Positions 1 to 64,000 of a DNA stretch of 64,000 bases are shown here, one piece after another (within the stretch, counting starts at the first letter, position 1; the number at the start of each line of letters is the position of its first letter). The notes below the pieces were generated by a model. That model ran no database searches and was not told the origin of the DNA. It saw nothing but the letters and a program-made list of their open reading frames with translations. Origin of the DNA: a virus; the IMG/VR virus record IMGVR_UViG_3300029368_000161; one strand, 5' to 3'. Both the position numbers and the translations under genes were made by a program.

Positions 1-982
1 ATTTCCTGAAAAAGCCATCCTTTGTCATGGGACGCTTGTAAGGAAAGACCGGCTTTATTCCATCATCCAAAAGTAGCTTTGCTATTGCAGGAGTTTTATA
101 CCCGGCATCAACGATACAGTATTTCATGCCGATATCTGCAAGCTTATCGTAAAGGCCTTTAAAAGTTCGACTGTCATGCTCATTACCAGGGTTTACTGTA
201 AAATCAATAATCCATCCATTTTTATCGCATGCTGTTTCAATCCCATAAGCAAACACATGCTTGTGCTCGCCTTTCCGAAACCAGCCGCTCTCAGGATCTG
301 TAGTGCTACACTTAATTGTTTTTTCATCTGACGGAACATCATCCGTATAATCTTCAAACTTGTCGTTGCCACCGGAACCAGGTTTGTTGTTATCGTCTTT
401 ATCTTTCAACGGTTTCTTTCCGTGCGCTTCTCTGTCTGCGTTAATGTCCTGACGCAGCATGTCAGCATAAAATAAAGCTTCCTGTTTTGCGATTCGTTTC
501 TGCATCTTTCTGTTGTTCGCCCGCGCTTTCACATGTGTTGCATCAACAAAAATCTCTGTTGAATCAACCAGTTTGAAACGGTAACACTCCTCAAGGATAC
601 GCTGGAAAATCTGCTCGAATAAGTCGGTATCTTTAAAACGACGGGTATAGTTTTTCCCGAAAGTAGAAAAATGAGGGACCGGATCATAAAGTTCAAGTCC
701 AAGGAACCAACGGTAAGCCATGTTTACTTCAATCTCTTTGATTGTCTGCCGCATGCTTTTGATTCCATACAGGTATTGAATAAGCGGTATCTTAATAAGC
801 GTAACCGGATCAATACTTGGTCTACCCATTCCGTCGGAATAAGTATCACGGACGAGATCATAGATGAATGTCCAGTCAATAGCTTTGTCAATAAGTCGTA
901 GAAGATGATTCCGCGGAACAAGATCATCAATACATACCATCTGCATTTGCTTTCTTACTTTTTCTGTTTCTTGTGTCATCAT
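1..982 (-). CDS. IS1182-family transposase (3'-truncated at the window edge; N-terminal part present)
   Basis: Minus-strand ORF starts ATGATG at about 977-982 and runs off the window start. The translation MMTQETEKVRKQMQMVCIDDLVPRNHLLRLIDKAIDWTF...IDPVTLIKIPLIQYLYGIKSMRQTIKEIEVNMAYRWFLGL is typical of the IS1182/IS5-like transposase N-terminus. It is not in the ORF track because it is open at the window edge. Confidence 0.6.
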   Translation of the reverse strand, partial: MMTQETEKVRKQMQMVCIDDLVPRNHLLRLIDKAIDWTFIYDLVRDTYSDGMGRPSIDPVTLIKIPLIQYLYGIKSMRQTIKEIEVNMAYRWFLGLELYDPVPHFSTFGKNYTRRFKDTDLFEQIFQRILEECYRFKLVDSTEIFVDATHVKARANNRKMQKRIAKQEALFYADMLRQDINADREAHGKKPLKDKDDNNKPGSGGNDKFEDYTDDVPSDEKTIKCSTTDPESGWFRKGEHKHVFAYGIETACDKNGWIIDFTVNPGNEHDSRTFKGLYDKLADIGMKYCIVDAGYKTPAIAKLLLDDGIKPVFPYKRPMTKDGFFRK

Positions 983-1200
983 AGAACAATACCGCCTTTT
1001 TTGATACCTTTATTATACCAAAAAGAGACTGAAAAGTCTTGAAAATACTGACTTTTAGCCTCTTTAATACAGAAAAATCCCCGGCAAAAAGCCGAGGACT
1101 TTGTCTACAGTCTGAAAGAGAGTTTTTGAACTCTCTTTTTTTTGAGGCAAGTAAATGGCAAATCTCGGAGTAAGGCTGTTCCCGCTTAGGTCAGAAGTTT

Positions 1201-1258
1201 CATCTCATATTTCCCTATGTAAACAAAAGCAACATTCATCGAAAGGAGAAATGAGAAG
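1201..1258 (+). promoter_or_regulatory. Type-A promoter/leader module (CATATT-N8-TGTAAAC ... CGAAAGGAGAAA RBS)
   Basis: catctcatatttccctatgtaaacaaaagcaacattcatcgaaaggagaaatgagaag ends at the ATG of the 1259 gene. Same motif family as the copies at 1816, 4606, 5128 and others. Confidence 0.5.
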
Positions 1259-1768
1259 ATGGCAGGATATAGCGGGTATTCAATGAGCAACAATGCGGTT
1301 GCAGCGTATGAGAACGGGGAGAAGCCTTTGAGTAAGTGGAAGAAGGCGGATATTCTGGAAGCGGTTAAAACACAGGAAGTTGAACTTAAATGTTCGCCCA
1401 GCAAACTGCAGAAGCTTCCGGCGGTCTTGTTGAAAGAAATTTGCCTGTGCTATTCCTCGTGGCACCACACAAGCAGTCATTACAATGAAACAAAATTTTA
1501 CATGCTGAATGCGGAGTATCTGGAAACTCTTACAGATGCCATGGTTGACGAAATTGCCGCAGAGTACAACAAGACGCATGCAAAAGAAAAACAGTCTGTG
1601 GAAGAAACATGGGAGTGCGCGTTTCTTGAGTGGTCAGGGACAAGGAAACACCCAAAAGCAACCGAAGTTGTTGAACAGGGTATTGTCCGAGGACAATGGT
1701 TTTACCGCAAGGATGGCACCAAAAAGAAGACATCAGCAAATGGATTCCGTTTTATCAAGAGAGTTTAG
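1259..1768 (+). CDS. hypothetical protein (169 aa)
   Basis: ORF with an upstream AAAGGAGAAA RBS and a terminator-like T-run downstream. No recognisable motif. Confidence 0.6.
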   Translation: MAGYSGYSMSNNAVAAYENGEKPLSKWKKADILEAVKTQEVELKCSPSKLQKLPAVLLKEICLCYSSWHHTSSHYNETKFYMLNAEYLETLTDAMVDEIAAEYNKTHAKEKQSVEETWECAFLEWSGTRKHPKATEVVEQGIVRGQWFYRKDGTKKKTSANGFRFIKRV

Positions 1769-1815
1769 GAAAAAAAAGGAAAAGACATGGCTTTGGCTGT
1801 GTCTTTTTTTTTGTG

Positions 1816-1867
1816 TTTCATATTAAAGGATGTAAAGCAAAAACAATCAGCGAAAGGAGAAAACACA
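1816..1867 (+). promoter_or_regulatory. Type-A promoter/leader module upstream of ligA
   Basis: tttcatattaaaggatgtaaagcaaaaacaatcagcgaaaggagaaaacacaATG, preceded by the hairpin/T-run ggctttggctgtgtcttttttttt. Confidence 0.55.
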
Positions 1868-3937
1868 ATGAATGAGACAAAAAAGAAAGAGATGGAGACA
1901 TTAATCGAAGCATTGAATGAGGCATCGTCTGCTTATTACAACGGTGCCACATCTGCGATGTCTGACCGTGAATGGGATGCCATGTTTGACCGGCTTAAGA
2001 AGATGGAAGAAGAAACAGGGATTGTTTATCCGAATTCTCCTACACAGATGGTCGGGGCTCCAGTTAAAGTTGACGAACTGCGGGAAGTCAGACATGAATT
2101 TTCTGCGCGGTCGCTGGATAAGACAAAGGATATTACTGTATTTCCAAAAATCTTCGGGAAAAGAGCTGCAGGCATGGCAGTTGTCATGTGGAAGTTGGAC
2201 GGCAGTACGATCGTCCTTACCTATGACGACGGACAGTTGACGCTTGCTGCCACCCGTGGCAATGGCGAAGTAGGAACGGATATTACACACAATGCCCCGT
2301 ATATTGCCGGTATTCCGCGGAAGATTCCGTACAATGGACATCTGGTAGTCCGCGGGGAAGCAGTCATGTCCTACAAAGAGTTTGAACGGCTCAATAATTC
2401 GCGTCCGGAAGGGGTGGAGGAGTACGCAAATCCGCGTAACCTCGCGAATTCAACAGTATCCATGAAGGATGCGGAGGATATGAGAAAACGTAAGATCCAG
2501 TTCTTTGCGTTTAAGCTTGTCCATATGGATGACCCGTTACCGGAGGATCAGGATACCTTTATGGGCCGCCTGAATTACCTGGATTCCCTTGGTTTTGATA
2601 CGGTGTACCGCCTTTACGGGGACAGCCAGAGTGATCTCATTGATGTCATGAACGGATTTTCTGACGCAGTCGAGCAGTTTGAGTATCCGGTGGATGGACT
2701 TGTTGTTGCATCTGATGATGTCAGGTATGCGGAGACTCTGCCGGGAACCGGGCACAATCCAGACCCGCTCGTTGGTTATGCCTTAAAGTGGGAAGATGAG
2801 ATTGCCAAAACCGTACTCCGGAAGATTGAATGGAGTCTTGGACGCACCGGTGCGATTACTCCGGTAGCAATTTTTGATCCGGTGGAACTTGAAGGCACTA
2901 CGGTCAGCCGTGCGAGCGCACACAACGTCAGTATCATGAAGAAATACCGGCTGCGTGTGGGAGATACAATCGGTGTATACAAGGCAAACAAGATTATTCC
3001 GCAGGTTGCAGTGAACTATACCGCGGATGAGAATCATACGCCGGCTCTTAAATACGAGGAAAGCCATAGCGTGCATTGCCCGTGCTGTGGAATGGAAACA
3101 GAACCGCATATTTCCGATGACGGCACAACGGAAATCGAAGTATGTGTTAATCCGAAATGTCCAGCAAAAGATGTAAAGAAGTTCGCGCATTTCGTTGAGC
3201 GCGACTGTATGAACATCAAAGGACTGTCGGAGGCAACACTGCAGAAATTCCTTGATTCCGGTTTCCTGCATGAGTTCGCAGATCTGTACCATTTGGACAG
3301 ATACAAGGACCAGATCGTTCCGATGGAAGGCTTTGGACAAAAATCATACGACAACCTGATTGCCTCCGTTGAGAAAAGCCGCAGGTCTTCCTTTGTTCCA
3401 TTTATCCATTCCCTCGGTATCCCTAATATCGGAAAAGGACAGGCAAAACTGTTTGACAAGGAATATAATGGAGATGTTGAGAAGTTTTTCGTTGATGTGT
3501 ACCAGAGACATGACTTTACCCACATCGAAGGTATTGGAGATGTCTTAAACGATAACCTCTGGAAATGGGGGAATGAATACTTAAGATGTATTCCATTTGA
3601 GGATAGTTTGAATAAGGTGTCACCGCCTCTTAATCTGGAAGTTTACAACCTGCTCAAAGAAGTGGATATCCAGATCCCGGAGAAAGCATCAACGGGTGCA
3701 TCTTCCCTTGCCGGGAAAACATTTGTAATTACCGGCAAGTTAAAGCATTTTACAAACCGGGATGCACTGGTGGCAAAGATTGAAGAACTTGGAGGAAAAG
3801 CTTCCGGTTCGGTATCAAAGAATACCTCATATCTGATCAACAACGATGTTGAGAGCACATCCGGAAAGAACAAGAAGGCAAAGGAACTCGGAGTGCCGGT
3901 TATTTCGGAAGACGGGTTTCTGGAGATGATTAAATAA
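1868..3937 (+). CDS. ligA: NAD-dependent DNA ligase LigA
   Basis: Adenylation motif WKLDGSTIVLTYDDGQ (K-x-D-G). About 690 aa. Contains a Cys4 zinc motif (CPCCG...CVNPKCP). C-terminal BRCT-like segment GKTFVITGKL...TSYLINND. The ATG at 1868 has a GAAAGGAGAAAA RBS, whereas the track ORF starts upstream at 1787. Confidence 0.9.
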   Translation: MNETKKKEMETLIEALNEASSAYYNGATSAMSDREWDAMFDRLKKMEEETGIVYPNSPTQMVGAPVKVDELREVRHEFSARSLDKTKDITVFPKIFGKRAAGMAVVMWKLDGSTIVLTYDDGQLTLAATRGNGEVGTDITHNAPYIAGIPRKIPYNGHLVVRGEAVMSYKEFERLNNSRPEGVEEYANPRNLANSTVSMKDAEDMRKRKIQFFAFKLVHMDDPLPEDQDTFMGRLNYLDSLGFDTVYRLYGDSQSDLIDVMNGFSDAVEQFEYPVDGLVVASDDVRYAETLPGTGHNPDPLVGYALKWEDEIAKTVLRKIEWSLGRTGAITPVAIFDPVELEGTTVSRASAHNVSIMKKYRLRVGDTIGVYKANKIIPQVAVNYTADENHTPALKYEESHSVHCPCCGMETEPHISDDGTTEIEVCVNPKCPAKDVKKFAHFVERDCMNIKGLSEATLQKFLDSGFLHEFADLYHLDRYKDQIVPMEGFGQKSYDNLIASVEKSRRSSFVPFIHSLGIPNIGKGQAKLFDKEYNGDVEKFFVDVYQRHDFTHIEGIGDVLNDNLWKWGNEYLRCIPFEDSLNKVSPPLNLEVYNLLKEVDIQIPEKASTGASSLAGKTFVITGKLKHFTNRDALVAKIEELGGKASGSVSKNTSYLINNDVESTSGKNKKAKELGVPVISEDGFLEMIK

Positions 3938-3946
3938 GGAGGACAT

Positions 3947-4537
3947 ATGTCACATATGAAAGGAATCCATGTTTCCTTCGATATTGTGGACGAGTTTATT
4001 CCACGGGTGCCGCGTCAGCGGTGTCCGGGAGAAGATGAGACAGTTCCGCGGATCTGTGTTGCGGAAGACATCCTGAATGCTGTTAATGCGGTCCCACAGG
4101 CAGGGCTTGTTATGGAGAATATGAAAAATCTCGGTTTTCCTGTCATAATCCATGCTTATTACCTTACAGGAGAGGGCATGGGAAAAGAGGAAGTGCAGAA
4201 CTACGTTCCGGATGCAAAGCTGACAGGGGAGTTCTGGCTGACAGAAAAACCCAGGGAAGTACGGCGTGTGGACTACGAGATTGTGGATTTTACAACGGAA
4301 ACGGTTAAGGATCCGTTTGGACACGATCTTACGGCTGTTGTGATTATTTCTTTCAATAAATGTGAATATCAGGACAATGTGGAAAATTTCCTGCATTCCA
4401 TGAACGGATGTGGGGACGTATCCAAAGAGCGCATGGAAAGAGCACGGAAAATTTTCAAGGAATATTCGTTCCGTACCGTAATATCGAATATCGGAGATTT
4501 AATTACGAAAAACGGAGATGCAATTACGAAAAAATAA
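3947..4537 (+). CDS. hypothetical protein (196 aa)
   Basis: RBS TAAGGAGGACAT-ATG. A terminator follows at about 4545-4572 (gaacctgcgggttcttcttttttt). Confidence 0.6.
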   Translation: MSHMKGIHVSFDIVDEFIPRVPRQRCPGEDETVPRICVAEDILNAVNAVPQAGLVMENMKNLGFPVIIHAYYLTGEGMGKEEVQNYVPDAKLTGEFWLTEKPREVRRVDYEIVDFTTETVKDPFGHDLTAVVIISFNKCEYQDNVENFLHSMNGCGDVSKERMERARKIFKEYSFRTVISNIGDLITKNGDAITKK

Positions 4538-4605
4538 GAGAAAAGAGGAACCTGCGGGTTCTTCTTTTTTTCTTTCCATCTTAAGCGGTTAGTGCGGAAA
4601 TTTTG

Positions 4606-4658
4606 TTTCATATTGGTAGTGTAAACGAAACTATTTCAACAACGAAAGGAGAAAACTT
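4606..4658 (+). promoter_or_regulatory. Type-A promoter/leader module
   Basis: tttcatattggtagtgtaaacgaaactatttcaacaacgaaaggagaaaacttATG. It is part of an 84-bp direct repeat with 5745-5838. Confidence 0.55.
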
Positions 4659-5087
4659 ATGTTAATTTACGGAGTATGTGTTTCAGACATTAAACATTAC
4701 AATACGGAGAAGGCAGAGAAATTCTTGAATAGTCTCTTGGATACTGCTTGCCGCGGCATCGCCGACAATTACTTTGAAAACAAAGCGGATGGAAATAATC
4801 TTTACGACTGGCTTGATGGATACGATTCTTGCGATGGCTATTCAGGTCCAGCGGCTTGTTTCAAAGAAATCATCCGGGAATTGGAAGGAATCGATGTGGA
4901 CTGCGACGATCCAAACGGCGATCAGTTCCTTGGTATTTCCGCTGATGCACCATGGCATTTCAATGAGAAAACAAGGAATTTGTCAAAAGAAGAGTTCCAT
5001 GAGATCTTATCGCGGTATGTTTCTTATTTTACTGATGATGAGTTGGGGATCCGTTGGTGGCGTGCCAACGATGACTGCGAATATTAA
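4659..5087 (+). CDS. hypothetical acidic protein (142 aa)
   Basis: ORF with a type-A leader upstream and a terminator at 5095-5125 (agagttttcgggctcttctttttttt). Confidence 0.6.
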   Translation: MLIYGVCVSDIKHYNTEKAEKFLNSLLDTACRGIADNYFENKADGNNLYDWLDGYDSCDGYSGPAACFKEIIRELEGIDVDCDDPNGDQFLGISADAPWHFNEKTRNLSKEEFHEILSRYVSYFTDDELGIRWWRANDDCEY

Positions 5088-5127
5088 GAAAGGAAGAAGA
5101 AGAGTTTTCGGGCTCTTCTTTTTTTTA

Positions 5128-5176
5128 TTTCATATTAAATGTGTAAACAAAATGTTTCAACGAAAGGAGAAAAATT
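5128..5176 (+). promoter_or_regulatory. Type-A promoter/leader module
   Basis: tttcatattaaatgtgtaaacaaaatgtttcaacgaaaggagaaaaattATG. Confidence 0.55.
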
Positions 5177-5698
5177 ATGAGAAAAGAAAGATATGAGCAG
5201 GAGATGCAGGAAAAACACAACGCTTCTGTGCTTCAGACAATTAAGGAACTGGATCAGAAGATATGGAAAAAATATCATCCGGATTACAATGGAGAAAACG
5301 AACCGTCTTTACAGTTGGCTCCAATATGGTTGAAAACGGATGTAATTTCTGTTCTTATGGATTTCCCGGGAAGCGAAGGGGATATCTTGTCCATGATCCA
5401 AAAATCGGCATATGCTGATGAAATTTTCAAGAAGTATCTTGCTATGGAAGAGGTCAGAAGACAGATTGCTGTCAGAAACGATTTTAAGGCGGCCTTTAAT
5501 TCAGTCAAACATGGATGGGAGCTTTCCAGTGATCTTGATTACTCCATGTCGAAAAAAGACTTGTCCAATCTTGCAAAACTGCATAAAGCTGGAAAATGCA
5601 GAAGAAAAATAGAGGAACTGCTCACAGACTGTAATTTCCATTCGGCGTGTGGAGCGTTTTGCAAGCACGACTACGATGAGTTTTTATCAGAAAATTAA
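5177..5698 (+). CDS. hypothetical protein (173 aa)
   Basis: ORF followed by a terminator at 5712-5745 (aaacttgcaacctgcgggtttctcttttttttt). Confidence 0.6.
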   Translation: MRKERYEQEMQEKHNASVLQTIKELDQKIWKKYHPDYNGENEPSLQLAPIWLKTDVISVLMDFPGSEGDILSMIQKSAYADEIFKKYLAMEEVRRQIAVRNDFKAAFNSVKHGWELSSDLDYSMSKKDLSNLAKLHKAGKCRRKIEELLTDCNFHSACGAFCKHDYDEFLSEN

Positions 5699-5781
5699 TA
5701 AGAAAAGAGAGAAACTTGCAACCTGCGGGTTTCTCTTTTTTTTTTGCCTTCCCATCTTAAGCGGTTAGTGCGGAAATTTTG

Positions 5782-5838
5782 TTTCATATTGGTAGTGTAA
5801 ACGAAACTATTTCAAAAGCGAAAGGAGAAAAAAGACTA
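5782..5838 (+). promoter_or_regulatory. Type-A promoter/leader module (duplicate of the 4606 copy)
   Basis: Near-identical to 4575-4658 (cttaagcggttagtgcggaaattttgtttcatattggtagtgtaaacgaaactatttcaa...cgaaaggagaaaa). It leads only to a 14-codon ORF and then an AT-rich cassette. Confidence 0.5.
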
Positions 5839-5941
5839 TGCGAAAAAAGAAAATAAAAATCATCGAAAAACCTCCTCGGTCTTGAAATTTTTGTATAAGT
5901 AAGAAAACAAGAGTTTCAATAGAAAATTGGAGGAAAATATT

Positions 5942-6259
5942 ATGGTACAAACAATTAAAATACCAAGCAAAGAAATGGAATTAATTAATGATTTGCTAAA
6001 CCTCACAGGAGATGAGATTTATCAGAAATATGGATATAAGCGAGACGAAACAATTACACATACTGCCAAATTCCCAAATGGAATTGAAGCAGATATTAAG
6101 TTAGTAATTTGTGAAGAAGAAGCTCCATATACAGAAGGTATATTATTCCATAATGGATTTGAACTAACATGCACAGAACCAGATTGTACATATGACGGTG
6201 AATGGAACTTCGAACATAATGGAATTGAATACACTGTTCTCGTGGAAGTGGAAAATTGA
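5942..6259 (+). CDS. hypothetical protein (about 105 aa) in an AT-rich inserted cassette
   Basis: GGAGGAAAATATT-ATG start. The local base composition is markedly AT-rich by eye compared with the flanks. Confidence 0.5.
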   Translation: MVQTIKIPSKEMELINDLLNLTGDEIYQKYGYKRDETITHTAKFPNGIEADIKLVICEEEAPYTEGILFHNGFELTCTEPDCTYDGEWNFEHNGIEYTVLVEVEN

Positions 6260-6303
6260 AGAAACGATGGCTTAACAGATTAAGATTTAAAAGAGGGGAA
6301 CAA

Positions 6304-6552
6304 ATGCAAATAAATGTTAAATATAATGTTGGAGAAAAAATAAAAAGACCACGTAATTGTTTTGCCACTACATCTCATTCTGGTTCAAGCGCAGAACAAA
6401 TTCTCAGAGTTGAAAGAATAATTATTGAAAGAGGAAATTTTTTCAACGGTTGGAAAACAAAATTCTACTATGAGTGCCAAGATGAGCAGAATGGTAATTT
6501 TGTCACATTGGATGATGAAGAAATAGATAAATGTAGTAGTATGAAACGATGA
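6304..6552 (+). CDS. hypothetical protein (about 82 aa) in an AT-rich cassette
   Basis: AAAAGAGGGGAACAA-ATG start (the track ORF starts at 6256). AT-rich. Confidence 0.45.
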   Translation: MQINVKYNVGEKIKRPRNCFATTSHSGSSAEQILRVERIIIERGNFFNGWKTKFYYECQDEQNGNFVTLDDEEIDKCSSMKR

Positions 6553-6609
6553 TTTTATTAAGAAAATAAACAGGATAAAGGCACGGCTCCGGCTGTGTCT
6601 TTTTTTGTA

Positions 6610-6660
6610 TTTCATATTAAAAATGTAGAGATTTTTTTTGCGAAAGGAGAAAGAGAAAAT
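6610..6660 (+). promoter_or_regulatory. Type-A promoter/leader module upstream of the CCA-adding enzyme gene
   Basis: tttcatattaaaaatgtagagattttttttgcgaaaggagaaagagaaaatATG. Confidence 0.55.
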
Positions 6661-8043
6661 ATGAAAAAAGAAGAATTAATACCGGATGTCCGCTCACGGG
6701 AAGATATTAACCGGCTATATCAGGTGTTTACCGCATCAGGATATCAGCTGTATCCCGTTGGGGGCTGTGTGAGGGATGCTGTAGCCGGAACAGCGCCACA
6801 CGACTACGATATGTGTACAAATGCTGTTCCGGCGCGGGTCATTCAGATTTTGCAGGACGGGCAGATTCCGTTCCATGCACCGGGGATCGACTTTGGTACG
6901 GTCATTGCAGATGTAAGAGGGAATTCCTACGAAATTACGAGCTTCCGGTCAGAAAGAGAATATACCGATGGCCGGCATCCGGGTAAGATCGTATTTGAGA
7001 AGGAGATAAATAAGGATCTTTCCAGAAGAGACTTTACGATCAATGCGATGGCTTACGATCTGCAGTCCGAAACGGTCATTGACCCATTCAACGGCATCAG
7101 CGACCTACAGAACGGCATCATTAAATGTGTTGGAGACCCTTTCGAGCGCTTTCAGGAGGACGGGCTTCGGATTGTCCGGGCACTTCGATTTGCAATCCGC
7201 TATGGGGCAGATTTTGATGGGAAAACGGCGGGAGCAATCCATGAGAACCTTGGAATGCTGCAGAACGTTTCAAAAGAACGTATCCTTATGGAATTTAGGA
7301 AAATCCTGAGTATGGATAAACCGGTTTCCAGAGTTTTTGTGGAATATGCAGATGTAATTACCTGCCTTATTCCGGAATTAAAGTCGTGCGTACATTTCAA
7401 TCAGAACAACAGATACCATAAGCATGATGTGTACGAGCATCTGCTCGCTGTAACAGATTTGTGCCAGACCACAAAATTTGAGATTAAGATGGCAGCACTG
7501 CTTCACGATATTGGAAAGCCGGACAGCTACATGGAAGATGAGAACGGACATGGTCATTTTTACGGGCATCCGGCAGTATCCGCGGAGATTGCAAAGGGAG
7601 TTCTGAAAACGGATTTTAAGGGGTTGAAGACGGAAGAATATGACCGTATCGTTGCGCTTGTGAAAACGCACGACAAATCAATTTCGTCGTCAAGAAAATC
7701 CGTAAAAAGATTCATCGCTGCTCATGGAGCGGATTTCCTCGATGACTGGGCTGTTTTAAAGAAAGCAGATTTCGATGACCACATTTTCCCGTCAGAACCG
7801 CCAAAAAACTGGTTTACGGATATTCCAGATGTCCTGAAAATCCGTGATGAACTTGTGGCAGAGGAAGAGTGCTTTTCCCTGAAAGATCTGGCAGTTAATG
7901 GGAAAGATCTGATGAAAGAACTTGGCCTAAAACCGGGAAAGAAGATTGGTGCTATCCTGCAGCAGATGCTTGAAGCGGTCATTAACGAAACGGTAACAAA
8001 CAATCGGGATGAACTTCTTTCCCTCGCACAGAAACTTATTTAA
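6661..8043 (+). CDS. cca: CCA-adding tRNA nucleotidyltransferase with HD domain
   Basis: GGCVRD motif (LYPVGGCVRDAVAG...DYDM) of the poly(A) polymerase/CCA family. RDFTINAMAYD motif. HD-domain motifs HKHDVYEHLLAV and LLHDIGKP. About 460 aa. Confidence 0.85.
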   Translation: MKKEELIPDVRSREDINRLYQVFTASGYQLYPVGGCVRDAVAGTAPHDYDMCTNAVPARVIQILQDGQIPFHAPGIDFGTVIADVRGNSYEITSFRSEREYTDGRHPGKIVFEKEINKDLSRRDFTINAMAYDLQSETVIDPFNGISDLQNGIIKCVGDPFERFQEDGLRIVRALRFAIRYGADFDGKTAGAIHENLGMLQNVSKERILMEFRKILSMDKPVSRVFVEYADVITCLIPELKSCVHFNQNNRYHKHDVYEHLLAVTDLCQTTKFEIKMAALLHDIGKPDSYMEDENGHGHFYGHPAVSAEIAKGVLKTDFKGLKTEEYDRIVALVKTHDKSISSSRKSVKRFIAAHGADFLDDWAVLKKADFDDHIFPSEPPKNWFTDIPDVLKIRDELVAEEECFSLKDLAVNGKDLMKELGLKPGKKIGAILQQMLEAVINETVTNNRDELLSLAQKLI

Positions 8044-8045
8044 CA

Positions 8046-8084
8046 CAAAAAAAGAAAGCCTGTATCCCAGACTTTCTTTTTCTT
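8046..8084. terminator. bidirectional Rho-independent terminator
   Basis: aaaaaagaaagcctgtatcccagactttctttttc is a hairpin flanked by A-run and T-run, between the convergent cca gene and the 8088 minus-strand gene. Confidence 0.6.
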
Positions 8085-8087
8085 TCC

Positions 8088-8300
8088 TTACTTCGCCTCG
8101 ATAATGAGTACGTTGTCTGATATCGTAATGTATCCGACATGCATGTCGAGGATTTCGTCGACCGGCTTTCCGTAGCCGTCTTTTAAAGTGCTGAATAGCA
8201 CGGGTGCTTCGCGCCACTGTTTCCTATCGCGGCAGTTGTAAATTGCGTAATTGCAATTTGCATCGAAACTATCCGAATAAATAAGATCTCCAACCAACAT
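8088..8300 (-). CDS. hypothetical protein (70 aa)
   Basis: Minus-strand ORF with RBS GGAGGAAAACAT-ATG (reverse complement of 8301-8318). Last gene of a 3-gene minus-strand operon. Confidence 0.5.
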   Translation of the reverse strand: MLVGDLIYSDSFDANCNYAIYNCRDRKQWREAPVLFSTLKDGYGKPVDEILDMHVGYITISDNVLIIEAK

Positions 8301-8318
8301 ATGTTTTCCTCCTTGTGT

Positions 8319-8531
8319 TCAATCGCATGACGCCCATGCGACAGCTTCTTCGGCGGTATCGAACCAATCCGGCGTTTCAACTCCATCTTTTTCCAGATGG
8401 AATCCATACAGAATTTCTGTATTTGGATGTTCGCGGAGACATTCCTCAACTTCTGTATAAATATCTCCATATATTCCGTCGCCACTATCGTTTGCACAGA
8501 CTACTGACAATTTGTATCCATTGATTAACAT
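8319..8531 (-). CDS. hypothetical acidic protein (70 aa)
   Basis: Minus-strand ORF with RBS GGAGGAAAAACGT-ATG. Confidence 0.5.
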   Translation of the reverse strand: MLINGYKLSVVCANDSGDGIYGDIYTEVEECLREHPNTEILYGFHLEKDGVETPDWFDTAEEAVAWASCD

Positions 8532-8543
8532 ACGTTTTTCCTC

Positions 8544-9047
8544 CTACCCGTAGTATTCCTGTTTGAGAAAATCTGGTTCTCCTTCAATTCCAAGCGAGTC
8601 CATGCATTCTTTACAAATGGATTTAAGTTTTTCTTGCGTTAAACTTTTTTCCTCTTCGTTGTAGTTCCATGGGTAATCTTCTTGGAAAATGACAGCTGGA
8701 TAAGTGTCACAATCTGGATCAGCTCCGTAATAGGAAAAACGGATGCCTGTTACACGAGTCATTACATTGCTGATGACAGCGCCTGCGCCCTGTGATCCGG
8801 AAGTTTGGCAGCTGTAGGAATCGAAAGTTTTTTCAATGATGTCTTCTAGTTCAGATTCATCCATTTTTTTTGGTTTCCCATTTTCATCTTTTACATTGAG
8901 ACGTTCTGAAAACAGGTTGAAAAGTTCAACCTCTTCATTACTCATGCAAAAATGAAAAAGGTTATTTTCGAGAAATTCTTTGAATTTTTTTGGCTTACAA
9001 TCGCAGTTAAATCCAATGCCGCAGTAAATGATTGAGTTCATATTCAT
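8544..9047 (-). CDS. hypothetical protein (167 aa)
   Basis: Minus-strand ORF. RBS AAAGGAGATACAAAAT-ATG. A type-A motif lies upstream on the minus strand. Confidence 0.55.
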   Translation of the reverse strand: MNMNSIIYCGIGFNCDCKPKKFKEFLENNLFHFCMSNEEVELFNLFSERLNVKDENGKPKKMDESELEDIIEKTFDSYSCQTSGSQGAGAVISNVMTRVTGIRFSYYGADPDCDTYPAVIFQEDYPWNYNEEEKSLTQEKLKSICKECMDSLGIEGEPDFLKQEYYG

Positions 9048-9049
9048 AT

Positions 9050-9108
9050 TTTGTATCTCCTTTCGATAGTAAAAAAATTGTTTTACAACTTTAATATGAA
9101 ATAAAAAA
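9050..9108 (-). promoter_or_regulatory. Type-A promoter/leader module on the minus strand (drives 9047->8088 operon)
   Basis: Reverse complement reads tttcatattaaagttgtaaaacaatttttttactatcgaaaggagatacaaaatATG. It is arranged back-to-back with the plus-strand copy at 9134. Confidence 0.5.
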
Positions 9109-9133
9109 GTTTTCTTCTGTGGTTGGATTTTTC

Positions 9134-9184
9134 ATTTCATATTGTTGGCGTAAACAAAAAACCTGTGCGAAAGGAGAAAATGAG
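9134..9184 (+). promoter_or_regulatory. Type-A promoter/leader module
   Basis: tttcatttcatattgttggcgtaaacaaaaaacctgtgcgaaaggagaaaatgag. Confidence 0.5.
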
Positions 9185-9493
9185 ATGGAAAAGAAAGAGA
9201 TTGGAACGATGAGAGAGAAAGAATTCAAAGATGCCCTGCAGGAATCCAGAGAATATCTCTCAGACTATATTTGCGTTAGCAAAGATGTAATCAGGGCAAT
9301 CCAGCGGCATGCAAAGCGCTATGGCATCATGCCTGGAATCTGTGCATGGTATCTCGACTGGGAAGATTTTTGTTCTGACTGGTGTGATCAGTGTGGATAT
9401 ACGCGAACGCAGGCAAGAAAACTGTTGCATGGAGGAATCGGGGAATTTCAGGTTTTGCCAAATGGAAACGGAATCATCCGGTATACATTGTAA
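9185..9493 (+). CDS. hypothetical protein (about 102 aa)
   Basis: In-frame ATG after the GAAAGGAGAAAA RBS (the track ORF starts at 9119). Confidence 0.5.
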   Translation: MEKKEIGTMREKEFKDALQESREYLSDYICVSKDVIRAIQRHAKRYGIMPGICAWYLDWEDFCSDWCDQCGYTRTQARKLLHGGIGEFQVLPNGNGIIRYTL

Positions 9494-9505
9494 GAGGAGA
9501 AAACT

Positions 9506-9718
9506 ATGAATAAGACTTATTATATTTTTCGACACCGTGTTGGCGTACCAAGGCATCTGGATGTCTGCCTTGCGGATGAGAAGAATGGAAGTAATTTCAT
9601 TTTCCAGACGAAAGATGCCGCTCAGAGATGTCTTGAGAAAGAATTCCGTAAAGGGAGAGCGTTTCATGACCAAAAATATGGATATGTAAAGCATTACATT
9701 CGGTATTTTTACAGTTAA
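9506..9718 (+). CDS. hypothetical protein (70 aa)
   Basis: RBS GAGGAGAAAACT-ATG. Terminator at 9722-9762 (aaagagttccttttttagagggggactcttttttttg). Confidence 0.5.
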   Translation: MNKTYYIFRHRVGVPRHLDVCLADEKNGSNFIFQTKDAAQRCLEKEFRKGRAFHDQKYGYVKHYIRYFYS

Positions 9719-9764
9719 GCGTATGCGAAAGAGTTCCTTTTTTAGAGGGGGACTCTTTTTTTTG

Positions 9765-9816
9765 TTTCATATTACTGGTGTAAACTTTTTAAGACTATTC
9801 GAAAGGAGAAAATAAG
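9765..9816 (+). promoter_or_regulatory. Type-A promoter/leader module
   Basis: tttcatattactggtgtaaactttttaagactattcgaaaggagaaaataagATG. Confidence 0.55.
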
Positions 9817-10620
9817 ATGAAAGTAAAGAAATTAGCGGATGGAACAATACAGTTCCAAAAAGATGAGCGCGATTATGAGGACGTTGTTTACACCGTTTTC
9901 TTTGAAACAAATTTACTGCTTCTTGGTTTGAAGAAAGAAGATACTTCTGAAACTGTGCAGTTCTTTTACAGCATGGATACCGACAAGAAATACGGCACGG
10001 TTCATTTGCCGGAAGATCAGAAACGGTTTGATGCTGGCGAGGTATTAACTCTGTATCCGATGGATATGACGATGGATGACTATGAAGTTCTTTGCAATGA
10101 AAAACTTATGTTTGAGATGTCTGGAGGACAGGTAATGGATGCGTTCTCGATTAATGAGAAATCTTTTGTTTTGTGTCCGTACGTCGTTGTTCCACATAAG
10201 GAGAAACCTTCCTTCAAATGCCTTGTATTCGACTATGAAATGAATCCAGTGGATGGATATGTGGATGTTTGTGGAGACAATCCTTTCACAGTTATGAAAA
10301 GGGTAATGGAAAAACTTGGGTTGGATGAGGAGAGTCCTGTATCGCGCATTGAAACAACGTCTGCTTTAATGCGTGCTAGATATCGTAAATGGTTTTACAC
10401 ATACGGAAGCAGTAACCAGTTTCCTTTCCAGAGTGGCTGGACAGAGGTGCTTGCTACTGATGCAAAACGAGCAAATCAAACTTTTCGTGGTGTTCACCCA
10501 GATGTAACTCCTGGTTATTTGAATTGTGCGTACATGTACAGTCAGGATGAGTTCCCAATGAGTATGGCTTCCGCAGGAAATTATGGAAGCTGGACGCAGG
10601 AAACCCTGATTGCCAGATAG
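9817..10620 (+). CDS. hypothetical protein (267 aa)
   Basis: ORF with a type-A leader upstream and a terminator at 10622-10668 (aaaaagctgtgcatatttgcatggctttttttttg). Confidence 0.6.
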   Translation: MKVKKLADGTIQFQKDERDYEDVVYTVFFETNLLLLGLKKEDTSETVQFFYSMDTDKKYGTVHLPEDQKRFDAGEVLTLYPMDMTMDDYEVLCNEKLMFEMSGGQVMDAFSINEKSFVLCPYVVVPHKEKPSFKCLVFDYEMNPVDGYVDVCGDNPFTVMKRVMEKLGLDEESPVSRIETTSALMRARYRKWFYTYGSSNQFPFQSGWTEVLATDAKRANQTFRGVHPDVTPGYLNCAYMYSQDEFPMSMASAGNYGSWTQETLIAR

Positions 10621-10697
10621 TTGAAAAAGAAGAAAAAGCTGTGCATATTTGCATGGCTTTTTTTTTGTGTGTGGGTGTGAGAAATGGAGAAAAAGTT

Positions 10698-10752
10698 TCA
10701 TTTCATATTCCTTATGTGAACATTTTTACAAAGTTGAAAGGAGAAAGAATCT
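10698..10752 (+). promoter_or_regulatory. Type-A promoter/leader module
   Basis: tttcatttcatattccttatgtgaacatttttacaaagttgaaaggagaaagaatctATG. Confidence 0.5.
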
Positions 10753-11613
10753 ATGAAAACAACAATTAAACTGTGGTATGAGGAAAAATATCTGCCAAAT
10801 AAAAGATGCCGTAAATTAAGAGAGCGTGCTGTCAGCAAAGATGTTGATATTGAGGTTTGCGAGGTTACCAAGGAAGAATTTCCGGTTGCGTTTGTCATAC
10901 ATGACTATGAGAGTGTGTATGAAGGTGCAAAGTCATATAGTGATTTTGAAGGAAACGGAGATTACAGGATGTTTTCAGAAGAGATCAGGACATATAATGG
11001 GAAACTGTACAAGCCTCTCCGTGTTACGTACGGCACAGCAATTAGTACAAACTTTGAGACATTGGATACTTTAAAATATAAGCTGCAGGAACAGGCTCCA
11101 TACTGGAAAGGCGGAGAGGATTATTCAGAAGAATCCATCATTAAGGAAAGCAATTTTAATGAGAAAATGAATTCCGCGAATAAAAGGGCCGAGGTTTATA
11201 TTGTATGTGACGGTGTCATCTGGGAAACTTGTGGAGAACCGATGTATGTTATAAATACATTTGGTCTTGGACACAACCATGGTGGGACAGGATTTTTTAT
11301 TGAATATTTTTATAATGACAATATTTCAGCCCAAAACTACTTCAACGCCTTGCAGCGCGAGGAAGCGATTACCTATGGCAAAAACGTAGCTCTTGGACGT
11401 GGGGATGACAAAAGCGTGGATGGCATGGGAGACCACGACATCATTGAGGTCAAGATGCCGGAAATGGTTAAGAGATGCCCACAGAAAGATCATGGGGATG
11501 GAGATCCATTTTTAAACGAGCTTGAAGGTATCATTTCCCATAGCGACAGCATTGGCGAAGCGGGGCTTCTTACAGTTCTTACGACAATGGCAGAGTGCAA
11601 CGCAGAAAAATAA
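10753..11613 (+). CDS. hypothetical protein (286 aa)
   Basis: ORF with a type-A leader. No recognisable catalytic motif. Confidence 0.6.
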   Translation: MKTTIKLWYEEKYLPNKRCRKLRERAVSKDVDIEVCEVTKEEFPVAFVIHDYESVYEGAKSYSDFEGNGDYRMFSEEIRTYNGKLYKPLRVTYGTAISTNFETLDTLKYKLQEQAPYWKGGEDYSEESIIKESNFNEKMNSANKRAEVYIVCDGVIWETCGEPMYVINTFGLGHNHGGTGFFIEYFYNDNISAQNYFNALQREEAITYGKNVALGRGDDKSVDGMGDHDIIEVKMPEMVKRCPQKDHGDGDPFLNELEGIISHSDSIGEAGLLTVLTTMAECNAEK

Positions 11614-11729
11614 GATTAAAAGGGTTCGTCTGATGACGGGCTCTTCTTTTATGGCAACCTTCGTGGCAATTTTTCCTATATTTTCTCTTTTCCCAAGATT
11701 TTCTCAAAAACTTTGAAAAAAATTTAAAA

Positions 11730-11780
11730 AATTTCCGAAATCCTTTGACGATTTTTCAAATGGCGCAATATGTGTATGGA
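11730..11780 (+). promoter_or_regulatory. Type-B promoter (TTGACG -35 and conserved AAATGGCGCAATATGTGTAT spacer/-10 block)
   Basis: ctttgacgatttttcaaatggcgcaatatgtgtatgg. Same block as copies at 13155, 19940, 22552, 28975, 33105, 37230, 38130, 41330, 41593. Confidence 0.55.
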
Positions 11781-11999
11781 AAAGGCATAAAAGGATTCAT
11801 GGTCCTGCCTTTTCCTGTGGAGATTCGTCTCTCCACAGACCTCCGAATTTTAAATGTATATCTATGACTGCACTGTCCTCCTGTTACGGGGCAGTACAGG
11901 AGGGGTCCACAGAGCTTTGCCAGCACTGGACACAAAGTGGCTGTTCATCCGGTTCGAGTCCGGAGGATTCCTTTCGTATAAGAAGAAAGGGGGAAAAGA
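11781..11999 (+). promoter_or_regulatory. L2 structured 5' leader (paralog of 41371-41580), ending in a T-arm-like hairpin tccggttcgagtccgga
   Basis: Shared about 80-nt block caggaggggtccacag...cacaaagtggctgttcatccggttcgagtccggaggattcc with 41455-41545. An internal hairpin ctgtggagattcgtctctccacag is present. Confidence 0.4.
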
Positions 12000-12224
12000 A
12001 TGAGCAAAGAAGCATTAACTTTGGAAGAATTAAAAAACATGCAAGGACAGCCCGTGTGGTGCCCGGACCTCAACTCTTACGGCATCATCAAGTGTGACAC
12101 GTCCGGGAAATGGAAGGGAATTCCCTATATCCACGGTTCCCAGTATTTCCCGGAATTTGGAACCTCGACGGATTTTGAATACAACATCTTAGAGCGCGGA
12201 CTTGTCTGCCAGCATATTCTCTGA
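12000..12224 (+). CDS. hypothetical protein (74 aa)
   Basis: RBS AGGGGGAAAAGA-ATG. Confidence 0.5.
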   Translation: MSKEALTLEELKNMQGQPVWCPDLNSYGIIKCDTSGKWKGIPYIHGSQYFPEFGTSTDFEYNILERGLVCQHIL

Positions 12225-12346
12225 ACCGTGGAAAAGCTGGAAACCCGCAGAAAGGAAGAAGCGGTATGAGAAATGTGTGGCCAGTCCATGCTTTTGTTTT
12301 TACAGCATAATTGTAAATTGTTTGTGATTTAAGGAGGAAAAAGAAG

Positions 12347-13084
12347 ATGTTAAACAAGTATCTTGATTTGTTGCAGCATGCGACGGAGGCGATGACGAGT
12401 GTCGGAAAGACCGGGGCTGGAGCAGCTGAATATTTTCAGGCAGTTGGATATGAGTTTCTTGTTATTGGGCTTGGATTTTTGTATCTTGTAGGAATTGTTC
12501 TGTTGGTTGCAGGACCTGTACTGGTATTTTACCATGGTGTCTTCAAAGCCGGGTTTGCTTCAAAGAAATTAAAGGAAATGTATATGATTGCGGAAGAGTA
12601 TGTCAATGCAAGTAATCAATGTAACGAATTACAGTATGATTTCGCTAACGATGGGAAGAAATGCCGTGTTGAAAATTTTGAGAAGCTGTGTGAATGTATC
12701 GGACAGTATTACAAAGCTTTCAGTAAGGATGTTGGATACGGAATGGTTCCAGGTGATACAATGGAAGAAAAGAAATGTTTTCTGAGAGAAACAAAACATC
12801 CTCACGATTTTTCATGCGGTCTTCCACGCTTGTTTGGTATATATGGGTGGTCATTTGAGAGTAGTGAATATTCAAGAATTACTAAATGGAATTTATTCGC
12901 TGATATTGCCGCACCTGGAGAGGAATCGTCAATATTTACGGGCCAGGTTAAGAAGCTGTACCCATCATCAGGCGCATTCCTTCATGACGTTAAAATTTTC
13001 AAGGCAAAATGTATATCGATCATGGCTGCGACGGTGGTCCTATATGCAATCTTTGTGCTTCCACTGTGCCTTATGTTCTTCTAG
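12347..13084 (+). CDS. hypothetical membrane protein (245 aa)
   Basis: RBS AAGGAGGAAAAAGAAG-ATG. Hydrophobic segments near the N-terminus (FLVIGLGFLYLVGIVLLVAGPVLVF) and C-terminus (IMAATVVLYAIFVLPLCLMFF). Terminator at 13100-13140. Confidence 0.6.
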   Translation: MLNKYLDLLQHATEAMTSVGKTGAGAAEYFQAVGYEFLVIGLGFLYLVGIVLLVAGPVLVFYHGVFKAGFASKKLKEMYMIAEEYVNASNQCNELQYDFANDGKKCRVENFEKLCECIGQYYKAFSKDVGYGMVPGDTMEEKKCFLRETKHPHDFSCGLPRLFGIYGWSFESSEYSRITKWNLFADIAAPGEESSIFTGQVKKLYPSSGAFLHDVKIFKAKCISIMAATVVLYAIFVLPLCLMFF

Positions 13085-13154
13085 GCTATCCAAATTTCGC
13101 ATGAGAGAGGGGGAAATTTTTTCCCTCTCTTTTTTTTATAAATTTCTCCCGAAT

Positions 13155-13195
13155 TCCTTTGACGATTCCCCAAATGGCGCAATATTTGTATTAGA
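13155..13195 (+). promoter_or_regulatory. Type-B promoter
   Basis: cctttgacgattccccaaatggcgcaatatttgtat. Confidence 0.5.
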
Positions 13196-13233
13196 AAAAC
13201 ATAAATAAGCATTCGTTCGAAAGGAAAATTCGT
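13196..13233 (+). promoter_or_regulatory. Type-C short leader (aaacataaataagcattcgttcgaaaggaaaattcgt-ATG), paralog of 53030-53070
   Basis: The two copies (13196-13236 and 53030-53070) share aaacataaaYaagcattcgttcRaaagRaaRattcgtatgtg. Confidence 0.4.
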
Positions 13234-13479
13234 ATGTGTAAAAAGAGGGTGAGAGGGAAAGGGAGGAAAACAAAGAAACAGCGGGAAAATCTTTACCGGT
13301 GTGGAAACGGAGAGAAAGTCCTGTTTTCGTATTCCAAGAAGCGTAAGATGGACAGAAAATCTCATGTTTCAAGCATTGCATGTGCAAGGAAAGCGGGAAA
13401 AAATTACTGGGATATGTGGGGCAGGGGTTACCCGAACCGTTCAAGAATCAGAGCGTATTTTACGTATCTGCGAATATAG
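13234..13479 (+). CDS. hypothetical small basic protein (81 aa, Lys/Arg-rich)
   Basis: Translation MCKKRVRGKGRKTKKQRENLYRCGNGEK.... A terminator follows at 13506-13535 (ccacaggaaaacctgtggttttt). Confidence 0.5.
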   Translation: MCKKRVRGKGRKTKKQRENLYRCGNGEKVLFSYSKKRKMDRKSHVSSIACARKAGKNYWDMWGRGYPNRSRIRAYFTYLRI

Positions 13480-13618
13480 CATTTTAAGGAAAACTCACTA
13501 ATTCCCACAGGAAAACCTGTGGTTTTTCGCCACAATTTTATAACTCAAAACAAAAAATTTGTGAATGATTGGATTATCTGGATATTTTTTGCTAAAGGAT
13601 CATTTGGAGGTATTGTAT

Positions 13619-14083
13619 ATGAGAATTCCATTACCGTGTAAGTTTGGAGAAACATTTGGGTATAAGGGGAAAAGCCTGAAATTATTGAGTGTATCATGGT
13701 TTAAATGGTCGTATAAGGGTTTGGAATTTACGTATACCACGGATAAGGAATTTGTCACTAGCACCGATATGAATCAGCCGGAGTATATGGAAATTCCAGA
13801 TGAAATGATTAAATCGTGTCAAATTAAAGGTCTTGGCTATCCTTTGAAGGGGATTGGCTATGTAGCAGGAATTCAATTTCGGGAAGGTCGTTTGTTCGCC
13901 GATATCATCGTTGAGAGTAGATATTTAATACATATTCTTTGCGAGTGTGATGGAGATGGGAAATATAAGAAGAATGGTGAAATTCAATTTCCACCGGTTC
14001 CAAGTTTTGAAACGGATGAGAAACGAAAGGCAGCGGTCTTAAAGCAGTTTTATAATGTACCTTTTGGAACTATCAAATTGTAA
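13619..14083 (+). CDS. hypothetical protein (about 154 aa)
   Basis: GGAGGTATTGTAT-ATG start (the track ORF starts at 13565). Confidence 0.5.
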   Translation: MRIPLPCKFGETFGYKGKSLKLLSVSWFKWSYKGLEFTYTTDKEFVTSTDMNQPEYMEIPDEMIKSCQIKGLGYPLKGIGYVAGIQFREGRLFADIIVESRYLIHILCECDGDGKYKKNGEIQFPPVPSFETDEKRKAAVLKQFYNVPFGTIKL

Positions 14084-14109
14084 GGTATGCATGAGAAAGA
14101 GGGAATGTA

Positions 14110-14439
14110 ATGAGATTAATTAACAAAAACAAAGGAACTCCGTTTGCAGATGTAGGTGCATACGTTTGCGAGCTTACCGACGAATTGGATGCTCTTGCGA
14201 AGACTGTGTCAGACGCAAGTGTCAACCGGCACTATATTTTGGCGGATGAATTCTGTAAAAGGAATAAATGCCTTGCAATCCGTATACCAGGCTGCACTTT
14301 GGGCGGAATACATTACAACCACGACAATATTGTTACAGGGATCGAAATTAATACAGACTGCATGAACAAGATATATTTATTGAACGCAAAAGAACTGGTT
14401 AATAAATACATCGGAGATAAAATTGAGTTTGCAAAATAA
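14110..14439 (+). CDS. hypothetical protein (109 aa)
   Basis: RBS GAGGGAATGTA-ATG. Confidence 0.45.
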   Translation: MRLINKNKGTPFADVGAYVCELTDELDALAKTVSDASVNRHYILADEFCKRNKCLAIRIPGCTLGGIHYNHDNIVTGIEINTDCMNKIYLLNAKELVNKYIGDKIEFAK

Positions 14440-14989
14440 GTTTCTCTGGTAAGTTTCGGAGGAAGAAAAAAGGAGAATCATGGAAATGGAAGTATGGCCA
14501 GTTCTAACTGATAAAAGCCGAGCAATTACTTTCTGCCTGCTGGCATTTCTATATCAAACAGGTATTTCATATTAAAGTTAAAGAAAGGGATCATCTTTAA
14601 AATTTTCCCTTTAAAATATACAAAGGACTGGTACAACATATGAGAACAGAAACAACTAGCATTTCGGCAAGAAGAAAGAAAAAGACGAATACAGAACTTA
14701 ATAAGGTTAATCATGAGGCGCGTGCGCGGGGCATGTCGTATGGACAGTATTCATCCAAGGCGTATGCCCCGGTGGTTGAAAAAAGAGGAAGAATTGTGTA
14801 AGGATGTACTTTGATTGATCAAAGTTAGTTAACACAAAAATAGCAAGCAGTTTCTCGTTTCCAGAAATTCTGGGAAAGAAACTGCTTTTTGTATACATTG
14901 AATGCCTTGGCTGCATCAGAGGTATTCGTCGATGTCGTCGTAGTCCTGTATATCTTTAATATGCAACAAGAAAAGTTTGCGGCGCTTTT

Positions 14990-15046
14990 TTCATCTCATA
15001 TTCCTGATGTAAACAAATTTTGAAAATCGAAAGGAGATAATTTATT
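14990..15046 (+). promoter_or_regulatory. Type-A promoter/leader module
   Basis: ttttttcatctcatattcctgatgtaaacaaattttgaaaatcgaaaggagataatttattATG. A large terminator hairpin lies upstream at 14842-14890. Confidence 0.55.
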
Positions 15047-16963
15047 ATGGAAGGACAGATGAGTTTATTCAATACACCGGAGGTATCCGGAACATCGGCA
15101 CTTAAGGTTTCCAGAGATTTTGGAGAACATATCGGAGGCGCGAGAAAGGAACTCTGGTCAGCTGGAGGCATCAATCTTGAGGATCTTTTAGATATGAATG
15201 ATGCTGAGAAAGCAAAATTCGTAAAGAAAGACAATATCTGGAAGAAACCGGGTTACGAGCAGATGGTTGAAGCTGGCGTTCCGAAGGTAGTCGCTTACGC
15301 GATCAAAGAGGTGCGCAATGCAATTCCAGCAAAGCCATATGTTTCGTATTTCGAGCAGGACGATCCAGAGAAGGTGAAATACCGGATGGAGTGTTACGTC
15401 AAATTCGTGACCATGATCAGGGATACCATGTCGGGTGTTTCTTCTGAAGAAGAGTTTATGGAGAAACAGCAGGTTGTTTACAATCAGATTGTTGATCCGG
15501 AGCGCAGTACGCGTTACAGTATCTCTTCCAAACCGGAGTATACCGGATTGTTCCAGACGAAGCTTTTGCGTGCGATCCGCTGTGGTCATCAGACTTTCTC
15601 TGGCTACGCATACTGTGCAGAAGAAGAACAGTTTGCTGTGAAGAAAGAAGATAAGATACCTGCCGGATGGAAGATTGAAAAATATTCCCCGGATGGTTTT
15701 TACAGCCGTAGCCGTGTCGGATGCATCAGGGATACTTACATTGTTTCCAAAGGGTATTCTGTCATTGAGAAGAATATCCCAACGTACGAGGAAGCACTTT
15801 GTAAGTGCCAGGAATACGCAAAGCAGCTGAGAGCCAAGAAGCCACGCAAGGCTTCCGCTACTCCAAAGCAGCTGAAACGGGTTGAGCGTACCGGCCTTCC
15901 TGATGTCCGGAACGGACGGGATATCGTAGGAGAGGATTTCCTTAAGGATTTTGGTATCCGCGGTGGAGAGTTCGGCAACTGGATGTCCGAAAAGGACGCA
16001 CAGGCAAGTCTTAACATGGCGTACGAAGCATTCTGCGATTTTGCAGATGTCCTTGGCATCCCGTTATCTTCCGTGTCTTTCGGAGGCCGTCTTGCAATCG
16101 CTTTTGGTGCAAGAGGGCAGGGTTCCGCCGTCGCTCATTACGATCCGCTTCGTGAGGTAATCAATATTACGAAGATGAAAGGAGCCGGATCGCTTGGTCA
16201 TGAGATGTTCCATGCACTTGATGACATCGTAGCAAAGAAATTGGGATTAAAGAAAATGATGACAGAATCATTTGAGAAAGAAAAAATCCCGGAGAGCGTG
16301 CGAAATGTGATTTCTGCCATGCAGTACCGCAAGGCGACAAAAGAAGAGATCGAAGCTGAGAAGACAAAGAAGATCGAGGGCACAGAAAAACGTCTTCAGA
16401 AATGTATTGATTCTGTTTTCCCGGCAGACGGTCTTACAGATGCGCAGGTCAAAAAGAGAGCGGAACTTGTAAGGAATATCTTCGCAGACAAAGAGGAGCA
16501 CCTTATATCCATTGATGGAACGGCAACAGCTGCAATCGAGGCACTTTCTTCCTGCAAAAAAGAAGTGACCGGGCGTGTGATCAATAAGGAATCCAGAAAA
16601 GATCTGTTCTGGACCTGGTACAGATACGAAAGGGCTGTGACTGCTTCCTATAATGACATGCAGATGTTATCGGAATACTACAAGGAATCCAAAAAGATGG
16701 ATGACTGCACTTCCAAAGACAAGTTTGGATACTGGTCATCCACCGTTGAGATGTTTGCCCGCGCTGGTGCATGCTACCTGACCGATATGCTGAAAGCCAA
16801 GGGCGCCAAGAGCGATTACTTATCCGGGCATTCAGAAAGCTGTGTAGGCGTGGATAAGAACCTTGATCCTGTTTTTGCAATGCCGCGTGGTTCAGAAAGA
16901 GAAGCAATCAATGTGGCAATTCACGACATGATTGAAGATCTCAAGGCAAAAGAACTTATTTAA
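15047..16963 (+). CDS. large hypothetical protein with HExxH zincin-like motif (GHEMFHALDD); possible ArdC/anti-restriction-like metallopeptidase-domain protein
   Basis: 638 aa. The HEMFH motif is embedded in AFGARGQGSAVAHYDPLREVINITKMKGAGSLGHEMFHALDD. The family assignment is tentative. Confidence 0.55.
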   Translation: MEGQMSLFNTPEVSGTSALKVSRDFGEHIGGARKELWSAGGINLEDLLDMNDAEKAKFVKKDNIWKKPGYEQMVEAGVPKVVAYAIKEVRNAIPAKPYVSYFEQDDPEKVKYRMECYVKFVTMIRDTMSGVSSEEEFMEKQQVVYNQIVDPERSTRYSISSKPEYTGLFQTKLLRAIRCGHQTFSGYAYCAEEEQFAVKKEDKIPAGWKIEKYSPDGFYSRSRVGCIRDTYIVSKGYSVIEKNIPTYEEALCKCQEYAKQLRAKKPRKASATPKQLKRVERTGLPDVRNGRDIVGEDFLKDFGIRGGEFGNWMSEKDAQASLNMAYEAFCDFADVLGIPLSSVSFGGRLAIAFGARGQGSAVAHYDPLREVINITKMKGAGSLGHEMFHALDDIVAKKLGLKKMMTESFEKEKIPESVRNVISAMQYRKATKEEIEAEKTKKIEGTEKRLQKCIDSVFPADGLTDAQVKKRAELVRNIFADKEEHLISIDGTATAAIEALSSCKKEVTGRVINKESRKDLFWTWYRYERAVTASYNDMQMLSEYYKESKKMDDCTSKDKFGYWSSTVEMFARAGACYLTDMLKAKGAKSDYLSGHSESCVGVDKNLDPVFAMPRGSEREAINVAIHDMIEDLKAKELI

Positions 16964-17004
16964 CAACAACGAAGAAGGGCTTGCAGCGATGCAGGCCTTT
17001 TTTT

Positions 17005-17057
17005 GTTTCATATTAAAGAATGTAAACAATTTGATCATCGAAAGGAGAAAAAATACT
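17005..17057 (+). promoter_or_regulatory. Type-A promoter/leader module
   Basis: tttcatattaaagaatgtaaacaatttgatcatcgaaaggagaaaaaatactATG, after the terminator aagggcttgcagcgatgcaggccttttttt. Confidence 0.55.
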
Positions 17058-17942
17058 ATGAAAAAATCAAACGAAGAAAAAACTTATGCAACTCTTAAAC
17101 TTGGTAAGACTTATAAGTTTGCCGGATACAATTGGATGGCCTGTGAAGTGGATAATGACCGTCATGTTGTTGTAATCCAGTCGCATGGGGTAACCCATGG
17201 TGCATGGCCGGGATATACAATGCCACAGTTTGGAAACGGCAATTACTATTCCAATTCCATTGATGGAAAGGACATCAGCGACTACGATGACAAGATGCGG
17301 GCACTTTACGATGACATCAAAGATGCAGAGGATAAAGCTGCTCCTTATGGGGAAGGACTGTATTTGATATCAGTGGAAAAAGCCGAGTTTAAGGAATGGG
17401 ATAACACAGGTTCCGGAAATTACTGGCAGGCATTGAAGGCAACGGCAGAAAACGCCCATTCGTTCCGGGATGCCAATTACTTTGCGTGGCTCGGTGCTGA
17501 CAATGGCAGCAAAGGCGCGTGGTGTGTTGACTCGGATGGCTGCTTCTACAACTACTTCAATAAACGCAACGACTTTGTTATTGCCCCATGCTTCAACTTA
17601 GATTTATCGAAGGTTAAAGTTGTAGATAACGAAATCGTCATTATAGACAATAAATTTGGTATATCCTTAATTGAGAAACCAGATGTTTATGGCCTGGTAA
17701 AATCAGAAATCATTAAAATGTATGACATGCTGGACACGGATGAAGTATACCCGTTAGAAATCAGCGGTTCCCAGAGTTCTGCAATGGGCTTTATTACCCA
17801 AAAGGCAGCGGAAGTCATTGATTATGACTACGAGAATTCGGGGCTGAATGAATTTATATCATCTATTCTGGATGATATGGATAAGGAATCAGAAGACAGT
17901 ATCTATGATTTCCATGGTGTTAAAATTCATCTTGAACGTTGA
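17058..17942 (+). CDS. hypothetical protein; paralog family 1 (QSHGVTHGxWPG...FGNGNYY...SGNYWQALK...APxFNLDLSK)
   Basis: The N-terminal ~190 aa are paralogous to the 60632 and 61216 gene products. Confidence 0.6.
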   Translation: MKKSNEEKTYATLKLGKTYKFAGYNWMACEVDNDRHVVVIQSHGVTHGAWPGYTMPQFGNGNYYSNSIDGKDISDYDDKMRALYDDIKDAEDKAAPYGEGLYLISVEKAEFKEWDNTGSGNYWQALKATAENAHSFRDANYFAWLGADNGSKGAWCVDSDGCFYNYFNKRNDFVIAPCFNLDLSKVKVVDNEIVIIDNKFGISLIEKPDVYGLVKSEIIKMYDMLDTDEVYPLEISGSQSSAMGFITQKAAEVIDYDYENSGLNEFISSILDDMDKESEDSIYDFHGVKIHLER

Positions 17943-18046
17943 TCAGTCATACATAACCCGATGCACCGGGAACTAAAAATTGAGGTTCCCGTGTAAAGGG
18001 GGAACCTCTTTGTTTAACAGCATTGTGCTGAGAAAGAGAGGAAATT

Positions 18047-18892
18047 ATGAGCTATTACAAAGTAAGAAGTGTTGCATTTAAGCGGTCTATTGGAGAAATC
18101 TATGTTACCTGTGCCGATTCGTCTCTGCGCCCACTCAAGTATTACAGGAGCGAATACGCAGAGAATATTGAGGATTTCGCAGAAAAATGCAAGCTGTTCT
18201 GGGTGGATGTCCTGTCTGGAAATTTCCAGTTTACGGAGAGTAATCAATGGCATTTTTATGTTAAGAATGCTTATGCAGAAATGCACCTGATTGCACACAA
18301 CATCGACATTTTCAGCAAGGATTTGGATTACAGAACTAATTTTTATAATGAATTGCAAGAGTATGTTGCAAAAACTTACCTTGTACCTCTTGTAACAAAG
18401 GAAGCAAAACGTATCGATATTGATTTCGAAGCAGATTTTGCCGAGAGATGTCAGAAAAGATGGGATGAGATTGATAAGGAACGTGCCGAAAAGAAGCAGA
18501 TCAGCATCCGTGCAGCTTTGATATCAGATGTATTTCCTGGATGGGATACGCTTTTGAGTAAAAAAGAGAATCGTATCATTGTTGCAAAGAGTCAGAATTA
18601 CGATAATCATGGTTTGCTGGATAATTCAGATAAAACAGCTGTTCTACTACCAGAAGGCAGTGGAAATGATTGGCGCTGGATTGCGTACGCAAATATGGAA
18701 GATCTTCCGGAGATTCTGGAAAAATATCCGCAACTTGTAAGTGCTATCACTGTCGAAGCATCATATCAGTCCGGAGAGCGTGCTGTAATGGATGGCTATA
18801 CAAAAATCTGCCAGAAACCAGATGGGAAGGCTCTGTATGTAGAAAATAGTAATGGAAAAGTATCCTGGGCAGAGGAAACTGGATATTGCTAG
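18047..18892 (+). CDS. hypothetical protein (281 aa)
   Basis: RBS GAGAGGAAATT-ATG. Confidence 0.55.
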   Translation: MSYYKVRSVAFKRSIGEIYVTCADSSLRPLKYYRSEYAENIEDFAEKCKLFWVDVLSGNFQFTESNQWHFYVKNAYAEMHLIAHNIDIFSKDLDYRTNFYNELQEYVAKTYLVPLVTKEAKRIDIDFEADFAERCQKRWDEIDKERAEKKQISIRAALISDVFPGWDTLLSKKENRIIVAKSQNYDNHGLLDNSDKTAVLLPEGSGNDWRWIAYANMEDLPEILEKYPQLVSAITVEASYQSGERAVMDGYTKICQKPDGKALYVENSNGKVSWAEETGYC

Positions 18893-18906
18893 GAGGTGTA
18901 AGAATC

Positions 18907-19203
18907 ATGCAACAAATTACATCATATAACCAGCTGTTCACTAATATTTCAGAGCATCCAGAATATCCATACATAATCATTGATTTTCTTGTTGTAAATG
19001 ATGAGAAAGTAGATCTTTGGTGTTCGCAGCGTACTTCATCATTATTGAAGATTGGAGAACCAAAGCATCGGCTATTGAGAGGAAAAGTAGCTTATGATAC
19101 CCCGGAAATGAAAAGAATAGGCAGAGAGATAAAGAGAAAACTGCAGAAAGATTTGCGTGGTACTGGTTTTGAAGTGCATAGCAATCTGCGTTTTAGGTTC
19201 TGA
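18907..19203 (+). CDS. hypothetical protein (about 98 aa)
   Basis: AGGAGGTGTAAGAATC-ATG start. Terminator at 19219-19250. Confidence 0.5.
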   Translation: MQQITSYNQLFTNISEHPEYPYIIIDFLVVNDEKVDLWCSQRTSSLLKIGEPKHRLLRGKVAYDTPEMKRIGREIKRKLQKDLRGTGFEVHSNLRFRF

Positions 19204-19247
19204 CATTTACAGATGGAATTAAGAAGAGTCTTCTGGCTCTTCTTTTT

Positions 19248-19301
19248 TTTATTGCATATTAAGGGTGTAAACAAAACATATTTGAAAGGAGAATTGAAAC
19301 T
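19248..19301 (+). promoter_or_regulatory. Type-A promoter/leader module
   Basis: attgcatattaagggtgtaaacaaaacatatttgaaaggagaattgaaactATG. Confidence 0.55.
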
Positions 19302-19796
19302 ATGAAAGAGTACAAAGAATTTAAAGATCAGGATGAAATGTATAAAGTAATTACTTTCTGGAGTAATTGCTGCGGTGACCTGCATCACAACGGGGAATAC
19401 GATGTCAGCGAGGAACAGCTTCCGGAAGAATTGCAAAGGGCATACCGCGAACTGTGGGAAGAAGGCAACGGATGCCTGGAATATCTTCTTGAGTATGGCG
19501 GCAGATATTACGTTGCGTTGTCTGCGGAATTTGATGGCGATTACGCAGATATGCTTGGTCTTTCCATGGACGAACTGTATGCGGTTGGTAAATGCAATGC
19601 ACTTAAACTGTATTGCACGGATCTGTTTAAGGATACACTGCTTCTTATGGCAAAAAAGCCGCTAGATGGAGATTGCCACGAATTCATATTCCTGGTTCCG
19701 GCAATGGAGTCGAAGGAAGTTTACGATGAAATCGAGAAGGAAATCAGCAAAAAAATCTGGGATGTCCCGAAGGAAGTTGTGGATAAGAGAAGATAG
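19302..19796 (+). CDS. hypothetical acidic protein (164 aa)
   Basis: ORF with a type-A leader. Confidence 0.55.
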   Translation: MKEYKEFKDQDEMYKVITFWSNCCGDLHHNGEYDVSEEQLPEELQRAYRELWEEGNGCLEYLLEYGGRYYVALSAEFDGDYADMLGLSMDELYAVGKCNALKLYCTDLFKDTLLLMAKKPLDGDCHEFIFLVPAMESKEVYDEIEKEISKKIWDVPKEVVDKRR

Positions 19797-19939
19797 CAAC
19801 AAATCACTTAAGGGGGAATGGGAAACCGTTCCTTCTTTTTCTGCCTGCAAGCAGACGATGTATACAGTTTATTTCAAAAATTAAAATATGAGGTTTTTCA
19901 GTATACGGTTGTAAAAATATTTTTAAAAAACTTTCTAAA

Positions 19940-19978
19940 TTCCTTTGACAATTTTCCAGATGGCGCAATATGTGTATT
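19940..19978 (+). promoter_or_regulatory. Type-B promoter
   Basis: cctttgacaattttccagatggcgcaatatgtgtattg. Confidence 0.5.
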
Positions 19979-20115
19979 GTAAAGGTCATAAACCGGGCTG
20001 CCAGGGTTACCGGCTGGCAGAAATCCTTTCGAAAATGTTTACGCTTCCGGGAAAACCCGGAAAGGAGCAGGAGGACAGCAGCACATGCTGCTTCCGGGTG
20101 CGATTCCCGGATGCT
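19979..20115 (+). promoter_or_regulatory. L1 structured 5' leader RNA, copy a (candidate riboswitch/attenuator) upstream of the helicase gene
   Basis: gtaaaggtcataaaccgggctgccagggttaccggctggcag...ttccgggaaaacccggaa...GGAGCAgg..agcagcacatgctgct..tccgggtgcgattcccgga-TGCTTC-tttt. About 85% identical to the copies at 33143 and 38171. The outer stem covaries across copies (GGAGCA/TGCTTC here). The T-arm-like hairpin is followed by a U-tract. Confidence 0.5.
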
Positions 20116-20184
20116 TCTTTTACAAGACCGCACGAAGCGGCGCAAAAACCACATAAACATGACAAAATACAGGGAGATTAAAAA

Positions 20185-22485
20185 ATGAATCAGAATAAGA
20201 AGATAGCAGAGAAAAAATCAAGACCATACCAGCAGGAATGCATTGATAAGGTAGACAGCTTAAAAGAAGGAAGATTCCTGATTGCTCTTGCAACAGGGCT
20301 TGGGAAGACATGGATCTTCTCCCATTTTAAGAGATACGGAAGAGTGCTTATTCTTTCACACAGGGATGAACTGGTCAACCAGCCGAGACGGTATTTCGAC
20401 TGTAGTTTTGGCGTAGAAAAGGCAGAAAACCATTCCAATGGGGAAGAGGTAGTATCTGCGAGTGTTCAGACACTCAGCCATGACTCCCGTCTTAAGCAGT
20501 ATAAGCCGGACGATTTCCACACGATCATCATTGATGAGGCGCACCACGCTGCCGCGCCATCCTATAAGAAGATCTTAAATTACTTTTCCGGCGCTAAGCG
20601 TGTGATCGGTGTCACGGCAACTCCGAAGCGTAGCGACAACGTCCGGTTAGATGACGTTTTTAACGAGATTATTTATGCAAAGGACCTTCGTTGGGGGATT
20701 AAAAATAAATATTTAAGTCCGGTGCACTGCCGGGAGGTCCGTGCAAAATATTCCCTGAAAGGCGTAAAAAAATCTATGGGGGATTTTAATGTATCCGATT
20801 TGGACGGTTGTATTACGGAAGAAGCTGTAATAAGTGTTGCAAAAGTTCTTACAGACTGTCTTCAGGAGAATCGGCATATTCTTATTTATTGTACTACTGT
20901 CAGAACCTGTAATTTCCTGAAGGCAGTAGTTGACAAACTGCTCCCGGAAAAAGAACGTGGCAGTGTTGCTGTTTTATCAGGGAAAACGCAGGAAGAAGAT
21001 AGAAAAAATATGCTTGATGGTTTTATGAACGGGAGTGTCCGCGCCATTATTAACTGCATGGTTTTAACAGAAGGTACAGATCTTCCTATTACGGATACCA
21101 TTATCAACTTCCGGCCGACGTGCAACGCGTCTTTGTATCAGCAGATCATCGGAAGAGGAACCCGGCTCTATGAAGGTAAGGAAAACTGTTTATGCATTGA
21201 TATTCTTCCAGATGATGGCAGCGGAACAAATCTGTGTACAGCTCTTACTCTTTTTGGTATAGATGCAAAACTTCTTGGAAAGAAACAGTCTCGAATGCTT
21301 GAAGGTGAGACTGATCCGCTTGAGATTAGCGATGAAATTGCAGGACGATTTGCAGAACTTACAAAGGCATATGAATATCGGTTGGAGCAGGTTAATCGCT
21401 TTGTGCAGGAGCAGGAAGAAATTATATCTTCTGCGCGGAAGAAACCACATGCAGATTTAAACGACCTTGCGCATGCAGTAGATAAATATAATTCAAAGAA
21501 AATGGATGAATTCCAAAATGATTATGATTTCCTTGGAATGGATTACTCACTTATGCCGGATACGGAACATCGTTATTGTATCAAACCTACATGGAATGAC
21601 CATATTTACCTTGCTGATCCAGATGTTATGGGAAATACAACAGTTACGTTTGATCTTACTGCTAGTGTCGGGAAATATTATATCGGTGAAATGAAAATGC
21701 AGGATGCAATTTCATTTGTTCATGATTTTTGTATGATATCTCCAGATTATATGAAATATTCCTGGAACGTGGCATTACAGGATGAATGGGGGAAAATAAA
21801 AGCAACTGAAAATCAAATTGGACGTCTTATGAATGAGTATGACGGGTTTCACAAAGGAAATATTAACAAACTTCAAGCATCCAGACTGATTGATCTTGCC
21901 TCTCGTATTTCGAAGATGAAGGCAGAGGGGAAAATGATGCTTATTACACCAAGAATGCAGGAAAAAACAATTGATAAAAAAAAGAAAATGTTTAAGGAAA
22001 TACTCGAAAAGGAACTGAGGGCAAAAGAGCAGGGGCGTAGTGAGTTTGGAGAATTCCAGTCGAAAATCTTTGCTTTAGCAGAAAAAAAGAAAAAAGACGA
22101 AGAGAAATTAAAGAACCAAAAGCCTTTGGAAGAAGAAATGCTCGAAAATGGGGCGATTACAGTTAATATTGCTGTTTTTAGTTCAAAAAAAACAGCAAGC
22201 GATGCGCAGATAAAATTTCTTGGTAATTTAAAAGATAAATTAAAAAACAGAGGAGTGGCTGTTGATAAAAAAATTCCTTATATAGGAATGGGAGCAGAAG
22301 AGGCAAGTGTATATATTACTATATTAAAAACGCTTGTAGATCGTAACGTAGACCTTATAAAATATGGTAAAAAAATTTATTTTAATCCAAATACAATCAT
22401 GAGTGTTGTATTAAAACTAAAGGACACTTCATCCAGAGAAATTAAATGTTGTATCCCGTTCGAAAAAATAGAAGAATTGAGATAA
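20185..22485 (+). CDS. SF2 DEAH-box helicase (type III restriction Res / phage helicase-like) with lysine-rich C-terminal extension
   Basis: Walker A LATGLGKTW, motif II IIIDEAHHAA, motif III VIGVTATP, motif VI QQIIGRGTR. 766 aa. There is no HD nuclease domain at the N-terminus. Confidence 0.8.
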   Translation: MNQNKKIAEKKSRPYQQECIDKVDSLKEGRFLIALATGLGKTWIFSHFKRYGRVLILSHRDELVNQPRRYFDCSFGVEKAENHSNGEEVVSASVQTLSHDSRLKQYKPDDFHTIIIDEAHHAAAPSYKKILNYFSGAKRVIGVTATPKRSDNVRLDDVFNEIIYAKDLRWGIKNKYLSPVHCREVRAKYSLKGVKKSMGDFNVSDLDGCITEEAVISVAKVLTDCLQENRHILIYCTTVRTCNFLKAVVDKLLPEKERGSVAVLSGKTQEEDRKNMLDGFMNGSVRAIINCMVLTEGTDLPITDTIINFRPTCNASLYQQIIGRGTRLYEGKENCLCIDILPDDGSGTNLCTALTLFGIDAKLLGKKQSRMLEGETDPLEISDEIAGRFAELTKAYEYRLEQVNRFVQEQEEIISSARKKPHADLNDLAHAVDKYNSKKMDEFQNDYDFLGMDYSLMPDTEHRYCIKPTWNDHIYLADPDVMGNTTVTFDLTASVGKYYIGEMKMQDAISFVHDFCMISPDYMKYSWNVALQDEWGKIKATENQIGRLMNEYDGFHKGNINKLQASRLIDLASRISKMKAEGKMMLITPRMQEKTIDKKKKMFKEILEKELRAKEQGRSEFGEFQSKIFALAEKKKKDEEKLKNQKPLEEEMLENGAITVNIAVFSSKKTASDAQIKFLGNLKDKLKNRGVAVDKKIPYIGMGAEEASVYITILKTLVDRNVDLIKYGKKIYFNPNTIMSVVLKLKDTSSREIKCCIPFEKIEELR

Positions 22486-22551
22486 TAATATTATATTAAA
22501 ATAAAAGTTTGATACTATGTATAAAAATAAATACAATATTCTTTTAAAATT

Positions 22552-22590
22552 TTTTTGACGTTTGTTTAAATGGCGCAATATTCATAACGA
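22552..22590 (+). promoter_or_regulatory. Type-B promoter driving mini-array M1
   Basis: ttttttgacgtttgtttaaatggcgcaatattcata, about 70 nt upstream of the first M1 repeat. Confidence 0.45.
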
Positions 22591-22659
22591 AGGAAGTAAA
22601 CAGTTAAAAATAATCCCACGGGGATAGAGGTTAGTGAATAGCTTTAAGCCACTGTTATA

Positions 22660-22893
22660 GTTGCACCACGCAAGGGTGCAGGGGTGAAATATTATACTGA
22701 ATCGTCGCTGCCTGCATAGATATAGTTGCATCCCTTATGGGATGTATGGGTTGAAATTCAATAGAAACAGATGCATTCGGAGGTGTTACAAGTTGCACCC
22801 CCGCAAGGGGTGCATGGGTTGAAAATAAGAAATGGTAGGAAGGAATTCAGATATGAACATTAGTTGCATCCCGCAAGGGTGCAGGGGTGAAGT
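22660..22893 (+). CRISPR. Mini CRISPR array M1: 4 degenerate type I-C-like repeats, 3 spacers
   Basis: Repeats are gttgcaccacgcaagggtgcaggggtgaaat, gttgcatcccttatgggatgtatgggttgaaat, gttgcacccccgcaaggggtgcatgggttgaaaat and gttgcatcccgcaagggtgcaggggtgaag. Spacers are 34-36 nt. Spacer 2 (tcaatagaaacagatgcattcggaggtgttacaa) recurs in M3. Confidence 0.7.
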
Positions 22894-23052
22894 AAAAGGA
22901 TGTTGCCATATATGTCAACCAAACTCGACTATTGAATAAATAACCGAGCATGATTCCTTCGGAACTGCTGAATCATGTAGTCTGACTGGTGAAGCGATGG
23001 TATACATATTTGAACAAATTAAACAAAAATACAGAATCAGAGGGAAAATAAT

Positions 23053-23700
23053 ATGTCAAAAACAAAAGGACTATCAAAGAAGAAAAAATTACTAAAAACG
23101 CTCATACATAAATACCTTCCATTGCAGGTACTACTTACTGTCTTTTTGTATGCAGTAATTGTATTTATTAACATTCCAATTAATAAATGGCTTACTCTCA
23201 ACTGTCAGAAATGGTCAAGTGGGGAATATCATTTTTATGATGCATTTTTTATTCTTCCATTTGCTGAACTGTTAATTTTTGCCATTATGTCTGCCGTTAT
23301 TTGCGCTGTTTATTATTTTGTCAGTGGAATAATCGCATATAGGAATTACTGTTACATTCCACTTACAGAAGATGAAATCAAGAAAAAAGGATTTAAAAAT
23401 GCAGATGAGTATTTTGCTTATGTGTGCAACATGTGTTCTTATGGTTTTAAAAATAATAAAGACTACATTCTTGTTGGTGATGAAGACCTCCAAAAAATGT
23501 TAACTACCTGTCTGCAGGTATTTCCTGATAATGGGACAATTTTTGGAATAAACCGCCATATGGTACGAAATATCATATGGGATCCTGATTTTCTTTCCGC
23601 ACTTGCACTAGCCAGTGACCAAAGGGCGGAAATCATCAATGGACGTGTTGTATTGTCTGGCACCACAAAAGATGGTGACAGAAAAGAATATAAGATATAA
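23053..23700 (+). CDS. array-associated membrane protein, paralog family 2 (MSKTKGxSKKK..., 2 TM segments)
   Basis: 215 aa, about 50% identical to the 46073 product. Begins about 160 nt after the last M1 repeat. Confidence 0.6.
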   Translation: MSKTKGLSKKKKLLKTLIHKYLPLQVLLTVFLYAVIVFINIPINKWLTLNCQKWSSGEYHFYDAFFILPFAELLIFAIMSAVICAVYYFVSGIIAYRNYCYIPLTEDEIKKKGFKNADEYFAYVCNMCSYGFKNNKDYILVGDEDLQKMLTTCLQVFPDNGTIFGINRHMVRNIIWDPDFLSALALASDQRAEIINGRVVLSGTTKDGDRKEYKI

Positions 23701-23716
23701 AGCAAGGAGATATAAT

Positions 23717-23935
23717 ATGTCAAAGAAAGCATCAGAAACACCGGAGGTGCCATCATATATCCCTCCGGCAAGTGAAAAGGAAAAGATTATAGAAAAGATC
23801 CGAAAAAAAGGAATTGAATGCAAACCGGATGGTACCGGGATTCCAATATTCTACACAAATGACCCGAAAGTAATGGATATGATCCGAAAAGAGATCAATG
23901 AACGATTTTCGTTCGGGTTTCATATTCGTCCATAG
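23717..23935 (+). CDS. hypothetical small protein (72 aa)
   Basis: AGCAAGGAGATATAAT-ATG start. Confidence 0.45.
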   Translation: MSKKASETPEVPSYIPPASEKEKIIEKIRKKGIECKPDGTGIPIFYTNDPKVMDMIRKEINERFSFGFHIRP

Positions 23936-23974
23936 GGAAAATAATAGAAAATAAGATTATAGGAGAAATAGTAC

Positions 23975-24307
23975 ATGTCAAAGAAAAAAATATCAAAAAA
24001 GAAAAATGTATTAAAGGTGTTATGGAATGAGTGTATAACATTCAAGGTGTTAATTTTTATCATAGCATATGTAGTGCTTGCGTTTATTAATATGCCATTT
24101 GAAAAATGGCTCTCACTTTATTTCGAATGGGAAAAATTAAAGGATTATCAAGAAGTATTCATGGAGGAGATAACATTATTAGTAATTCTCCCTCTCATGG
24201 AGATAGCTGCTGTTGCATTAATTTGTTTTATTATCTATGAGTTTTTTTGCTCTGTCAGTAAGATGATTGCATCTGATGAAGTAATTTCGATTGAAAAGGA
24301 AGAATGA
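23975..24307 (+). CDS. truncated paralog of family 2 membrane protein (110 aa)
   Basis: MSKKKISKKKNVLKVLWNECITFKVLIFIIAYVVLAFINMPFEKWL matches the N-termini of the 23053 and 46073 products. Confidence 0.55.
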   Translation: MSKKKISKKKNVLKVLWNECITFKVLIFIIAYVVLAFINMPFEKWLSLYFEWEKLKDYQEVFMEEITLLVILPLMEIAAVALICFIIYEFFCSVSKMIASDEVISIEKEE

Positions 24308-24375
24308 TACGAAAAGAACACCGCTATTAGGTCAGAAATAAATAGCAGAGGTTTGCAGATATAAGGAGGATCGGA

Positions 24376-24546
24376 ATGTGTACTTTAAAGGATAAGTTAG
24401 TGGAATGTGGAGCATGTGTAGCAGCTGTAATTCTTGTGTTGGCAGTTTGTTATGGACTAAGTTGGATTGTAACATGTGGAGTTATTAAGCTGATTACGAT
24501 GTGTTTTGGATTAACATTTAAGTGGTCCATTGCAACCGGTAAATGA
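24376..24546 (+). CDS. small hydrophobic peptide (56 aa, Cys-rich TM)
   Basis: RBS ATAAGGAGGATCGGA-ATG. Two hydrophobic segments. Confidence 0.35.
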   Translation: MCTLKDKLVECGACVAAVILVLAVCYGLSWIVTCGVIKLITMCFGLTFKWSIATGK

Positions 24547-24802
24547 GCTATGACAATATTAAATTTTATCATTGAGTGTTGGAAGAATTCTTGCGACGAA
24601 AAAATCAAAAGGAATTATGTTGAATCCCTTGCTAAAGTGGCGGTTTCAGTGGCCATCATTATTATATCTGTTTTATTATATTTGCACATATGAAATGTAT
24701 AACGGAAATGTATATTTTGGGGGAGGAGGGGTAAGTACAAACATAATTTTTAAAAAAGTAGCGCAAAGAAAGAATTCACTAATGCAGAAGGGGCGTAACA
24801 AT

Positions 24803-26626
24803 ATGATCAACGGAGAATTAGTTGTAGATAATTTTGCGGGCGGAGGAGGAGCTTCCACAGGAATTGAACTTGCTACCGGATACAGCGTAGACATAGCTAT
24901 TAACCATGATCCGGAGGCCATTAAGATGCATAAAGTAAATCATCCCAATACAAAACACTATTGTGAAAACGTATGGGAGGTTGATCCAGTAAAAGCCTGC
25001 AAGGGGCACCCTGTCGGTCTTGCATGGTTTTCTCCGGACTGTAAGCATTTTTCCAAGGCCAAGGGGGGAAAACCGGTAGAAAAGAATATTCGCGGTCTTG
25101 CGTGGGTTGTGCTTAAATGGGCGGCACTTGTCAGACCAAGAGTTATCATGCTTGAAAATGTGGAAGAATTTCAGACATGGGGACCATGTATTCCTATCAG
25201 GGATAAAGATACAGGACGCGTTATTGTCAGCATGGTAGGAAGGCATGACAGAGAGAAGAACGAGCCGCGTACGAGGGTTGCAGATCCAGGAGAAGTTGTT
25301 CCTGTGGATCGCCAGATATTCCAACCAGATCCTAAAAGGAGCGGCCAGACATACAAAAAATGGAGAAAGCAGCTAGAAGCACTTGGATATGAGATAGATA
25401 CAAAGGAACTTGTAGCAGCTGATTATGGCGCACCTACTATGAGAAAGAGATTCTTTATGATTGCACGGTGTGATGGCAAGCCGATTGTCTGGCCGGAACC
25501 AACACATGGACCGGCAGATAGTGAAGAGGTAAAGGCAGGACTGTTAAAACCATACGTTGGAGCGTATACGCAATTGGATTTTTCTCTTCCTTGCCCGAGC
25601 ATATTTGATACGGCAGAGGAAATCAAAAGGAAATATGGAATACGCGCTGTACGTCCATTGGCGCAGAAAACAATGGATCGAATCGCAAGAGGATTGAAAA
25701 AGTTCGTATTAGACAATCCGGAGCCGTTTATTATCCAATGCAATCATGGTGGAGAGCGTAGACAAAACGACATCAAAGAGCCTTTACCTACTATTACTGG
25801 AAAACACGGATATGGAATTGTGGAACCTAAGATTGTTCCATATATGGGAACCAATACAACAAATCATCCAGGTGGAAATTGTAAAAATCCTATACATACA
25901 ATTACAACAGGAAATCAACAGTGCCTTATCAGCCCAACGCTGATTCAGTATCATTCCGAAACATCGAAGGATGAAGTCAGAGGCCAATCGATTGAAGATC
26001 CGATAATGACCGTGGATGGTTCGAACCGATACGGATTGGTCACGTCGTTTCTACATAAATATTATGACGGAGGATACACTGGAGCTGGTGATACTGTCGA
26101 AAATCCGTTACCGACAGTAACATCCTGGGATCATAACAGTCTGTGTGCAGTTAATCTGATCCAAATGAATAATCATTGCGATGGAAGGGACGTGAAGGAG
26201 CCAATTCCAACAATCACAGCAGGCGATGGTCATTTCGGAGAGGTTAGAGCATTTCTGATCAAGTATTATGGTCAGGGAACTGGACAGGATGTTAAGGAAC
26301 CTTTGGATACGGTTACATCAAGAGATCGATTTGGTTTAGTTACAATTAATGGTACCGACTATAAGATCGTGGATATCGGATTGAGGATGCTTGAACCGAA
26401 AGAACTGTATGGATGCCAGGGATTTCCAGATGATTACATCATAGACCGCGATTACACAGGGAAAAAATACCCAAGAAGCGAGCAGGTACGCAGGTGTGGA
26501 AATGCTGTATGTCCTCCGATTCCGGCTGCTCTTGTAAAAGCAAATCTTCCGGAATTATGCGTAGCGAAACGCACTGGGAATATGAAAATTCGTGAGGAAC
26601 AGACCGGGCAGCTTAGATTTGCATAA
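24803..26626 (+). CDS. DNA (cytosine-5)-methyltransferase, large, with repeat-containing target-recognition region
   Basis: Motif I DNFAGGGGASTG, PC-type motif IV FSPDCKHFSKAKGG, motif VI MLENVEEF. Six tandem P-[LI]-x-T-[IV]-T units (PLPTITGKHGYG, PIHTITTGNQQC, PIMTVDGSNRYG, PLPTVTSWDHNS, PIPTITAGDGHF, PLDTVTSRDRFG). C-terminal GCQGFPDDY...RCGNAVCPP. The ATG at 24803 is chosen over the track's upstream start. Confidence 0.8.
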   Translation: MINGELVVDNFAGGGGASTGIELATGYSVDIAINHDPEAIKMHKVNHPNTKHYCENVWEVDPVKACKGHPVGLAWFSPDCKHFSKAKGGKPVEKNIRGLAWVVLKWAALVRPRVIMLENVEEFQTWGPCIPIRDKDTGRVIVSMVGRHDREKNEPRTRVADPGEVVPVDRQIFQPDPKRSGQTYKKWRKQLEALGYEIDTKELVAADYGAPTMRKRFFMIARCDGKPIVWPEPTHGPADSEEVKAGLLKPYVGAYTQLDFSLPCPSIFDTAEEIKRKYGIRAVRPLAQKTMDRIARGLKKFVLDNPEPFIIQCNHGGERRQNDIKEPLPTITGKHGYGIVEPKIVPYMGTNTTNHPGGNCKNPIHTITTGNQQCLISPTLIQYHSETSKDEVRGQSIEDPIMTVDGSNRYGLVTSFLHKYYDGGYTGAGDTVENPLPTVTSWDHNSLCAVNLIQMNNHCDGRDVKEPIPTITAGDGHFGEVRAFLIKYYGQGTGQDVKEPLDTVTSRDRFGLVTINGTDYKIVDIGLRMLEPKELYGCQGFPDDYIIDRDYTGKKYPRSEQVRRCGNAVCPPIPAALVKANLPELCVAKRTGNMKIREEQTGQLRFA

Positions 26627-26766
26627 ATTGCATAAATTGCTATACTGTAAAAAGAAAATGTAAATATTGCTATCATTTGTATTTTTATAGACGTTCATAT
26701 GCGCAATACATAATTCTTTTTGAAAAAGTAATGAGATGGTAACAAAGAAAAAAGGAGAGTGAAAGA

Positions 26767-27225
26767 GTGGTTCAAAATTTTGAGGCGTATGGAGTTGAAA
26801 TTACGGTAGAGAAACCAATTGCTGTATGCGTAGCGTGCTCATTTTGTGTAAACATAGATATGGCGGTGGATAAAAATGTTACTCATTTTTGTGAAATTCT
26901 TGGGAAAGAAATGACTAATCAAGAAGCTGATAATAAACCTTGTTCAGAATGTCCAATTACATATAGAAATAAAGAGTCTTTAAATGAAAAGAAGGAGAAA
27001 GGAAAAATGTTGATAATAAGTATTGTAATTTTATTTATGGGACTTGTATACATGGGGGCTATTGGAGTTGAAACTTTTTCACGCTCATTAATTTTTATTA
27101 TGATTTCCATCGTTGAGCTTTTTCTTATCGTGTATGCGGACCGAAAAGATTTTGAAGAAAAAAGAAAACGTGATCATTCCATAACTCAATATGATCCGGA
27201 TGAAGAAACAATAGAAGAGGATTAA
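26767..27225 (+). CDS. hypothetical protein with Cys motifs and C-terminal TM segment (152 aa, GTG start)
   Basis: AAAAAAGGAGAG RBS with a GTG start. Located in an AT-rich accessory region. Confidence 0.45.
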   Translation: MVQNFEAYGVEITVEKPIAVCVACSFCVNIDMAVDKNVTHFCEILGKEMTNQEADNKPCSECPITYRNKESLNEKKEKGKMLIISIVILFMGLVYMGAIGVETFSRSLIFIMISIVELFLIVYADRKDFEEKRKRDHSITQYDPDEETIEED

Positions 27226-27295
27226 AAAATGGGGGATGAAATTTGCTATTTGCATGCTTCAGAATAGGAAATTAAAAGGATAATGGAGAATAGAA

Positions 27296-27658
27296 ATGGG
27301 AGTTTTTCAAACAAAAGTATACAAGGAATGTTATCCATTTTCGAGAGAGGTTTTGTACAATACAGAAAAACGGAAATTAATAATTCATTTACTAGAATTC
27401 CGTAATCCGGATCTTGTTTATGGCTCAAAAAAGAAAGCAATGATAACTGGAAGAAAATTAAGGAAACAGGTTTTAGTTGCTGTTGACGAAGAATTAGATA
27501 AAATAGATGAAATTTATACATATATAGAAAATAGAGAGTATGCGAAAGTTGACGGTATTTATATGAATTGGCTTCTCAAATTCTACAAATCCAGGATACG
27601 ATGTTTTTTGGGAATAGGATTATATATGCCATATCAATGCTTTCAGTTATTTGAATAA
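27296..27658 (+). CDS. hypothetical protein (120 aa)
   Basis: ORF in an AT-rich region. Confidence 0.4.
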   Translation: MGVFQTKVYKECYPFSREVLYNTEKRKLIIHLLEFRNPDLVYGSKKKAMITGRKLRKQVLVAVDEELDKIDEIYTYIENREYAKVDGIYMNWLLKFYKSRIRCFLGIGLYMPYQCFQLFE

Positions 27659-27944
27659 AGGTGGTGATATAATTATGCATGAAATAGAAAACAAAATTTT
27701 AGAAGAATTGCTTGTTGCACCTTTGTGCATTGTTCAAGACCGGTATGGTGGATGTTATTCTGGAGCAGAATATCTGGCATTTAATATGGAACCGTATTTA
27801 GTAACAGAATTGGACGTAGATGCAGGTGATATGAGCTGTCGCGATTTTTGGGAATACGAAGCGAAAGAGTATATTATTGGAAAAGGAAATACTCCGTTAG
27901 AAGCACTATGCGATTTACAAATTAAATTAACTTCAAAGAAGTGA
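27651..27944 (+). CDS. hypothetical protein (97 aa)
   Basis: RBS AAGGTGGTGATATAATT-ATG. Confidence 0.4.
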   Translation: MNKGGDIIMHEIENKILEELLVAPLCIVQDRYGGCYSGAEYLAFNMEPYLVTELDVDAGDMSCRDFWEYEAKEYIIGKGNTPLEALCDLQIKLTSKK

Positions 27945-28138
27945 TTGTGGCAGAAAGAACGGGTATAAAATGAAAAAGATTCCATGGCTTGTCTTATCTA
28001 TCAATAACAGCAGAGTACCACTTCCATATGATGCTCCGCATGGGAGTGGTAGTTCATAAAAAAGCTTCCATCAATGCTTTTGAAAAGCTATAATTATAAC
28101 GTGTTATGGTCAAGCTTATAATAAGGAGATGAATAAAT

Positions 28139-28354
28139 ATGTACGGTATATCAAGGAAAATCCATGAGAGATTCATAAATAGAAAGTCAAAGAAACACGA
28201 TGAAAAATATACAGTCCCATTTCCTACGGACATTCCAAACCCAAATATCGTGGTTTTCGGTACTCATGGGAGTGGTAAATGTCGGATGCCTCTTCGCGTT
28301 AATGCTCAAATAAAAGAACTGACTACATATGATGGACTGACAGAAAGGAGATAA
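28139..28354 (+). CDS. hypothetical protein (71 aa)
   Basis: RBS AAGGAGATGAATAAAT-ATG. Confidence 0.4.
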   Translation: MYGISRKIHERFINRKSKKHDEKYTVPFPTDIPNPNIVVFGTHGSGKCRMPLRVNAQIKELTTYDGLTERR

Positions 28355-28356
28355 AT

Positions 28357-28701
28357 ATGGGAACTATTAGAAACAGATTGACGATTGTGAATGATTACAA
28401 TTTTGATAGAATTACCAACACAAGACAAAATGCGGTTGAATATTTTGGAAAAATCATGCGAGATGAATTTGACTTTCCGGATTATGATGTGAACACACAG
28501 ATGATAAGTCCTATTTTGCCAAGTGTAGTAAACGGCATATACACCTTTGTTATTATGGGAGACTGCTCAAAAGACGGATGGGAATTATCTAACGATTTTA
28601 AAAAGTACAGAGACGAGTGGATTCGGAAAAATAAGGGTCTAAATATATTGGTTGCAGACTTTGGAGAGGGAGATGCAGAAGCATATATAAAAGAGTATTA
28701 A
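28357..28701 (+). CDS. hypothetical protein (114 aa)
   Basis: RBS AAAGGAGATAAAT-ATG. Translationally coupled with the previous ORF. Confidence 0.45.
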   Translation: MGTIRNRLTIVNDYNFDRITNTRQNAVEYFGKIMRDEFDFPDYDVNTQMISPILPSVVNGIYTFVIMGDCSKDGWELSNDFKKYRDEWIRKNKGLNILVADFGEGDAEAYIKEY

Positions 28702-28974
28702 TGCCCGTTTACAGTCTATAAAAGACATATTGTATCCAGAATTAAGCAAACAAGCCGTTTCTTCTCGCCTGTAGAAGGAAGGTTGAACTGGATGAAGATG
28801 TGACAGTAGACAACTGGAAGGCTCGTATAGATATTGATGAATTAGAAGCTACATATCGGGTCGCAGATTTATATACCGGTTCAATCGAAGCGTGATAGTT
28901 AATGTGTAAAGAAAGAGTCTTGGAATAAGGCTCTTTTTTTTATTTCAGAAAAATTTTCAAGAAATTTCTGATTT

Positions 28975-29012
28975 ACTTTGACGATTTTTCAAAAGGCGCA
29001 ATATGTGTAATG
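28975..29012 (+). promoter_or_regulatory. Type-B promoter
   Basis: tactttgacgatttttcaaaaggcgcaatatgtgtaatg, after the terminator aaagagtcttggaataaggctctttttttt. Confidence 0.5.
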
Positions 29013-29047
29013 AAGACGAAAATAAGACGATTTTGGAGGGAGAAAAA

Positions 29048-29377
29048 ATGAAAATTTACTTTGAGGATGGAAAACTTGTCAATATTAAGCAATTACCGAT
29101 TGCGCCGGATTATGTGATTGATGCTTCTGATGGAGTAACTGCCTGCATGGATATGCTGGATCGAATTTACTCGACTAATCGAGATGCAGTTGTATATACA
29201 AATTCAATTATTGCATTCAGTAACCGGTATGCATGGAATGAAGAGAAGAAAATTTCGGATGTTTATATCAGAGATGGAGAGGGTATGGAATTTACCAATA
29301 TTGCGCTTCTGACAAATAGACAACTTCGGGAGGGGCATAATCTCGCGAAGTTGTATCTTGGCGGTGAGTTCCGGTAG
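29048..29377 (+). CDS. hypothetical protein (about 109 aa)
   Basis: GGAGGGAGAAAAA-ATG start (the track ORF starts at 29003). Confidence 0.5.
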   Translation: MKIYFEDGKLVNIKQLPIAPDYVIDASDGVTACMDMLDRIYSTNRDAVVYTNSIIAFSNRYAWNEEKKISDVYIRDGEGMEFTNIALLTNRQLREGHNLAKLYLGGEFR

Positions 29378-29545
29378 GAAAGAAAGGGAAAAATCATGGA
29401 CAAAAGTGGAGTAATTAACGGATAGACTTACGAGGAAACAAACCAGACTGCGAAAACTGCATGATTGTGGGAAAAAATATGTACAGATAGGATTGGTCCT
29501 ATGTCAAGATTTAGTACAAGTTAAAATGAGAAATTTCTCTCCATT

Positions 29546-30460
29546 TTAACCTGCCAGAAGCTCAGCCTCAGTGTTCGTTCTTTTATACAATCGTTCGAAT
29601 TCGTTTGGCGACATATAGTTGCAATGGCTATGAATTCGTTTCGTATTGTAGAAAGCTTCCAGATATTCAAAAATCAACTGGTATGCTTGCTTATAATCAC
29701 GGATTTTAAAGCGATTGAGCCATTCACGTTTGATAACAGAATGAAAGGATTCAATGCATGCATTATCCCACGGAAAAGCTTTCTTCGAATAACTGCGCTG
29801 CATATTTTCGGTTGCTTTTTTATATTCCTTTGCAACATATTGGCTGCCACGATCCGAATGGATAATTAATGGTTGATCGATATTTCGGCGAGCTTTGGCT
29901 TTGTTTATCGTATCAATCACGCAGGATACTTCCAGTGTTTCTGAAAGCGTCCAGGCTATGATTTTTCTGGAAAATAAATCCATAACACTGGTCAGATAGA
30001 CAAATCCATCTATTGTCCAGATGTAGGTAATATCCGAACACCAGACTGCATTCGGACGATCAGGATTAAACTGCTCATCGAGGATATTTTGTAATTCAGT
30101 GCTGAAATCGGAATCTTTTGTGGTGATCGTCCATGGTTTGCTCCACTGAGCACGGATTCCCATTTGGCGCATATATGTACCAACGGTTCTTTCCGAAATG
30201 ACTTCACCAGTTTTTCGAAGTTCTACAGTGATTTTCGGAGCACCGTAGTTCTGCTTGGAATCATCATAAATATCCTGTATTTTTGCTTTTACAGATTCAC
30301 GGCGTTTTTCTGTATCAGAAGGCACGCGGTGGAGCCATGCACGATATCCTGAACGTGAGACACCTAAAAATTTCAACATTCCGGAGACGGAAAACCGGCG
30401 TCCAGCCTTTTGGGCAGCTTCCGTCTTCTCAGACACTTCGAGATAAATGGCTTCCGTCAT
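29546..30460 (-). CDS. IS3-family transposase OrfB (DDE integrase core)
   Basis: 304 aa. ...CSDITYIWT...LIIHSDRGSQYVAKEYK...DNACIESFHSVIKREW... (DD(35)E rve fold). Confidence 0.85.
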   Translation of the reverse strand: MTEAIYLEVSEKTEAAQKAGRRFSVSGMLKFLGVSRSGYRAWLHRVPSDTEKRRESVKAKIQDIYDDSKQNYGAPKITVELRKTGEVISERTVGTYMRQMGIRAQWSKPWTITTKDSDFSTELQNILDEQFNPDRPNAVWCSDITYIWTIDGFVYLTSVMDLFSRKIIAWTLSETLEVSCVIDTINKAKARRNIDQPLIIHSDRGSQYVAKEYKKATENMQRSYSKKAFPWDNACIESFHSVIKREWLNRFKIRDYKQAYQLIFEYLEAFYNTKRIHSHCNYMSPNEFERLYKRTNTEAELLAG

Positions 30461-30741
30461 TTTCCCAGAATGTTGATTGCTTTTTTTAATACATCAAGTG
30501 CATCTTGGGCATCACGTAATTCACGTCTGAGACGGGCGATTTCTTTCTGTTCATCGGATGCGTAATTACCAGAACCCCGAACAGGAATATCACCGGATTC
30601 ACGGAAGTCTTTCAGCCACTTTGTTAGTGTGCTGTATCCGATGCCAAGATTTTCTGCACATCCACGTACTCCGAGATCTTTATGATCTTGATAGTACTGG
30701 ATTGCATCAAGTTTAAATTGTTTGTCATGTTGCTTTGCCAT
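30457..30741 (-). CDS. IS3-family transposase OrfA (HTH)
   Basis: 94 aa, MAKQHDKQFKLDAIQYYQDHKDLGVRGCAENLGIGYSTLTKWLK...RRELRDAQDALDVLKKA, with a leucine-zipper-like end. Confidence 0.8.
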   Translation of the reverse strand: MAKQHDKQFKLDAIQYYQDHKDLGVRGCAENLGIGYSTLTKWLKDFRESGDIPVRGSGNYASDEQKEIARLRRELRDAQDALDVLKKAINILGK

Positions 30742-31115
30742 ATGAGATCCTCCTTCAGCATGTTTCTATTGTACCATGCTTATGTGTATTTGGAATTTCT
30801 CATTTTGGCTTGTACTATTTATATTCTAGCACCAGATGTCCTACGACAGCTTATGGGATTTGTGTAGGCATACAAAAAGGAAATTGATGAATACTATGCG
30901 GTCGGAGTCCCAGAAGAGCGCCTGGAAAATGCAGAAAAACAGAGAAAGGAAGAAAAACTTGAGCAAGAATCTAATTTGCATATGAGGGTATAGCAGATTC
31001 AAGATCGGTTGTATGTATTATTTTTGAAAGGGGTGATGCCTATTGAGAGTTAATTTTAAAGAGAGTACATAAATAGCAGTTTAAAAAATCATAAAGAATG
31101 TGAGGGAAAAAATAT

Positions 31116-32900
31116 ATGAGTGGTTTACCATTTGATCCTATTATTATTGCGGTTGTCGCGGTCGTTGTGATCCTTATCGGCATACTTGCCAGCGGGTATG
31201 TCAAAGCGCCGGCAGACAAGGCATACATCATTTCCGGACTTAAGAAAGTTCCGAAGGTGTTAATTGGCCGGGCAGGAATTAAGATTCCTTTTCTGGAAAG
31301 AAAAGACGAACTTCTGTTAAAGCAGATCGGTATTGATATTAAAACCGGAGGCTATGTTCCAACGAAAGATTTCATCGGTGTTGATATTGATGCGATTGCA
31401 AAAATCCGTCTGATTTCCATGCAGGATGTAGGCAAAGAGAAAACCTATACCAGAACAATCGTTGATGAGATTGTTGACGGCAGCAATACAAAAGATGGAG
31501 ATAAAGAATATTCAACTCATACAGAAACTGTTACAATCAAGATTACAGAAGATATGGCGCGTGCGGCAATGCGGAATTTCCTTAATATGAAAGAATCCAA
31601 CATTGTTGAAGCTTTACAGGATTCTTTACAGGGAAATATGAGAGAAATCGTTGGTACGCAGACATTGCGTGCTTTGTGCCAGGATCGTAAATCTTTTGGT
31701 GATGAGGTTCAGAGCAAAGCGCAGCCGGATATGAATGCCCTCGGTGTATGGATCGAGTCCTGCAATATTCAGCGTATTGAGGACGAACAGGATCTGATCA
31801 ATGCTCTTGGTATGGATAACATGGCTGCTATCCAGAAGAGTGCAAGCATTGCAAAGGCAGAGGCTGACAAAGACGTTGCGATTGCACAGGCGAAGGCAGC
31901 AAGAGAAGCAAATGATGCAAAAGTCGCCGCTGATACGGAAATTGCTGAGAAGCAGAACGAGCTTGCAATCAAAAAGGCAGAATTACAGCAGCTCTCTGAC
32001 ACAAAGAAGGCGATTGCGGATGCTGCTTATAAGATTCAGGAACAGGAACAGCGTAAAGCGATTGAGACAGCAAAAGTTAATGCAGATATTGCAGAGCAGG
32101 AAAGAACTGTTGAACTTCGCGAGAAGGAAGCACAGGTTGCAGAACAGACACTTAATGCGACGGTAAAGAAGCAGGCGGATGCAGATAAGTACAGCAGACA
32201 GCAGGCTGCAGAAGCAAATCTGATTGAAAAATCCCGTCAGGCTGATGCAGAAAAATATCAGCAGGAGAAGGAAGCAGAAATCCAAAAGATTAAGGCAGAG
32301 GCCGATAAGGAAGCGAAGAAAAAAGAAGCAGAAGGTATTCTTGCAATCAAGAGATCAGAAGCAGAAGGTATCGCCGCTGTAGGTAAAGCAGAAGCTCAGG
32401 CAATCGAAGCAAAAGGTATTGCAGAAGCTCAAGCAATGGAGAAAAAAGCAGAAGCTTATTCAAAGTATAACAAGGCTGCTGTTGCAGAAATGACGATCAA
32501 AATGCTTCCAGAGCTTGCAGCCAAAGTTGCTGAGCCGCTTGGACAGATTGACAAAATCACAATCATCGGAGGCGGCGATGGCAGCAATGGTATCGAACAG
32601 GTTGCCGGGAATGTTCCTGTTGTTATGGCGAAGGTCTTTGAGAGTGTCAAAGAAGCTACAGGGATAGATCTGACAAGTATTGTTAATGCTGAGTCTTACG
32701 ATGCGAAGGTTAACCGCAATGTTAATTTAACCGGTATCAAAGATACGGTGGCAATTTCCGGCGGATCAAAGAGTGATACTGACGCAGATAAAACCGAGAA
32801 TTCCGGCATCGATTCTGATTTATCAGGAGAAAATGCAGAGGTCATCCGTTCTTTGGCAGAAAATGCTAATCAGGAATCAGCTGACAGTAATCTGGACTAA
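31116..32900 (+). CDS. flotillin / SPFH (band 7) domain protein with long coiled-coil E/A/K-rich region (YqiK/FloT-like)
   Basis: N-terminal TM segment IIIAVVAVVVILIGILASGYV followed by an SPFH-type fold. It ends in a very long EA repeat coiled-coil (AKAEADKDVAIAQAKAAREANDAKVAADTEIAEKQNELAIKKAELQQ...), as in flotillins. Confidence 0.75.
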   Translation: MSGLPFDPIIIAVVAVVVILIGILASGYVKAPADKAYIISGLKKVPKVLIGRAGIKIPFLERKDELLLKQIGIDIKTGGYVPTKDFIGVDIDAIAKIRLISMQDVGKEKTYTRTIVDEIVDGSNTKDGDKEYSTHTETVTIKITEDMARAAMRNFLNMKESNIVEALQDSLQGNMREIVGTQTLRALCQDRKSFGDEVQSKAQPDMNALGVWIESCNIQRIEDEQDLINALGMDNMAAIQKSASIAKAEADKDVAIAQAKAAREANDAKVAADTEIAEKQNELAIKKAELQQLSDTKKAIADAAYKIQEQEQRKAIETAKVNADIAEQERTVELREKEAQVAEQTLNATVKKQADADKYSRQQAAEANLIEKSRQADAEKYQQEKEAEIQKIKAEADKEAKKKEAEGILAIKRSEAEGIAAVGKAEAQAIEAKGIAEAQAMEKKAEAYSKYNKAAVAEMTIKMLPELAAKVAEPLGQIDKITIIGGGDGSNGIEQVAGNVPVVMAKVFESVKEATGIDLTSIVNAESYDAKVNRNVNLTGIKDTVAISGGSKSDTDADKTENSGIDSDLSGENAEVIRSLAENANQESADSNLD

Positions 32901-33104
32901 CAGAATATGTAATTTAAGACATATACCGGGGTACTTGCGTATTCTGGTATATGTCTTTTTATGCTTTTATGGTGAGAGTTTTATTTTTGATCATGGCGAA
33001 ACGATACCAAAGAAAGTCCGGTTTGCAGTGTACGAAAAATGCAACCACCGGTGCAGTTTTTACTTCGAAAAGATCGGACTGGATATGGCGTAAGTTTTCA
33101 AAAA

Positions 33105-33142
33105 ATCTTTGACGATTTTTCAAAAGGCGCAATATGTATAGT
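33105..33142 (+). promoter_or_regulatory. Type-B promoter
   Basis: atctttgacgatttttcaaaaggcgcaatatgtatagtg. Confidence 0.5.
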
Positions 33143-33300
33143 GTAAAGGTCATAAACCGAGCTGCCAGGGTTACCGGCTGGCAGAAAATCCTTTCGAAAA
33201 ATGTTTACGTTCCGGGAAATCCCCGGAAAGGATAGTGGGTACGCAGCGCAAGTTATTCCGGGTTCGACTCCCGGATATCCTTTTTCAAAATTGCAGGAAA
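33143..33300 (+). promoter_or_regulatory. L1 structured 5' leader RNA, copy b
   Basis: gtaaaggtcataaaccgagctgccagggttaccggctggcagaaaatcctttcgaaaaatgtttacgttccgggaaatccccggaaAGGATAgtgggtacgcagcgcaagttattccgggttcgactcccggaTATCCTTTTT. Outer stem AAAGGATA/TATCCTTT. Confidence 0.5.
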
Positions 33301-33318
33301 AATGTGGAGGAAAAGAGA

Positions 33319-33624
33319 ATGGATGAACTGATCAAGAAACTTCGGATGTATGCAGACACATACAAAAAAGAACCAGCCGGACGGGAAGTTGAAGGTACCG
33401 TGGAATTGCTCGAAAATTCTGCAGATGCTTTGCAGGAAGCAGGGGAGGCTGTTCAAAAATTAAAGCAGAGATTTGTGGATGGAATAGATGTCCATTACCA
33501 GGGACATGATGCCGACGATTACATTGAGTGTCCTTTCTGCGGATACGAGGTTGCAGCGATCGACGATTACTGTGAGCTGCGCCCAAATCATTGTCCGAAA
33601 TGTGGAACAAAGCTGATATACTAG
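33319..33624 (+). CDS. hypothetical zinc-ribbon protein (about 101 aa)
   Basis: GTGGAGGAAAAGAGA-ATG start. C-terminal CPFCG...CPKCG motif. Confidence 0.5.
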   Translation: MDELIKKLRMYADTYKKEPAGREVEGTVELLENSADALQEAGEAVQKLKQRFVDGIDVHYQGHDADDYIECPFCGYEVAAIDDYCELRPNHCPKCGTKLIY

Positions 33625-33639
33625 ATATAGGAGGCTGGC

Positions 33640-33867
33640 ATGAAAGAATTGAGGAAGTTGTGCATGCACCCATTGTGCGATGCAGAGCCAAAAATGCATA
33701 CGATTTACGAATATATCGGAAAAGCCGGGACGAAAGGTACGACAGTTTTGTGGTTCCTTGAGATCCCAAAAAAGGAGCCAAAGTGTATGGGATCAGTGAG
33801 GAAGACCATGTTTCTCCGTATATGGAAGGCATGGCATTCCGGTATGCAGAATTCAAACCATACATGA
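33640..33867 (+). CDS. hypothetical protein (75 aa; weak)
   Basis: RBS GGAGGCTGGC-ATG. Coding quality uncertain. Confidence 0.3.
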   Translation: MKELRKLCMHPLCDAEPKMHTIYEYIGKAGTKGTTVLWFLEIPKKEPKCMGSVRKTMFLRIWKAWHSGMQNSNHT

Positions 33868-33976
33868 TTGATGAGATTTACAGCAATGGATTCGTTGTCT
33901 GCCACGAGTGTTAGGATGAGACAAAAATGCGTGTCCAATTAACAAGAAGGAATATGCGGTAAGTAATGGAGATATT

Positions 33977-34456
33977 GTGGATATAAATGCAGAATACCAC
34001 AAAAGGGCATCAAATCTTGGCATGGAGAAGCAGAGGACTTACCTTCAGTATGAGATCTCCAAGCCAGATGCCATCAGAAAAGATCTTGAGACCGCAAAAA
34101 AGAGGCTGGAAAATGCAAAAGAAAGAAATTTTAAAACGTTGGATGAGTGGGAAGAAAAAATTGAAGCTTATACGAAAGTGTTGGAAGATAGCAAAGTATC
34201 TTCCTTGTTTTACAATGATATTTCTAACGCCATTTCGGACGGAACAGCACAGTGCCGTATCTGTACCTTCGTTTGGCGGGGTAAATGGAAATATACGGAA
34301 AATATTTCCCTTGGAGTGTGCGTCGTGATCAAGCACATGGGGTACACCTACATTTTTGGCACAAGTCCAGACAGCCAGTATTCTCCATGTTTTGCAGTAT
34401 GGGAAAGCGAAGGAGAACCAGAGCTGGAAGAAGAAAACTACCTTATAGTCAAGTAA
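33977..34456 (+). CDS. hypothetical protein (159 aa)
   Basis: ORF upstream of the tRNA cluster. Confidence 0.45.
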   Translation: MDINAEYHKRASNLGMEKQRTYLQYEISKPDAIRKDLETAKKRLENAKERNFKTLDEWEEKIEAYTKVLEDSKVSSLFYNDISNAISDGTAQCRICTFVWRGKWKYTENISLGVCVVIKHMGYTYIFGTSPDSQYSPCFAVWESEGEPELEEENYLIVK

Positions 34457-34508
34457 GAAAGAAGCCGGGGAATCCCGACTTTTCTGCTGCATTGTGTGTA
34501 TATTTTAA

Positions 34509-34582
34509 CGCCGCCTGCGGGATTCGAACCCGCGGATAAAGAGTTCAAAGCTCCCTGCGTTAACCTTTTCGCCAAGGCGGAG
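34509..34582 (-). tRNA. tRNA-Gln(TTG)-like (terminal acceptor pair mismatched)
   Basis: Reverse complement folds with T-arm GCGGG-TTCGAAT-CCCGC. Anticodon stem GGGAG/CTCTT with loop CTTTGAA. No encoded CCA. Confidence 0.5.
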
Positions 34583-34650
34583 CACACCCGGAAGGACTCG
34601 AACCCTCGTTACCGGTTTTGGAGACCAGTTTCTGTCCATCAGACAGGTGC
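34583..34650 (-). tRNA. tRNA-Trp(CCA)
   Basis: Anticodon loop CTCCAAA flanked by stem CTGGT/ACCGG. T-loop TTCGAGT. Acceptor GCACCTG/CGGGTGT has G.U pairs. Confidence 0.55.
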
Positions 34651-34654
34651 GTAA

Positions 34655-34725
34655 CAGGCGATAATGGAATCGAACCATTGTTTTCTGAGTCAGAATCAGA
34701 TGTCTTACCATTGAACGAATCGCCC
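34655..34725 (-). tRNA. tRNA-Gln(CTG)
   Basis: Acceptor GGGCGAT/ATCGCCT. Anticodon stem TCTGA/TCAGA with loop TTCTGAC. T-arm AATGG-TTCGATT-CCATT. Confidence 0.6.
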
Positions 34726-34727
34726 AG

Positions 34728-34801
34728 TATCCCCAAAGGGACTCGAACCCTTAACCGACAGATTAGAAATCTGTTGCTCTTTCCAATTGAGCTATGGGGA
34801 T
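34728..34801 (-). tRNA. tRNA-Arg(TCT)
   Basis: Clean cloverleaf: ATCCCCA-TA-GCTC-AATTGGAAA-GAGC-A-ACAGA-TTTCTAA-TCTGT-CGGTT-AAGGG-TTCGAGT-CCCTT-TGGGGAT-A. Confidence 0.8.
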
Positions 34802-34807
34802 ATATAG

Positions 34808-34897
34808 CGCAGACACCGGGGATCGAACCCGGACAGCGGGTGTGCCGCATGCCACATTAGCAGTGTGGAGGGGTACCATTTACCTTTATATGTCTGC
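34808..34897 (-). tRNA. tRNA-Ser(GCT)-like, 90 nt with long variable arm (D-arm atypical)
   Basis: Anticodon stem-loop CCACA-CTGCTAA-TGTGG. Variable arm GCGG-CACA-CCGC. T-arm CCGGG-TTCGATC-CCCGG. Acceptor GCAGACA/TGTCTGC. Confidence 0.5.
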
Positions 34898-34902
34898 ATA
34901 AG

Positions 34903-34974
34903 AGGCATCGGAGGGGATCGAACCCTCGCCTTCCGGGTTGCAGCCGGACGCCTTCGCCGTTTGGCTACGATGCC
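34903..34974 (-). tRNA. tRNA-Cys(GCA)
   Basis: GGCATCG-TA-GCC...GGC-TCCGG-CTGCAAC-CCGGA-..GAGGG-TTCGATC-CCCTC-CGATGCC-T. The U73 discriminator is typical of Cys. Confidence 0.8.
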
Positions 34975-35004
34975 ATATAATTCTTCCCGATAAGAGAAGA
35001 TGAG

Positions 35005-35088
35005 CGCTGGGGCAGGGAGTCGAACCCTGATATCCTTTCGGAATGACGGTTTTCAGGACCGTTGCTTTACCAGTTGAGCCACCACAGC
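35005..35088 (-). tRNA. tRNA-Ser(TGA) with long variable arm
   Basis: Anticodon stem ACGGT/ACCGT with loop CCTGAAA. Variable arm TCC-GAAA-GGA. T-arm CAGGG-TTCGACT-CCCTG. 3-bp D stem GCT/AGC. Confidence 0.6.
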
Positions 35089-35333
35089 AAAAATAAAAGC
35101 ATACACCTCTCAATCGAAAGATGTATGCTTTGCAATTCCAGGTATTTCCAATATTCTCCCGGAAATTTCCCTACAATGACCACATTTCTTTCAATTTGAG
35201 ACAATATTTATTTGCACGACAACTACGCCAGATACATGACTGCGACTGACTCATACTTGCCTGTGAATATTGTCTCATTACTGCTGTAATCATTGATTTT
35301 CCCTTCCTTTCCTTGGTTTTCTTGAATATTTAG

Positions 35334-35407
35334 TGTGTCTGGTGGGACTTGAACCCGACGACCCCACGATTAAAAGTCGCGTGCTCTGCCAACTGAGCTA
35401 CAGACAC
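35334..35407 (-). tRNA. tRNA-Lys(TTT)
   Basis: GTGTCTG-TA-GCTC-AGTTGGCA-GAGC-A-CGCGA-CTTTTAA-TCGTG-GGGTC... acceptor CAGACAC-A. Strongly resembles Bacillus tRNA-Lys. The T stem has irregular pairing. Confidence 0.7.
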
Positions 35408-35412
35408 ATAAG

Positions 35413-35484
35413 CGGATCAGGAGGGAATCGAACCCTCATCTTCCGGTAGACAGCCGGATGTACTAGCCGCTATACTACAGATCC
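35413..35484 (-). tRNA. tRNA-Asp(GTC)
   Basis: Anticodon stem TCCGG/CCGGA with loop CTGTCTA. T-arm GAGGG-TTCGATT-CCCTC. One T.T mismatch in the acceptor stem. Confidence 0.65.
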
Positions 35485-35488
35485 ATAA

Positions 35489-35561
35489 AGCTCCCGTCCG
35501 GCTTCGAACCGGAAACCTTCTGATTACAAGTCAGATGCACTACCAGTTGTGCTACAGGAGC
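35489..35561 (-). tRNA. tRNA-Thr(TGT)
   Basis: GCTCCTG-TA-GCAC-AACTGGTA-GTGC-A-TCTGA-CTTGTAA-TCAGA-AGGTT-TCCGG-TTCGAAG-CCGGA-CGGGAGC-T. Confidence 0.8.
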
Positions 35562-35645
35562 AGGAACACTTCCGACGGGTGCTGCCCCGCTATCTCCGCC
35601 GTGACAGGGCGGTGACTCTGTTGTTTGTCCTCGGAAGTAAATAAG

Positions 35646-35727
35646 TGCGCCGGGGAGGACTCGAACCTCCGGTGTTTCTTTGTGGCTGATTTACAGTCAG
35701 CTGCTGTCGCCTCTGAGCCACCGACGC
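35646..35727 (-). tRNA. tRNA-Tyr(GTA), 82 nt with extended variable region
   Basis: Acceptor GCGTCGG/CCGGCGC. Anticodon stem GCTGA/TCAGC with loop CTGTAAA. T-arm GGAGG-TTCGAGT-CCTCC. Confidence 0.65.
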
Positions 35728-35732
35728 ATAAG

Positions 35733-35804
35733 CTGGTCCGGAGGGTCTCGAACCCTCAACGCCCCGGTTAACAGCCGGGTGCTCTACCATTGAGCTACGG
35801 ATCA
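35733..35804 (-). tRNA. tRNA-Asn(GTT)
   Basis: D-arm GCTC-AATGGTA-GAGC. Anticodon stem CCCGG/CCGGG with loop CTGTTAA. T-arm GAGGG-TTCGAGA-CCCTC. One A.C mismatch in the acceptor. Confidence 0.7.
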
Positions 35805-35805
35805 G

Positions 35806-35877
35806 AGCATGTGACGGGTCTCGAACCCGCCCGTCCTGCTTGGAAGGCAGGTGTGCCGCCAACAACACTTCACATGC
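35806..35877 (-). tRNA. tRNA-Gly(TCC)
   Basis: Acceptor GCATGTG/CACATGC with discriminator U. Anticodon stem CCTGC/GCAGG with loop CTTCCAA. 4-nt variable loop. T-arm GCGGG-TTCGAGA-CCCGT. Confidence 0.7.
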
Positions 35878-35942
35878 ATGCGGATAAAAGAAGTGCCTGT
35901 TTTCTCTTATCCATTCAGTTTTTTTACCGCATCGCTGCGGAG

Positions 35943-36014
35943 TGGACAGGAGTGGTAACGATCCACCCTGTAAGGATTTTCAGTCCTTCGCTAATCCATC
36001 TCAGCTACCTGTCC
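35943..36014 (-). tRNA. tRNA-Phe(GAA)-like with non-canonical T-loop (ATCGTTA)
   Basis: Acceptor GGACAGG/CCTGTCC (perfect 7 bp). 8-9 is TA. Anticodon stem AAGGA/TCCTT with loop CTGAAAA. T-arm GGTGG-ATCGTTA-CCACT lacks the T54/A58 identities. It lies 65 nt away from the main cluster. Confidence 0.45.
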
Positions 36015-36432
36015 ATGGCTTTTTCTGCAATAAAAAAGCCGCATCAAGAAATTTCCTCTTCTCTCTGCGGTCATCTGCGTTTTGCAATATTTCGGTTTTA
36101 AGTGCCTGGTTTAAAATCGAAATCGACCGCGGGAAGGTGTATCATAATAGTTCTGTCCCCATGTTTTCCCGGATTTTGAGCATGAGAAACTAAACATATT
36201 GCTGAAATCGCCGTATGTTCTACAATCATTATTAAAATTTTTACTACTCATCATCTTTAACATGGTTTTCTTTTCCTTTCATTTTAATTAATGCTGGATA
36301 AACAAAAAGCCCGTCACTTAACTCAAAGCTACACATCCAAATAGCTCTGAGTTAAAAGACAGGCACTTCTTTTATCTCATGCACTTATCATATCATACTG
36401 ATCGTGAAGTGTCAACAGGAAATTTAAAAAAG

Positions 36433-36510
36433 GTTATTTTTGGTTATTTTGGTTATTTTTCAAAATAAAACAAAATAAAACAAAATAAAACAAATAAAAA
36501 TCTCCGCCAA
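36433..36510. repeat. tandem microsatellite-like repeats (GGTTATTTT)x3 then (AAAACAAAAT)x4
   Basis: ggttatttttggttattttggttatttttcaaaataaaacaaaataaaacaaaataaaacaaataaaaa, immediately before a hairpin terminator (atctccgccaaaatagacggagattt). Confidence 0.7.
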
Positions 36511-36530
36511 AATAGACGGAGATTTGAAAA

Positions 36531-37151
36531 TTAACAGGTTAATTCGTAGTCGTACAGATCGAGCGGCGTTTTGTTTCCGCTGGACCACTCAAACTCTTCG
36601 TTGTCCCAAATGCTGCGGGCGTTGTTCAGATTGATCTCATCCGTCAATACCTTTTCTTCGATATTAATGAACCGTTCCAAAGATTCTTTGAAGCGGTTGA
36701 TGACTTCCTCGGGATTCTTTGAATGCCAGCTGTATTCGTCGAAAAACCTTCCACTGGCGGTAATTGTTAATTTCTCGCCGTTATCCGACAATCCAGATAG
36801 TTCAAGTGTAACCATTCCCTCGGAAATATCGCTATAATATTCGCCTGGTTTGTTGGTATCGTTGATTTTGTTCCCTAGTTCTTCCGCTTTTTCCATCATG
36901 CCCCAAATTTCCCCTGGAAGCGTAAGGTAGTCTTCTGGATAGTATTCCACGGTTGGGTTGATTTCCTCTTGCAGGAGATCTTCAACAAAATTGTCTCCTT
37001 TAAAAATAGCAAAAGAGTCGACACCTCTTGCGGAAACCTCAACTTTCCCGCATTTGCATGGGAATATTTTAAAAAGTCTTCTATCTCGAGTGTCATAAGC
37101 TACTGAAAAAATGCCGCATTCTTTGCATTTAAAATTTCTTTGTGTTTTCAT
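36531..37151 (-). CDS. hypothetical protein with N-terminal zinc-ribbon (about 206 aa)
   Basis: Minus-strand ORF. AAGGGAGAAAAATC-ATG start (MKTQRNFKCKECGIF...CKCG). The track ORF extends further upstream. Confidence 0.55.
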   Translation of the reverse strand: MKTQRNFKCKECGIFSVAYDTRDRRLFKIFPCKCGKVEVSARGVDSFAIFKGDNFVEDLLQEEINPTVEYYPEDYLTLPGEIWGMMEKAEELGNKINDTNKPGEYYSDISEGMVTLELSGLSDNGEKLTITASGRFFDEYSWHSKNPEEVINRFKESLERFINIEEKVLTDEINLNNARSIWDNEEFEWSSGNKTPLDLYDYELTC

Positions 37152-37159
37152 GATTTTTC

Positions 37160-37215
37160 TCCCTTCATCAATGGTTTTATTTACACTTTTAATATGAAAT
37201 ATTAAAAATATTTCA
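37160..37215 (-). promoter_or_regulatory. Type-A promoter/leader module on the minus strand
   Basis: Reverse complement reads tttcatattaaaagtgtaaataaaaccattgatgaagggagaaaaatcATG. Divergent from the plus-strand type-B promoter at 37230. Confidence 0.5.
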
Positions 37216-37229
37216 AAAAATTTCCCGGA

Positions 37230-37268
37230 AATTTTTGACGAAATTTCAAAAGGCGCAATATATGTAAT
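37230..37268 (+). promoter_or_regulatory. Type-B promoter
   Basis: atttttgacgaaatttcaaaaggcgcaatatatgtaatg. Confidence 0.5.
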
Positions 37269-37289
37269 GAAAGGAGGAGGAAATACAAA

Positions 37290-37622
37290 TTGAAATGTTT
37301 GACATGCAAGAAACACTGGTCGCAGGGAGGCCGCTGTTCAGAGAACGTGAGAAACTGCCTGCATTATGAGGAAGAACCAAGAGGAAAAATGGTCCGCACA
37401 GAACTGTCTTTTCGTATGGATGCAGAGGCGGAAACTCCGGTGGTCAGATTTGGAGAGAAAATACTGGTTTCCGATGGTTCAAAAGCGGTCGAGATGACTG
37501 TGGTCAAGATCAACTGGGTTAATCTTCGGGATATGCTCTGCAATGTATCCGCGGATTATCATGAGAATGAGATGCCGCGATTTGAGAAAGAAAAGAAGTT
37601 CAAAGCATTACATGGAAAATAG
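37290..37622 (+). CDS. hypothetical protein (110 aa, TTG start)
   Basis: AAAGGAGGAGG RBS. A TTG start gives the 110-aa product, whereas the nearby ATG gives only 26 aa. Start assignment uncertain. Confidence 0.4.
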   Translation: MKCLTCKKHWSQGGRCSENVRNCLHYEEEPRGKMVRTELSFRMDAEAETPVVRFGEKILVSDGSKAVEMTVVKINWVNLRDMLCNVSADYHENEMPRFEKEKKFKALHGK

Positions 37623-37781
37623 TTGCATTCCAGTGGAATGCATGGGGTGAAAGAAATAGGCAAATCGCATGACAATTTCTGAAATTAAATTGTTGCGCTC
37701 CCGTGGAGGGGGGCGTATGGATTGAAATGTGGAATCCTGTGATTGGCACATACTTGGGTGTAGTGCAGAAAAAGTGACCCA

Positions 37782-38057
37782 TTACAGATCACTTTCGATG
37801 AAAATTTGCTTTGCGATTTTTCCGATCACCCAATTTGGAATGTCGCTGCGGCATCCAGAATGGATTTCTCCGTTTTCAACAAAAAAGAATGCGGATTCTT
37901 CCGTTTTCATGCGGTCTAAAGCTTGCGCAGAAAAATATAAGGAATGGTGGAAGTCGCATCTTTGTGCCTCCTCATATGTATGGACTTCCTCTATTTTCCC
38001 ATCGATCAGGCTGACACAGCCGGACCAGAACTCTTTTCCTTCGAATATTGCTGCCAT
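37782..38057 (-). CDS. hypothetical protein (91 aa)
   Basis: Minus-strand ORF. TTGAAAGGAGCAAAAC-ATG start with a type-A motif upstream on the minus strand. Confidence 0.5.
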   Translation of the reverse strand: MAAIFEGKEFWSGCVSLIDGKIEEVHTYEEAQRCDFHHSLYFSAQALDRMKTEESAFFFVENGEIHSGCRSDIPNWVIGKIAKQIFIESDL

Positions 38058-38112
38058 GTTTTGCTCCTTTCAAAATACTTTCGTTTACACTTTCAATATG
38101 AAATGAAAATAT
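38058..38112 (-). promoter_or_regulatory. Type-A promoter/leader module on the minus strand
   Basis: Reverse complement reads tttcatattgaaagtgtaaacgaaagtattttgaaaggagcaaaacATG. Divergent from the type-B promoter at 38130. Confidence 0.5.
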
Positions 38113-38129
38113 TTCAAAACATTTCCAAA

Positions 38130-38170
38130 AACTTTTGACGATTTTTTAAATGGCGCAATATGTATCATGT
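38130..38170 (+). promoter_or_regulatory. Type-B promoter
   Basis: acttttgacgattttttaaatggcgcaatatgtatcatg. Confidence 0.5.
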
Positions 38171-38345
38171 AAAGGTCATAAACCGAGCTGCCAGGGTTAT
38201 CGGCTGGCAGAAATCTTTTCGATATTTGTTTACACTCCGGGGAAACCCGGAAGGGGTAGTGAGGACGCAGCGTGTGCTGTTTCCGGGTTCGATTCCCGGG
38301 TATCCCTTTTGACTGCCACATACGGTCTTCTCAAAATTCAGCCGT
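38171..38345 (+). promoter_or_regulatory. L1 structured 5' leader RNA, copy c
   Basis: gtaaaggtcataaaccgagctgccagggttatcggctggcag...tccggggaaacccggaa-GGGGTA-gtgaggacgcagcgtgtgctgtt-tccgggttcgattcccgg-GTATCCC-tttt. The loop change GGTTACCGG to GGTTATCGG and the outer stem GGGGTA/TATCCC covary relative to copies a and b. Confidence 0.5.
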
Positions 38346-38588
38346 CTGCGGCCTGTGGAACTTTCCACTGGACCAAAATAACGATAACCGCCAGAATAAC
38401 AGCAGCGTGCGTTGGCGTGAGAACTATCGGCGCACAGGGATTACTCCTTTCATATTTATCTATCAAACCTTTCCGTACATCGTATGGAAAGGTTATGGGA
38501 CAGCAGGTGCATAGACATGAACTATTCCGGGATCGTTTCCCGGATGTTCCATTTTTAAAACATTAAAACAAATCATAGGAGGGAATTG

Positions 38589-39314
38589 ATGATGGAGAAA
38601 GAAGTAGTATATGTTGCAGAACTGGATTCCGATGTTGATGATGTCGTTGCGGCACATTACTTATTTAACGAGGGTGTGTTAAAGTGTGTAGTATGCGATC
38701 CATATCCAAGAACACCGGAGGGGTTGGCACGAAAGGGAAAGCTGGAAACGCTTGGCATCGATGTGGTTAAGAAAATGCCACCGGTTGCAAAATATGTGTT
38801 TGTTGGCGGCGCTCTTACGGCTGTTGCTGGCTATATCCGGATGCACCATGTCGACTGGCTGGTAATGAACGGAGGCTTTGTTGGAGCAAATATTGCGACC
38901 TTTGAACTGGATAAGTTCAAGGGGAAGAACACTGTCCGTACCTTCAATTTCAACTGCGATGTTGTGGCTGCAGATACGGTTTTGAAAACTGATGAGAAGC
39001 ATATTTCTCATATTGTTCTTGTCGGAAAAAACGTCTGCCATGACGTCCGAAATACGAAAAATGGTCTCTGGAGTGGCGAGAAATACAAGAAATTGTTCGA
39101 TGAGTACCGGGTTAAGGATGAGAAGCGTCAACACGACTTGCTTGCCTGCCATGAGGGGCTTGCATTTCTGCGGGGAACCAATGCGATCTGTGAGTATGAG
39201 ATGGTAAGACCATACAACACAGGCTTGAATGGCAAGCTGACGCAGTGGGGTAGCACAAAAACCATGGAAACACCATATCGCGAAGTGCTTGCTGCTGTTG
39301 GCTACCAGAATTAA
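38589..39314 (+). CDS. nucleoside hydrolase-like protein (IU-NH family signature DxDxxxDD)
   Basis: N-terminal VYVAELDSDVDDVVAAHYL matches the IUNH aspartate cluster. 241 aa. ATAGGAGGGAATTG-ATG start. Confidence 0.5.
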   Translation: MMEKEVVYVAELDSDVDDVVAAHYLFNEGVLKCVVCDPYPRTPEGLARKGKLETLGIDVVKKMPPVAKYVFVGGALTAVAGYIRMHHVDWLVMNGGFVGANIATFELDKFKGKNTVRTFNFNCDVVAADTVLKTDEKHISHIVLVGKNVCHDVRNTKNGLWSGEKYKKLFDEYRVKDEKRQHDLLACHEGLAFLRGTNAICEYEMVRPYNTGLNGKLTQWGSTKTMETPYREVLAAVGYQN

Positions 39315-39316
39315 AA

Positions 39317-39488
39317 GCTGCATCATGTGCGGGGGTGTATGGATTGAAATGTCGGAGTATGGTGTAAGAATCATATATATTCCTACGTTGTGCTCCTCCC
39401 GGTTGGTGCATGGGTTGAAATATAGTTCTAAAAATGGTTGGAAGACCTGTTTTTTGGTTACACCCATTGTCAGCTGTAAACCACAGTT
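39317..39488 (+). CRISPR. Mini CRISPR array M2: 3 degenerate repeats, 2 spacers, starting 2 nt after the stop of the preceding gene
   Basis: gctgcatcatgtgcgggggtgtatggattgaaat / spacer gtcggagtatggtgtaagaatcatatatattcct / acgttgtgctcctcccggttggtgcatgggttgaaat / spacer atagttctaaaaatggttggaagacctgttttttg / gttacacccattgtcagctgtaaaccacagtt. Confidence 0.55.
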
Positions 39489-40119
39489 AAGGCTTTCGGA
39501 TGCGGTTAAAGTTTAAAAAGGCAACACCGCCAGATGGCTGTTCCTTTCGCGCCCTGAGATCAAGAAATCATTATGGGGCGGGCACTTACCAAATGAACTT
39601 GAAAGAAAGATCTACGTGGAATCCATGATCCACAGGACAAAGGATAATCCCATTGTCCTTTATGACTTTGATGACAGGTTTTACCAGTGCATGTACATGC
39701 TCCACTATGCGTGAAGATGGCACAGTCGCTGAAAGACGGTTCTTAAAACTCCCGGCAGAATACGACTCTCTGCAACATAAGATCGATCATATCAAACGTG
39801 CACGGCACCATGGTTCCAGACGTGTTTCAAACCTCTGGGCATATGCAGACGACGTCAATAAAGACATTGTTGTAAAAACAGCCCAGTTTGTTACGGATAC
39901 TGCCGTGCTGCATGTTAACAGCATGCAGTTGCGGTGTTATCACTGTGTCCTCAGTCAGCGAGTCCATACGGGAAAACAGGTATGGAAGCACGCGAATTTA
40001 GTCATGTGAGACTTCACGGCCGGCCGCCGAAAGGACGTACACTACAAAAGCCTTTTGCACCTGACTTTTCTGTGGTATACTGAAAATATAAAAGATATTT
40101 CAAGGAGAAGGCAGAGAAA

Positions 40120-40992
40120 ATGAGAAAAAGTGTGAAAGATTTTGGAAATTTTGTAAGAAAAGACAATTACCCGGAGCTTCCAGAAGAATTGAAAGAATTT
40201 AACTATTTTTTGAGTGATGGCGAGACGGGACATGTGATCATGGCTGTGCCTGAGCACACTTTGAATAAAGCAGAAGAAAATGTGGATGAACTGGATGATT
40301 ACGAATGTCCAGTTCCAGTGGCATATGTTCTTAAGAATGGCTATCGGCTGTATAAGAACCATGTAATATGCCAGGTTCCGTACGATGAGAAACTGGGGAT
40401 GCGTATTCCGGAAGAATATTACGAACCGTCGATTATTTCTACAGATGCCGGGGAAGCAGAGAATCCGGTGTCCGGAGAGTTCCCTTATGAGAAAAGGAAA
40501 TGCTATCCAGAATTTGCAAACCATGCAGAAGCTGTAGTTGCGGACATCGTTAAGGATTACGTGCAGATCCGCGTATTTTTTAAAAATCCTACAGAAAACG
40601 AGATTGCACAGTTTTCTCCGGATGCCAGACTGAAAATTCGTTTTACGGAGATGGATGGAACCTGTCTGTTTACCGTTAAAGCTGGTGATTTGTCATGGAT
40701 GGATGCACCATACCATGCAAAACTTGCAAAAGATTTGTCTGGATTCGACTTTACAGGTGAAGGTGAGATTCCGTTATATCTCCTCCTGATCGACTCATCG
40801 AATGGTGAGGTCAAAGCGGTTCGAAATGTCCAGTTGTCAGAAGAGTTTTCCAGCAAATTGAGAAATCTGGTGGATCGTCAGGTCAACTCTGATTTTGATA
40901 AAAAGAAATATGCGGATATATTGTCCAACATTTATCTCCTTTTTTCATCGGATGAGCTGGCGGATGCCAGCACCATTAAGTGTCAGTGGTAG
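40120..40992 (+). CDS. hypothetical protein (290 aa)
   Basis: RBS CAAGGAGAAGGCAGAGAAA-ATG. Extended -10 tgtggTATACT upstream at about 40068-40078. Confidence 0.55.
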   Translation: MRKSVKDFGNFVRKDNYPELPEELKEFNYFLSDGETGHVIMAVPEHTLNKAEENVDELDDYECPVPVAYVLKNGYRLYKNHVICQVPYDEKLGMRIPEEYYEPSIISTDAGEAENPVSGEFPYEKRKCYPEFANHAEAVVADIVKDYVQIRVFFKNPTENEIAQFSPDARLKIRFTEMDGTCLFTVKAGDLSWMDAPYHAKLAKDLSGFDFTGEGEIPLYLLLIDSSNGEVKAVRNVQLSEEFSSKLRNLVDRQVNSDFDKKKYADILSNIYLLFSSDELADASTIKCQW

Positions 40993-41012
40993 GTAAGAAG
41001 ATATACTTTACT

Positions 41013-41231
41013 GTTGCGCCCCATTGGGTGCATGGGTTGAAATCTTTATGACCTTCTGAAAAGTGAGGGCATCTTAGTTGCACCCCCGCAAGGGATGTAT
41101 GGGTTGAAATTCAATAGAAACAGATGCATTCGAAGGCGTTACAAGTTGCACCCCGCGAGGGGTGTATGGGTTGAAATTGCAGAAAGCTCAGGATTGGAAG
41201 GTTGCATCCTATGGGATGCATGGATTGAAAC
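41013..41231 (+). CRISPR. Mini CRISPR array M3: 4 repeats, 3 spacers; the middle repeat-spacer-repeat unit is near-identical to M1
   Basis: gttgcgccccattgggtgcatgggttgaaat / ctttatgaccttctgaaaagtgagggcatctta / gttgcacccccgcaagggatgtatgggttgaaat / tcaatagaaacagatgcattcgaaggcgttacaa / gttgcaccccgcgaggggtgtatgggttgaaat / tgcagaaagctcaggattggaag / gttgcatcctatgggatgcatggattgaaac. Confidence 0.7.
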
Positions 41232-41329
41232 GAACATATTTGTTATTATTTATTATTGAGATCAGAAAGGTCTGCAGTCAGTTAATCTGGCTGCAGATTT
41301 TTTTTTGCAATTTTTTAAAAATTTTCCAA

Positions 41330-41370
41330 AATCTTTTGACGATTTTTTAAAAGGCGCAATATACATATTG
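41330..41370 (+). promoter_or_regulatory. Type-B promoter (first of two tandem copies upstream of cas5c)
   Basis: atcttttgacgattttttaaaaggcgcaatatacatattgaagggataaacaggggcttaccg. The +1 region TATTGAAGGRATAAACAGGGGCTTRCCG is shared with the 41593 copy. Confidence 0.5.
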
Positions 41371-41580
41371 AAGGGATAAACAGGGGCTTACCGTTTGTTT
41401 CTTCAATAAGAGTTTTTCTCTTATATGCCTCCTTAAGTTTCCTGCGCTGCATTTACAGCATTTTGGCAGCGCAGGGGGAATCCACAGGACTGCATTTGAC
41501 GTTGTGTGGCGGCCTGCTCATCCGGTTCAACCCCGGAGGATTCCCTTACCGCTTATTTTTGCGGAGACAAAAATTTTAAA
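41371..41580 (+). promoter_or_regulatory. L2 structured leader (paralog of 11781-11999), ending in T-arm-like hairpin tccggttcaaccccgga
   Basis: cagcgcagggggaatccacaggactgcatttgacgttgtgtggcggcctgctcatccggttcaaccccggaggattccc, then a weak terminator ccgcttatttttgcgg. Confidence 0.4.
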
Positions 41581-41592
41581 AAATATTCAAAA

Positions 41593-41632
41593 ATTCTTTG
41601 ACGATTTTTTAAAAGGCGCAATATGTGTATTG
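41593..41632 (+). promoter_or_regulatory. Type-B promoter (second tandem copy, proximal to cas5c)
   Basis: ttctttgacgattttttaaaaggcgcaatatgtgtattgaaggaataaacaggggcttgccg. Confidence 0.5.
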
Positions 41633-41677
41633 AAGGAATAAACAGGGGCTTGCCGCTGTTGATTACCAGAGTTAAAA

Positions 41678-41709
41678 GTTGTGCCCCTATGGGGTGCATG
41701 GGTAATAAG
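41678..41709 (+). repeat. solitary degenerate CRISPR repeat in the cas5c 5' UTR
   Basis: gttgtgcccctatggggtgcatgggtaataag versus the M3 repeat gttgcgccccattgggtgcatgggttgaaat (hairpin-forming core retained). It ends 9 nt before the cas5c ATG. Confidence 0.55.
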
Positions 41710-41717
41710 AGAAAGGA

Positions 41718-42392
41718 ATGGAAAAAGAAAAAATGGGAGTGAAACTAAAAGTCTGGGGAGATTACGCATTGTTCACCAGACCAGAACTGAAAACTGAACG
41801 GTATACATACGATGTGATGACACCGTCGGCGGCTAGAGGAATTCTGGAATCTATCTACTGGCATCCGGGACTTCGGTGGTATGTAGACAAGATTCATGTA
41901 TTAAATCCGATTGCCACTACGAGCGTGAGAAGAAATGAACTTCTCAGTAAGATACCAAAGTCAAATATGCTGCAGGCATACAACGGCGGGGATGTGAAAC
42001 TGTATAACTCGTCAAGAGACGATATTATCCAGAGGGCATCTGTTATTCTCCGGGATGTCTGCTATGTGATTGAGGCGCATTTTGAAATGACAGGGAAAGC
42101 GAGCCCAACAGACAGCCCGGCAAAGTTTATAAGTATCTTTAACAACAGGGCAAGAAAAGGGGCATGTTATTCGATGCCGTATTTTGGTGTAAGGGAATTC
42201 CCGGCACACTTTGAACTCTGCGAAGGAGATGAAAAGATCCCATCCTACTATGAAGGACTTCCGGATAAAGATCTCGGGCTGATGCTTTATGATCTGGATT
42301 ACTCCTGCGGTAGAGATATCCAGCCAATGTATTATCATGCGATTATGAAAAACGGCGTTATTGACGTTGGAAACAGTGAGGTGCTTCGATGA
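41718..42392 (+). CDS. cas5c: Cas5c (type I-C Cas5d; Cascade subunit and pre-crRNA endoribonuclease)
   Basis: N-terminus ...KLKVWGDYALFTRPELKTERYTYDVMTPSAARGILESIYWHP matches the Cas5d hallmark. 224 aa. Overlaps cas8c by ATGA. Confidence 0.8.
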   Translation: MEKEKMGVKLKVWGDYALFTRPELKTERYTYDVMTPSAARGILESIYWHPGLRWYVDKIHVLNPIATTSVRRNELLSKIPKSNMLQAYNGGDVKLYNSSRDDIIQRASVILRDVCYVIEAHFEMTGKASPTDSPAKFISIFNNRARKGACYSMPYFGVREFPAHFELCEGDEKIPSYYEGLPDKDLGLMLYDLDYSCGRDIQPMYYHAIMKNGVIDVGNSEVLR

Positions 42393-44128
42393 TCCTTCAG
42401 TCACTTGTGAAATTATATGAAACACTTGCGGATCAGGGAAAAGTGTCCCGTCCTGGCTGGTGTAATGCAAAGGTATCCTATGCGGTGGTTTTAAACCATG
42501 ATGGGACGATTAAAGATATTGTTTCCGTGAAACAGAAAGTGAAGAGAGGAAAGAAGACTGTTGAAATTCCAATAATTATGCAGGTTCCAGAGATGGTCAC
42601 CCGCGCTAACAACATTGCCTCCAGCTTTCTCTGCGAAAATGCAAAGTATCTCTTTGGGATTGACGAAAAGATGAGTTTGCGTACACTGGAATGTTTTAAG
42701 GCGGCAAAGAAAAAACATCTTGATATTCTTGATGTTGTGGATTCACCTGTAGCACAGACGGTATGTAACTTTTTCCGTTCATGGGATCCGGAACAGGCGT
42801 TGGATCAACCGGCTGTTGCAAAACTTGCAGAAGAGTTTTATAAAGGCGGAAACCTCGTTTTTGAAGTAGATGGGGAATATGTGCATGATAATGAAGAAGT
42901 CCGCAGGGCATGGATGGATTACAGCAGTGTACCATATGAAATGGTAATTGGAAGATGCCTTATTACTGGAGAGGAAGCGGAGATTGCCCGCACGCACGGG
43001 AAAATCAAAGGAGTTCCGGGAGCACAGTCATCTGGCGCGTCGCTTGTATCATTTAACGGAGCATCCCTTGAGTCTTATGAAAAAACACAGAGCTACAACG
43101 CGCCGATTAGCACCTATGCGGCGTATGCATATGTGACCGCGCTGAATTACTTGCTTTCTACGGACGGGTATCACAGCAAGGTAGGAGATTCCATGGTGGT
43201 TTTCTGGACAGATTCCGGGGATGTGGATGATGTGAGCAGACTGCGGAAGATGATGGGAAGCATCAATGAAAAGGATCACACCCCTACAGATACGGATGAA
43301 AAACTGTACGTCCTCTGCCTTGCACCAAATGCCGGGCGAATTGCAGTCCGGTTCTTCTATGAGGATGCGATCGGGGTAATCTGGGAAAACCTGTCCGAAC
43401 ATGCCAGTCGGATGAAGATTGTAAAACCAGTATTTGAGGATCAAGAATTTATCAATATCTGGCAGATGCTCATGGAGACAGTCAACCAGAATCTTACAGA
43501 TAAAACACCTGTCCCGCATATGTCAGCAATGACGTTACAGTCAGTCATTTCGGATACACCGTATCCGCAGAGTCTGTATGCAGGTGTGTTATCTCGTATC
43601 CGCGCGGAGCACAAAGGTGTTACTTACAGAAAAGCATCGATTATTAAAGCTTTTTTAATAAAGAACTACAAATGGGAGGAAGGAAAAAATATGGAAGCAT
43701 TAAATGAAGGCTGTAAGGATCGGGCATATATCCTTGGAAGACTGTTTGCGGTTATGGAAAAGGCACAGAAAGAAGCAGTTGGCAATATCAACCAGACAAT
43801 TTGTGATAAGTTTTACAATTCCGCGTGCACAACACCAAGATCGATCTTTCCAGTACTGATCAGGCTATCTAACAGTCATTTAAGTAAGTTGAAACGGACA
43901 AAACCGGGGAGAGGATATTATTTTACAGCTAAAATGCAGGATTTAATGGATAAAATTCCGGTAACAGATGATGATCCGGGATTCCCGCGGCGTTTCTCAT
44001 ATGAGGATCAGGGTAAGTTTGCACTTGGTTATTATCATCAGATGCGGGCGGAATATACAAGCAGTAAGTTAAAAGATAATGATTCAGAAGGTGATCAGAC
44101 AAATGCAGAGAATATGGAGGAAAACTAA
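42389..44128 (+). CDS. cas8c: Cas8c (Csd1, type I-C large subunit)
   Basis: 579 aa, of the size expected for Cas8c/Csd1. Assigned from the conserved order cas5c-cas8c-cas7c and translational coupling to cas5c (ATGA overlap). Confidence 0.7.
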   Translation: MILQSLVKLYETLADQGKVSRPGWCNAKVSYAVVLNHDGTIKDIVSVKQKVKRGKKTVEIPIIMQVPEMVTRANNIASSFLCENAKYLFGIDEKMSLRTLECFKAAKKKHLDILDVVDSPVAQTVCNFFRSWDPEQALDQPAVAKLAEEFYKGGNLVFEVDGEYVHDNEEVRRAWMDYSSVPYEMVIGRCLITGEEAEIARTHGKIKGVPGAQSSGASLVSFNGASLESYEKTQSYNAPISTYAAYAYVTALNYLLSTDGYHSKVGDSMVVFWTDSGDVDDVSRLRKMMGSINEKDHTPTDTDEKLYVLCLAPNAGRIAVRFFYEDAIGVIWENLSEHASRMKIVKPVFEDQEFINIWQMLMETVNQNLTDKTPVPHMSAMTLQSVISDTPYPQSLYAGVLSRIRAEHKGVTYRKASIIKAFLIKNYKWEEGKNMEALNEGCKDRAYILGRLFAVMEKAQKEAVGNINQTICDKFYNSACTTPRSIFPVLIRLSNSHLSKLKRTKPGRGYYFTAKMQDLMDKIPVTDDDPGFPRRFSYEDQGKFALGYYHQMRAEYTSSKLKDNDSEGDQTNAENMEEN

Positions 44129-44129
44129 G

Positions 44130-45041
44130 ATGAGCACACCAATTAAGAACAGATATGATTTCGTAGTATTATTCGACGTAGAGAATGGAAATCCGAACGG
44201 TGATCCGGATGCCGGAAATATGCCGAGAGTTGATCCAGAGACTGGCATCGGGCTTGTGACAGATGCCTGCATAAAGCGCAAGATCCGTAATTATGTGGAA
44301 ACTGTAAAAGAAGATGCAGCCGGGTTCAAGATCTATATTAAAGAGGGGGTCCCGCTGAACCGGAGTGACCTTAAGGCAGTCGAAAGTCTTGGTATTGACG
44401 TCGGTGACGACAAAAATGCACTTGAAGATGTAAAGAAGCTGAAAAAGACAGATGAAGATGTGGATCTTAAGCTCCGTGACTATATGTGTAGTAATTTCTA
44501 TGATATCCGTACATTTGGTGCTGTCTTGACTACCTTTACAAAGGCGGCATTAAACTGTGGGCAGGTACGTGGCCCGGTACAGATTGGTTTTGCAAAAAGT
44601 ATTGATCCTGTTTTCAGCCAGGATATTACTGTAACCAGAGTTGCAATCACAACGGAAAAGGATGCGGAAAAGAAAAATACAGAAATGGGAAGAAAGAGTA
44701 TTATTCCTTATGGACTTTACCGTGTGGAGGGATATATTTCTGCTAATCTTGCCCGTAAGACCACCGGCTTTTCTGAAGACGATCTGGAACTGCTTTGGGA
44801 AGCAATCATTAACATGTTTGAGAATGACCATTCCGCAGCACGCGGGAAGATGGCAGTGCGTGAGCTCATCGTATTCAAGCATAACAGCGAGCTTGGCAAT
44901 TGTCCATCGTACAAACTGTTTGAAACTGTTGATGTTAAGAAGAATGATGGTGTTGAGTTTCCTCGTAAATATTCCGATTATGCAGTGACTATTCATGAGG
45001 ATGCGATTCCGGATGGCGTGACAATGACTCGCAAAATCTAA
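44130..45041 (+). CDS. cas7c: Cas7c (Csd2/DevR family, type I-C backbone subunit)
   Basis: MSTPIKNRYDFVVLFDVENGNPNGDPDAGNMPRVDPETGIGLVTDACIKRKIRNYVE. The GNPNGDPD motif is the Csd2/Cas7 signature. RBS GGAGGAAAACTAAG-ATG. Confidence 0.85.
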   Translation: MSTPIKNRYDFVVLFDVENGNPNGDPDAGNMPRVDPETGIGLVTDACIKRKIRNYVETVKEDAAGFKIYIKEGVPLNRSDLKAVESLGIDVGDDKNALEDVKKLKKTDEDVDLKLRDYMCSNFYDIRTFGAVLTTFTKAALNCGQVRGPVQIGFAKSIDPVFSQDITVTRVAITTEKDAEKKNTEMGRKSIIPYGLYRVEGYISANLARKTTGFSEDDLELLWEAIINMFENDHSAARGKMAVRELIVFKHNSELGNCPSYKLFETVDVKKNDGVEFPRKYSDYAVTIHEDAIPDGVTMTRKI

Positions 45042-45290
45042 AAAGATTTCCAGAGATTACAAGGCAACCCGCGTTTTGCGGGCTGCATCTGCTTGGGTTA
45101 TGCCGAAATGTAGAATTCCGGTGCGAACTGAAAGCTTACATAGCTTCTCTGGGAGACTCGCACCGGAAATGGAGGTATTAGTGTACAAAAAGAACACAAA
45201 ACCCAACTGTATAAGGCCGTTTGAGAACAATTAATTAGAGGAATTGTTTATATTTTGGCGATCGGGAGAGTTGTTTCTGTTCACTTTTAC

Positions 45291-46058
45291 AGCTACGCCC
45301 CATGGAGGGGCGTATGGATTGAAAATACCGCAACAATTAAAGGCAATGAAAATCTTGTACGCTACGCCCCATGGAGGGGCGTATGGATTGAAAATGATTG
45401 TTATTGTTTTTTATTCATGGAGAGGAAAGCTACGCCCCATGGAGGGGCGTATGGATTGAAAAGTAAGGTTTCGTCTCGAAGCCTTTATTCTGTTTTGCTG
45501 CGCCCCATGGAGGGGCGTATGGATTGAAATACCAAAATCTTTTGACATTCTTATAAATGGTAACAGCTACGTCTTATGGGGTACGTATGGATTGAAATCA
45601 TAATAATTGTAGAGATCTCAATACAAAATAAAGCTGCGTCTCATGGAATACGTATGGATTGAAATGAAAAGGCGAGTTTGCGAAAGCAGATATTGGAATG
45701 TTGCGTCTCGTGGAGTACGTATGGATTGAAATTCCAACTTTAACTACATAACTATCCTGATAAACTTGCTGCACCCCATGGAGAGTGTATGGATTGAAAT
45801 TTAAAAAATCATGGATAACATCTGCGATAAGACGTTGCACCTCGCTAGGGGTGTATGGGTTGAAATTTCCATAATCGGTAGCCAATTATTATCATTAGGT
45901 GTTGCACCCCATAGAGGGTGTATGGATTGAAATTATATAAAAATGATGAATATGTAAAAAAAATAAAAGAGTTACGCTCCATGGAGTGCGTATGGCTTGA
46001 AACCTCTTATTTTTTTAAAGATATCACAATTACGCCCAAAGTGGGCTTACGTAAATTT
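45291..46058 (+). CRISPR. Type I-C CRISPR array: 11 repeats (33-34 nt, consensus GYTRCRCCCCATGGAGRGKGTATGGATTGAAAT) plus a terminal degenerate repeat; 10-11 spacers of 26-38 nt
   Basis: The repeat end GGATTGAAAT/C and internal hairpin match canonical I-C repeats. The leader side is adjacent to cas7c. Repeats degenerate toward the distal end (ttacgctccatggagtgcgtatggcttgaaac, then ttacgcccaaagtgggcttacgtaaatt, which runs into the RBS of the 46073 gene). Spacers are listed in the findings. Confidence 0.85.
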
Positions 46059-46072
46059 AAAGGAGAAAAGTA

Positions 46073-46721
46073 CATGTCAAAAACAAAAGGAATATCAAAA
46101 AAGAAAGATATATTAAAGGTATTTTGGAATGAGTGTGCAGTATTTAAGGTAGTTGTTTGTATTCTTGCGTATGTGATACTCGGCTTTATCAATATACCAA
46201 TTAACAGGTGGCTTACATTTCATGTACCTAAATGGTCAGATGGGAAACTACATGATATAACAGGATCATTTTTTGTTCTTCCTATCCTTGAAGTATTAGC
46301 GGTCACTTTAATTTATCTTATCGCTAATGGATGCTTTTATTTCATCAGCAAGATGATCGCGTACAGGAATTACTGTTACATTCCGCTTACGGAAGATGAA
46401 ATTAAAGGAAAGAAATTTAAGAATGCAAATGAGTATTTTTCCTATGTCCTCAATGTCCTTTCCTATGGTTTTAAGAATGAAAAAGAAAATCTCCAGGTTA
46501 GTGATGATGATCTTCGAGAAATGCTTATAACTTGTCTGATTGTATTCCCTGATAATGGGACAATATTTCAGATAAAACCAGAAACTGCGTGGAATGTTTC
46601 AGACGACATCCTTTTCTCCGAAGCCGTTGAATTGAATTGCGGAAAAGCAGAAATAATTGATAAGCATGTTGTATTGTCTGGTGATAATAGAAACGGCAAA
46701 AGAGAAGAATATACAGTGTGA
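46073..46721 (+). CDS. array-associated membrane protein, paralog family 2
   Basis: MSKTKGISKKKDILKVFWNECAVFKVVVCILAYVILGFINIPINRWLTFHVPKW... has 2 TM segments. Its RBS AAAGGAGAAAAGTAC-ATG lies inside or just after the terminal degenerate repeat. Confidence 0.6.
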
Positions 46722-46772
46722 AAGTTGATAGGTCCTCATTCGAATTTTTTATCAAATTATGGAGGAATGGCA

Positions 46773-47297
46773 ATGGAAACAATAAGAGATTACGAAGCAA
46801 TGGTATACGTACTTGAACATAACCGGAAAAGTGCCGGAACAGGTGAAAATATCAGTTGGAAGAAAATATCATATGAAAAGTTAAGTAAAGAGATGAAAAG
46901 CTATACCGGACGGATTAAGCGTATGCTTGGAGAACTTATATTAAACGGACGGATAGAGATTAAAACAGAACGTCCTTTTGTTTACCGTGTTCTTATTAAA
47001 TCCGTGTTTACAGAAGAAGAATTTAAGGAATACCAGGATACCCGTCTTCTTGGAAAATTCCATGACTCATTATCAAAATTAACTGATACTGTGGAAACTG
47101 CTTCCGAAACAGTACAAGCTGTTTGGCGTCCAAGTGAAGCTATGCAGAAACGCCAGACGGGTGCGGGGAATACGTTTGTGTATAGCAAAGGGAATTCTTT
47201 AAGCGTGCATGAGAGTTTTGAACGGTCAAAACAGAACCGGGAATACCGGCCGGCAGGAGAAAAGGCAGGAAAGAGAAAAGCTGTAACGATATGGTAA
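46773..47297 (+). CDS. hypothetical protein (about 174 aa)
   Basis: GGAGGAATGGCA-ATG start. Confidence 0.5.
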   Translation: METIRDYEAMVYVLEHNRKSAGTGENISWKKISYEKLSKEMKSYTGRIKRMLGELILNGRIEIKTERPFVYRVLIKSVFTEEEFKEYQDTRLLGKFHDSLSKLTDTVETASETVQAVWRPSEAMQKRQTGAGNTFVYSKGNSLSVHESFERSKQNREYRPAGEKAGKRKAVTIW

Positions 47298-47325
47298 TTA
47301 AAAAGTAGGAAGGAAGTGAAGCGGA

Positions 47326-47790
47326 ATGTATGGTCTTATTATTAAGAAAAAATGGTTGGATTTAATCATGAGCGGGCAGAAGACTCTGGAGATCCGCGGA
47401 AGCAGGACTTCCCATGCAGGAGAAGAGATTGCGCTTCTCGAAAGCGGATCACAGAAGATCCGTGGTTTTTGTACGATTAAAGAAGTAACGGCCTTGGATA
47501 AAGGAAAATGGGAAGCACACAGGGATCGCCATTGCGTGGATGTGCCGTGGGAAAATCTTATTAAACGATATAAGACGCCATATGCGTGGCACTTATCTTC
47601 AATCACACCAACGGAGGAACTTACATATGAGCATCCAAAGGGTGCCGTGATCTGGGTTAACCTGGATCATGTTCCTGTATTTAAAAAAATGAACAATAAA
47701 GGAAGAAATTGTCATGAACAAATCAAGGGAACCAGCTTGCACAAATATTTCATCTCGGGAGGGTTCTATGGAAAATATCATAACTTATAA
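47326..47790 (+). CDS. ASCH-domain protein
   Basis: N-terminus MYGLIIKKKWLDLIMSGQKTLEIRGSRTS... is typical of ASCH/PUA-like (KxWxxxIxxGxKTxExR). The 3' end overlaps the next ORF, so the stop assignment is uncertain. Confidence 0.6.
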   Translation: MYGLIIKKKWLDLIMSGQKTLEIRGSRTSHAGEEIALLESGSQKIRGFCTIKEVTALDKGKWEAHRDRHCVDVPWENLIKRYKTPYAWHLSSITPTEELTYEHPKGAVIWVNLDHVPVFKKMNNKGRNCHEQIKGTSLHKYFISGGFYGKYHNL

Positions 47791-48172
47791 AACGACAAAC
47801 TTATTTTCAACACCAGATCTGGTTTCTCTTTTCACATCTGTTGGATGGGTTAATGAAAGTGCAGAATATCCTAATCGATTGGAAAATGCAATGTATCATT
47901 CAGATATTGTTTTTAGCGCATGGGACGGAGATAAGCTTGTTGGTTTATTAAGTACCATAAGTGATACAATGCATGTTTATATAACATATCTTCTAGTCGA
48001 TCCATCTTATCAAAATAGAAAGATAGGTACTAAATTGTTAAATATGTTTGAAAAACATTATGTTAATTACAAAAAAGAACTTAAAACGGAGAAAGCATCA
48101 GATTATTATAAACGCTTTGGGTGGCATTCGGATTCTGTGGGGATGGTTAAGAATGATCTTCCCCCTTTATGA
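47714..48172 (+). CDS. GNAT-family N-acetyltransferase
   Basis: Motif A VDPSYQNRKIGTKLL (Q/R-x-x-G-x-G/A). The alternative start at 47768 (MENIITYK) is equally plausible. Confidence 0.6.
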   Translation: MNKSREPACTNISSREGSMENIITYKTTNLFSTPDLVSLFTSVGWVNESAEYPNRLENAMYHSDIVFSAWDGDKLVGLLSTISDTMHVYITYLLVDPSYQNRKIGTKLLNMFEKHYVNYKKELKTEKASDYYKRFGWHSDSVGMVKNDLPPL

Positions 48173-48327
48173 TTATTGATTCTTAACAAATGCACCAATT
48201 GCGAAGTAGAAGGAGACGCAAATGTCATATATGAGTGAGTGGATTTATTCCGAAGAAGATGCATATTTTATTATTTTAGCAGTTGCTGATATTGTAACAG
48301 GGATTTCAACACTTGGAGGTTTTAACC

Positions 48328-48753
48328 ATGAATAACGTTGTATTGATAATTATAGCTATTGCCACAACATTTGTAATTGATAAAGTATTTGATGATGTTC
48401 TAAGTCCTGCTGCAAAGTTTATTGTGACATTGTTGACGATATTGTTTTTCGTTTTTATTTATGTTTTTGGACAGTATGCAGCGGGTTCTGCCACTGCTGA
48501 ACTACACAAATTTGTAGAACAACTTGATACGGAACAGCAGAATCAGGTAGTTGAGACAGAAAAACAAGCTAATCCAAAAAAGCAAACAAGAAAAGAGCAG
48601 GAAGAGAAATTACATAAACTTGCCGCATCTGGTAAAGCGAAGATTGTAATAGATGGTGAACCGACAAGTGATGAGTTTGATATTGATGGCATTAAATTAA
48701 AAGATTATGATATCAAATTTAAGAATGGAAAAGTCTATTTGATATCAAAATAG
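48328..48753 (+). CDS. hypothetical membrane protein; C-terminal DIDGIKLKDYDIKFKNGKVYLISK module shared with the 57940 product
   Basis: N-terminal TM segments. CTTGGAGGTTTTAACC-ATG start. Confidence 0.5.
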   Translation: MNNVVLIIIAIATTFVIDKVFDDVLSPAAKFIVTLLTILFFVFIYVFGQYAAGSATAELHKFVEQLDTEQQNQVVETEKQANPKKQTRKEQEEKLHKLAASGKAKIVIDGEPTSDEFDIDGIKLKDYDIKFKNGKVYLISK

Positions 48754-48990
48754 GAAGCTATTACTATGTATTTCATTACTCTTATCTAAGTTTTGTTAGA
48801 ATTAAAGAGGTTTGTCATGCTTATTGTTTTGAGCGTCATTATAGTATTTATGGGTAATTCAGAATGGGTATCCTGCAAGAATTGTAATAGAAAAATCTGA
48901 GGCTATTAATTCATTATTCTTTCCTAAAAATACAGAAGCCAAAGATTAGATTATTCTTGCAAAAATGCATTTAAGGAGGAACAAATTTTA

Positions 48991-49479
48991 ATGAATACGT
49001 TGGAAAATTTAGAAATGGTATTGTTTGACTTTGATGATACGCTGTGTATACATAGTCATCGCTCAGATTCTTATGAGGAACTGATGGAATATTTGTCATA
49101 TATTCATTCAGGTGAAACATTTCCAAAATCATGGAATAAATCAAAACCGAATTTGCAGTTAAAGAAATTCATGGATTATCTTGCTTATAAGAATATCCCT
49201 ATGGGTTTAATTAGCGGAGTGCGTGATTGTAAGACTGCGGAAAGAAAGATCAAATGGGTTAAAGAAAATTACGGTTACTTACTGGAAAATTACTGTGTAT
49301 CCAGTCAGGAACAGAAGATTATTGAACTTAAGGTCCTTGCAAAGGTTAACAGGCTTCATGAAAACCAGATTGCTATTATCGACGATTTATATCCCAATCT
49401 TGAAAAAGCAGAAAGTGAAGGTTTCGTTGCTCTTTCCCCAATGCAGGTTGTCAATTTATTTAATGAAATATCTAAATAG
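48991..49479 (+). CDS. HAD-superfamily hydrolase-like protein (DxDxT)
   Basis: MVLFDFDDTLCIHS is HAD motif I. Paralogous to the N-terminal half of the 49669 product (about 60% identical). Confidence 0.55.
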   Translation: MNTLENLEMVLFDFDDTLCIHSHRSDSYEELMEYLSYIHSGETFPKSWNKSKPNLQLKKFMDYLAYKNIPMGLISGVRDCKTAERKIKWVKENYGYLLENYCVSSQEQKIIELKVLAKVNRLHENQIAIIDDLYPNLEKAESEGFVALSPMQVVNLFNEISK

Positions 49480-49668
49480 AGACCTACTGATACTGCCGAG
49501 ATTGCACAAGATTACGATTTTCCATTGCAGGATATGTGAGAGATAATTTGTTGAATTAGAGGTGATTATATTGGATTTATTTGGAAGAGATTTATGGACC
49601 CAAGCAGATGAAGATTTTTTAGGTAGAAAGTGTTATTTGTTGCAAAGTACGGTTGGAAGGGGATTTTA

Positions 49669-50664
49669 ATGAATAAGTTGGAAAATTTAAAAATGGTGCT
49701 GTTTGACTTTGATGATACATTGGCTGTGCATAGTCAAGGACATCGCATAAGCGATCATCTGATGAAATATATGATAAACGTGCATTCTGGAAGTAAAGAA
49801 TTATGGAATACCTCGAAACCGAATTTACAATTAAAGAAATTCATGGATTATCTCGCCTGTAAGAACATTTCTATGGGATTGATTAGTGGAGTACATGATT
49901 GTAAAGCCGCGGAAAGAAAAATCGAATGGGTCAAAGAAAACTATGGGTATTCATTAGAGAATTATTGTGTATCCAGTCAAGAACAGAAGATGATTGAATT
50001 ATCAACCATTGCAGAGGTTAATGGATTTCATGAAAGCCAGATTGCTCTTGTTGATGACTACTATGAAAATCTCGGAAATGCTGAAAAAATGGGATTTACA
50101 ACATTTTCTCCTATGGAAATTGTTAATTTGGTTAATTGCTTTCAAAATACAGATTTGGAAAAAATGTTGATCAGCCCTGATCCTGGGTGGGGGATAAATT
50201 TACGAAATAAATACATATTCTGGGATATAGACGGCACTTTAGCGGAATACCGGTTTAACGGGCATGTTTCAGATCCGGAAGGTACTGATAACGGTATGAG
50301 TTTAAAAGAAATTGAGGATGGGGTTTTTCTCAAGAGAAAACCATCTTATCATATGCAGATGGTATTGTCTACATGTGGCGCGAAGCAGAACATTGTAATG
50401 GGGCACTGCCAGGTACAGAAAGAAATGGATGATAAACAGCTCTGGCTGGACAAGTATTATCCAAGTATCACAGAACGTTTACTTGTGTCGGAAGATAAAT
50501 CGAAAGCAGATACCATTTTGCAATACTGTAAGGATCATGATATTAGCTTGCAAGATGTGGTATTTGTTGATGACACGATTCCATTTCTCCGCGAAGCAGA
50601 GCGAAAAGGGATTAAATCATTTCATATCAGCAGTTTTTTGGATTGGGATTTCGAAAGGAGGTAA
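49669..50664 (+). CDS. tandem-duplicated HAD-like hydrolase
   Basis: First half has MVLFDFDDTLAVHS. Second half has a second DxDxT (IFWDIDGTLAEY) and ...VVFVDDTIPFL. Confidence 0.55.
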   Translation: MNKLENLKMVLFDFDDTLAVHSQGHRISDHLMKYMINVHSGSKELWNTSKPNLQLKKFMDYLACKNISMGLISGVHDCKAAERKIEWVKENYGYSLENYCVSSQEQKMIELSTIAEVNGFHESQIALVDDYYENLGNAEKMGFTTFSPMEIVNLVNCFQNTDLEKMLISPDPGWGINLRNKYIFWDIDGTLAEYRFNGHVSDPEGTDNGMSLKEIEDGVFLKRKPSYHMQMVLSTCGAKQNIVMGHCQVQKEMDDKQLWLDKYYPSITERLLVSEDKSKADTILQYCKDHDISLQDVVFVDDTIPFLREAERKGIKSFHISSFLDWDFERR

Positions 50665-50668
50665 CATA

Positions 50669-51736
50669 ATGGATTTATGTATTGACTACAACTTGTTGTT
50701 TGCAGAATTAAAGAAACATGGTTTCTGCCTTGGTTTTTCAACAATTGAGAATGTTGCGCTTTCAAAGGATCAGGTGGATTACTGGCATCGTGGCAATTTC
50801 ATTTGTTGTGTAAAATCAAAGGGATTAATTGCAACTTATGTATGCTTTATTACTGGTGATGAATTGAAAGATGAATTCTCTACTTATAAGAGTGTTCATG
50901 AGTATTTGAATTTCACAGATACTATAGAAGCTCAGCGGAGACCATCAATCATTAAAGCATTTGAAAACGTTTTATTTGCCAGTTATTCTGATGCAGTTGC
51001 TAAATATAATCAGATGCTTGCTGTTTTTCCAAAATTTACACCAGCATTTAAAGAATTGTTTGCAGAAGAAATGGATGCTCTTGCAGTATCTAATACGTCA
51101 ATTCAGGTTAAACCTGATTTGTCTAAAATTTATATAAATAAAGAGCATGAATATTGTTACATCTCAGCTGTTACACCGGATAGTGTTTGTGTTAACCGGC
51201 TCACCGCTGTATCTTTTGAAAAAGAGCTGGATTATCGTGAATTGCAGCAATACACTGCCGTTCCAGAAGTTTTTGACGAATTACGTTCACTTCTGTTAAC
51301 AGTATTACACGGTCTTTCTTCTGTTATCAAGATAAATAATCTGCCTGAAGATAACAGTGTTTCTTTGAAATATTATAATGAAACCGATGAATTCCGTGAT
51401 ACAAGATATACTGCAGTTGGTCAAAATTTCGAATTGATACTTATCAATATGCTTGGTGCTTCCTGTTATTTGAGTGATAAGTCTCGTACACATGATTCAG
51501 ATAATAAGTGTCACGCATACGATATTGCTGATGTTTTTTCAGCAAATGCTAAAGCCAAACGTATTCATGATTTTCTTGTAAAACTCATGAAAGAGTTTGC
51601 GCCTATTTTAGCAGGTGACCTGGCATTGCGGAAGCAGCTTTTCGATTATTTGTATACACTTGAGGATGGTGATAATTCCGTTAATGCGCAGCAACCAGGG
51701 TTGCCAGATAATACGGATTCTTTGCCTCATAAATAG
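50669..51736 (+). CDS. hypothetical protein (about 355 aa)
   Basis: GGAAAGGAGGTAACATA-ATG start (the track ORF starts at 50429). Confidence 0.5.
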   Translation: MDLCIDYNLLFAELKKHGFCLGFSTIENVALSKDQVDYWHRGNFICCVKSKGLIATYVCFITGDELKDEFSTYKSVHEYLNFTDTIEAQRRPSIIKAFENVLFASYSDAVAKYNQMLAVFPKFTPAFKELFAEEMDALAVSNTSIQVKPDLSKIYINKEHEYCYISAVTPDSVCVNRLTAVSFEKELDYRELQQYTAVPEVFDELRSLLLTVLHGLSSVIKINNLPEDNSVSLKYYNETDEFRDTRYTAVGQNFELILINMLGASCYLSDKSRTHDSDNKCHAYDIADVFSANAKAKRIHDFLVKLMKEFAPILAGDLALRKQLFDYLYTLEDGDNSVNAQQPGLPDNTDSLPHK

Positions 51737-51764
51737 GAAGAAAAAGGAGGAAAATAATTGCGAT

Positions 51765-52547
51765 ATGTATACTAAAATATATGCTATTTTTACGACAGTG
51801 GTTAAATATTTTATTCTGGCGTGTGGTATATCCTTATTACTATTTTTCTTTTATGATAATGAATTAGAACCAACAAAAGACAATATTAAATGTGTAGTTA
51901 GCATAATATATATGAATTTATTAACTGCAGTAGTAATTACATATTTATTTAAAAAATTAATTGGTAGTATTAAGGAAGACGTTGTAAATGCAAAGCCGTA
52001 TGGAAAAGCGCAAATAGGAAATAAAGAAAAAACGTATGAGAATATAAGAGAAATGATTACTGTTCACGAAGCAGGTCATGCAGTAATGTCTTATTTAAAA
52101 AATGCAGATACAATTATTGTGAATGCTTCTCTTTGCGAACCCAATGTAGTATCGGGATATGATAGCGTAGTAAATGCAGAAGTTGTGAAAAGCATGATAC
52201 TTATTAAATACGCAGGAGCAATAGCAGAAGAATTAATATTTGGACATTATGATGCAGGTTCTTTTCTCGGATCTAATTCAGATTTTAAAAATGCGACGGA
52301 ATTAATTAAGGGCTACATTACTATGATTGATCCAGAACGGAGCAAAACACTATTAGATGACGAACTGAAAGATCAACTTATAGATATATCAAAAACTTTT
52401 TATCAAGAATGCAAAGAATTACTTAGCTGTAATATAAAATTAGTTGAACATTTATCTAATGTATTGACATACAAAGAAAGATTAACCACAGAAGAAGTAC
52501 TTGAGATAATAAATGCTTTCAAGGAGAGCAAAGAAATAAATACTTAA
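51765..52547 (+). CDS. membrane-anchored M41 (FtsH-like) zinc peptidase domain protein lacking an AAA module
   Basis: Two N-terminal TM segments followed by ITVHEAGHAVMSY (HEXXH as in FtsH TAYHEAGHA) ...IKYAGAIAEELIFG. Confidence 0.6.
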   Translation: MYTKIYAIFTTVVKYFILACGISLLLFFFYDNELEPTKDNIKCVVSIIYMNLLTAVVITYLFKKLIGSIKEDVVNAKPYGKAQIGNKEKTYENIREMITVHEAGHAVMSYLKNADTIIVNASLCEPNVVSGYDSVVNAEVVKSMILIKYAGAIAEELIFGHYDAGSFLGSNSDFKNATELIKGYITMIDPERSKTLLDDELKDQLIDISKTFYQECKELLSCNIKLVEHLSNVLTYKERLTTEEVLEIINAFKESKEINT

Positions 52548-52707
52548 ATTTTTATCATTTCCGGATGTCACGATTATCTGCAATGATTGCCACGGCAGAG
52601 GCTTTGCGGTTGTTGCAGAGAGTATTCGTGAACTGTCCGACAATATAAAGCAGCTGATTGAACAGAACAATAAGGATTGAAGATGATATTCTGTATTTAA
52701 TGTCAAA

Positions 52708-52908
52708 GTGAAAGGAGAATTGTATATGGTTGTTATTATTGGAGCAATAATTGTTTTTTGCCTTTTCATGGGAGTTATTCTTATAATTTCCGGATGTCAC
52801 GATTATAACGAAGCAAACAGAGGAATGGAGATTGGCATTGGTATTTCTCTTATCCTCGCCCCAATTGTTGTTACGTTGACATATCTGGCTTTTGGAGGTG
52901 TGTTGTAA
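52708..52908 (+). CDS. small membrane protein (66 aa, 2 TM)
   Basis: RBS AAAGGAGAATTGTAT-ATG. Confidence 0.4.
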   Translation: MKGELYMVVIIGAIIVFCLFMGVILIISGCHDYNEANRGMEIGIGISLILAPIVVTLTYLAFGGVL

Positions 52909-53029
52909 TTTCTTGCGGAGCAGAGCAGAGGAAGGCTCACCGGGCTCATGACCTGGGTGTCGGATGTTCGATTCCTTTCTCCGCAATTAATTTTAAAAAA
53001 GGGAGGTTATAACATGTTCTAACTGATTA

Positions 53030-53100
53030 GAAAACATAAACAAGCATTCGTTCAAAAGAAAGATTCGTATGTGAAAAAAGGATGGGAGGAAAAGAAAATC
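53030..53100 (+). promoter_or_regulatory. Type-C leader with ATG-TGA start-stop mini-ORF, upstream of the AAA ATPase gene
   Basis: gaaaacataaacaagcattcgttcaaaagaaagattcgtATGTGAaaaaaggatgggaggaaaagaaaatcATG. Paralogous to the leader of the 13234 gene, where the ATG instead opens an 81-codon ORF. Confidence 0.4.
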
Positions 53101-54066
53101 ATGGGAATGGATGTAAACATGCTTGCCTGCGTGCGGGCACTTGCAGAAAACAGAATACAGGATGCGAAGAAATACGCGGTCTGCTGTTGTGCCAATGACA
53201 ATACGAAGAAAAATGAGAGCCAAGTCAGAAGATGTAAAAATCTTCTGCTCAACGGTCCAAATATGATCGAGCTGCCAGCAAATCTTAACGGGCTCCTACG
53301 TATGGAAGATGTGTCCAGCTTTCATGCCGAGCGGTACTACCTTGGGAAAACCCAGTGGGATCTTTTTGAAAAGATTAAACGTGGTGTGGCGGTCACGCTT
53401 AAATTAATGGAGTATGGGATTCCCTACAAAAACAGCACCCTCATATACGGCGTGCCCGGCACTGGGAAAACGGAGTTTGCCAGATATGTGGCGTATTCCC
53501 TGGGTATTCCTTATGCATATATTAATTTTTCCTTCCTGATCGACTCATTCATGGGGAATACATCGAAGAATATCCAGCGTGTGTTTGATTTCTGCAAAGG
53601 GCAGAAATGTGTCCTGATGCTTGATGAGATCGACTGTATCGGATTAAAGCGCGGCATAGGAGGAAATGGGGGACCAGATGGGGAAATATCAAGAACGACC
53701 ATTTCTCTTATGCAGGCATTGGACGATCTGACAGACGGGCAGATCATCATTGCTGCCACGAACCGGTACGACCTGCTTGATCCCGCTTTGTCCAGACGGT
53801 TCCAGAACCATGTGGAATTCCGTCCATTCAATTTTGAAGAAAACAGGGAGATGATGGAAAAATTCCTGGCGGCAGTGGACGAGTCTTTGCTGAGTGTTAT
53901 GGAAATTGTAACGTATGCAAGAGAAAACCATACGCAGGCAGAGGTAACCGGGCATCTCATTGAAGTACTGACGCGCAAGGTATCGCAGGAAGTGGATGTG
54001 GAAGCGGCGCTGGAAGCACTAAAAAGTGGGAATGGAAGAACAGATGACTGGGAAAAGCTTTTCTAA
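53101..54066 (+). CDS. AAA+ ATPase (FtsH/Cdc48-type AAA core)
   Basis: Walker A GVPGTGKTEFA, Walker B VLMLDEIDCIG, sensor-1 IIIAATN, arginine finger region DPALSRRF. Confidence 0.75.
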   Translation: MGMDVNMLACVRALAENRIQDAKKYAVCCCANDNTKKNESQVRRCKNLLLNGPNMIELPANLNGLLRMEDVSSFHAERYYLGKTQWDLFEKIKRGVAVTLKLMEYGIPYKNSTLIYGVPGTGKTEFARYVAYSLGIPYAYINFSFLIDSFMGNTSKNIQRVFDFCKGQKCVLMLDEIDCIGLKRGIGGNGGPDGEISRTTISLMQALDDLTDGQIIIAATNRYDLLDPALSRRFQNHVEFRPFNFEENREMMEKFLAAVDESLLSVMEIVTYARENHTQAEVTGHLIEVLTRKVSQEVDVEAALEALKSGNGRTDDWEKLF

Positions 54067-54096
54067 CCGGTATTAATGGCAATAAGGAGGAAAATC

Positions 54097-55020
54097 ATGG
54101 ACAATCAGATTAACATTAAATATATGTTCACTGTGATCGGTGGAGGCTGGGAGCGTGTATCGAGGGCGTATTTTATTGCTGATGATAGGGTTTATTTTTT
54201 AAATAAGTTTTCACCAGATGATTTAAAAATGTTGGAGAATCATTTTGATGATATCACAGCTACACTTGCTTCCGTGAATTTTGATACAACCGGGCTGGAT
54301 TTTGTGAATCATGGCACGAATGTAGGGTTTGATATGCCGACAATTACCATGTACCGGTATGAGGATGGGAAATACAAAAAATTGTGGTCAGAAGGGGATT
54401 ATCGAAATTCAGAAGCTGTCGATACAATCCAGAGCATTTTTCAGGATTCCGGCTACCTGGCAAAAGGGGGAAACCCGGTCTGCAAATACCGCTACTTCAT
54501 GAGTGGGATGTTTTACCCGACTGACGGAAACGAATACGAGATCAATATTCCATCTCCAGTGATACATGACTCTGAAGAAGAAGCTATGGCTGATGGAAAC
54601 TTTGGTTACCGCTTTATACAGATAGATAGATCGGTTGGACCGGTAATCGTTATATTTGAAAATGAAAATTTCAAAGTCACAACTGATGAAAAAGGTCAGT
54701 CCTGTTTAGAACAATGGGTTGAAGGGAAAATCGTCGGTACTTATACGTTTGAACAATTCAAAAAATCGGGCGGATACATTCGAATGCTTAAACCGGAATG
54801 CAAAGGGAGAGGTTTCATTGATGGAAATACCGATTTTGTTCCAACGGAGAAAACGTTTGCGGACATATTCCCGGATATTCAGCCGCAAAAGCTTTATTAC
54901 ATTGATAACGAAGCATATTGGATTGGTGAATTAAAGAGAAATAAGGAAGAAACTCCGGATGGAAAGCCGAAGCTGTATACCGGGGATATTAACGAGCTGA
55001 TCAAGAAGTTCCAAAAGTAA
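54097..55020 (+). CDS. hypothetical protein (about 307 aa)
   Basis: AAGGAGGAAAATC-ATG start. Confidence 0.5.
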   Translation: MDNQINIKYMFTVIGGGWERVSRAYFIADDRVYFLNKFSPDDLKMLENHFDDITATLASVNFDTTGLDFVNHGTNVGFDMPTITMYRYEDGKYKKLWSEGDYRNSEAVDTIQSIFQDSGYLAKGGNPVCKYRYFMSGMFYPTDGNEYEINIPSPVIHDSEEEAMADGNFGYRFIQIDRSVGPVIVIFENENFKVTTDEKGQSCLEQWVEGKIVGTYTFEQFKKSGGYIRMLKPECKGRGFIDGNTDFVPTEKTFADIFPDIQPQKLYYIDNEAYWIGELKRNKEETPDGKPKLYTGDINELIKKFQK

Positions 55021-55091
55021 TCAGATCCGCAAAGTTGCCTCATGCCGGGGCAGTTTCTTATCGTCAAATACGGATACACAGAGGTTTAAAT

Positions 55092-55832
55092 ATGTTGGAA
55101 AAATACAGTTATGAATTGTGGAATGGAAATTGTCTGGAATTAATGAAATCTATTCCTGATAAATCAATAGATATGATTTTATGTGATCTGCCATATGGGA
55201 CAACTAAGTGCAAATGGGATATCGTAATACCATTTAAACCAATGTGGGATCAATATAGTCGTATTGCAAAAGATAATGCTGCAATCGTATTGTTTGGACA
55301 GGAGCCATTTTCTTCTTTATTAAGGGTAAGCAATATCAGCGATTACAAGTATGATATTTACTGGGAAAAAGAGCGGTTAACAAATATTAATCAGGTTAAA
55401 CGGAGAGTTGGGAAAACTGTAGAGACAATATCTGTATTTTATAAAAAACAATGTACATATAATCCTCAAATGGTTAAGCATGAAGGGAAACTAAGGAAAA
55501 ACAGGGTAAAAAATGGTAAACTCGGAAAACTTACAGATGAAAATGAAAAAAAAGTAATTGAGTATAATGATACTGGGTGGCGTTACCCTACGCAAGTTTG
55601 GAAATTCCAAAGAGATTGTCTGACTTCAAATTTGCATCCAACCCAAAAACCATTGCTTTTATGTGAGACACTTGTCAAAACATTTTCCAATGAAGGCGAT
55701 ATTGTCCTGGATAATTGTATGGGGTCTGGAACAGTTGGTGTAGCATGCAAACTTCTAAACCGTAAATTTATTGGTATAGAACTTGAAGAGAACTATTTCA
55801 AAATTGCAAAGGAAAGGATTAGCCAAAATTGA
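55092..55832 (+). CDS. beta-class DNA methyltransferase (N6-adenine or N4-cytosine)
   Basis: Motif IV DLPYG precedes motif I (FxGxG) DNCMGSGT. HPTQKP motif present. About 246 aa. Confidence 0.75.
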   Translation: MLEKYSYELWNGNCLELMKSIPDKSIDMILCDLPYGTTKCKWDIVIPFKPMWDQYSRIAKDNAAIVLFGQEPFSSLLRVSNISDYKYDIYWEKERLTNINQVKRRVGKTVETISVFYKKQCTYNPQMVKHEGKLRKNRVKNGKLGKLTDENEKKVIEYNDTGWRYPTQVWKFQRDCLTSNLHPTQKPLLLCETLVKTFSNEGDIVLDNCMGSGTVGVACKLLNRKFIGIELEENYFKIAKERISQN

Positions 55833-57649
55833 GAAAAGGACAGATTAAATTACTGGAAAAAGCAGAAAAAGAAGGATTTACAGAAGAACAGCTGGCTGTA
55901 TTACGTGGTAATCAGATGTTATACACTTTAGATTATTATTACTTTTTGCTGAAGCGTGGTGTTTCTGCTTCTGTAATTAATGCAATCATCAAAGCTGGTG
56001 AAGGATGGGGAATGCATTCGTTTGGATTCCAGTTGATGGAATGTGGTTATTCATTGGAGGATATCCTTACATATATTGAGAAAAGCAAAAAGCTGTTACT
56101 TAATCATAATTATTTTTACGAAGAGATCATGACAGGGAAAAGTAAAAATGAAACTGATGTGTCTTTGCGTAAAAGCTATGCAGAAACACTTATACAGATT
56201 CCCGAATTATTGAGTTGCCATGATCAATATATTACAAGGGCTGTCGAATTTGCAATCAATTCACGAATTTCAGTGAAAGATTTTATTGAGGAATTTTTCC
56301 CAAAGGAAGAGGATAGCTGGAAGGTCTTTAGAAACGGAAATTATAAAGATAGCCAGTATACCGCTTTACTTTCGTTTTGGCGTAACCATATTCCACATTT
56401 ATCAGACTTGTTATTGCCCAATGACAACAGTTTGTTTTACGAGCAGAAAGAAGTAGCTTTGGAAGATCAGATGAAACTTTTTATGGAAGCATGGAAAGCC
56501 CTTAACCATGTAACAGGGAAAGAACATTTCATTAAAATAAAAGACTGCCCCATGTACTACAGGAGTATTGACATTAATAAGTCAGCAGTTAATATTGATC
56601 TGGCTTCGTCTTCTTATACAAATATTAACAATGGCGAATTCCATTTTGATGCACCGGAAGTATCTATGAAACTGGTCATTTTTCATTCCGGTGGATATTA
56701 CTATAAGGGTTTCAAAGACCGGCTGTTTCCGCTTTCCTTAAAGAAATTAAGTTCCATATGGAATGATTATGGAAATCTTGGAAAACAGGTGGTTGCATTC
56801 ATCCTTGGACATGCAATGGAAAAATTAAATGCCCCGGTCATGAAGGATATCCTGCGAACATTTGAAAAAGATAATTTTATGCTGCTTCCAATCAGACTTA
56901 TCGACTGCCGAGATTCGTATAATTACAATCATCTGCTTCAGAAGAGGTGGGTTGCTGCGGATAAGATCAACTGGAGCAGGACAGACGTCAACCTTGCTTA
57001 CCTCGTAATTAAAAGTCTTCCGTACCTGGGACGTGAAATCGATAAAAAACGATTATTACAGACAAAAGATGCATCCCTGCTTGATGTGGTGGATTCTTCC
57101 TTCTGGAAGAGGAGATGGAACAACAAATGTATTTCCACTTTCCTCGGATGCTTTATTGCAGACGGTATCAGTGATGTGCCTGAAGACGGCGGTCTGAATA
57201 AGGTCAGAACCACAGCGGATGATTACATAAAAATGGCACACGAGATGCACCAAAAGGTTAAGCTTGGGTTCCGTAGCTGGAAGAAACTTAAGGATGCGCA
57301 TGACAAAATATCAAAGAAATACAAAAATCGACTTCACCGGGTGCATGTTCCAAAGAACAGCAAGTTCAACCATCTGAGGGAACTGCTCCCGGAATCCTAT
57401 GAATGGATCCGTACAGGCAGCCGTCTCCGCATGGAAGGTATTGAGATGGGACACTGTGTGAATTCTTACTGGCAATACATAAACCAGGATACCTGTGCCA
57501 TATATTCCTTTACAGCAGGAGAAAAACGCTACACTGCAGAATTCCGTGTTGGCAGTAACGGGAAATATACGGTCCGGCAGATCCAGTCAAAGTATGACAG
57601 GGGATGTCCGGCTTCTGTCCGGAAACAGGTGGGTAAGTTGATTTCCTAA
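55829..57649 (+). CDS. large hypothetical protein downstream of the MTase (possible cognate restriction/defence component; TTG start uncertain)
   Basis: 606 aa. Overlaps the MTase stop (aTTGa). No nuclease motif recognised with confidence. Confidence 0.4.
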   Translation: MRKGQIKLLEKAEKEGFTEEQLAVLRGNQMLYTLDYYYFLLKRGVSASVINAIIKAGEGWGMHSFGFQLMECGYSLEDILTYIEKSKKLLLNHNYFYEEIMTGKSKNETDVSLRKSYAETLIQIPELLSCHDQYITRAVEFAINSRISVKDFIEEFFPKEEDSWKVFRNGNYKDSQYTALLSFWRNHIPHLSDLLLPNDNSLFYEQKEVALEDQMKLFMEAWKALNHVTGKEHFIKIKDCPMYYRSIDINKSAVNIDLASSSYTNINNGEFHFDAPEVSMKLVIFHSGGYYYKGFKDRLFPLSLKKLSSIWNDYGNLGKQVVAFILGHAMEKLNAPVMKDILRTFEKDNFMLLPIRLIDCRDSYNYNHLLQKRWVAADKINWSRTDVNLAYLVIKSLPYLGREIDKKRLLQTKDASLLDVVDSSFWKRRWNNKCISTFLGCFIADGISDVPEDGGLNKVRTTADDYIKMAHEMHQKVKLGFRSWKKLKDAHDKISKKYKNRLHRVHVPKNSKFNHLRELLPESYEWIRTGSRLRMEGIEMGHCVNSYWQYINQDTCAIYSFTAGEKRYTAEFRVGSNGKYTVRQIQSKYDRGCPASVRKQVGKLIS

Positions 57650-57748
57650 TCGGTACCGGAAACAAAACTGCCGTAAGGAAAACATGACATGCGGATTTTT
57701 ATGTCATCCTTTAAATACGGAATAAGATCGGAGATTCGATAATAAATC

Positions 57749-57943
57749 ATGGGTTTTAAATTTGAAGAAAAAAACGTCAGCTTAAAATGCACTGAGTGCG
57801 GTCAGGATTACGAAGATACGCAGATAATTGTGAATGGTGTTCCGAGCTGCAAATTCCACATATGTCCGGAATGTAAAAGAAAAGTAATTGAAAAAGCTTT
57901 TGGAAAGATCAACGAAGTTAATAAGAAAGGTGATAGGAAATGA
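57749..57943 (+). CDS. small zinc-ribbon protein (64 aa)
   Basis: CTECGQDY...CKFHICPECKRK. Confidence 0.45.
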   Translation: MGFKFEEKNVSLKCTECGQDYEDTQIIVNGVPSCKFHICPECKRKVIEKAFGKINEVNKKGDRK

Positions 57944-58275
57944 ATACATGTTTTTTGATTTTTGGAATTATTTTTATAGTTGCTGGAATACTTCTCGAAA
58001 TATACGGATTGGGTAGTCATAATAAGAGGCCTATTGCGGTTTGCGAAGGTATTACGCTTGTATTATTAGGTATTGGTATGTTCATAGAACGGAATGAAAA
58101 ATCGCCTTATGAAATACAGGCAGAACTTGAGTCGGAAGCTATTGAAAACTATGATAACGGTTCAGAAGTTTATATCAATGGCAAGAAAACCGATGACATA
58201 GACATTAACGGTATTAATCTTGATAGATACAATATTAAAATCAAGGAAGGAAAAATTTACCTGATTGATAAATAA
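57940..58275 (+). CDS. membrane protein with C-terminal module DIDINGINLDRYNIKIKEGKIYLIDK (paralog of the 48328 product C-terminus)
   Basis: ATGA overlap with the previous ORF. Two TM segments. Terminator at 58278-58325. Confidence 0.5.
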   Translation: MNTCFLIFGIIFIVAGILLEIYGLGSHNKRPIAVCEGITLVLLGIGMFIERNEKSPYEIQAELESEAIENYDNGSEVYINGKKTDDIDINGINLDRYNIKIKEGKIYLIDK

Positions 58276-58349
58276 GCAGCCAAAACACAGTTCCATATTC
58301 ATGATATAGGACTGTGGTTTTTTTTGTAAGAAAATAAATAAAATTTTAA

Positions 58350-58390
58350 ATTTCCTTTGACGAATTTTGAGATGGATAAATATATATACA
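58350..58390 (+). promoter_or_regulatory. Divergent type-B-like promoter (TTGACG -35, variant spacer)
   Basis: tttcctttgacgaattttgagatggataaatatatatacag. Confidence 0.35.
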
Positions 58391-58478
58391 GAAGATAAAA
58401 ATTGCCATACAGGAGACAGAACGCATAGAATTTTCTGCCATCCTTTAAATATCAGAAAATTAAAGGAGAATAATTTCC

Positions 58479-59924
58479 ATGAAAGAAAAATTTTTCCACC
58501 AGCTTCTTTCCATGTTTAGGGTAACACCGGAATATCCGGAAACGCTTATCCCGTCCGTAGAGGAAACCGCAAGAATTTTAAAAACAAACCCGGAAATATA
58601 TAAGAGATTTGAGAATGCCTACCAGACTTCAGATGCTATAGGTATTCCCGGCTATCCCGTAAATGCAAAACAGGCTGCCAGAGAAAAAGAGGGAGTGGAT
58701 ACATCTGCTCCGGATCTTTCCTCTCTTATGAACAGGATCGTTAGAGAGTTGGAAAACGATACTTTTATCTGGCAGTACACGGATGGAACTGTTTCCCCAT
58801 TTAGTATCAACATTCCGGAAATAACAGAAATACCGGAACCTGTAACGGTGGAAGAGTTAAACATTGTTCCAAGGGAATACCGCCCACAGCTTGCCGGGAA
58901 TATCGTCTGCAGGGGCTGGAATGACCATGCAGGGCGGCAGGCTGCATACTGGTATAATCTTGCAGTTAGTGAAAAATCAGAAAAGAAAAGGGAAGAAGCT
59001 TATTCCATGTTCCGGAAAAGTCTGGATATCCTTAACCCTGATCCTGTTACATACAAAATGATCGGGATGCATGTCAATTCCATGGGTTACTGGCTTCCAA
59101 AGATGGTGAATGCCATAAAGGAAGACGGCTTCTTTAAAATTCCAGACACAACAATCATTAAAATCCCGCTTCCTCTGTTACAGCTCACATTTCTGGAATA
59201 CAGCGACATTAACCGTACAACCCTTGATATCGTTGATGATTACTGCAGGAAGGTTTTTTCGTTGGACGAGACAAAGGAATACTTCATTAAAACCGGAGTT
59301 TTTTCATCCAAATATGATTTCAGAAATGCCCGTGTAAGTGGGTCAAAGGAAGTCCGTGAACTTGGCGAATACCTGCTGTATATCCATGGATTTTCAAGGG
59401 TTGTTGGTGGCCCAACATCCTATGGTGCTGCCACAACTAACGAGTGGGTGGTTCGTGACTTTATTCCGGACACAGAGAATAACCCAACGATCTACCATGG
59501 TCTGCCGCTCCATACGGAATACCGGGTATTTGTGGATTTTAATGCTACAGATCCCTTTGAGCAGGTGCTTGGTATCAGTCCGTATTGGGAACCAAAAACC
59601 ATGAAAAATCATTTCATGCCTCTTGTAGAAGGTCGCAGTGGAATGAATCCGGATGCATACCATGACTACTGCACGTATTCCGTTGCCGAGGAAAAACTGA
59701 TGAAGAGGTACGAAGAAAACAAGGAGAGAGTTCTGGATCATGTTTTGAATATCGTCCGCTGCAATGAACAGATGCACGGACAGTGGTCCATGGATATTAT
59801 GCAGAATGGAAATGATTTCTGGTTTATCGACATGGCAACAGCAAGTGAATCTGCATTAAAAGAATGTATTCCGAAAGGAAAATTAAAAAAGATGAAAGAA
59901 AACTGGATTCCGGAGATCAGATAG
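58479..59924 (+). CDS. hypothetical protein, possible ATP-grasp-like fold (tentative)
   Basis: EYRVFVDFN... and WFIDMATAS resemble ATP-grasp strand motifs. 481 aa. Confidence 0.4.
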   Translation: MKEKFFHQLLSMFRVTPEYPETLIPSVEETARILKTNPEIYKRFENAYQTSDAIGIPGYPVNAKQAAREKEGVDTSAPDLSSLMNRIVRELENDTFIWQYTDGTVSPFSINIPEITEIPEPVTVEELNIVPREYRPQLAGNIVCRGWNDHAGRQAAYWYNLAVSEKSEKKREEAYSMFRKSLDILNPDPVTYKMIGMHVNSMGYWLPKMVNAIKEDGFFKIPDTTIIKIPLPLLQLTFLEYSDINRTTLDIVDDYCRKVFSLDETKEYFIKTGVFSSKYDFRNARVSGSKEVRELGEYLLYIHGFSRVVGGPTSYGAATTNEWVVRDFIPDTENNPTIYHGLPLHTEYRVFVDFNATDPFEQVLGISPYWEPKTMKNHFMPLVEGRSGMNPDAYHDYCTYSVAEEKLMKRYEENKERVLDHVLNIVRCNEQMHGQWSMDIMQNGNDFWFIDMATASESALKECIPKGKLKKMKENWIPEIR

Positions 59925-59933
59925 GGGGAAACT

Positions 59934-60635
59934 ATGAAAATTATTTATTCTAAATATACATTTGAAGAAGTCCACAATACAAGAAGAAAATGGTTATCTG
60001 ATGAACCTGGTACTTCGCATGAAAAAATAAAAATTGTATTACGATCCTTTCCATTTTTAGTTTATTTTTTATTTTGTGAGTATATCCTTCTCAAGTATAC
60101 CCTTCTCATTAACATATTTGATTATTCACAGCCGCTGGCTTATAGAAATGTTATGAGGAAAATAATGAACCTTGATATTTATAAAAACGCAGGGGTTTAT
60201 ACGAAGTTTTCAATCGATATACTATCGTACATATGTTATATGAGCGCTATTGGCATTGCATTATGTCTAATAGCGATACTAATTTGCAAAATATATAAAA
60301 ATATTGTATGCAGAATTATACCAATCAGTACGCCATGTATAGATAGAAATAAGAAAAATCGATACGGGTATGATAAAACAATTGATATTGAAAAATTACT
60401 TGAAAGACAGAAAATGTTAAAAGAATTTATCAGTGATCACAATGCAGTATTTGTTCTAACAGGGAACGTGTTAAAAGTGACAATTTGTGAAGATGGATAT
60501 TGCGAAGAAAAGTCTTTCCAGTTATCAGAGACAGAAGCAGAAAACATTCGGGAAAATGGGACATTTGATTTTTCTTATCTTGATGAAGAATGGGAAAAAA
60601 TAATGTCGTACATACGAGGAGAAGAGAAAATATGA
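59934..60635 (+). CDS. hypothetical membrane protein (233 aa)
   Basis: RBS AGGGGGAAACT-ATG. Hydrophobic segments. Confidence 0.45.
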   Translation: MKIIYSKYTFEEVHNTRRKWLSDEPGTSHEKIKIVLRSFPFLVYFLFCEYILLKYTLLINIFDYSQPLAYRNVMRKIMNLDIYKNAGVYTKFSIDILSYICYMSAIGIALCLIAILICKIYKNIVCRIIPISTPCIDRNKKNRYGYDKTIDIEKLLERQKMLKEFISDHNAVFVLTGNVLKVTICEDGYCEEKSFQLSETEAENIRENGTFDFSYLDEEWEKIMSYIRGEEKI

Positions 60636-61210
60636 ACAGTGAAATATTTAGAGTAGGTCAAACCTACAGTTTCATGGGTTACGATTGGACGGCCTGTGAG
60701 CTGATCAATAAAGGTAAAACCCTTGTGATTCAGTCCCATGGTGTAACCCATGGGGAATGGCCGGGCTTTGTAATGCCACAGTTTGGCAATGGTAATTACT
60801 ATGCTGATTCCATTGATGGACAGGATATCAGTGCCTATGACAACAAGATGCAGGCACTCTACGATGCCATCAAGGATGCTGAGGATTCATCCACTTCCTA
60901 TGGTAAGGGATTGTTTCTTATTAGCAAAGAAAAAGTCGGTTTTACGGAATGGGGTAAATCTGGTTCCGGAAATTACTGGCAGGCTTTGAAAAAAACAGCG
61001 GAAAACGCCTGTTCGTTCGGGTCTCCCGACAACTATGCGTGGCTTGGTACCGTCTACGGTAGCGGCGGCGCGTGGTATGTCAACTCGAATGGCGGCGTCT
61101 CCTACAACGATCAGAGCGACGACTATGTGGTCGCGCCCGCTTTTAATCTCGACTTATCCAAAGTTGAGGTTGTTGAAAATCAAATTGTCAAAATAAGGTT
61201 AGAAAGGTGA
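60632..61210 (+). CDS. paralog family 1 protein (short form)
   Basis: MNSEIFRVGQTYSFMGYDWTACELINKGKTLVIQSHGVTHGEWPGFVMPQFGNGNYY..., about 55% identical to the 17058 and 61216 products. Confidence 0.55.
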   Translation: MNSEIFRVGQTYSFMGYDWTACELINKGKTLVIQSHGVTHGEWPGFVMPQFGNGNYYADSIDGQDISAYDNKMQALYDAIKDAEDSSTSYGKGLFLISKEKVGFTEWGKSGSGNYWQALKKTAENACSFGSPDNYAWLGTVYGSGGAWYVNSNGGVSYNDQSDDYVVAPAFNLDLSKVEVVENQIVKIRLER

Positions 61211-61215
61211 AAAAT

Positions 61216-61833
61216 ATGAATAGTCAAATTACAAAAAATAACAATGTTTTAGAACTCGGAAAACCATACCAATTTGCCGGTTATAAATGGACAGCCTGTG
61301 AACTGATCAATAAAGGTAAAACTCTTGTGATCCAGTCCCATGGTGTAACCCATGGCGCATGGCCGGGATATGTAATGCCGCAGTTCGGCAACGGGAATTT
61401 TTATGCAGCAGATATTGATGGCGAGGATATTAGTGCCTACGATGACAAGATGCAGACACTCTACGATGCCATCAAGGAGGCTGAGGATTCATCCGCTTCC
61501 TATAGTAAGGGATTGTTTCTTATTAGCAAAGAAAAAGCCGGTTTTACGGAATGGCGTGAACCCGGCTCTGGAAATTACTGGCAGGCTTTGAAAGAGGCTG
61601 CGATGAATTATCAGTCGTTCGGGGCTGCCGACGGCATCGCGTCGCTCGGTACTGTCAACGGCAGCAACAACGCGTGGTATGTCTACTCGGATGGCTACGT
61701 CTACAACGACGAAAATCAGGACTACGACTTTGTTGTCGCGCCCGCTTTTAATCTCGATTTATCCAAAATAGAGATTGTTGGGGACGAGATTATCATTATG
61801 CATAAAGAAAATTTTAAAGATGAAGAAAAATAA
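61216..61833 (+). CDS. paralog family 1 protein (short form), tandem duplicate
   Basis: MNSQITKNNNVLELGKPYQFAGYKWTACELINKGKTLVIQSHGVTHGAWPGYVMPQFGNGNFY.... Confidence 0.55.
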   Translation: MNSQITKNNNVLELGKPYQFAGYKWTACELINKGKTLVIQSHGVTHGAWPGYVMPQFGNGNFYAADIDGEDISAYDDKMQTLYDAIKEAEDSSASYSKGLFLISKEKAGFTEWREPGSGNYWQALKEAAMNYQSFGAADGIASLGTVNGSNNAWYVYSDGYVYNDENQDYDFVVAPAFNLDLSKIEIVGDEIIIMHKENFKDEEK

Positions 61834-61978
61834 TATAATGAATTACGTTTTAAATTTATGGCGAAAAATCCACAGGCTTGCCTGTGGGATGAAAGCTACA
61901 TTTTTCACTTACTTGTTTCAACAGTTGGACACATAAGTGAAACTACAGTGATCAAATACATTGAGGAGCAGAAAATAC

Positions 61979-63304
61979 ATGGATGCTGACGAGTACAAAA
62001 AACTTCTGAAAAAATTTCATAAACTTTCTGACAGGCATATCCTGGTCGCTGAGACGGATATGTCTTATCCTGATGTGCAGAAGGTCGTAAATTTCTCCGG
62101 CAGGATCCGGAAAGCTGGCAATGAGCTTGTTGGTGTCATGAAAAAGAATTATGAACAGCTCATGCGTACCAAAAAGTACCGAAAGTTGCTTCAGCTGTAT
62201 GGCTCCACTGAGGACAAGAAGAAACGCAAAACATATGCCGGACAGCTCAATGAGATGCAGGAACAGTACAACGTCACATGGGATTTCTGCCGGGCTTCAA
62301 TGATACCCATTGGAAAGAAATATGGCATTGATGCCATATTTGCCCTCACGAAAGCCGAGGACGTGTGGCGAGGCGTTGAAAAATGCCTTTACGGGAATGG
62401 AAGGATGCTTCATTTCTCCAAATATGGAGACTTTCCATGCATCCGGGCAAAGCAGATCAACCGTGGCATCCCGATGTCCGTAAAAAACGATGAACTGAAG
62501 TTTAAGCTGGGAAAATTAGTTTTCGGGATACAGGTCAAAGACCGGTTCCAGACAGACGAAGTCAATGCCGTCCTGGATTATCTGGCACAGCCGGAAGTCA
62601 TAGACAACAAGGCAGTAAAGACTCTTCAGGATGAAGCGTGCTGTATCAGCACGTACCGGCCTTGCTACGCAACGCTCGTACCGAAATTCATCCGTGGGAA
62701 ATACAGGGTGTACCTGCATCTCGTCATCGAAGGAAAGGCAAAACCGAAGTACGACAGTTCCGGCAATCCGCGGCATAAATACGGCAGGGGCGTCGTTGGT
62801 GCGGACATTGGCACACAGACGGTAGCCTATACTTCCGATACAGAGACAGGACTTAAAAACTTATCAGAAAGAGGCAACAGCATACAGAAATCCGAACGTC
62901 TGGAAAGACTGTATTACCGCGCCATGGACAGGAGCAGACGCGCCACGAATCCGAAGAATTACAATGCCGATGGCACCATTAAGAAAGGAAAAAAGAAGTG
63001 GACTTACTCCAGGCATTACAAAAAACTGAAGGCAAAACATGCGGAACTCTGCTGCATAAATGCCACAAACAGGCAGCTTGCCATAAATGAGGATGTAAAC
63101 CACCTGCGTTGTCTCGGAGATACATTTGTCACGGAACCTAAAAATGCAGCCAGGCTCATGAAACGTTCGAAAGATACAACCGTTAATAACAAAGGCAAAA
63201 TTAACAGGAAGAAACGTTTTGGAAAGTCGGTAAAGAACCGGTGCCGGGCGGTTTCCAGGCTGCCGTGGAAAATAAGTTCAAAACATCCGGCGGTACATAC
63301 ATAG
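61979..63304 (+). pseudogene. TnpB-like (OrfB_IS605 / RuvC-like) gene, disrupted: frameshift and about 590-bp insertion separating the C-terminal RuvC-II/Zn region
   Basis: RuvC-I motif GRGVVGADIGTQTVAY. Basic arm KKGKKKWTYSRHYKKLKAKH. RuvC-II region DTFVTEPKNAARLMK. The intact-frame C-terminus (NRCPGGFQAAVENKFKTSGGTYIEVPNNYRASQYDHTADDY...) occurs only in the second copy of a 190-bp duplication at 63766 onward. The first copy has a 1-nt deletion (gtgccgggcgg versus gtgcccgggcgg). Confidence 0.5.
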
Positions 63305-63365
63305 AAGTGCCCAATAATTACAGGGCAAGCCAGTATGACCACACGGCAGATGATTACATAAATTA
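63176..63365 (+). repeat. 190-bp direct repeat, copy 1 (copy 2 at 63766-63955), about 93% identical
   Basis: caaccgttaataacaaaggcaaaattaacaggaagaaacgttttggaaagtcggtaaagaaccggtgccgggcggtttccaggctgccgtggaaaataagttcaaaacatccggcggtacatacatagaag... recurs at 63766 with SNPs and a 1-nt indel. Confidence 0.7.
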
Positions 63366-63387
63366 GAGTTGTAGAAAGGATATATGA

Positions 63388-63768
63388 ATGATTCTAACAG
63401 AACATGAACAGGTAATTATTAACAATATGAGACACCCATCAATTCGTACAGTAACGGCGAGCAAATCGTATAAAGATTTATCCGATGAAGAGCTTACTTC
63501 ACTAATTGGCAAAATAGATGACTATGTGAATGAAATTGGTGAAACACAGAGAGCTTTCGGTAATTATGATGAATTTTACGTATTAGAATTTGATTCGATT
63601 AAGGCTCGTCTAGTAGATGAATGTCAACGCAGAAAAATTATGCTTAGAATGCAAGGCGATAAATTTGACGTTTATCGAAAAGAATATAATGAAATAGTAA
63701 ATAGCGCAATGAATCATCCTGTTGGATGCAGCCAGACTCATGAAACGGGCGAAAGAGACAACTGTTAA
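63388..63768 (+). CDS. hypothetical protein (126 aa) carried on the insertion inside the TnpB-like gene
   Basis: AGGATAT-ATG start. It sits between the two 190-bp direct repeats. Confidence 0.35.
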   Translation: MILTEHEQVIINNMRHPSIRTVTASKSYKDLSDEELTSLIGKIDDYVNEIGETQRAFGNYDEFYVLEFDSIKARLVDECQRRKIMLRMQGDKFDVYRKEYNEIVNSAMNHPVGCSQTHETGERDNC

Positions 63769-64000
63769 TAACAAAGGCAAGATCAACAGGAAGAAACGTT
63801 TTGGAAAGTCGGTAAAGAACCGGTGCCCGGGCGGTTTCCAGGCTGCCGTGGAAAATAAGTTCAAAACATCCGGCGGTACATACATAGAAGTACCCAATAA
63901 TTACAGAGCAAGCCAGTATGATCACACGGCAGATGATTACATTAAAAAGAAACTGTCTGACAGGATGTATAAACTTGCAGACGGGACACTGGTACAAAGG

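What the first reader, a model, noticed from the sequence alone, without database searches (positions are those of the whole stretch)
41330..46058. Minimal type I-C CRISPR-Cas: cas5c-cas8c-cas7c plus array, with no cas3 and no adaptation genes, on a mobile element
The operon order and motifs identify Cas5c, Cas8c and Cas7c. Cas5c has the GDYALFT N-terminus and Cas7c has GNPNGDPD. The adjacent array has canonical I-C repeats. No cas3 (HD-helicase), cas4, cas1 or cas2 is present anywhere in 64 kb. The only helicase, at 20185, lacks an HD domain and sits 20 kb away in another cassette. Type I-C normally depends on Cas3 for interference, and Cas5c alone suffices for crRNA processing. A Cas3-less, Cas1/2-less complex that still binds guides would give DNA binding without cleavage. 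This is the configuration proposed for CRISPR-guided transcriptional silencing by some phages and plasmids. The element surrounding it looks phage-like (tRNAs, ligase, CCA enzyme, reiterated early-type promoters).
Basis: partly seen in the sequence, partly recalled or inferred. Interest (0 to 1): 0.85.

Follow-up and report, generated by a model that had tools for sequence, protein, structure and literature searches.

The report
Cascade-only CRISPR on Roseburia giant element
A very large mobile element (probably a jumbo phage) of the gut bacterium Roseburia carries the DNA-recognising half of a type I-C CRISPR system, without the cutting or memory-forming genes nearby, yet its array keeps gaining guides against rival phages.

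Summary
cas5c (41733-42392), cas8c (42389-44128, with an internal cas11c start at 43691) and cas7c (44130-45041) pass curated I-C profiles. An 11-repeat array follows at 45292-46003. No cas3, cas1, cas2 or cas4 lies in the 64 kb window or within about 10 kb on either side.

- Four more mini-arrays sit at 22725, 37622, 39317 and 41013. A repeat-like hairpin lies in the cas5 leader.
- The repeats are not uniform. Their stems differ but still pair, with compensatory changes.
- The array is not static. Across 12 copies of the element, the leader end carries six different extra spacers, while spacers 4-10 are fixed.

One new spacer matches 21 viral contigs of about 40 kb at 34/34, always next to the canonical TTC PAM. 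Other spacers resemble an antirepressor gene, a gene of this element's own family, and its promoter consensus.

The element reaches contigs of 375 kb and is binned with Roseburia faecis. The closest complete I-C systems are in Roseburia (Cas8c about 50% identical).

Best reading: a working Cascade-plus-guides module for phage-against-phage conflict. Cas1-2-4, and possibly Cas3, come from outside the locus. Silencing without cutting is plausible but unproven. This is a new variant of a known kind (Al-Shayeb 2020).

The parts
22725..22825 (+). Mini-array A22: 2 repeats and 1 spacer, starting 240 nt after the RadD/XPB-like helicase gene. Its spacer is a 32/34 copy of spacer 2 of mini-array D41.
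37622..37728 (+). Mini-array B37: 2 degenerate repeats and a 41-nt spacer. It begins at the stop codon of ORF 37290-37622. Conserved in the six loci that cover this region (L001-L006).
38108..38192 (+). Copy 1 of an 85-nt promoter-like block (TTGACGATTTTTTAAA.GGCGCAATAT). The core motif occurs 6 times in the window against 0 expected.
39317..39421 (+). Mini-array C39: 2 weak-stem repeats and a 39-nt spacer, starting 3 nt after the stop of ORF 38586-39314. Reduced to one degenerate repeat in relative L057.
40120..40992 (+). orf290, an acidic protein of unknown function just upstream of the cas block. It also sits next to cas5 in relative L057 (83% identity, dN/dS 0.09). No family or fold was assigned.
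41013..41231 (+). Mini-array D41: 4 repeats and 3 spacers (33, 34 and 23 nt). Spacer 1 resembles the 3' end of a phage antirepressor (Ant) gene with a TTC PAM.
41269..41308 (+). Hairpin followed by a T9 run, an intrinsic-terminator-like element closing mini-array D41. Also present in L057.
   Evidence: read from the sequence; the consensus terminator scan did not list it
41309..41393 (+). Copy 2 of the 85-nt promoter-like block.
41394..41570 (+). Strongly structured non-coding stretch between the two promoter copies (z = -5.15 for 41366-41575). Absent from L057 and matches no Rfam family.
41571..41655 (+). Copy 3 of the promoter-like block, the likely promoter of the cas operon.
41678..41709 (+). 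Repeat-like hairpin with a degenerate handle (ATGGGTAATAAG) in the cas5 5' leader. It keeps its position in L057 with a different but still pairing stem.
41733..42392 (+). cas5c (an alternative start lies at 41718). It aligns full length to the Cas5c chains of solved I-C Cascade structures (7kha/8dex).
42389..44128 (+). cas8c, 579 aa.
43691..44128 (+). Internal cas11c reading frame. ATG at codon 435 follows GGGAGGAAGG. It aligns to solved Cas11c chains, and the RBS and ATG are conserved in L057.
44130..45041 (+). cas7c, 303 aa.
45042..45291 (+). Leader. The AGAYTCGCAC motif (about 45154-45163), roughly 130-140 nt upstream of repeat 1, and a T-rich proximal part are shared with Roseburia I-C leaders.
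45292..46003 (+). Main array: 11 repeats and 10 spacers. Repeats 1-3 are identical and this end varies between copies. Spacers 4-10 are fixed and flanked by diverged, covarying repeats.

Best explanation
This is a functional type I-C Cascade module: Cas5c, Cas8c with an internally translated Cas11c, and Cas7c. It sits on a 265-375 kb Roseburia-associated mobile element, probably a jumbo phage. One growing CRISPR array and four fixed mini-arrays serve it.

**Proposed mechanism.**
- Cas5c cuts the transcripts at the base of each repeat hairpin.
- The resulting guides load into Cascade.
- Cascade binds TTC-flanked protospacers in rival mobile elements in the same host. These include a 40 kb temperate-type phage and diverged relatives of the element itself.

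**What is missing from the locus.**
- The locus encodes no nuclease and no integrase.
- New spacers are nevertheless being added. Adaptation (Cas1-Cas2-Cas4) must therefore be supplied from outside the locus. The most likely source is a complete Roseburia I-C system in the same cell. The alternative is the unread remainder of the element.

**My commitment on the interference step.** The primary effect is tight Cascade binding that blocks early transcription of the rival. Degradation follows only where a compatible Cas3 is available.

**Shown.**
- Gene identities.
- Purifying selection on the genes.
- Repeat structure and covariation.
- Leader-end spacer turnover.
- One exact TTC-flanked viral target.
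- Absence of cas3/1/2/4 over about 84 kb.

**Inferred.**
- crRNA processing and loading.
- Trans supply of adaptation.
- The mode of interference.
For: **The module is intact and under selection.**
- The genes hit curated I-C models.
- Cas5c aligns end to end with the Cas5c chains of solved I-C Cascade structures (7kha/8dex).
- The internal Cas11c start has a strong RBS. It aligns to solved Cas11c chains and is conserved in a relative.
- dN/dS between the window and the roughly 87%-identical relative L057 is 0.089 for cas8c and 0.045 for cas7c.

**The repeat hairpin is maintained.** 93% of cells pair. Four of six pairs show compensatory changes. No shuffle out of 500 reached the observed percent paired, number of double-change cells or covariation score.

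**Adaptation is active.**
- Six different extra leader-end spacers occur across 12 copies.
- Spacers 1 and 3 are each missing from some copies.
- A one-base repeat variant has propagated through four consecutive leader-end repeats.
- Leader motifs are shared with Roseburia I-C leaders.

**Targets are other phages.**
- Spacer n6 matches 34/34 in 21 IMG/VR contigs of 7.6-48 kb (18 of them 36-48 kb), all with 5'-TTC.
- That protospacer covers the RBS and start codon of the first gene of the operon carrying Sak, DnaC-loader and Ant homologues.
- D41 spacer 1 matches an Ant gene 24/33, mostly at third codon positions, with a TTC PAM.
- Spacer n2 matches the element's own gene 18047-18892 at 26/35, with 14 contiguous PAM-proximal bases.
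- Spacer 4 matches the element's promoter consensus 25/35.

**Host.**
- Exact window proteins are annotated in NCBI MAGs as Roseburia faecis.
- The nearest Cas8c homologues, at about 50%, are in complete Roseburia I-C loci: cas3-cas5-cas8c-cas7-cas4-cas1-cas2-array.
- Those loci share the TGGATTGAAAT handle.

**Blocking rather than cutting.**
- Spacers average 32.8% GC, against 40-41% for TTC-flanked 34-mers (P about 1e-3 to 1e-4).
- That is closer to intergenic sequence (35%) than to coding sequence (41%).
Against: **Limits of coverage.**
- Only about 84 kb of a 265-375 kb element could be read. cas3 and cas1-2-4 may lie elsewhere on it.
- Of the 21 distinct spacers, six were scanned against IMG/VR and only one (n6) gave an exact target there. 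None of the 21 matched GenBank phages or plasmids. Bacterial chromosomes could not be scanned for spacers.

**Doubts about trans adaptation.**
- The leader-end repeat matches no array in 185,579 species genomes.
- It differs from the Roseburia repeat in stem, loop and length (34 against 32 nt).
- Use of a host integrase is therefore not assured.

**Doubts about silencing.**
- Two of the four informative spacers fall in the 3' parts of coding regions, which is not where a pure silencer would be expected.
- The GC bias could simply reflect AT-rich unknown targets.

**Doubts about the element.**
- No capsid or terminase gene was seen, so phage identity is unproven.
- MAG binning is only indirect evidence of the host.
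Confidence: 0.55

Rival explanations
1. One reading: a pure CRISPRi device. Cascade never recruits a nuclease. It only represses target transcription, with no Cas3 involved in any host.
For: - No cas3 lies within about 84 kb.
- Spacers are AT-rich and look like gene 5' ends. n6 lies on an RBS and start codon, spacer 4 lies on a -35 region, and mean GC is 32.8% against about 40%.
- There is precedent: Al-Shayeb 2020 proposed this for huge-phage systems that lack a nuclease.
Against: - PAM-correct adaptation is occurring. A I-C adaptation module, which normally travels with cas3, must therefore be in the same cell.
- Cas8c is full length, with no visible loss.
- D41 spacer 1 and n2 lie in the 3' parts of coding regions.
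- The mode of interference was not testable here.
Confidence: 0.35
2. A split but complete I-C system. cas3 and cas4-cas1-cas2 are encoded elsewhere on the 265-375 kb element, and the locus only looks minimal because of the window.
For: - Spacer acquisition is active.
- The leader-end repeat is unique to the element and differs between its lineages: GCTACGCCCC... in the window, GTTGCACCCC... in L057. This would be natural if a co-evolving integrase of its own were at work.
- Arrays are already scattered over 23 kb.
- Cas4-like genes are reported in huge phages.
Against: - Nothing was found within 10 kb on either side of the window.
- In I-C loci cas3 and cas4-1-2 normally flank cas5-8-7 directly.
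- Almost all huge-phage CRISPR systems lack adaptation genes.
Confidence: 0.3
3. Counter-defence. The repeat units, the mini-arrays and perhaps the Cascade itself act as decoys (RNA anti-CRISPRs, or a dominant-negative complex) against the host's own I-C system, rather than as a targeting system.
For: - The repeats share the host-type 11-nt handle.
- Several units are degenerate or solitary, notably B37, C39, the cas5-leader hairpin and the solitary repeats in L057.
- I-C Racrs have been shown experimentally in other phages.
Against: - Decoys need neither leader-end spacer turnover nor TTC-flanked exact protospacers in other phages.
- The fixed spacers are conserved in sequence along with their repeats.
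- A full set of Cascade genes under strong purifying selection is unnecessary for a decoy.
Confidence: 0.1
4. Self-regulation. Some fixed guides, such as spacer 4, and the leader hairpin control the element's own promoters and its cas operon in a CreR/CreA-like way.
For: - Spacer 4 matches the element's reiterated promoter 25/35, including 15 contiguous PAM-proximal bases, at 38124 and 41325.
- The repeat-like hairpin in the cas5 leader is conserved with covariation.
Against: - The matching promoter sites have TTT rather than TTC, a mismatch at position 1 and 10 mismatches overall.
- No other spacer has a PAM-flanked seed match of 11 nt or more in the window, apart from n2, which comes from another strain.
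- The similarity is equally explained if spacer 4 was acquired from a relative that shares the promoter family.
Confidence: 0.12

Closest known systems
Canonical type I-C (Dvulg) CRISPR-Cas, e.g. the Roseburia loci L047-L049 and the solved D. vulgaris and N. lactamica systems
   Same: - Cas5c, Cas8c with internal Cas11c, and Cas7c in the same order.
- Repeats of 31-34 nt with a hairpin and a TGGATTGAAAT handle.
- Spacers of 32-37 nt in the main array.
- A TTC PAM.
- Shared leader motifs.
   Different: - No cas3 upstream and no cas4-cas1-cas2 downstream.
- The proteins are only 50-78% identical to the nearest bacterial ones.
- The repeats are heterogeneous, whereas Roseburia arrays have about 40 identical copies.
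- Five arrays are dispersed over 23 kb.
- It sits on a mobile element.
CRISPR systems of huge phages that lack adaptation and/or interference genes (Al-Shayeb et al. 2020, PMC7162821), including the 'type I-C variant' with a helicase in place of Cas3
   Same: - A very large phage-like element.
- Compact arrays.
- No Cas1, Cas2 or Cas4, and no Cas3.
- Guides aimed at other phages.
- The same proposed options: use of host Cas proteins, or repression without cleavage.
   Different: - This is a canonical rather than variant I-C Cascade, and Cas5c matches the curated models at full length.
- No helicase adjoins the cas genes. The only helicase is RadD/XPB-like, 19 kb away, although a mini-array follows it.
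- Direct population evidence shows ongoing spacer gain.
- The repeats are diversified yet covarying.
Type IV-A3 systems on plasmids, which acquire spacers in trans through a host type I-E adaptation module and act without a nuclease (bioRxiv 10.1101/2023.06.23.546257; PMC11519345)
   Same: - An element-borne effector complex without its own adaptation genes.
- An array that nevertheless grows.
- Use in conflict between mobile elements.
- Nuclease-independent interference as the likely mode.
   Different: - A different CRISPR type.
- No DinG helicase.
- The carrier is phage-like rather than a conjugative plasmid.
- Trans acquisition is inferred here, not demonstrated.
Viral CRISPR mini-arrays and solitary repeat units or RNA anti-CRISPRs (PMC11656645; PMC10651486)
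   Same: - Arrays of one to three spacers sit in the 3' regions of unrelated genes.
- Some spacers relate to relatives of the carrier.
- Solitary degenerate repeats occur, in the cas5 leader and in L057.
   Different: - The repeats are not identical to a host repeat.
- The element carries its own Cascade genes.

Membership tests
Type I-C CRISPR-Cas | Cas5c (Cas5d) in place of Cas6 | tested here: met
   TIGR01876 scores 176 bits against a cut-off of 85, and PADLOC Cas5c gives 2.5e-65. It aligns full length to the Cas5c chains of solved I-C Cascade structures.
Type I-C CRISPR-Cas | Cas8c/Csd1 large subunit with Cas11c translated from an internal start | tested here: met
   TIGR01863 scores 398 bits against 219. 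The internal ATG at 43691 follows GGGAGGAAGG and aligns to residue 4 onward of Cas11c chain 7kha_K. It is conserved in L057. Translation itself was not shown.
Type I-C CRISPR-Cas | Cas7c/Csd2 backbone subunit | tested here: met
   TIGR02589 scores 342 bits against 182.
Type I-C CRISPR-Cas | Cas3 HD-helicase effector in the locus | tested here: not met
   No Pfam HD or Cas3 hit. tblastn with two Roseburia Cas3 proteins found nothing at E<1 over the window and 10 kb each side. The rest of the element could not be read.
Type I-C CRISPR-Cas | Cas4-Cas1-Cas2 adaptation module in the locus | tested here: not met
   tblastn was negative and the flanks hold none. The array nevertheless shows leader-end gains.
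Type I-C CRISPR-Cas | Repeat with a hairpin and a 3' ...ATTGAAA(C/T) handle, and a 5'-TTC PAM | tested here: met
   All 20 distinct repeat units (19 array repeats plus the cas5-leader hairpin) keep a stem. All but B37 repeat 1, main-array repeat 11 and the cas5-leader unit keep the ATGGRTTGAAA handle. TTC precedes the protospacer in 21 of 21 targets of spacer n6.
Cas3-less derived type I systems on mobile elements (huge-phage I-C variant; CASTs) | A substitute partner next to Cascade: a helicase in the huge-phage variant, or TnsABC/TniQ in CASTs | tested here: not met
   No Tn7 genes were found among the scanned ORFs. The only helicase is RadD/XPB-like and lies 19 kb upstream. The immediate neighbours have no assignable function.
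Viral mini-arrays that exploit host Cas proteins | Repeats identical to those of the host's CRISPR system | tested here: not met
   There was no exact match in 185,579 species genomes. The Roseburia repeat differs in stem, loop and length. The nearest matches, at 31-32 of 33 bases, are single repeats in Clostridia and Faecalimonas MAG contigs.
Viral mini-arrays that exploit host Cas proteins | Spacers target relatives of the carrier virus | tested here: inconclusive
   Spacers n2 and 4 resemble the element's own gene and promoter family, at 26/35 and 25/35. No exact target in a relative was recovered.
CreA/CreR-type CRISPR-derived regulators | Degenerate repeats flanking a spacer that partly matches a nearby promoter beside a PAM | tested here: inconclusive
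   Mini-arrays B37 and C39 have degenerate repeats, but no PAM-flanked seed match in the window. Spacer 4 matches own promoters, with a TTT PAM and a mismatch at position 1.
RNA anti-CRISPR (Racr) / solitary repeat unit | A solitary repeat downstream of a promoter, not associated with cas genes or spacers | tested here: not met
   The arrays carry spacers and lie beside cas genes. Only the cas5-leader hairpin is solitary, and it is part of the cas operon leader.

The most novel reading that the evidence does not exclude
A jumbo phage of Roseburia keeps a private Cascade, orthogonal to the host's, as a Cas3-free programmable repressor of rival phages' early regions.
- It would stock the Cascade in two ways. 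The first is a set of ancient guides stabilised against recombinational loss by diversified but covarying repeats. The second is a growing array replenished by the host's Cas1-2-4 in trans.
- It would tune its own cas operon through a Cas5c-recognised repeat-like hairpin in the operon leader.
Probability: 0.2. Interest if true: 0.8.

Novelty: new variant of a known kind. Interest (0 to 1): 0.58.

Why it matters
Cas3-less and Cas1/2-less CRISPR loci on huge phages have been catalogued, but their working mode is unknown. This example is unusually tractable for four reasons.

- **It is common.** The exact Cas8c occurs in 288 data blocks of human gut assemblies, and the element is tied to a cultivable genus, Roseburia.
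- **It shows adaptation without local adaptation genes.** Natural variation records ongoing, PAM-correct spacer gain in an array with no adaptation genes nearby. That makes trans-adaptation between a bacterial I-C system and a phage array directly testable.
- **It has an identified target.** One guide has an exact target phage.
- **It raises two testable side questions.**
  - The diversified, covarying repeats suggest a natural solution to array instability, the same problem engineers meet when building multiplexed guide arrays.
  - The conserved repeat-like hairpin in the cas5 leader hints at autoregulation by Cas5c.

If Cascade alone suffices, this would be a natural CRISPRi system used in conflict between phages.

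Tried and rejected
**Searches for spacer targets.**
- The array and all 22 spacer sequences (21 distinct) against GenBank phages and PLSDB plasmids gave only chance-level hits.
- Exact IMG/VR scans for the A22/D41 duplicated spacer, n1, s1, D41 spacer 1, spacer 4 and n2 found nothing. Only n6 hit.
- No spacer matches the window or the fetched copies of the element at 8 mismatches or fewer.
- 111 Roseburia spacers do not target the element. One matches the n6 target phage family only 26/35 and without a PAM, which I judged too weak for host assignment.
- To find the exact source of n2, I searched homologues of gene 18047-18892. None carries the encoded peptide SNEEAVRDGYT.

**Searches for the host repeat and related loci.**
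- An exact search for the leader-end repeat in 185,579 genomes found nothing. A degenerate pattern hit only Clostridia and Oscillospiraceae MAG contigs.
- Cas8c against IMG/VR found no relative.
- The locus has no plasmid match.

**Candidates for a hidden effector.**
- The helicase as a Cas3 substitute is rejected. It is RadD/XPB-like, has no HD domain, and lies 19 kb away.
- A 236-aa HD-domain gene occurs in other strains, in the position of window 59934-60635. It carries a generic HD domain, is absent from the window and is unlinked.
- orf290 has only two homologues. Its AlphaFold model has a mean pLDDT of 55, and Foldseek against the PDB found nothing at E below 0.09.

**Other scans.**
- Rfam found no family across 36000-47000.
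- The sigma-70 consensus scan found no more sites than in shuffled sequence.
- PHROG scans found no capsid, terminase or other hallmark gene.
- The Cas3-recruitment residues of Cas8c could not be assessed. The paper's text gives no residue list, and the N-terminal region aligns poorly.

Full report
**1. What is there**

ORFs at 41718/41733-42392, 42389-44128 and 44079/44130-45041 match the type I-C Cas5c, Cas8c and Cas7c models far above curated cut-offs in Pfam, NCBIfam and PADLOC.
- Cas5c aligns end to end with the Cas5c chains of the solved D. vulgaris I-C Cascade structures 7kha and 8dex.
- The C-terminal 145 codons of cas8c begin with an ATG at 43691, preceded by GGGAGGAAGG. They align from residue 4 of solved Cas11c chains. 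The internally translated small subunit typical of I-C is therefore encoded.
- A 250-nt leader follows cas7c, then 11 repeats at 45292-46003.

No cas3, cas4, cas1 or cas2 is detectable.
- Pfam on 41 window ORFs, covering every ORF of 200 aa or more, found none.
- tblastn with the Roseburia proteins over the window and about 10 kb either side found nothing at E<1, while the Cas5 control scored 1e-94.
- The flanks hold RecA, SpoVG, a PARG-like gene, IS200/605 genes and unknowns.
- The helicase at 20185 is RadD/XPB-like and has no HD domain.

**2.

*More arrays.* Repeat-like units occur at four further sites on the same strand.
- 22725-22825: 2 repeats, starting 240 nt after the helicase gene.
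- 37622-37728: 2 repeats.
- 39317-39421: 2 repeats.
- 41013-41231: 4 repeats, closed by a hairpin-T9 terminator.

Three of these mini-arrays start within 21 nt of the stop codon of an unrelated ORF. The mini-array at 22725 starts 240 nt after the helicase gene. The spacer at 22758 is a 32/34 copy of the one at 41111. A further repeat-like hairpin with a degenerate handle sits at 41678-41709, in the cas5 leader.

*Heterogeneous repeats.* Only repeats 1-3 of the main array are identical.
- The other units keep the 3' handle ATGGRTTGAAAT, except B37 repeat 1, main-array repeat 11 and the cas5-leader unit. All of them differ in the stem.
- In a register-anchored alignment of the 20 distinct units, 93% of cells pair.
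- Four of six pairs show changes on both sides (A-U to G-C, C-G to U-A).
- No shuffle out of 500 reached the observed percent paired, number of double-change cells or covariation score. Slid registers collapse to 18-62% paired.
- Roseburia chromosomal I-C arrays, by contrast, have about 40 identical repeats.

The hairpin that Cas5c recognises is thus being kept by selection while the primary sequence drifts. Some units, namely C39, D41 repeat 2 and main-array repeats 5-8 and 11, have weakened upper stems.

**3. The element and its host**

- The exact Cas8c is found in 288 data blocks of public assemblies, on contigs up to 355 kb.
- Other window proteins are on contigs up to 375,736 bp.
- NCBI annotates those proteins as 'MAG... 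[Roseburia faecis]' under at least two MAG locus-tag series.
- A 169-aa window protein occurs in 4,064 blocks. The CRISPR-bearing lineage is therefore a subset of a much wider element family.
- The window holds 14 tRNAs (13 of them in one cluster), NAD-ligase, a CCA enzyme, two DNA methylases, an IS3-type transposase and mostly unknown genes.
- PHROG hits are all of unknown function, and no capsid or terminase was seen. 'Jumbo phage' is likely but unproven.
- The nearest Cas8c homologues are only about 50% identical and belong to Roseburia species.
- Their loci are complete: cas3-DUF3990-hyp-cas5-cas8c-cas7-cas4-cas1-cas2-array.
- Element against Roseburia: Cas5 62%, Cas8 50%, Cas7 78%. The 11-nt crRNA handle is identical.
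- The element's leader shares an AGAYTCGCAC motif, roughly 130-140 nt upstream of repeat 1, and a T-rich proximal segment with the Roseburia leaders.

**4. The genes are under selection**

A Logan contig (L057) carries a roughly 87%-identical copy of orf290-cas5-cas8-cas7.
- dN/dS is 0.089 for cas8c, 0.045 for cas7c and 0.094 for orf290.
- The internal cas11c RBS and ATG are unchanged.
- L057 lacks mini-array D41 apart from one solitary degenerate repeat. It also lacks the duplicated promoter block and most of C39.
- Its first main-array repeat is different: GTTGCACCCCGCGAGGGTGCATGGATTGA.
- The cas5-leader hairpin keeps its position in L057 with a wholly different but pairing stem (GCATC/GATGT against GTGCCCC/GGGGTGC) and the same degenerate handle ATGGRTAATRAG. 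No such element lies upstream of cas3 or cas5 in the Roseburia loci.

**5. The array is growing**

Arrays from 12 copies (the window, L001-L006 and L021-L025) share spacers 4-8 wherever the contig covers them. Spacers 9 and 10 are present in every copy except the truncated L024. The copies differ at the leader end.

| Copy | Leader-end order |
|---|---|
| window | s1-s2-s3 |
| L004 | n1-s1-s2-s3 |
| L025 | n6-s1-s2-s3 |
| L005 | s2-s3 |
| L021 | s1-n2-n3-s2-s3 |
| L022 | n4-n5-s2, then s4 |

In L021 a one-base repeat variant (GGGCGT) is present in the four consecutive leader-end repeats, as expected if the first repeat is copied at each integration. This is the signature of Cas1-Cas2 integration plus occasional internal deletion. 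The locus has no adaptation genes, so adaptation acts from elsewhere.

**6. What the guides recognise**

- **n6** matches 34/34 in 21 IMG/VR contigs of 7.6-48 kb (18 of them 36-48 kb), always preceded by 5'-TTC.
  - The protospacer covers the RBS and start codon of a 52-aa gene. That gene opens the leftward operon holding Sak-like, DnaC-loader and Ant homologues, next to a divergent intergenic region.
- **D41 spacer 1** matches the 3' end of an Ant gene in the same phage family 24/33. It has a TTC PAM, and most differences are synonymous third-codon changes (LYDLLKSEGIL against LYDLLKQEGIL).
- **n2** matches the element's own gene 18047-18892 at 26/35, with 14 contiguous PAM-proximal bases and a TTT PAM. 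It was probably taken from a diverged relative, though no exact source was found.
- **Spacer 4** matches the element's reiterated promoter (6 copies against 0 expected) at 25/35, including the -35 region.
- No spacer matches the window or the fetched copies at 8 mismatches or fewer.
- None hits GenBank phages or plasmids.
- Spacers are AT-rich: mean GC is 32.8% overall and 30% for the fixed ones.
  - TTC-flanked 34-mers average 39.8% in the window and 40.8% in the target phage (P about 1e-3 to 1e-4).
  - That is nearer intergenic sequence (35.4%) than coding sequence (41.2%).

**7. Interpretation**

The data support a functional Cascade-plus-guides module used against rival mobile elements in the same host.
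- Processing by Cas5c and loading into Cascade are inferred from homology and from the covariation.
- The locus has no nuclease or integrase, yet the array shows PAM-correct adaptation. A I-C adaptation module must therefore act on it. The source is either a Roseburia chromosomal system in trans or genes elsewhere on the element.
- For interference I favour Cascade binding that blocks early transcription, with degradation where a compatible Cas3 is present. Support comes from the lack of cas3 in 84 kb, the n6 and spacer 4 positions, and the AT bias.
- This step is not shown.
- Two informative spacers lie in the 3' parts of coding regions, and only about a quarter of the element was readable.

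**8. Comparison with what is known**

- Al-Shayeb et al. 2020 reported the following:
  - almost all huge-phage CRISPR systems lack Cas1/2/4, and many lack interference genes;
  - a I-C variant exists with a helicase in place of Cas3;
  - such systems might use host Cas proteins or might repress without cleavage.
- Viral mini-arrays and solitary repeats are reviewed in PMC11656645 and PMC10651486.
- Trans acquisition is documented for plasmid type IV-A3.
- I found no paper on this element or on a Roseburia-associated Cascade-only I-C.

The finding is therefore a new variant of a known kind. Four things are new:
- a canonical I-C Cascade serving five dispersed arrays;
- repeats that are diversified yet covarying;
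- population-level proof that an array with no local adaptation genes keeps acquiring TTC-selected spacers;
- a conserved repeat-like hairpin in the cas operon leader.

**9. Verdict**

- Observation: confirmed.
- Interest: moderate to high (0.58).

Noticed in passing
window 41678-41709; L057 2397-2424: A CRISPR-repeat-like hairpin with a degenerate handle sits in the cas5 5' leader, just before the RBS. It keeps its position in an 87%-identical relative with a completely different but still pairing stem. It is absent upstream of cas genes in Roseburia I-C loci. It may be a Cas5c binding or cleavage site for autoregulation.
   Followed up: partly
window 41366-41575: A 210-nt non-coding stretch between two copies of the 85-nt promoter block folds far better than shuffles (z = -5.15). 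It matches no Rfam family and is absent from relative L057. It is a candidate small RNA just upstream of the cas operon.
   Followed up: partly
window 11742, 28975, 33106, 38132, 41333, 41595: The promoter-like motif (C/T)TTTGACGATTTTT(T/C)AAA(A/T)GG occurs 6 times on the + strand, against 0 expected in shuffles. It is probably a class of element-specific promoters.
   Followed up: partly
window 34508-36014 (- strand) and 52913-52987: A cluster of 13 tRNA genes lies on the strand opposite to nearly all protein genes, with a separate tRNA-Met further on.
   Followed up: no
window 38282-38300 and 38526-38544: Two hairpins resemble tRNA T-arms (TCCGGGTTCGATTCCCGGG). They lie inside the predicted ORF 38150-38566 and were not called as tRNAs by ARAGORN.
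   Followed up: no
window 29546-30741 (- strand): An IS3-family transposase (rve, HTH_21) is inserted in the element. Other copies carry IS200/605 Y1 transposase genes in the left flank (L053 5637-7417).
   Followed up: no
window 48985-49479 and 49663-49998: Tandem paralogous copies (83-86% DNA identity) of a roughly 162-aa gene with weak similarity to polynucleotide kinase/HAD proteins.
   Followed up: no
L050 4356-5066 against window 59934-60635: This is a strain-variable slot. Other copies carry an unrelated 236-aa generic HD-domain protein where the window has a 233-aa protein of no known family. Nothing links it to the cas genes.
   Followed up: partly
L013, L014, L017, L019, L020 (Clostridia/Oscillospiraceae MAG contigs): Other I-C-like arrays have mixed repeat variants, and no homologue of the window's Cas5c, Cas8c or Cas7c was found by tblastn in the 7-8 kb of each contig fetched. 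Heterogeneous repeats may be a wider property of element-borne I-C arrays.
   Followed up: no
L010 (264 kb contig, rabbit-gut Clostridia MAG) 2443-6136: A stand-alone Cas11c-like ORF of 121 aa is followed by a Cas7c 69% identical to the window's, then further ORFs and a 4-repeat array. Upstream lies a 734-aa protein with Thr-rich repeats where cas8c would be expected.
   Followed up: no
window 22758-22791 and 41111-41144: The same spacer is kept in two mini-arrays 18 kb apart, differing at two positions. This could widen coverage of target variants or simply be redundancy.
   Followed up: no

What the first reader, a model, noticed from the sequence alone, without database searches (positions are those of the whole stretch)
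41678..41720. Degenerate solitary CRISPR repeat embedded in the cas5c 5' UTR, 9 nt upstream of the start codon
gttgtgcccctatggggtgcatgggtaataag keeps the repeat stem-loop (gcccc-ta-tgggg) of the neighbouring arrays but loses the 3' handle (GTTGAAAT becomes GTAATAAG). Cas5c is the I-C endoribonuclease that recognises this hairpin. A repeat in the operon's own leader would allow Cas5c-dependent cleavage of, or binding to, the cas mRNA, giving negative autoregulation. A similar terminal degenerate repeat supplies the RBS context of the 46073 gene at the distal end of the main array. This places a protein-coding gene under array transcription and Cas5c processing.
Basis: partly seen in the sequence, partly recalled or inferred. 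Interest (0 to 1): 0.65.

Follow-up and report, generated by a model that had tools for sequence, protein, structure and literature searches.

The report
Truncated CRISPR repeat in cas leader
A mobile element (probably a phage) with a stripped-down type I-C CRISPR system carries a cut-down CRISPR repeat in the untranslated leader of its own cas genes; it keeps only the parts the Cas5c RNA-cutting enzyme needs, so Cas5c probably cuts or binds its own messenger, though no expression data test this.

Summary
The repeat is real. 41678-41709 (GTTGTGCCCCTATGGGGTGCA|TGGGTAATAAG) is the only non-array sequence in the window that a covariance model of the 21 bona fide repeats finds (21.1 bits, E=0.005). 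It lies about 50 nt downstream of one of ten copies of an element-specific promoter-like box and directly upstream of the Shine-Dalgarno sequence of a cas5c-cas8c-cas7c operon. No cas3 or adaptation genes were found in the window.

It keeps the canonical hairpin register and the U22-G23-G24 Cas5c determinant, and lacks the distal handle. All five leader haplotypes found in metagenomes show the same pattern. They fall into two clades whose leaders are only 59% identical. Drift alone would preserve this in about 0.1-1% of simulations.

None of about 175 bacterial or viral I-C loci has such an element.

- The conserved start codon is ATG 41733, not 41718, so the repeat ends 23 nt upstream, not 9.
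- The "terminal degenerate repeat" before the 46074 gene is not statistically detectable, though a relative has a real repeat there.

Best reading (about 0.45): a cis-acting Cas5c cleavage or binding site that couples cas mRNA fate to free Cas5c. Rivals are a former terminal repeat kept by gene conversion, and a Cas-independent hairpin. A CreR-type guide RNA was tested and rejected.

The parts
41013..41231 (+). Upstream mini-array of 4 repeats and 3 spacers, starting 20 nt after the stop of the 290-aa ORF (40120-40992)
   Evidence: R1 hits of 39.5-49.5 bits. In L006 it is reduced to one solitary repeat; in L206 it is expanded to 6 repeats.
41271..41307 (+). Terminator-like hairpin (TCTGCAGTCAG-TTAA-TCTGGCTGCAGA) followed by a run of T. 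It separates the mini-array from the downstream promoters.
   Evidence: Read directly from the sequence. Conserved in L006 and L084. Not listed by the simple terminator scan.
41311..41570 (+). Extra cassette: promoter-box copy (41336-41362) plus a structured, tRNA-like RNA region. Absent from the L006 clade.
   Evidence: No Rfam match.
41573..41636 (+). Promoter-like element of the cas operon: TTGACG 41598-41603 and the invariant GGCGCAATAT 41615-41624. One of 10 same-strand copies in the window.
   Evidence: 10 matches against 0.03 expected. 88% identical to the L006 copy. Promoter function is inferred, not shown.
41637..41664 (+). Predicted 5'-proximal leader hairpin (AACAG...CUGUU core)
   Evidence: MFE and centroid fold. 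L006 also has a 5' hairpin, but the alignment between the two is ambiguous.
41678..41709 (+). Truncated (psi) repeat. Stem 41680-41687/41691-41698, loop 41688-41690. Predicted Cas5c cut between 41698 and 41699. UGG at 41699-41701. Degenerate 11-nt pseudo-handle 41699-41709.
   Evidence: Cleavage position is inferred from PMC8524198.
41710..41717 (+). Shine-Dalgarno sequence AGAAAGGA, immediately after the psi-repeat
   Evidence: Read from the sequence. AAAGGAATGGAAA is invariant in all haplotypes.
41733..42392 (+). cas5c. The conserved start is ATG 41733; an in-frame ATG at 41718 is probably not used.
   Evidence: Pfam Cas_Cas5d 2.5e-38. TIGR01876 7.9e-52. Start-codon argument. Matches D. vulgaris Cas5c structures with the VIEAHFE motif conserved.
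42389..44128 (+). cas8c (csd1)
   Evidence: Pfam 5e-165. TIGR01863.
44079..45041 (+). cas7c (csd2). The likely start is near 44130, giving 303 aa as in relatives.
   Evidence: Pfam 1e-107. TIGR02589. Gene calls of 303 aa in L084, L206 and L207.
45042..45291 (+). cas7-to-array intergenic region and array leader. It has no promoter box of the family and no terminator-like site, so the array is probably co-transcribed with the cas genes.
   Evidence: Co-transcription is inferred.
45292..46003 (+). Main array of 11 repeats. It is gaining spacers at the leader end in natural populations.
   Evidence: Leader-proximal spacer differences among the near-identical genomes window, L004 and L005.
46027..46061 (+). 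Possible fully decayed terminal repeat in front of the SD and ATG (46074) of a 215-aa membrane-protein gene
   Evidence: Not detected by the model (no more than 2.4 bits). Only a 5-bp hairpin remains. In L206 the homologue follows a real repeat by 26 nt.

Best explanation
The element is a CRISPR repeat truncated after position 26. It sits where the first repeat of an array-type transcription unit would sit: promoter box, then the shared initial transcribed sequence GAAGGAAnTAAACAG, then about 50 nt of leader, then the repeat. Here it is followed by the Shine-Dalgarno sequence of cas5c-cas8c-cas7c instead of a spacer. The operon belongs to a mobile element, probably a phage of Lachnospiraceae. 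No cas3 or adaptation genes were found in the window.

Proposed mechanism, in steps:
1. Inferred: the operon, and probably the main array behind it, is transcribed from the box at 41598-41624.
2. Shown by sequence and folding: the nascent leader forms the repeat hairpin in the canonical register, followed by UGG.
3. Inferred from published Cas5c biochemistry: the element's own Cas5c recognises the stem base plus UGG and cuts between 41698 and 41699. This removes the 5' triphosphate and the 5' hairpin. The cas mRNA is left with a 5'-OH and an 11-nt degenerate pseudo-handle that abuts the Shine-Dalgarno sequence.
4. Inferred: this lowers cas expression when free Cas5c is abundant. One route is exposure of the 5'-OH end to RNase J-type decay. 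The other is Cas5c (with or without Cas7) staying on the pseudo-handle and occluding the Shine-Dalgarno sequence and start codon. When pre-crRNA titrates Cas5c, the leader stays intact.

The loss of the distal handle fits a site that has to be cut or bound but must not nucleate a full Cascade.
For: - The element is a real repeat derivative and unique in the window.
- It has the canonical fold and register.
- The retained parts are the published Cas5c determinants: stem base and U22-G23-G24, with loop and 5' overhang dispensable, and products carrying 5'-OH and 2',3'-cyclic phosphate (PMC8524198).
- Five leader haplotypes in two clades all keep hairpin plus UGG and all lack the distal handle.
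- Between the clades the stem differs by one double change (C-G to U-A) and three one-sided wobble changes, with no broken pairs. The loop changes from UAU to UUCG.
- The leader is 59% identical between clades, against 88% for the promoter and 88% for cas5c.
- Neutral simulation: both lineages keep at least 6 bp plus TGG in about 0.1% of runs at 59% identity and 1% at 70%.
- The element is specific to this lineage. It was absent from 78 metagenomic, 79 genomic and 17 viral I-C loci.
- Of the ten promoter copies, only the array unit at 22555 and the cas unit are followed by a repeat, and these two share the initial transcribed sequence.
- The system appears active. Cas5c, Cas8c and Cas7c are full length. 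The Cas5c catalytic-region motif is conserved relative to D. vulgaris Cas5c. The main array gains leader-proximal spacers among near-identical genomes.
- 5'-OH RNAs are RNase J1 substrates in B. subtilis (PMC3328962).
- An engineered Csy4 hairpin in a 5' UTR gives 20-40-fold knock-down (PMC4604432).
Against: - There are no transcript data. The transcription start, cleavage and any effect on expression are all unverified.
- Only two independent clades exist, so covariation support is thin. Within the L006 clade, 0 of 23 variable sites in the psi core against about 6 of 72 elsewhere is not significant.
- The L006-clade hairpin is weak (-5.7 kcal/mol, z=-0.8) and is not in the MFE of the whole leader.
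- BhaCas5c processing is also inhibited by mutations in the 3' overhang, so the decayed handle might prevent cleavage.
- Origin as a terminal repeat explains the handle decay without any regulatory role.
- Gene conversion from the many other repeats in the genome could maintain the hairpin without selection for function.
- The direction of regulation is undetermined. Bound Cas5c could equally protect the mRNA.
Confidence: 0.45

Rival explanations
1. Non-functional relic. The psi-repeat is the former terminal repeat of the upstream mini-array. It was orphaned when a terminator-promoter cassette was inserted between the array and cas5c. Its hairpin persists through recency or through gene conversion from the many array repeats in the same genome.
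For: - Terminal repeats typically decay at their 3' end. Examples: the L006 main-array terminal repeat GTCGCGCCCCGCGAGGGGTATATGGATTAAGG and the window's last repeats.
- In L206 a protein gene starts 26 nt after a terminal repeat, so 'repeat then SD then gene' arises simply by placing genes behind arrays.
- Both clades are truncated at the same point, after ATGG(G/A)T, which suggests one ancestral junction.
- Repeats in this genome are numerous and heterogeneous, so donors for conversion exist.
- The leader looks mosaic: 59% identical between flanks that are 88% identical.
Against: - The terminator-promoter insertion predates the clade split. Under drift at the observed leader divergence, both lineages would keep stem plus UGG in only about 0.1-1% of simulations.
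- Gene conversion should tend to restore the handle as well, and no haplotype shows that.
- The hairpin keeps the exact canonical register in both clades.
Confidence: 0.25
2. Cas-independent leader structure. The hairpin acts like any 5' UTR stem-loop, as an mRNA stabiliser, a pause or processing site for host RNases, or a spacer that keeps the Shine-Dalgarno sequence unpaired. Its repeat ancestry is incidental.
For: - Transcripts from several copies of the promoter family begin with hairpins.
- The leader fold leaves the Shine-Dalgarno sequence and start codon unpaired.
- Loop and stem sequences are free to vary.
Against: - This does not explain why UGG and the 2-nt overhang register are kept in every haplotype.
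- It does not explain why the hairpin remains recognisably repeat-like to the model (18-21 bits in the window clade, 15-18 bits in the other).
- The L006-clade stem is too weak (-5.7 kcal/mol) to be a good stabiliser.
Confidence: 0.1
3. RNA anti-CRISPR-like decoy (Racr / solitary repeat unit). The highly expressed leader hairpin sequesters the host's I-C Cas5c or Cas7 early in infection.
For: - Solitary repeats downstream of promoters in viruses act as Racrs, including a I-C example co-transcribed with acrIC5 (PMC10651486).
- The L006 clade has further solitary repeats right after ORF stop codons.
- The closest Cas5c homologues are in Lachnospiraceae with very similar repeats.
Against: - The element encodes its own Cas5c-Cas8c-Cas7c and an array that is gaining spacers. 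These would be poisoned by the same decoy.
- The element lies inside the cas operon leader, not in an acr locus.
- The handle that would recruit Cas7 is degenerate.
Confidence: 0.08
4. CreR/CreA-type degenerate mini-CRISPR. The psi-repeat is one flank of a crRNA-like guide that directs Cascade to a PAM-flanked, partly complementary site at the cas promoter, repressing transcription.
For: - Standalone repeats in cas intergenic regions often work this way (bioRxiv 2023.03.03.530964 and 2023.03.10.532045).
- The sequence at the putative transcript start (GTATTGAAGG; GTATTGAAAG in L006) weakly resembles the repeat 3' end.
Against: - No second repeat lies within 100 nt on either side.
- The handle needed for Cascade loading is the part that is lost.
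- Neither the 41-nt upstream nor the 36-nt downstream pseudo-spacer has an above-null TTC-flanked match in the window (12-14 of 20, null maximum 14-15).
- The same search gives a clear positive in L198 and L200: a run of 15, and 16-17 of 20.
- TGAAGG-like sequence follows most copies of the promoter box.
Confidence: 0.04

Closest known systems
CreR / CreA degenerate mini-CRISPRs (crRNA-like regulators of cas or toxin promoters; Li et al., Liu et al., Shmakov et al. 2023)
   Same: A repeat-derived element in the intergenic region just upstream of effector cas genes, with only part of the repeat conserved. The proposed outcome, cas autoregulation that senses how much Cas protein is occupied by crRNA, is the same.
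   Different: CreR acts in trans on DNA as a guide. It needs two psi-repeats, an intact 5' handle and a PAM-flanked partial target. Here there is one repeat, the handle is the part that is lost, no target was found, and the proposed action is in cis on the mRNA. True CreR-like I-C elements found in L198 and L200 show the opposite conservation: short stem, perfect handle.
Racr / viral solitary repeat units, e.g. RacrIC1 behind acrIC5 (Camara-Wilpert et al. 2023, PMC10651486)
   Same: A solitary I-C-type repeat on a mobile element, close to a promoter and co-transcribed with a protein gene.
   Different: Racrs are not associated with cas genes and work as decoys against the host system. This one lies in the leader of the element's own cas operon and has a degenerate handle.
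Terminal degenerate repeat of CRISPR arrays
   Same: The hairpin and cleavage site are kept and the 3' end has decayed. This is the likely evolutionary origin.
   Different: It is separated from the nearest array by a terminator, one or two promoter boxes and about 450 nt (200 nt in L006). No spacer precedes it in its transcription unit.
Engineered Csy4 (Cas6f) hairpins in mRNA UTRs (Borchardt et al. 2015, PMC4604432)
   Same: A CRISPR endoribonuclease recognition hairpin placed in a 5' UTR controls mRNA stability and translation. A hairpin in the 3' UTR leaves a stabilising protein-hairpin cap.
   Different: That system is synthetic, eukaryotic and uses Cas6f. This would be a natural case in which Cas5c acts on the mRNA that encodes it.
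tracr-L autorepression of type II-A cas operons (Workman et al.; bioRxiv 2020.05.21.102756)
   Same: A CRISPR RNA component repurposed for cas autoregulation.
   Different: tracr-L is a DNA-targeting natural single guide for Cas9, not an RNA cis-element.
Phage-borne I-C variants without Cas1, Cas2 or Cas3 (Al-Shayeb et al. 2020, PMC7162821)
   Same: A cas5-cas8-cas7-type module plus compact arrays on a large mobile element, with no adaptation genes and no cas3 found.
   Different: That paper does not describe a repeat in the cas leader or genes interleaved with mini-arrays.

Membership tests
Type I-C CRISPR repeat | 2-nt 5' overhang, 7-8-bp stem and 3-5-nt loop in the canonical register | tested here: met
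   Fold ..((((((((...))))))))..., -11.6 kcal/mol. Aligned to all 7 model pairs.
Type I-C CRISPR repeat | U22-G23-G24 immediately after the stem (Cas5c cleavage determinant) | tested here: met
   GCA|TGG at 41696-41701. Kept in all five haplotypes. The determinant is from PMC8524198.
Type I-C CRISPR repeat | Conserved 3' handle ...(G/A)TTGAAA(T/C) | tested here: not met
   TGGGTAATAAG against TGGGTTGAAAT. The model needs a 3-nt deletion. The L006 clade has TGGATGATGAT.
Type I-C CRISPR repeat | Tandem arrangement with spacer-length (about 67-nt) periodicity | tested here: not met
   The nearest repeats are at 41201 (477 nt upstream, beyond a terminator and promoters) and 45292 (3.6 kb downstream).
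CreR/CreA-type regulatory mini-CRISPR | Two (degenerate) repeats flanking a spacer-sized segment | tested here: not met
   With filters off, the model finds no second hit above 3.3 bits in 41560-41760.
CreR/CreA-type regulatory mini-CRISPR | Pseudo-spacer partly complementary to a PAM-flanked site at a cas or toxin promoter | tested here: not met
   The best TTC-flanked matches are at null level. The positive control in L198 and L200 is clearly above null. Only the 64-kb window was searched.
CreR/CreA-type regulatory mini-CRISPR | Intact 5' handle for effector loading | tested here: not met
   The distal handle is lost in all haplotypes.
Racr / viral solitary repeat unit | Solitary repeat on a mobile element, just downstream of a promoter | tested here: met
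   About 54 nt downstream of the conserved box. Promoter activity is inferred.
Racr / viral solitary repeat unit | Not associated with cas genes; inhibits the host's CRISPR-Cas by forming aberrant complexes | tested here: not met
   The first half of the feature fails: the element lies inside the leader of the cas5c-cas8c-cas7c operon. Inhibition itself cannot be tested with these tools.
Cis-acting endoribonuclease site in an mRNA leader (autoregulatory) | Recognition element for an RNase lies in the 5' UTR of the mRNA that encodes that RNase | tested here: inconclusive
   The position relative to the promoter box, Shine-Dalgarno sequence and start codon fits. The transcription start is not mapped.
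Cis-acting endoribonuclease site in an mRNA leader (autoregulatory) | Enzyme-dependent cleavage or binding that changes expression | not testable with these tools
   Needs RNA-end mapping, in vitro cleavage and reporter assays.

The most novel reading that the evidence does not exclude
In this group of mobile elements, CRISPR repeats serve as general RNA punctuation.

- Accessory genes end directly in repeats. The stop codon of the 110-aa ORF overlaps the first base of a repeat in both clades. Repeats follow the 242-aa ORF stop by 2 nt and the 290-aa ORF stop by 7-20 nt.
- The 215-aa gene family starts right after a terminal repeat and can sit between two arrays, as in L206.
- The cas5c-cas8c-cas7c mRNA is bracketed by the psi-repeat and the first repeat of the main array, like a 3.6-kb 'spacer'.

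Cas5c would then be the element's operon-processing RNase. It would define mRNA 5' and 3' ends and leave hairpin caps. The handle-less psi-repeat would be the sensor that sets Cas5c's own level.
Probability: 0.2. Interest if true: 0.7.

Novelty: new variant of a known kind. Interest (0 to 1): 0.45.

Why it matters
Known repeat-derived regulators of cas genes (CreR, CreA, tracr-L, scaRNA) all act as guides on DNA. A natural case in which the crRNA-processing nuclease acts in cis on its own messenger through a handle-less repeat would add an RNA-level feedback loop to CRISPR regulation. It would also be a natural counterpart of the engineered Csy4-hairpin switches.

The case is easy to test. The predicted cut is at a single phosphodiester bond (41698|41699). 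The element is 32 nt long. Two natural variants with different stems are available as controls.

The context matters too. This is a mobile element with no cas3 or cas1/2/4 found in the window, an array that still gains spacers, and genes interleaved with mini-arrays. That bears on how mobile elements use minimal CRISPR systems.

Tried and rejected
1. CreR-type guide model. I searched both pseudo-spacers, and all mini-array spacers, for TTC-flanked partial targets in the window. Everything was at null level. No second psi-repeat was found. The method was validated on L198-L200.
2. Generality. I scanned 300 nt upstream of cas5c in 78 metagenomic, 79 genomic and 17 viral I-C loci. No repeat-like hairpin plus UGG was found outside this lineage.
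3. GenBank phages. Only ordinary I-C loci with cas3 were hit (MT836695).
4. IMG/VR scans for the promoter box and for a protospacer of spacer 45531 found either nothing or chance hits. This lineage is absent from IMG/VR and from species-representative genomes.
5. Spacer targets. There were no matches in GenBank phages and none of significance in the local loci.
6. Rfam gave no family for the leader, the repeats or the tRNA-like RNAs.
7. Compensatory changes in the 5' leader hairpin. I first counted three or four, then dropped the count. An alternative sequence alignment (CAGG...CTTGCCG anchors with a 6-nt indel) shows that the two hairpins are not positionally equivalent.
8. Helicase 20185-22485 as a Cas3 substitute. 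It is RadD- or type-I-restriction-like, with no Cas3 family hit.
9. ATG 41718 as the start codon. Rejected on frame conservation, N-terminal homology and Shine-Dalgarno spacing.
10. Homologues of the 110-aa ORF, searched as a route to further cas-bearing lineages. Most lie in ordinary siphovirus-like contigs without CRISPR. Two (L206, L207) added leader haplotypes.
Full report
**Context**

The window looks like part of a large mobile element, most likely a phage.
- It has a cluster of 13 tRNA genes on the minus strand (34508-36014) plus one more tRNA gene.
- It encodes an NAD-dependent ligase, a CCA-adding enzyme, an SF2 helicase and a C5 methyltransferase.
- Several ORFs hit PHROG families.
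- Homologues of the 110-aa ORF at 37290 lie next to terminase, portal and capsid genes in other contigs.
- No structural genes lie in the window itself, so "phage" is an inference.

At 41733-45041 the window encodes full-length Cas5c, Cas8c and Cas7c of type I-C. I found no cas3, cas4, cas1 or cas2. The only large helicase is RadD-like. Only the larger ORFs were scanned against protein families.

Five arrays lie on the + strand:
- a main array of 11 repeats at 45292-46003;
- mini-arrays at 22660-22893 and 41013-41231 (4 repeats each);
- mini-arrays at 37622-37728 and 39317-39421 (2 repeats each).

The repeats are unusually heterogeneous but keep the hairpin: 89.8% of cells are paired and 4 of 8 pairs show double changes.

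Three mini-arrays begin 0-20 nt after the stop codon of a same-strand ORF.

Near-identical genomes (window, L004, L005) differ by one or two leader-proximal spacers in the main array. The system is therefore gaining spacers in nature even though the window encodes no adaptation genes.

**The observation**

41678-41709 reads GTTGTGCCCCTATGGGGTGCA|TGGGTAATAAG.

I built a covariance model from the 21 bona fide repeats, leaving the candidate out.
- It scores the candidate 21.1 bits, with E=0.0049 over the whole window and 1.5e-5 within the leader.
- Nothing else outside the arrays scores better than E=0.3.
- The RNA folds in the canonical repeat register: 2-nt overhang, 8-bp stem, UAU loop.
- The model alignment shows identity through ATGGGT, then a 3-nt gap in the handle.

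Two details do not hold.
1. The ATG at 41718 directly abuts the Shine-Dalgarno sequence AGAAAGGA. It is out of frame with cas5c in the relatives L006 (-1 nt) and L084 (-4 nt). The conserved N-terminus MGVKLKVWG aligns with bacterial Cas5c N-termini. The real start is therefore ATG 41733, 23 nt after the repeat.
2. The alleged degenerate terminal repeat in front of the 46074 gene scores no more than 2.4 bits. However, in relative L206 the homologous gene (56% identity) starts 26 nt after a near-canonical terminal repeat and is followed by a second array. The remark is therefore plausible as history, though not demonstrable in this window.

**Anatomy of the transcription unit**

A box TTGACG-N11-GGCGCAATAT occurs ten times in the window, always on the + strand, against 0.03 expected. 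The copies precede protein genes, three copies of a tRNA-like RNA, a mini-array (22555) and the cas operon (41598).

Only the array unit and the cas unit are followed by repeat-like sequence. These two, together with the extra cassette at 41336, share the first transcribed bases GAAGGAA(G)TAAACAG. The psi-repeat therefore sits exactly where the first repeat of an array-type unit sits.

Upstream, a terminator-like hairpin with a T-run (41271-41307) closes the preceding mini-array. Downstream, I found no terminator and no promoter box between cas7c and the main array. The cas genes and the array are therefore probably one transcript, bracketed by the psi-repeat and the first array repeat. That is an inference.

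**Comparative evidence**

The protein database of predicted sequences and the metagenome collection hold only one lineage with more than 66% Cas5c identity. It yields five leader haplotypes.
- Clade A: window = L004 = L005, and L206.
- Clade B: L006, L084 = L085, and L207. Cas5c in this clade is 94-95% identical to the window protein.

Between the clades, nucleotide identity is 88% for the promoter, 88% for cas5c and 85% for cas8c. The leader is only 59% identical.

Clade B nevertheless carries GTTGCATCTTCGGATGTA|TGGATGATGATG at the same place. It has the same register, a 6-bp stem, a UUCG loop and UGG, and its distal handle is again lost at the same point.

Relative to clade A, the stem shows one double change (C-G to U-A) and three one-sided wobble changes, with no broken pairs. 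L206 has a single substitution, in the loop-closing pair.

I ran a simple neutral simulation. At 59% identity both lineages keep at least 6 bp plus TGG in about 0.1% of runs, at 70% in about 1%, and at 80% in about 6%. With only two independent clades this is suggestive, not conclusive. Gene conversion from array repeats could give the same result.

The feature is not general.
- None of 78 metagenomic I-C loci with Cas5c no more than 66% identical has a repeat-like hairpin plus UGG within 300 nt upstream of cas5c.
- None of 17 viral loci does.
- Among 79 Lachnospiraceae-type genomic loci, the few relaxed hits lack both the repeat 5' prefix (GTC/GTT) and the handle, so none is repeat-like.

**Mechanism**

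Published work on Cas5c (PMC8524198) states four relevant points.
- The products carry 5'-OH and 2',3'-cyclic phosphate.
- For BhaCas5c, recognition centres on U22-G23-G24 and the stem base. The loop and 5' overhang are dispensable. Mutations in the 3' overhang also inhibit processing.
- SmuCas5c is more tolerant of substitutions at the tested positions flanking the cut (C20, G21, U22, G23).

The psi-repeat keeps the stem base and UGG in every haplotype. The window's Cas5c retains the VIEAHFE catalytic-region motif and the aromatic IYW motif of D. vulgaris Cas5c.

My best explanation is therefore that Cas5c recognises the leader hairpin and cuts at 41698|41699, or at least binds there.

The consequences are inferred. 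The 5' triphosphate and 5' hairpin are lost. The mRNA starts with an 11-nt pseudo-handle that abuts the Shine-Dalgarno sequence at 41710-41717. In B. subtilis such 5'-OH ends are RNase J1 substrates, as shown for glmS (PMC3328962), and the inferred host is also a Firmicute. Cas5c or Cas7 retained on the pseudo-handle would sit on the ribosome-binding site. Both routes give negative feedback that pre-crRNA would relieve by titrating Cas5c.

Engineered Csy4 hairpins behave in this way (PMC4604432).

The sign of regulation is not established. A bound Cas5c could also protect the mRNA.

**Rivals**

- *Relic.* Terminal repeats decay at their 3' ends (L006 terminal repeat). L206 shows that genes in this lineage can sit right behind terminal repeats. 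The psi-repeat may be the old terminal repeat of the upstream mini-array, orphaned by insertion of the terminator-promoter cassette. This explains the handle decay without invoking function. It needs gene conversion or luck to explain why the hairpin and UGG persist in both clades.
- *Cas-independent leader hairpin.* This does not explain why UGG and the register are retained.
- *Racr-type decoy* (PMC10651486). This conflicts with the element carrying its own Cascade and an array that is gaining spacers.
- *CreR-type guide*. I tested this and rejected it. There is no second repeat, no handle, and no PAM-flanked partial target.

The CreR-type search has a positive control. In L198, L199 and L200 (Cas5c 63-66% identical, no cas3 upstream), a divergently oriented degenerate repeat with a short stem and a perfect handle is followed by a pseudo-spacer. 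That pseudo-spacer pairs at 15 consecutive non-sixth positions with a TTC-flanked site at the cas5c promoter. Spacer and target covary between L198 and L200.

Guide-type elements therefore keep the handle and let the stem shrink. The psi-repeat here does the opposite, which fits a cleavage or binding site rather than a guide.

**Novelty and verdict**

Standalone repeat-like elements in cas loci and solitary repeats in viruses are known kinds. Phage I-C variants without Cas1, Cas2 and Cas3 are also known (PMC7162821).

What differs here is the combination: a single, handle-less repeat in the 5' leader of the effector operon on a mobile element, with a proposed cis, RNA-level action of Cas5c on its own messenger. 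I rate it a new variant of a known kind.

- Confidence in the mechanism is about 0.45.
- Interest is 0.45.
- It is real, lineage-specific and readily testable, but rests on two clades and has no expression data.

The most novel reading still open is that repeats punctuate mixed gene-and-array transcripts throughout this element, with Cas5c as the processing enzyme (probability about 0.2).

Noticed in passing
L198 700-870, L199 800-970, L200 500-640: CreR-like autorepression mini-CRISPR in type I-C loci that lack an upstream cas3. On the strand opposite cas5c lies a degenerate repeat with a 4-bp stem and a perfect handle (GTCTGGGAAACCAG|TGGATTGAAAT). Its pseudo-spacer pairs at 15 consecutive non-sixth positions with a TTC-flanked site at the cas5c promoter. 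Spacer and target covary between L198 and L200.
   Followed up: partly
window 11745, 13159, 19945, 22555, 28978, 33109, 37235, 38135, 41336, 41598: Ten same-strand copies of a conserved box, TTGACG-N11-GGCGCAATAT, with an A/T-rich upstream part (0.03 expected). The spacing to any TATAAT-like hexamer is atypical, so a sigma factor or regulator encoded by the element may be involved.
   Followed up: partly
window 19972-20120, 33136-33290, 38162-38320 (and 38400-38560); also 41473-41548: A conserved non-coding RNA family directly downstream of three promoter copies. It begins GTAAAGGTCATAAACCGAGCTGCCAGGG... and ends in a tRNA-like T-arm (TCCGGGTTCGAnTCCCGGA). A different T-arm and acceptor-like structure lies in the 41336 cassette. 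Neither ARAGORN nor Rfam calls them.
   Followed up: partly
window 45292-45530 vs L005 9575-9881 and L004 6930-7330: Genomes that are otherwise near-identical differ by one (L005) or two (L004) extra leader-proximal spacers. The array therefore gains spacers although the window encodes no cas1, cas2 or cas4.
   Followed up: partly
window 45531-45565: A main-array spacer shares 15 contiguous nt (CCAAAATCTTTTGAC) plus TAAATGG with the element's own promoter family (best match 41326; also the L006 cas promoter). There is no TTC PAM in register. It probably targets the homologous promoter of a competing relative. No protospacer was found in IMG/VR or GenBank phages.
   Followed up: partly
window 37620-37653, 39312-39350, 40990-41043; L006 3718-3750, 5748-5790: ORFs of 110, 242 and 290 aa end 0-20 nt before a repeat. 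For the 110-aa ORF the stop codon TAG overlaps the first G of the repeat in both clades. In the L006 clade the mini-arrays are reduced to solitary repeats. The layout resembles the published acrIC5-RacrIC1 bicistron.
   Followed up: partly
window 23053-23700 and 46074-46721; L206 12681-13382: Paralogous membrane-protein genes (51-56% identity) repeatedly sit just downstream of arrays. In L206 the gene lies between two arrays, 26 nt after a repeat. No Pfam or PHROG family matches.
   Followed up: partly
window 22758-22791 and 41111-41144: The same spacer, with 2 mismatches, is present in two different mini-arrays 18 kb apart. This indicates duplication of array segments within the element.
   Followed up: no
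window 45118-45166; L006 about 9392-9445: A conserved long hairpin in the cas7-to-array intergenic region (window CCGGTGCGA...TCGCACCGG; L006 GTGCGAACC...GGTTCGCAC). Its function is unknown.
   Followed up: no
L006 4230-4770: In the L006 clade the homologue of the 242-aa nucleoside-hydrolase-like ORF (window 38586-39314) appears frameshifted and truncated. The repeat that follows it has also decayed (GAGTTGAGACCTGTAGGGTGTAAGAGTTGAAAC).
   Followed up: no
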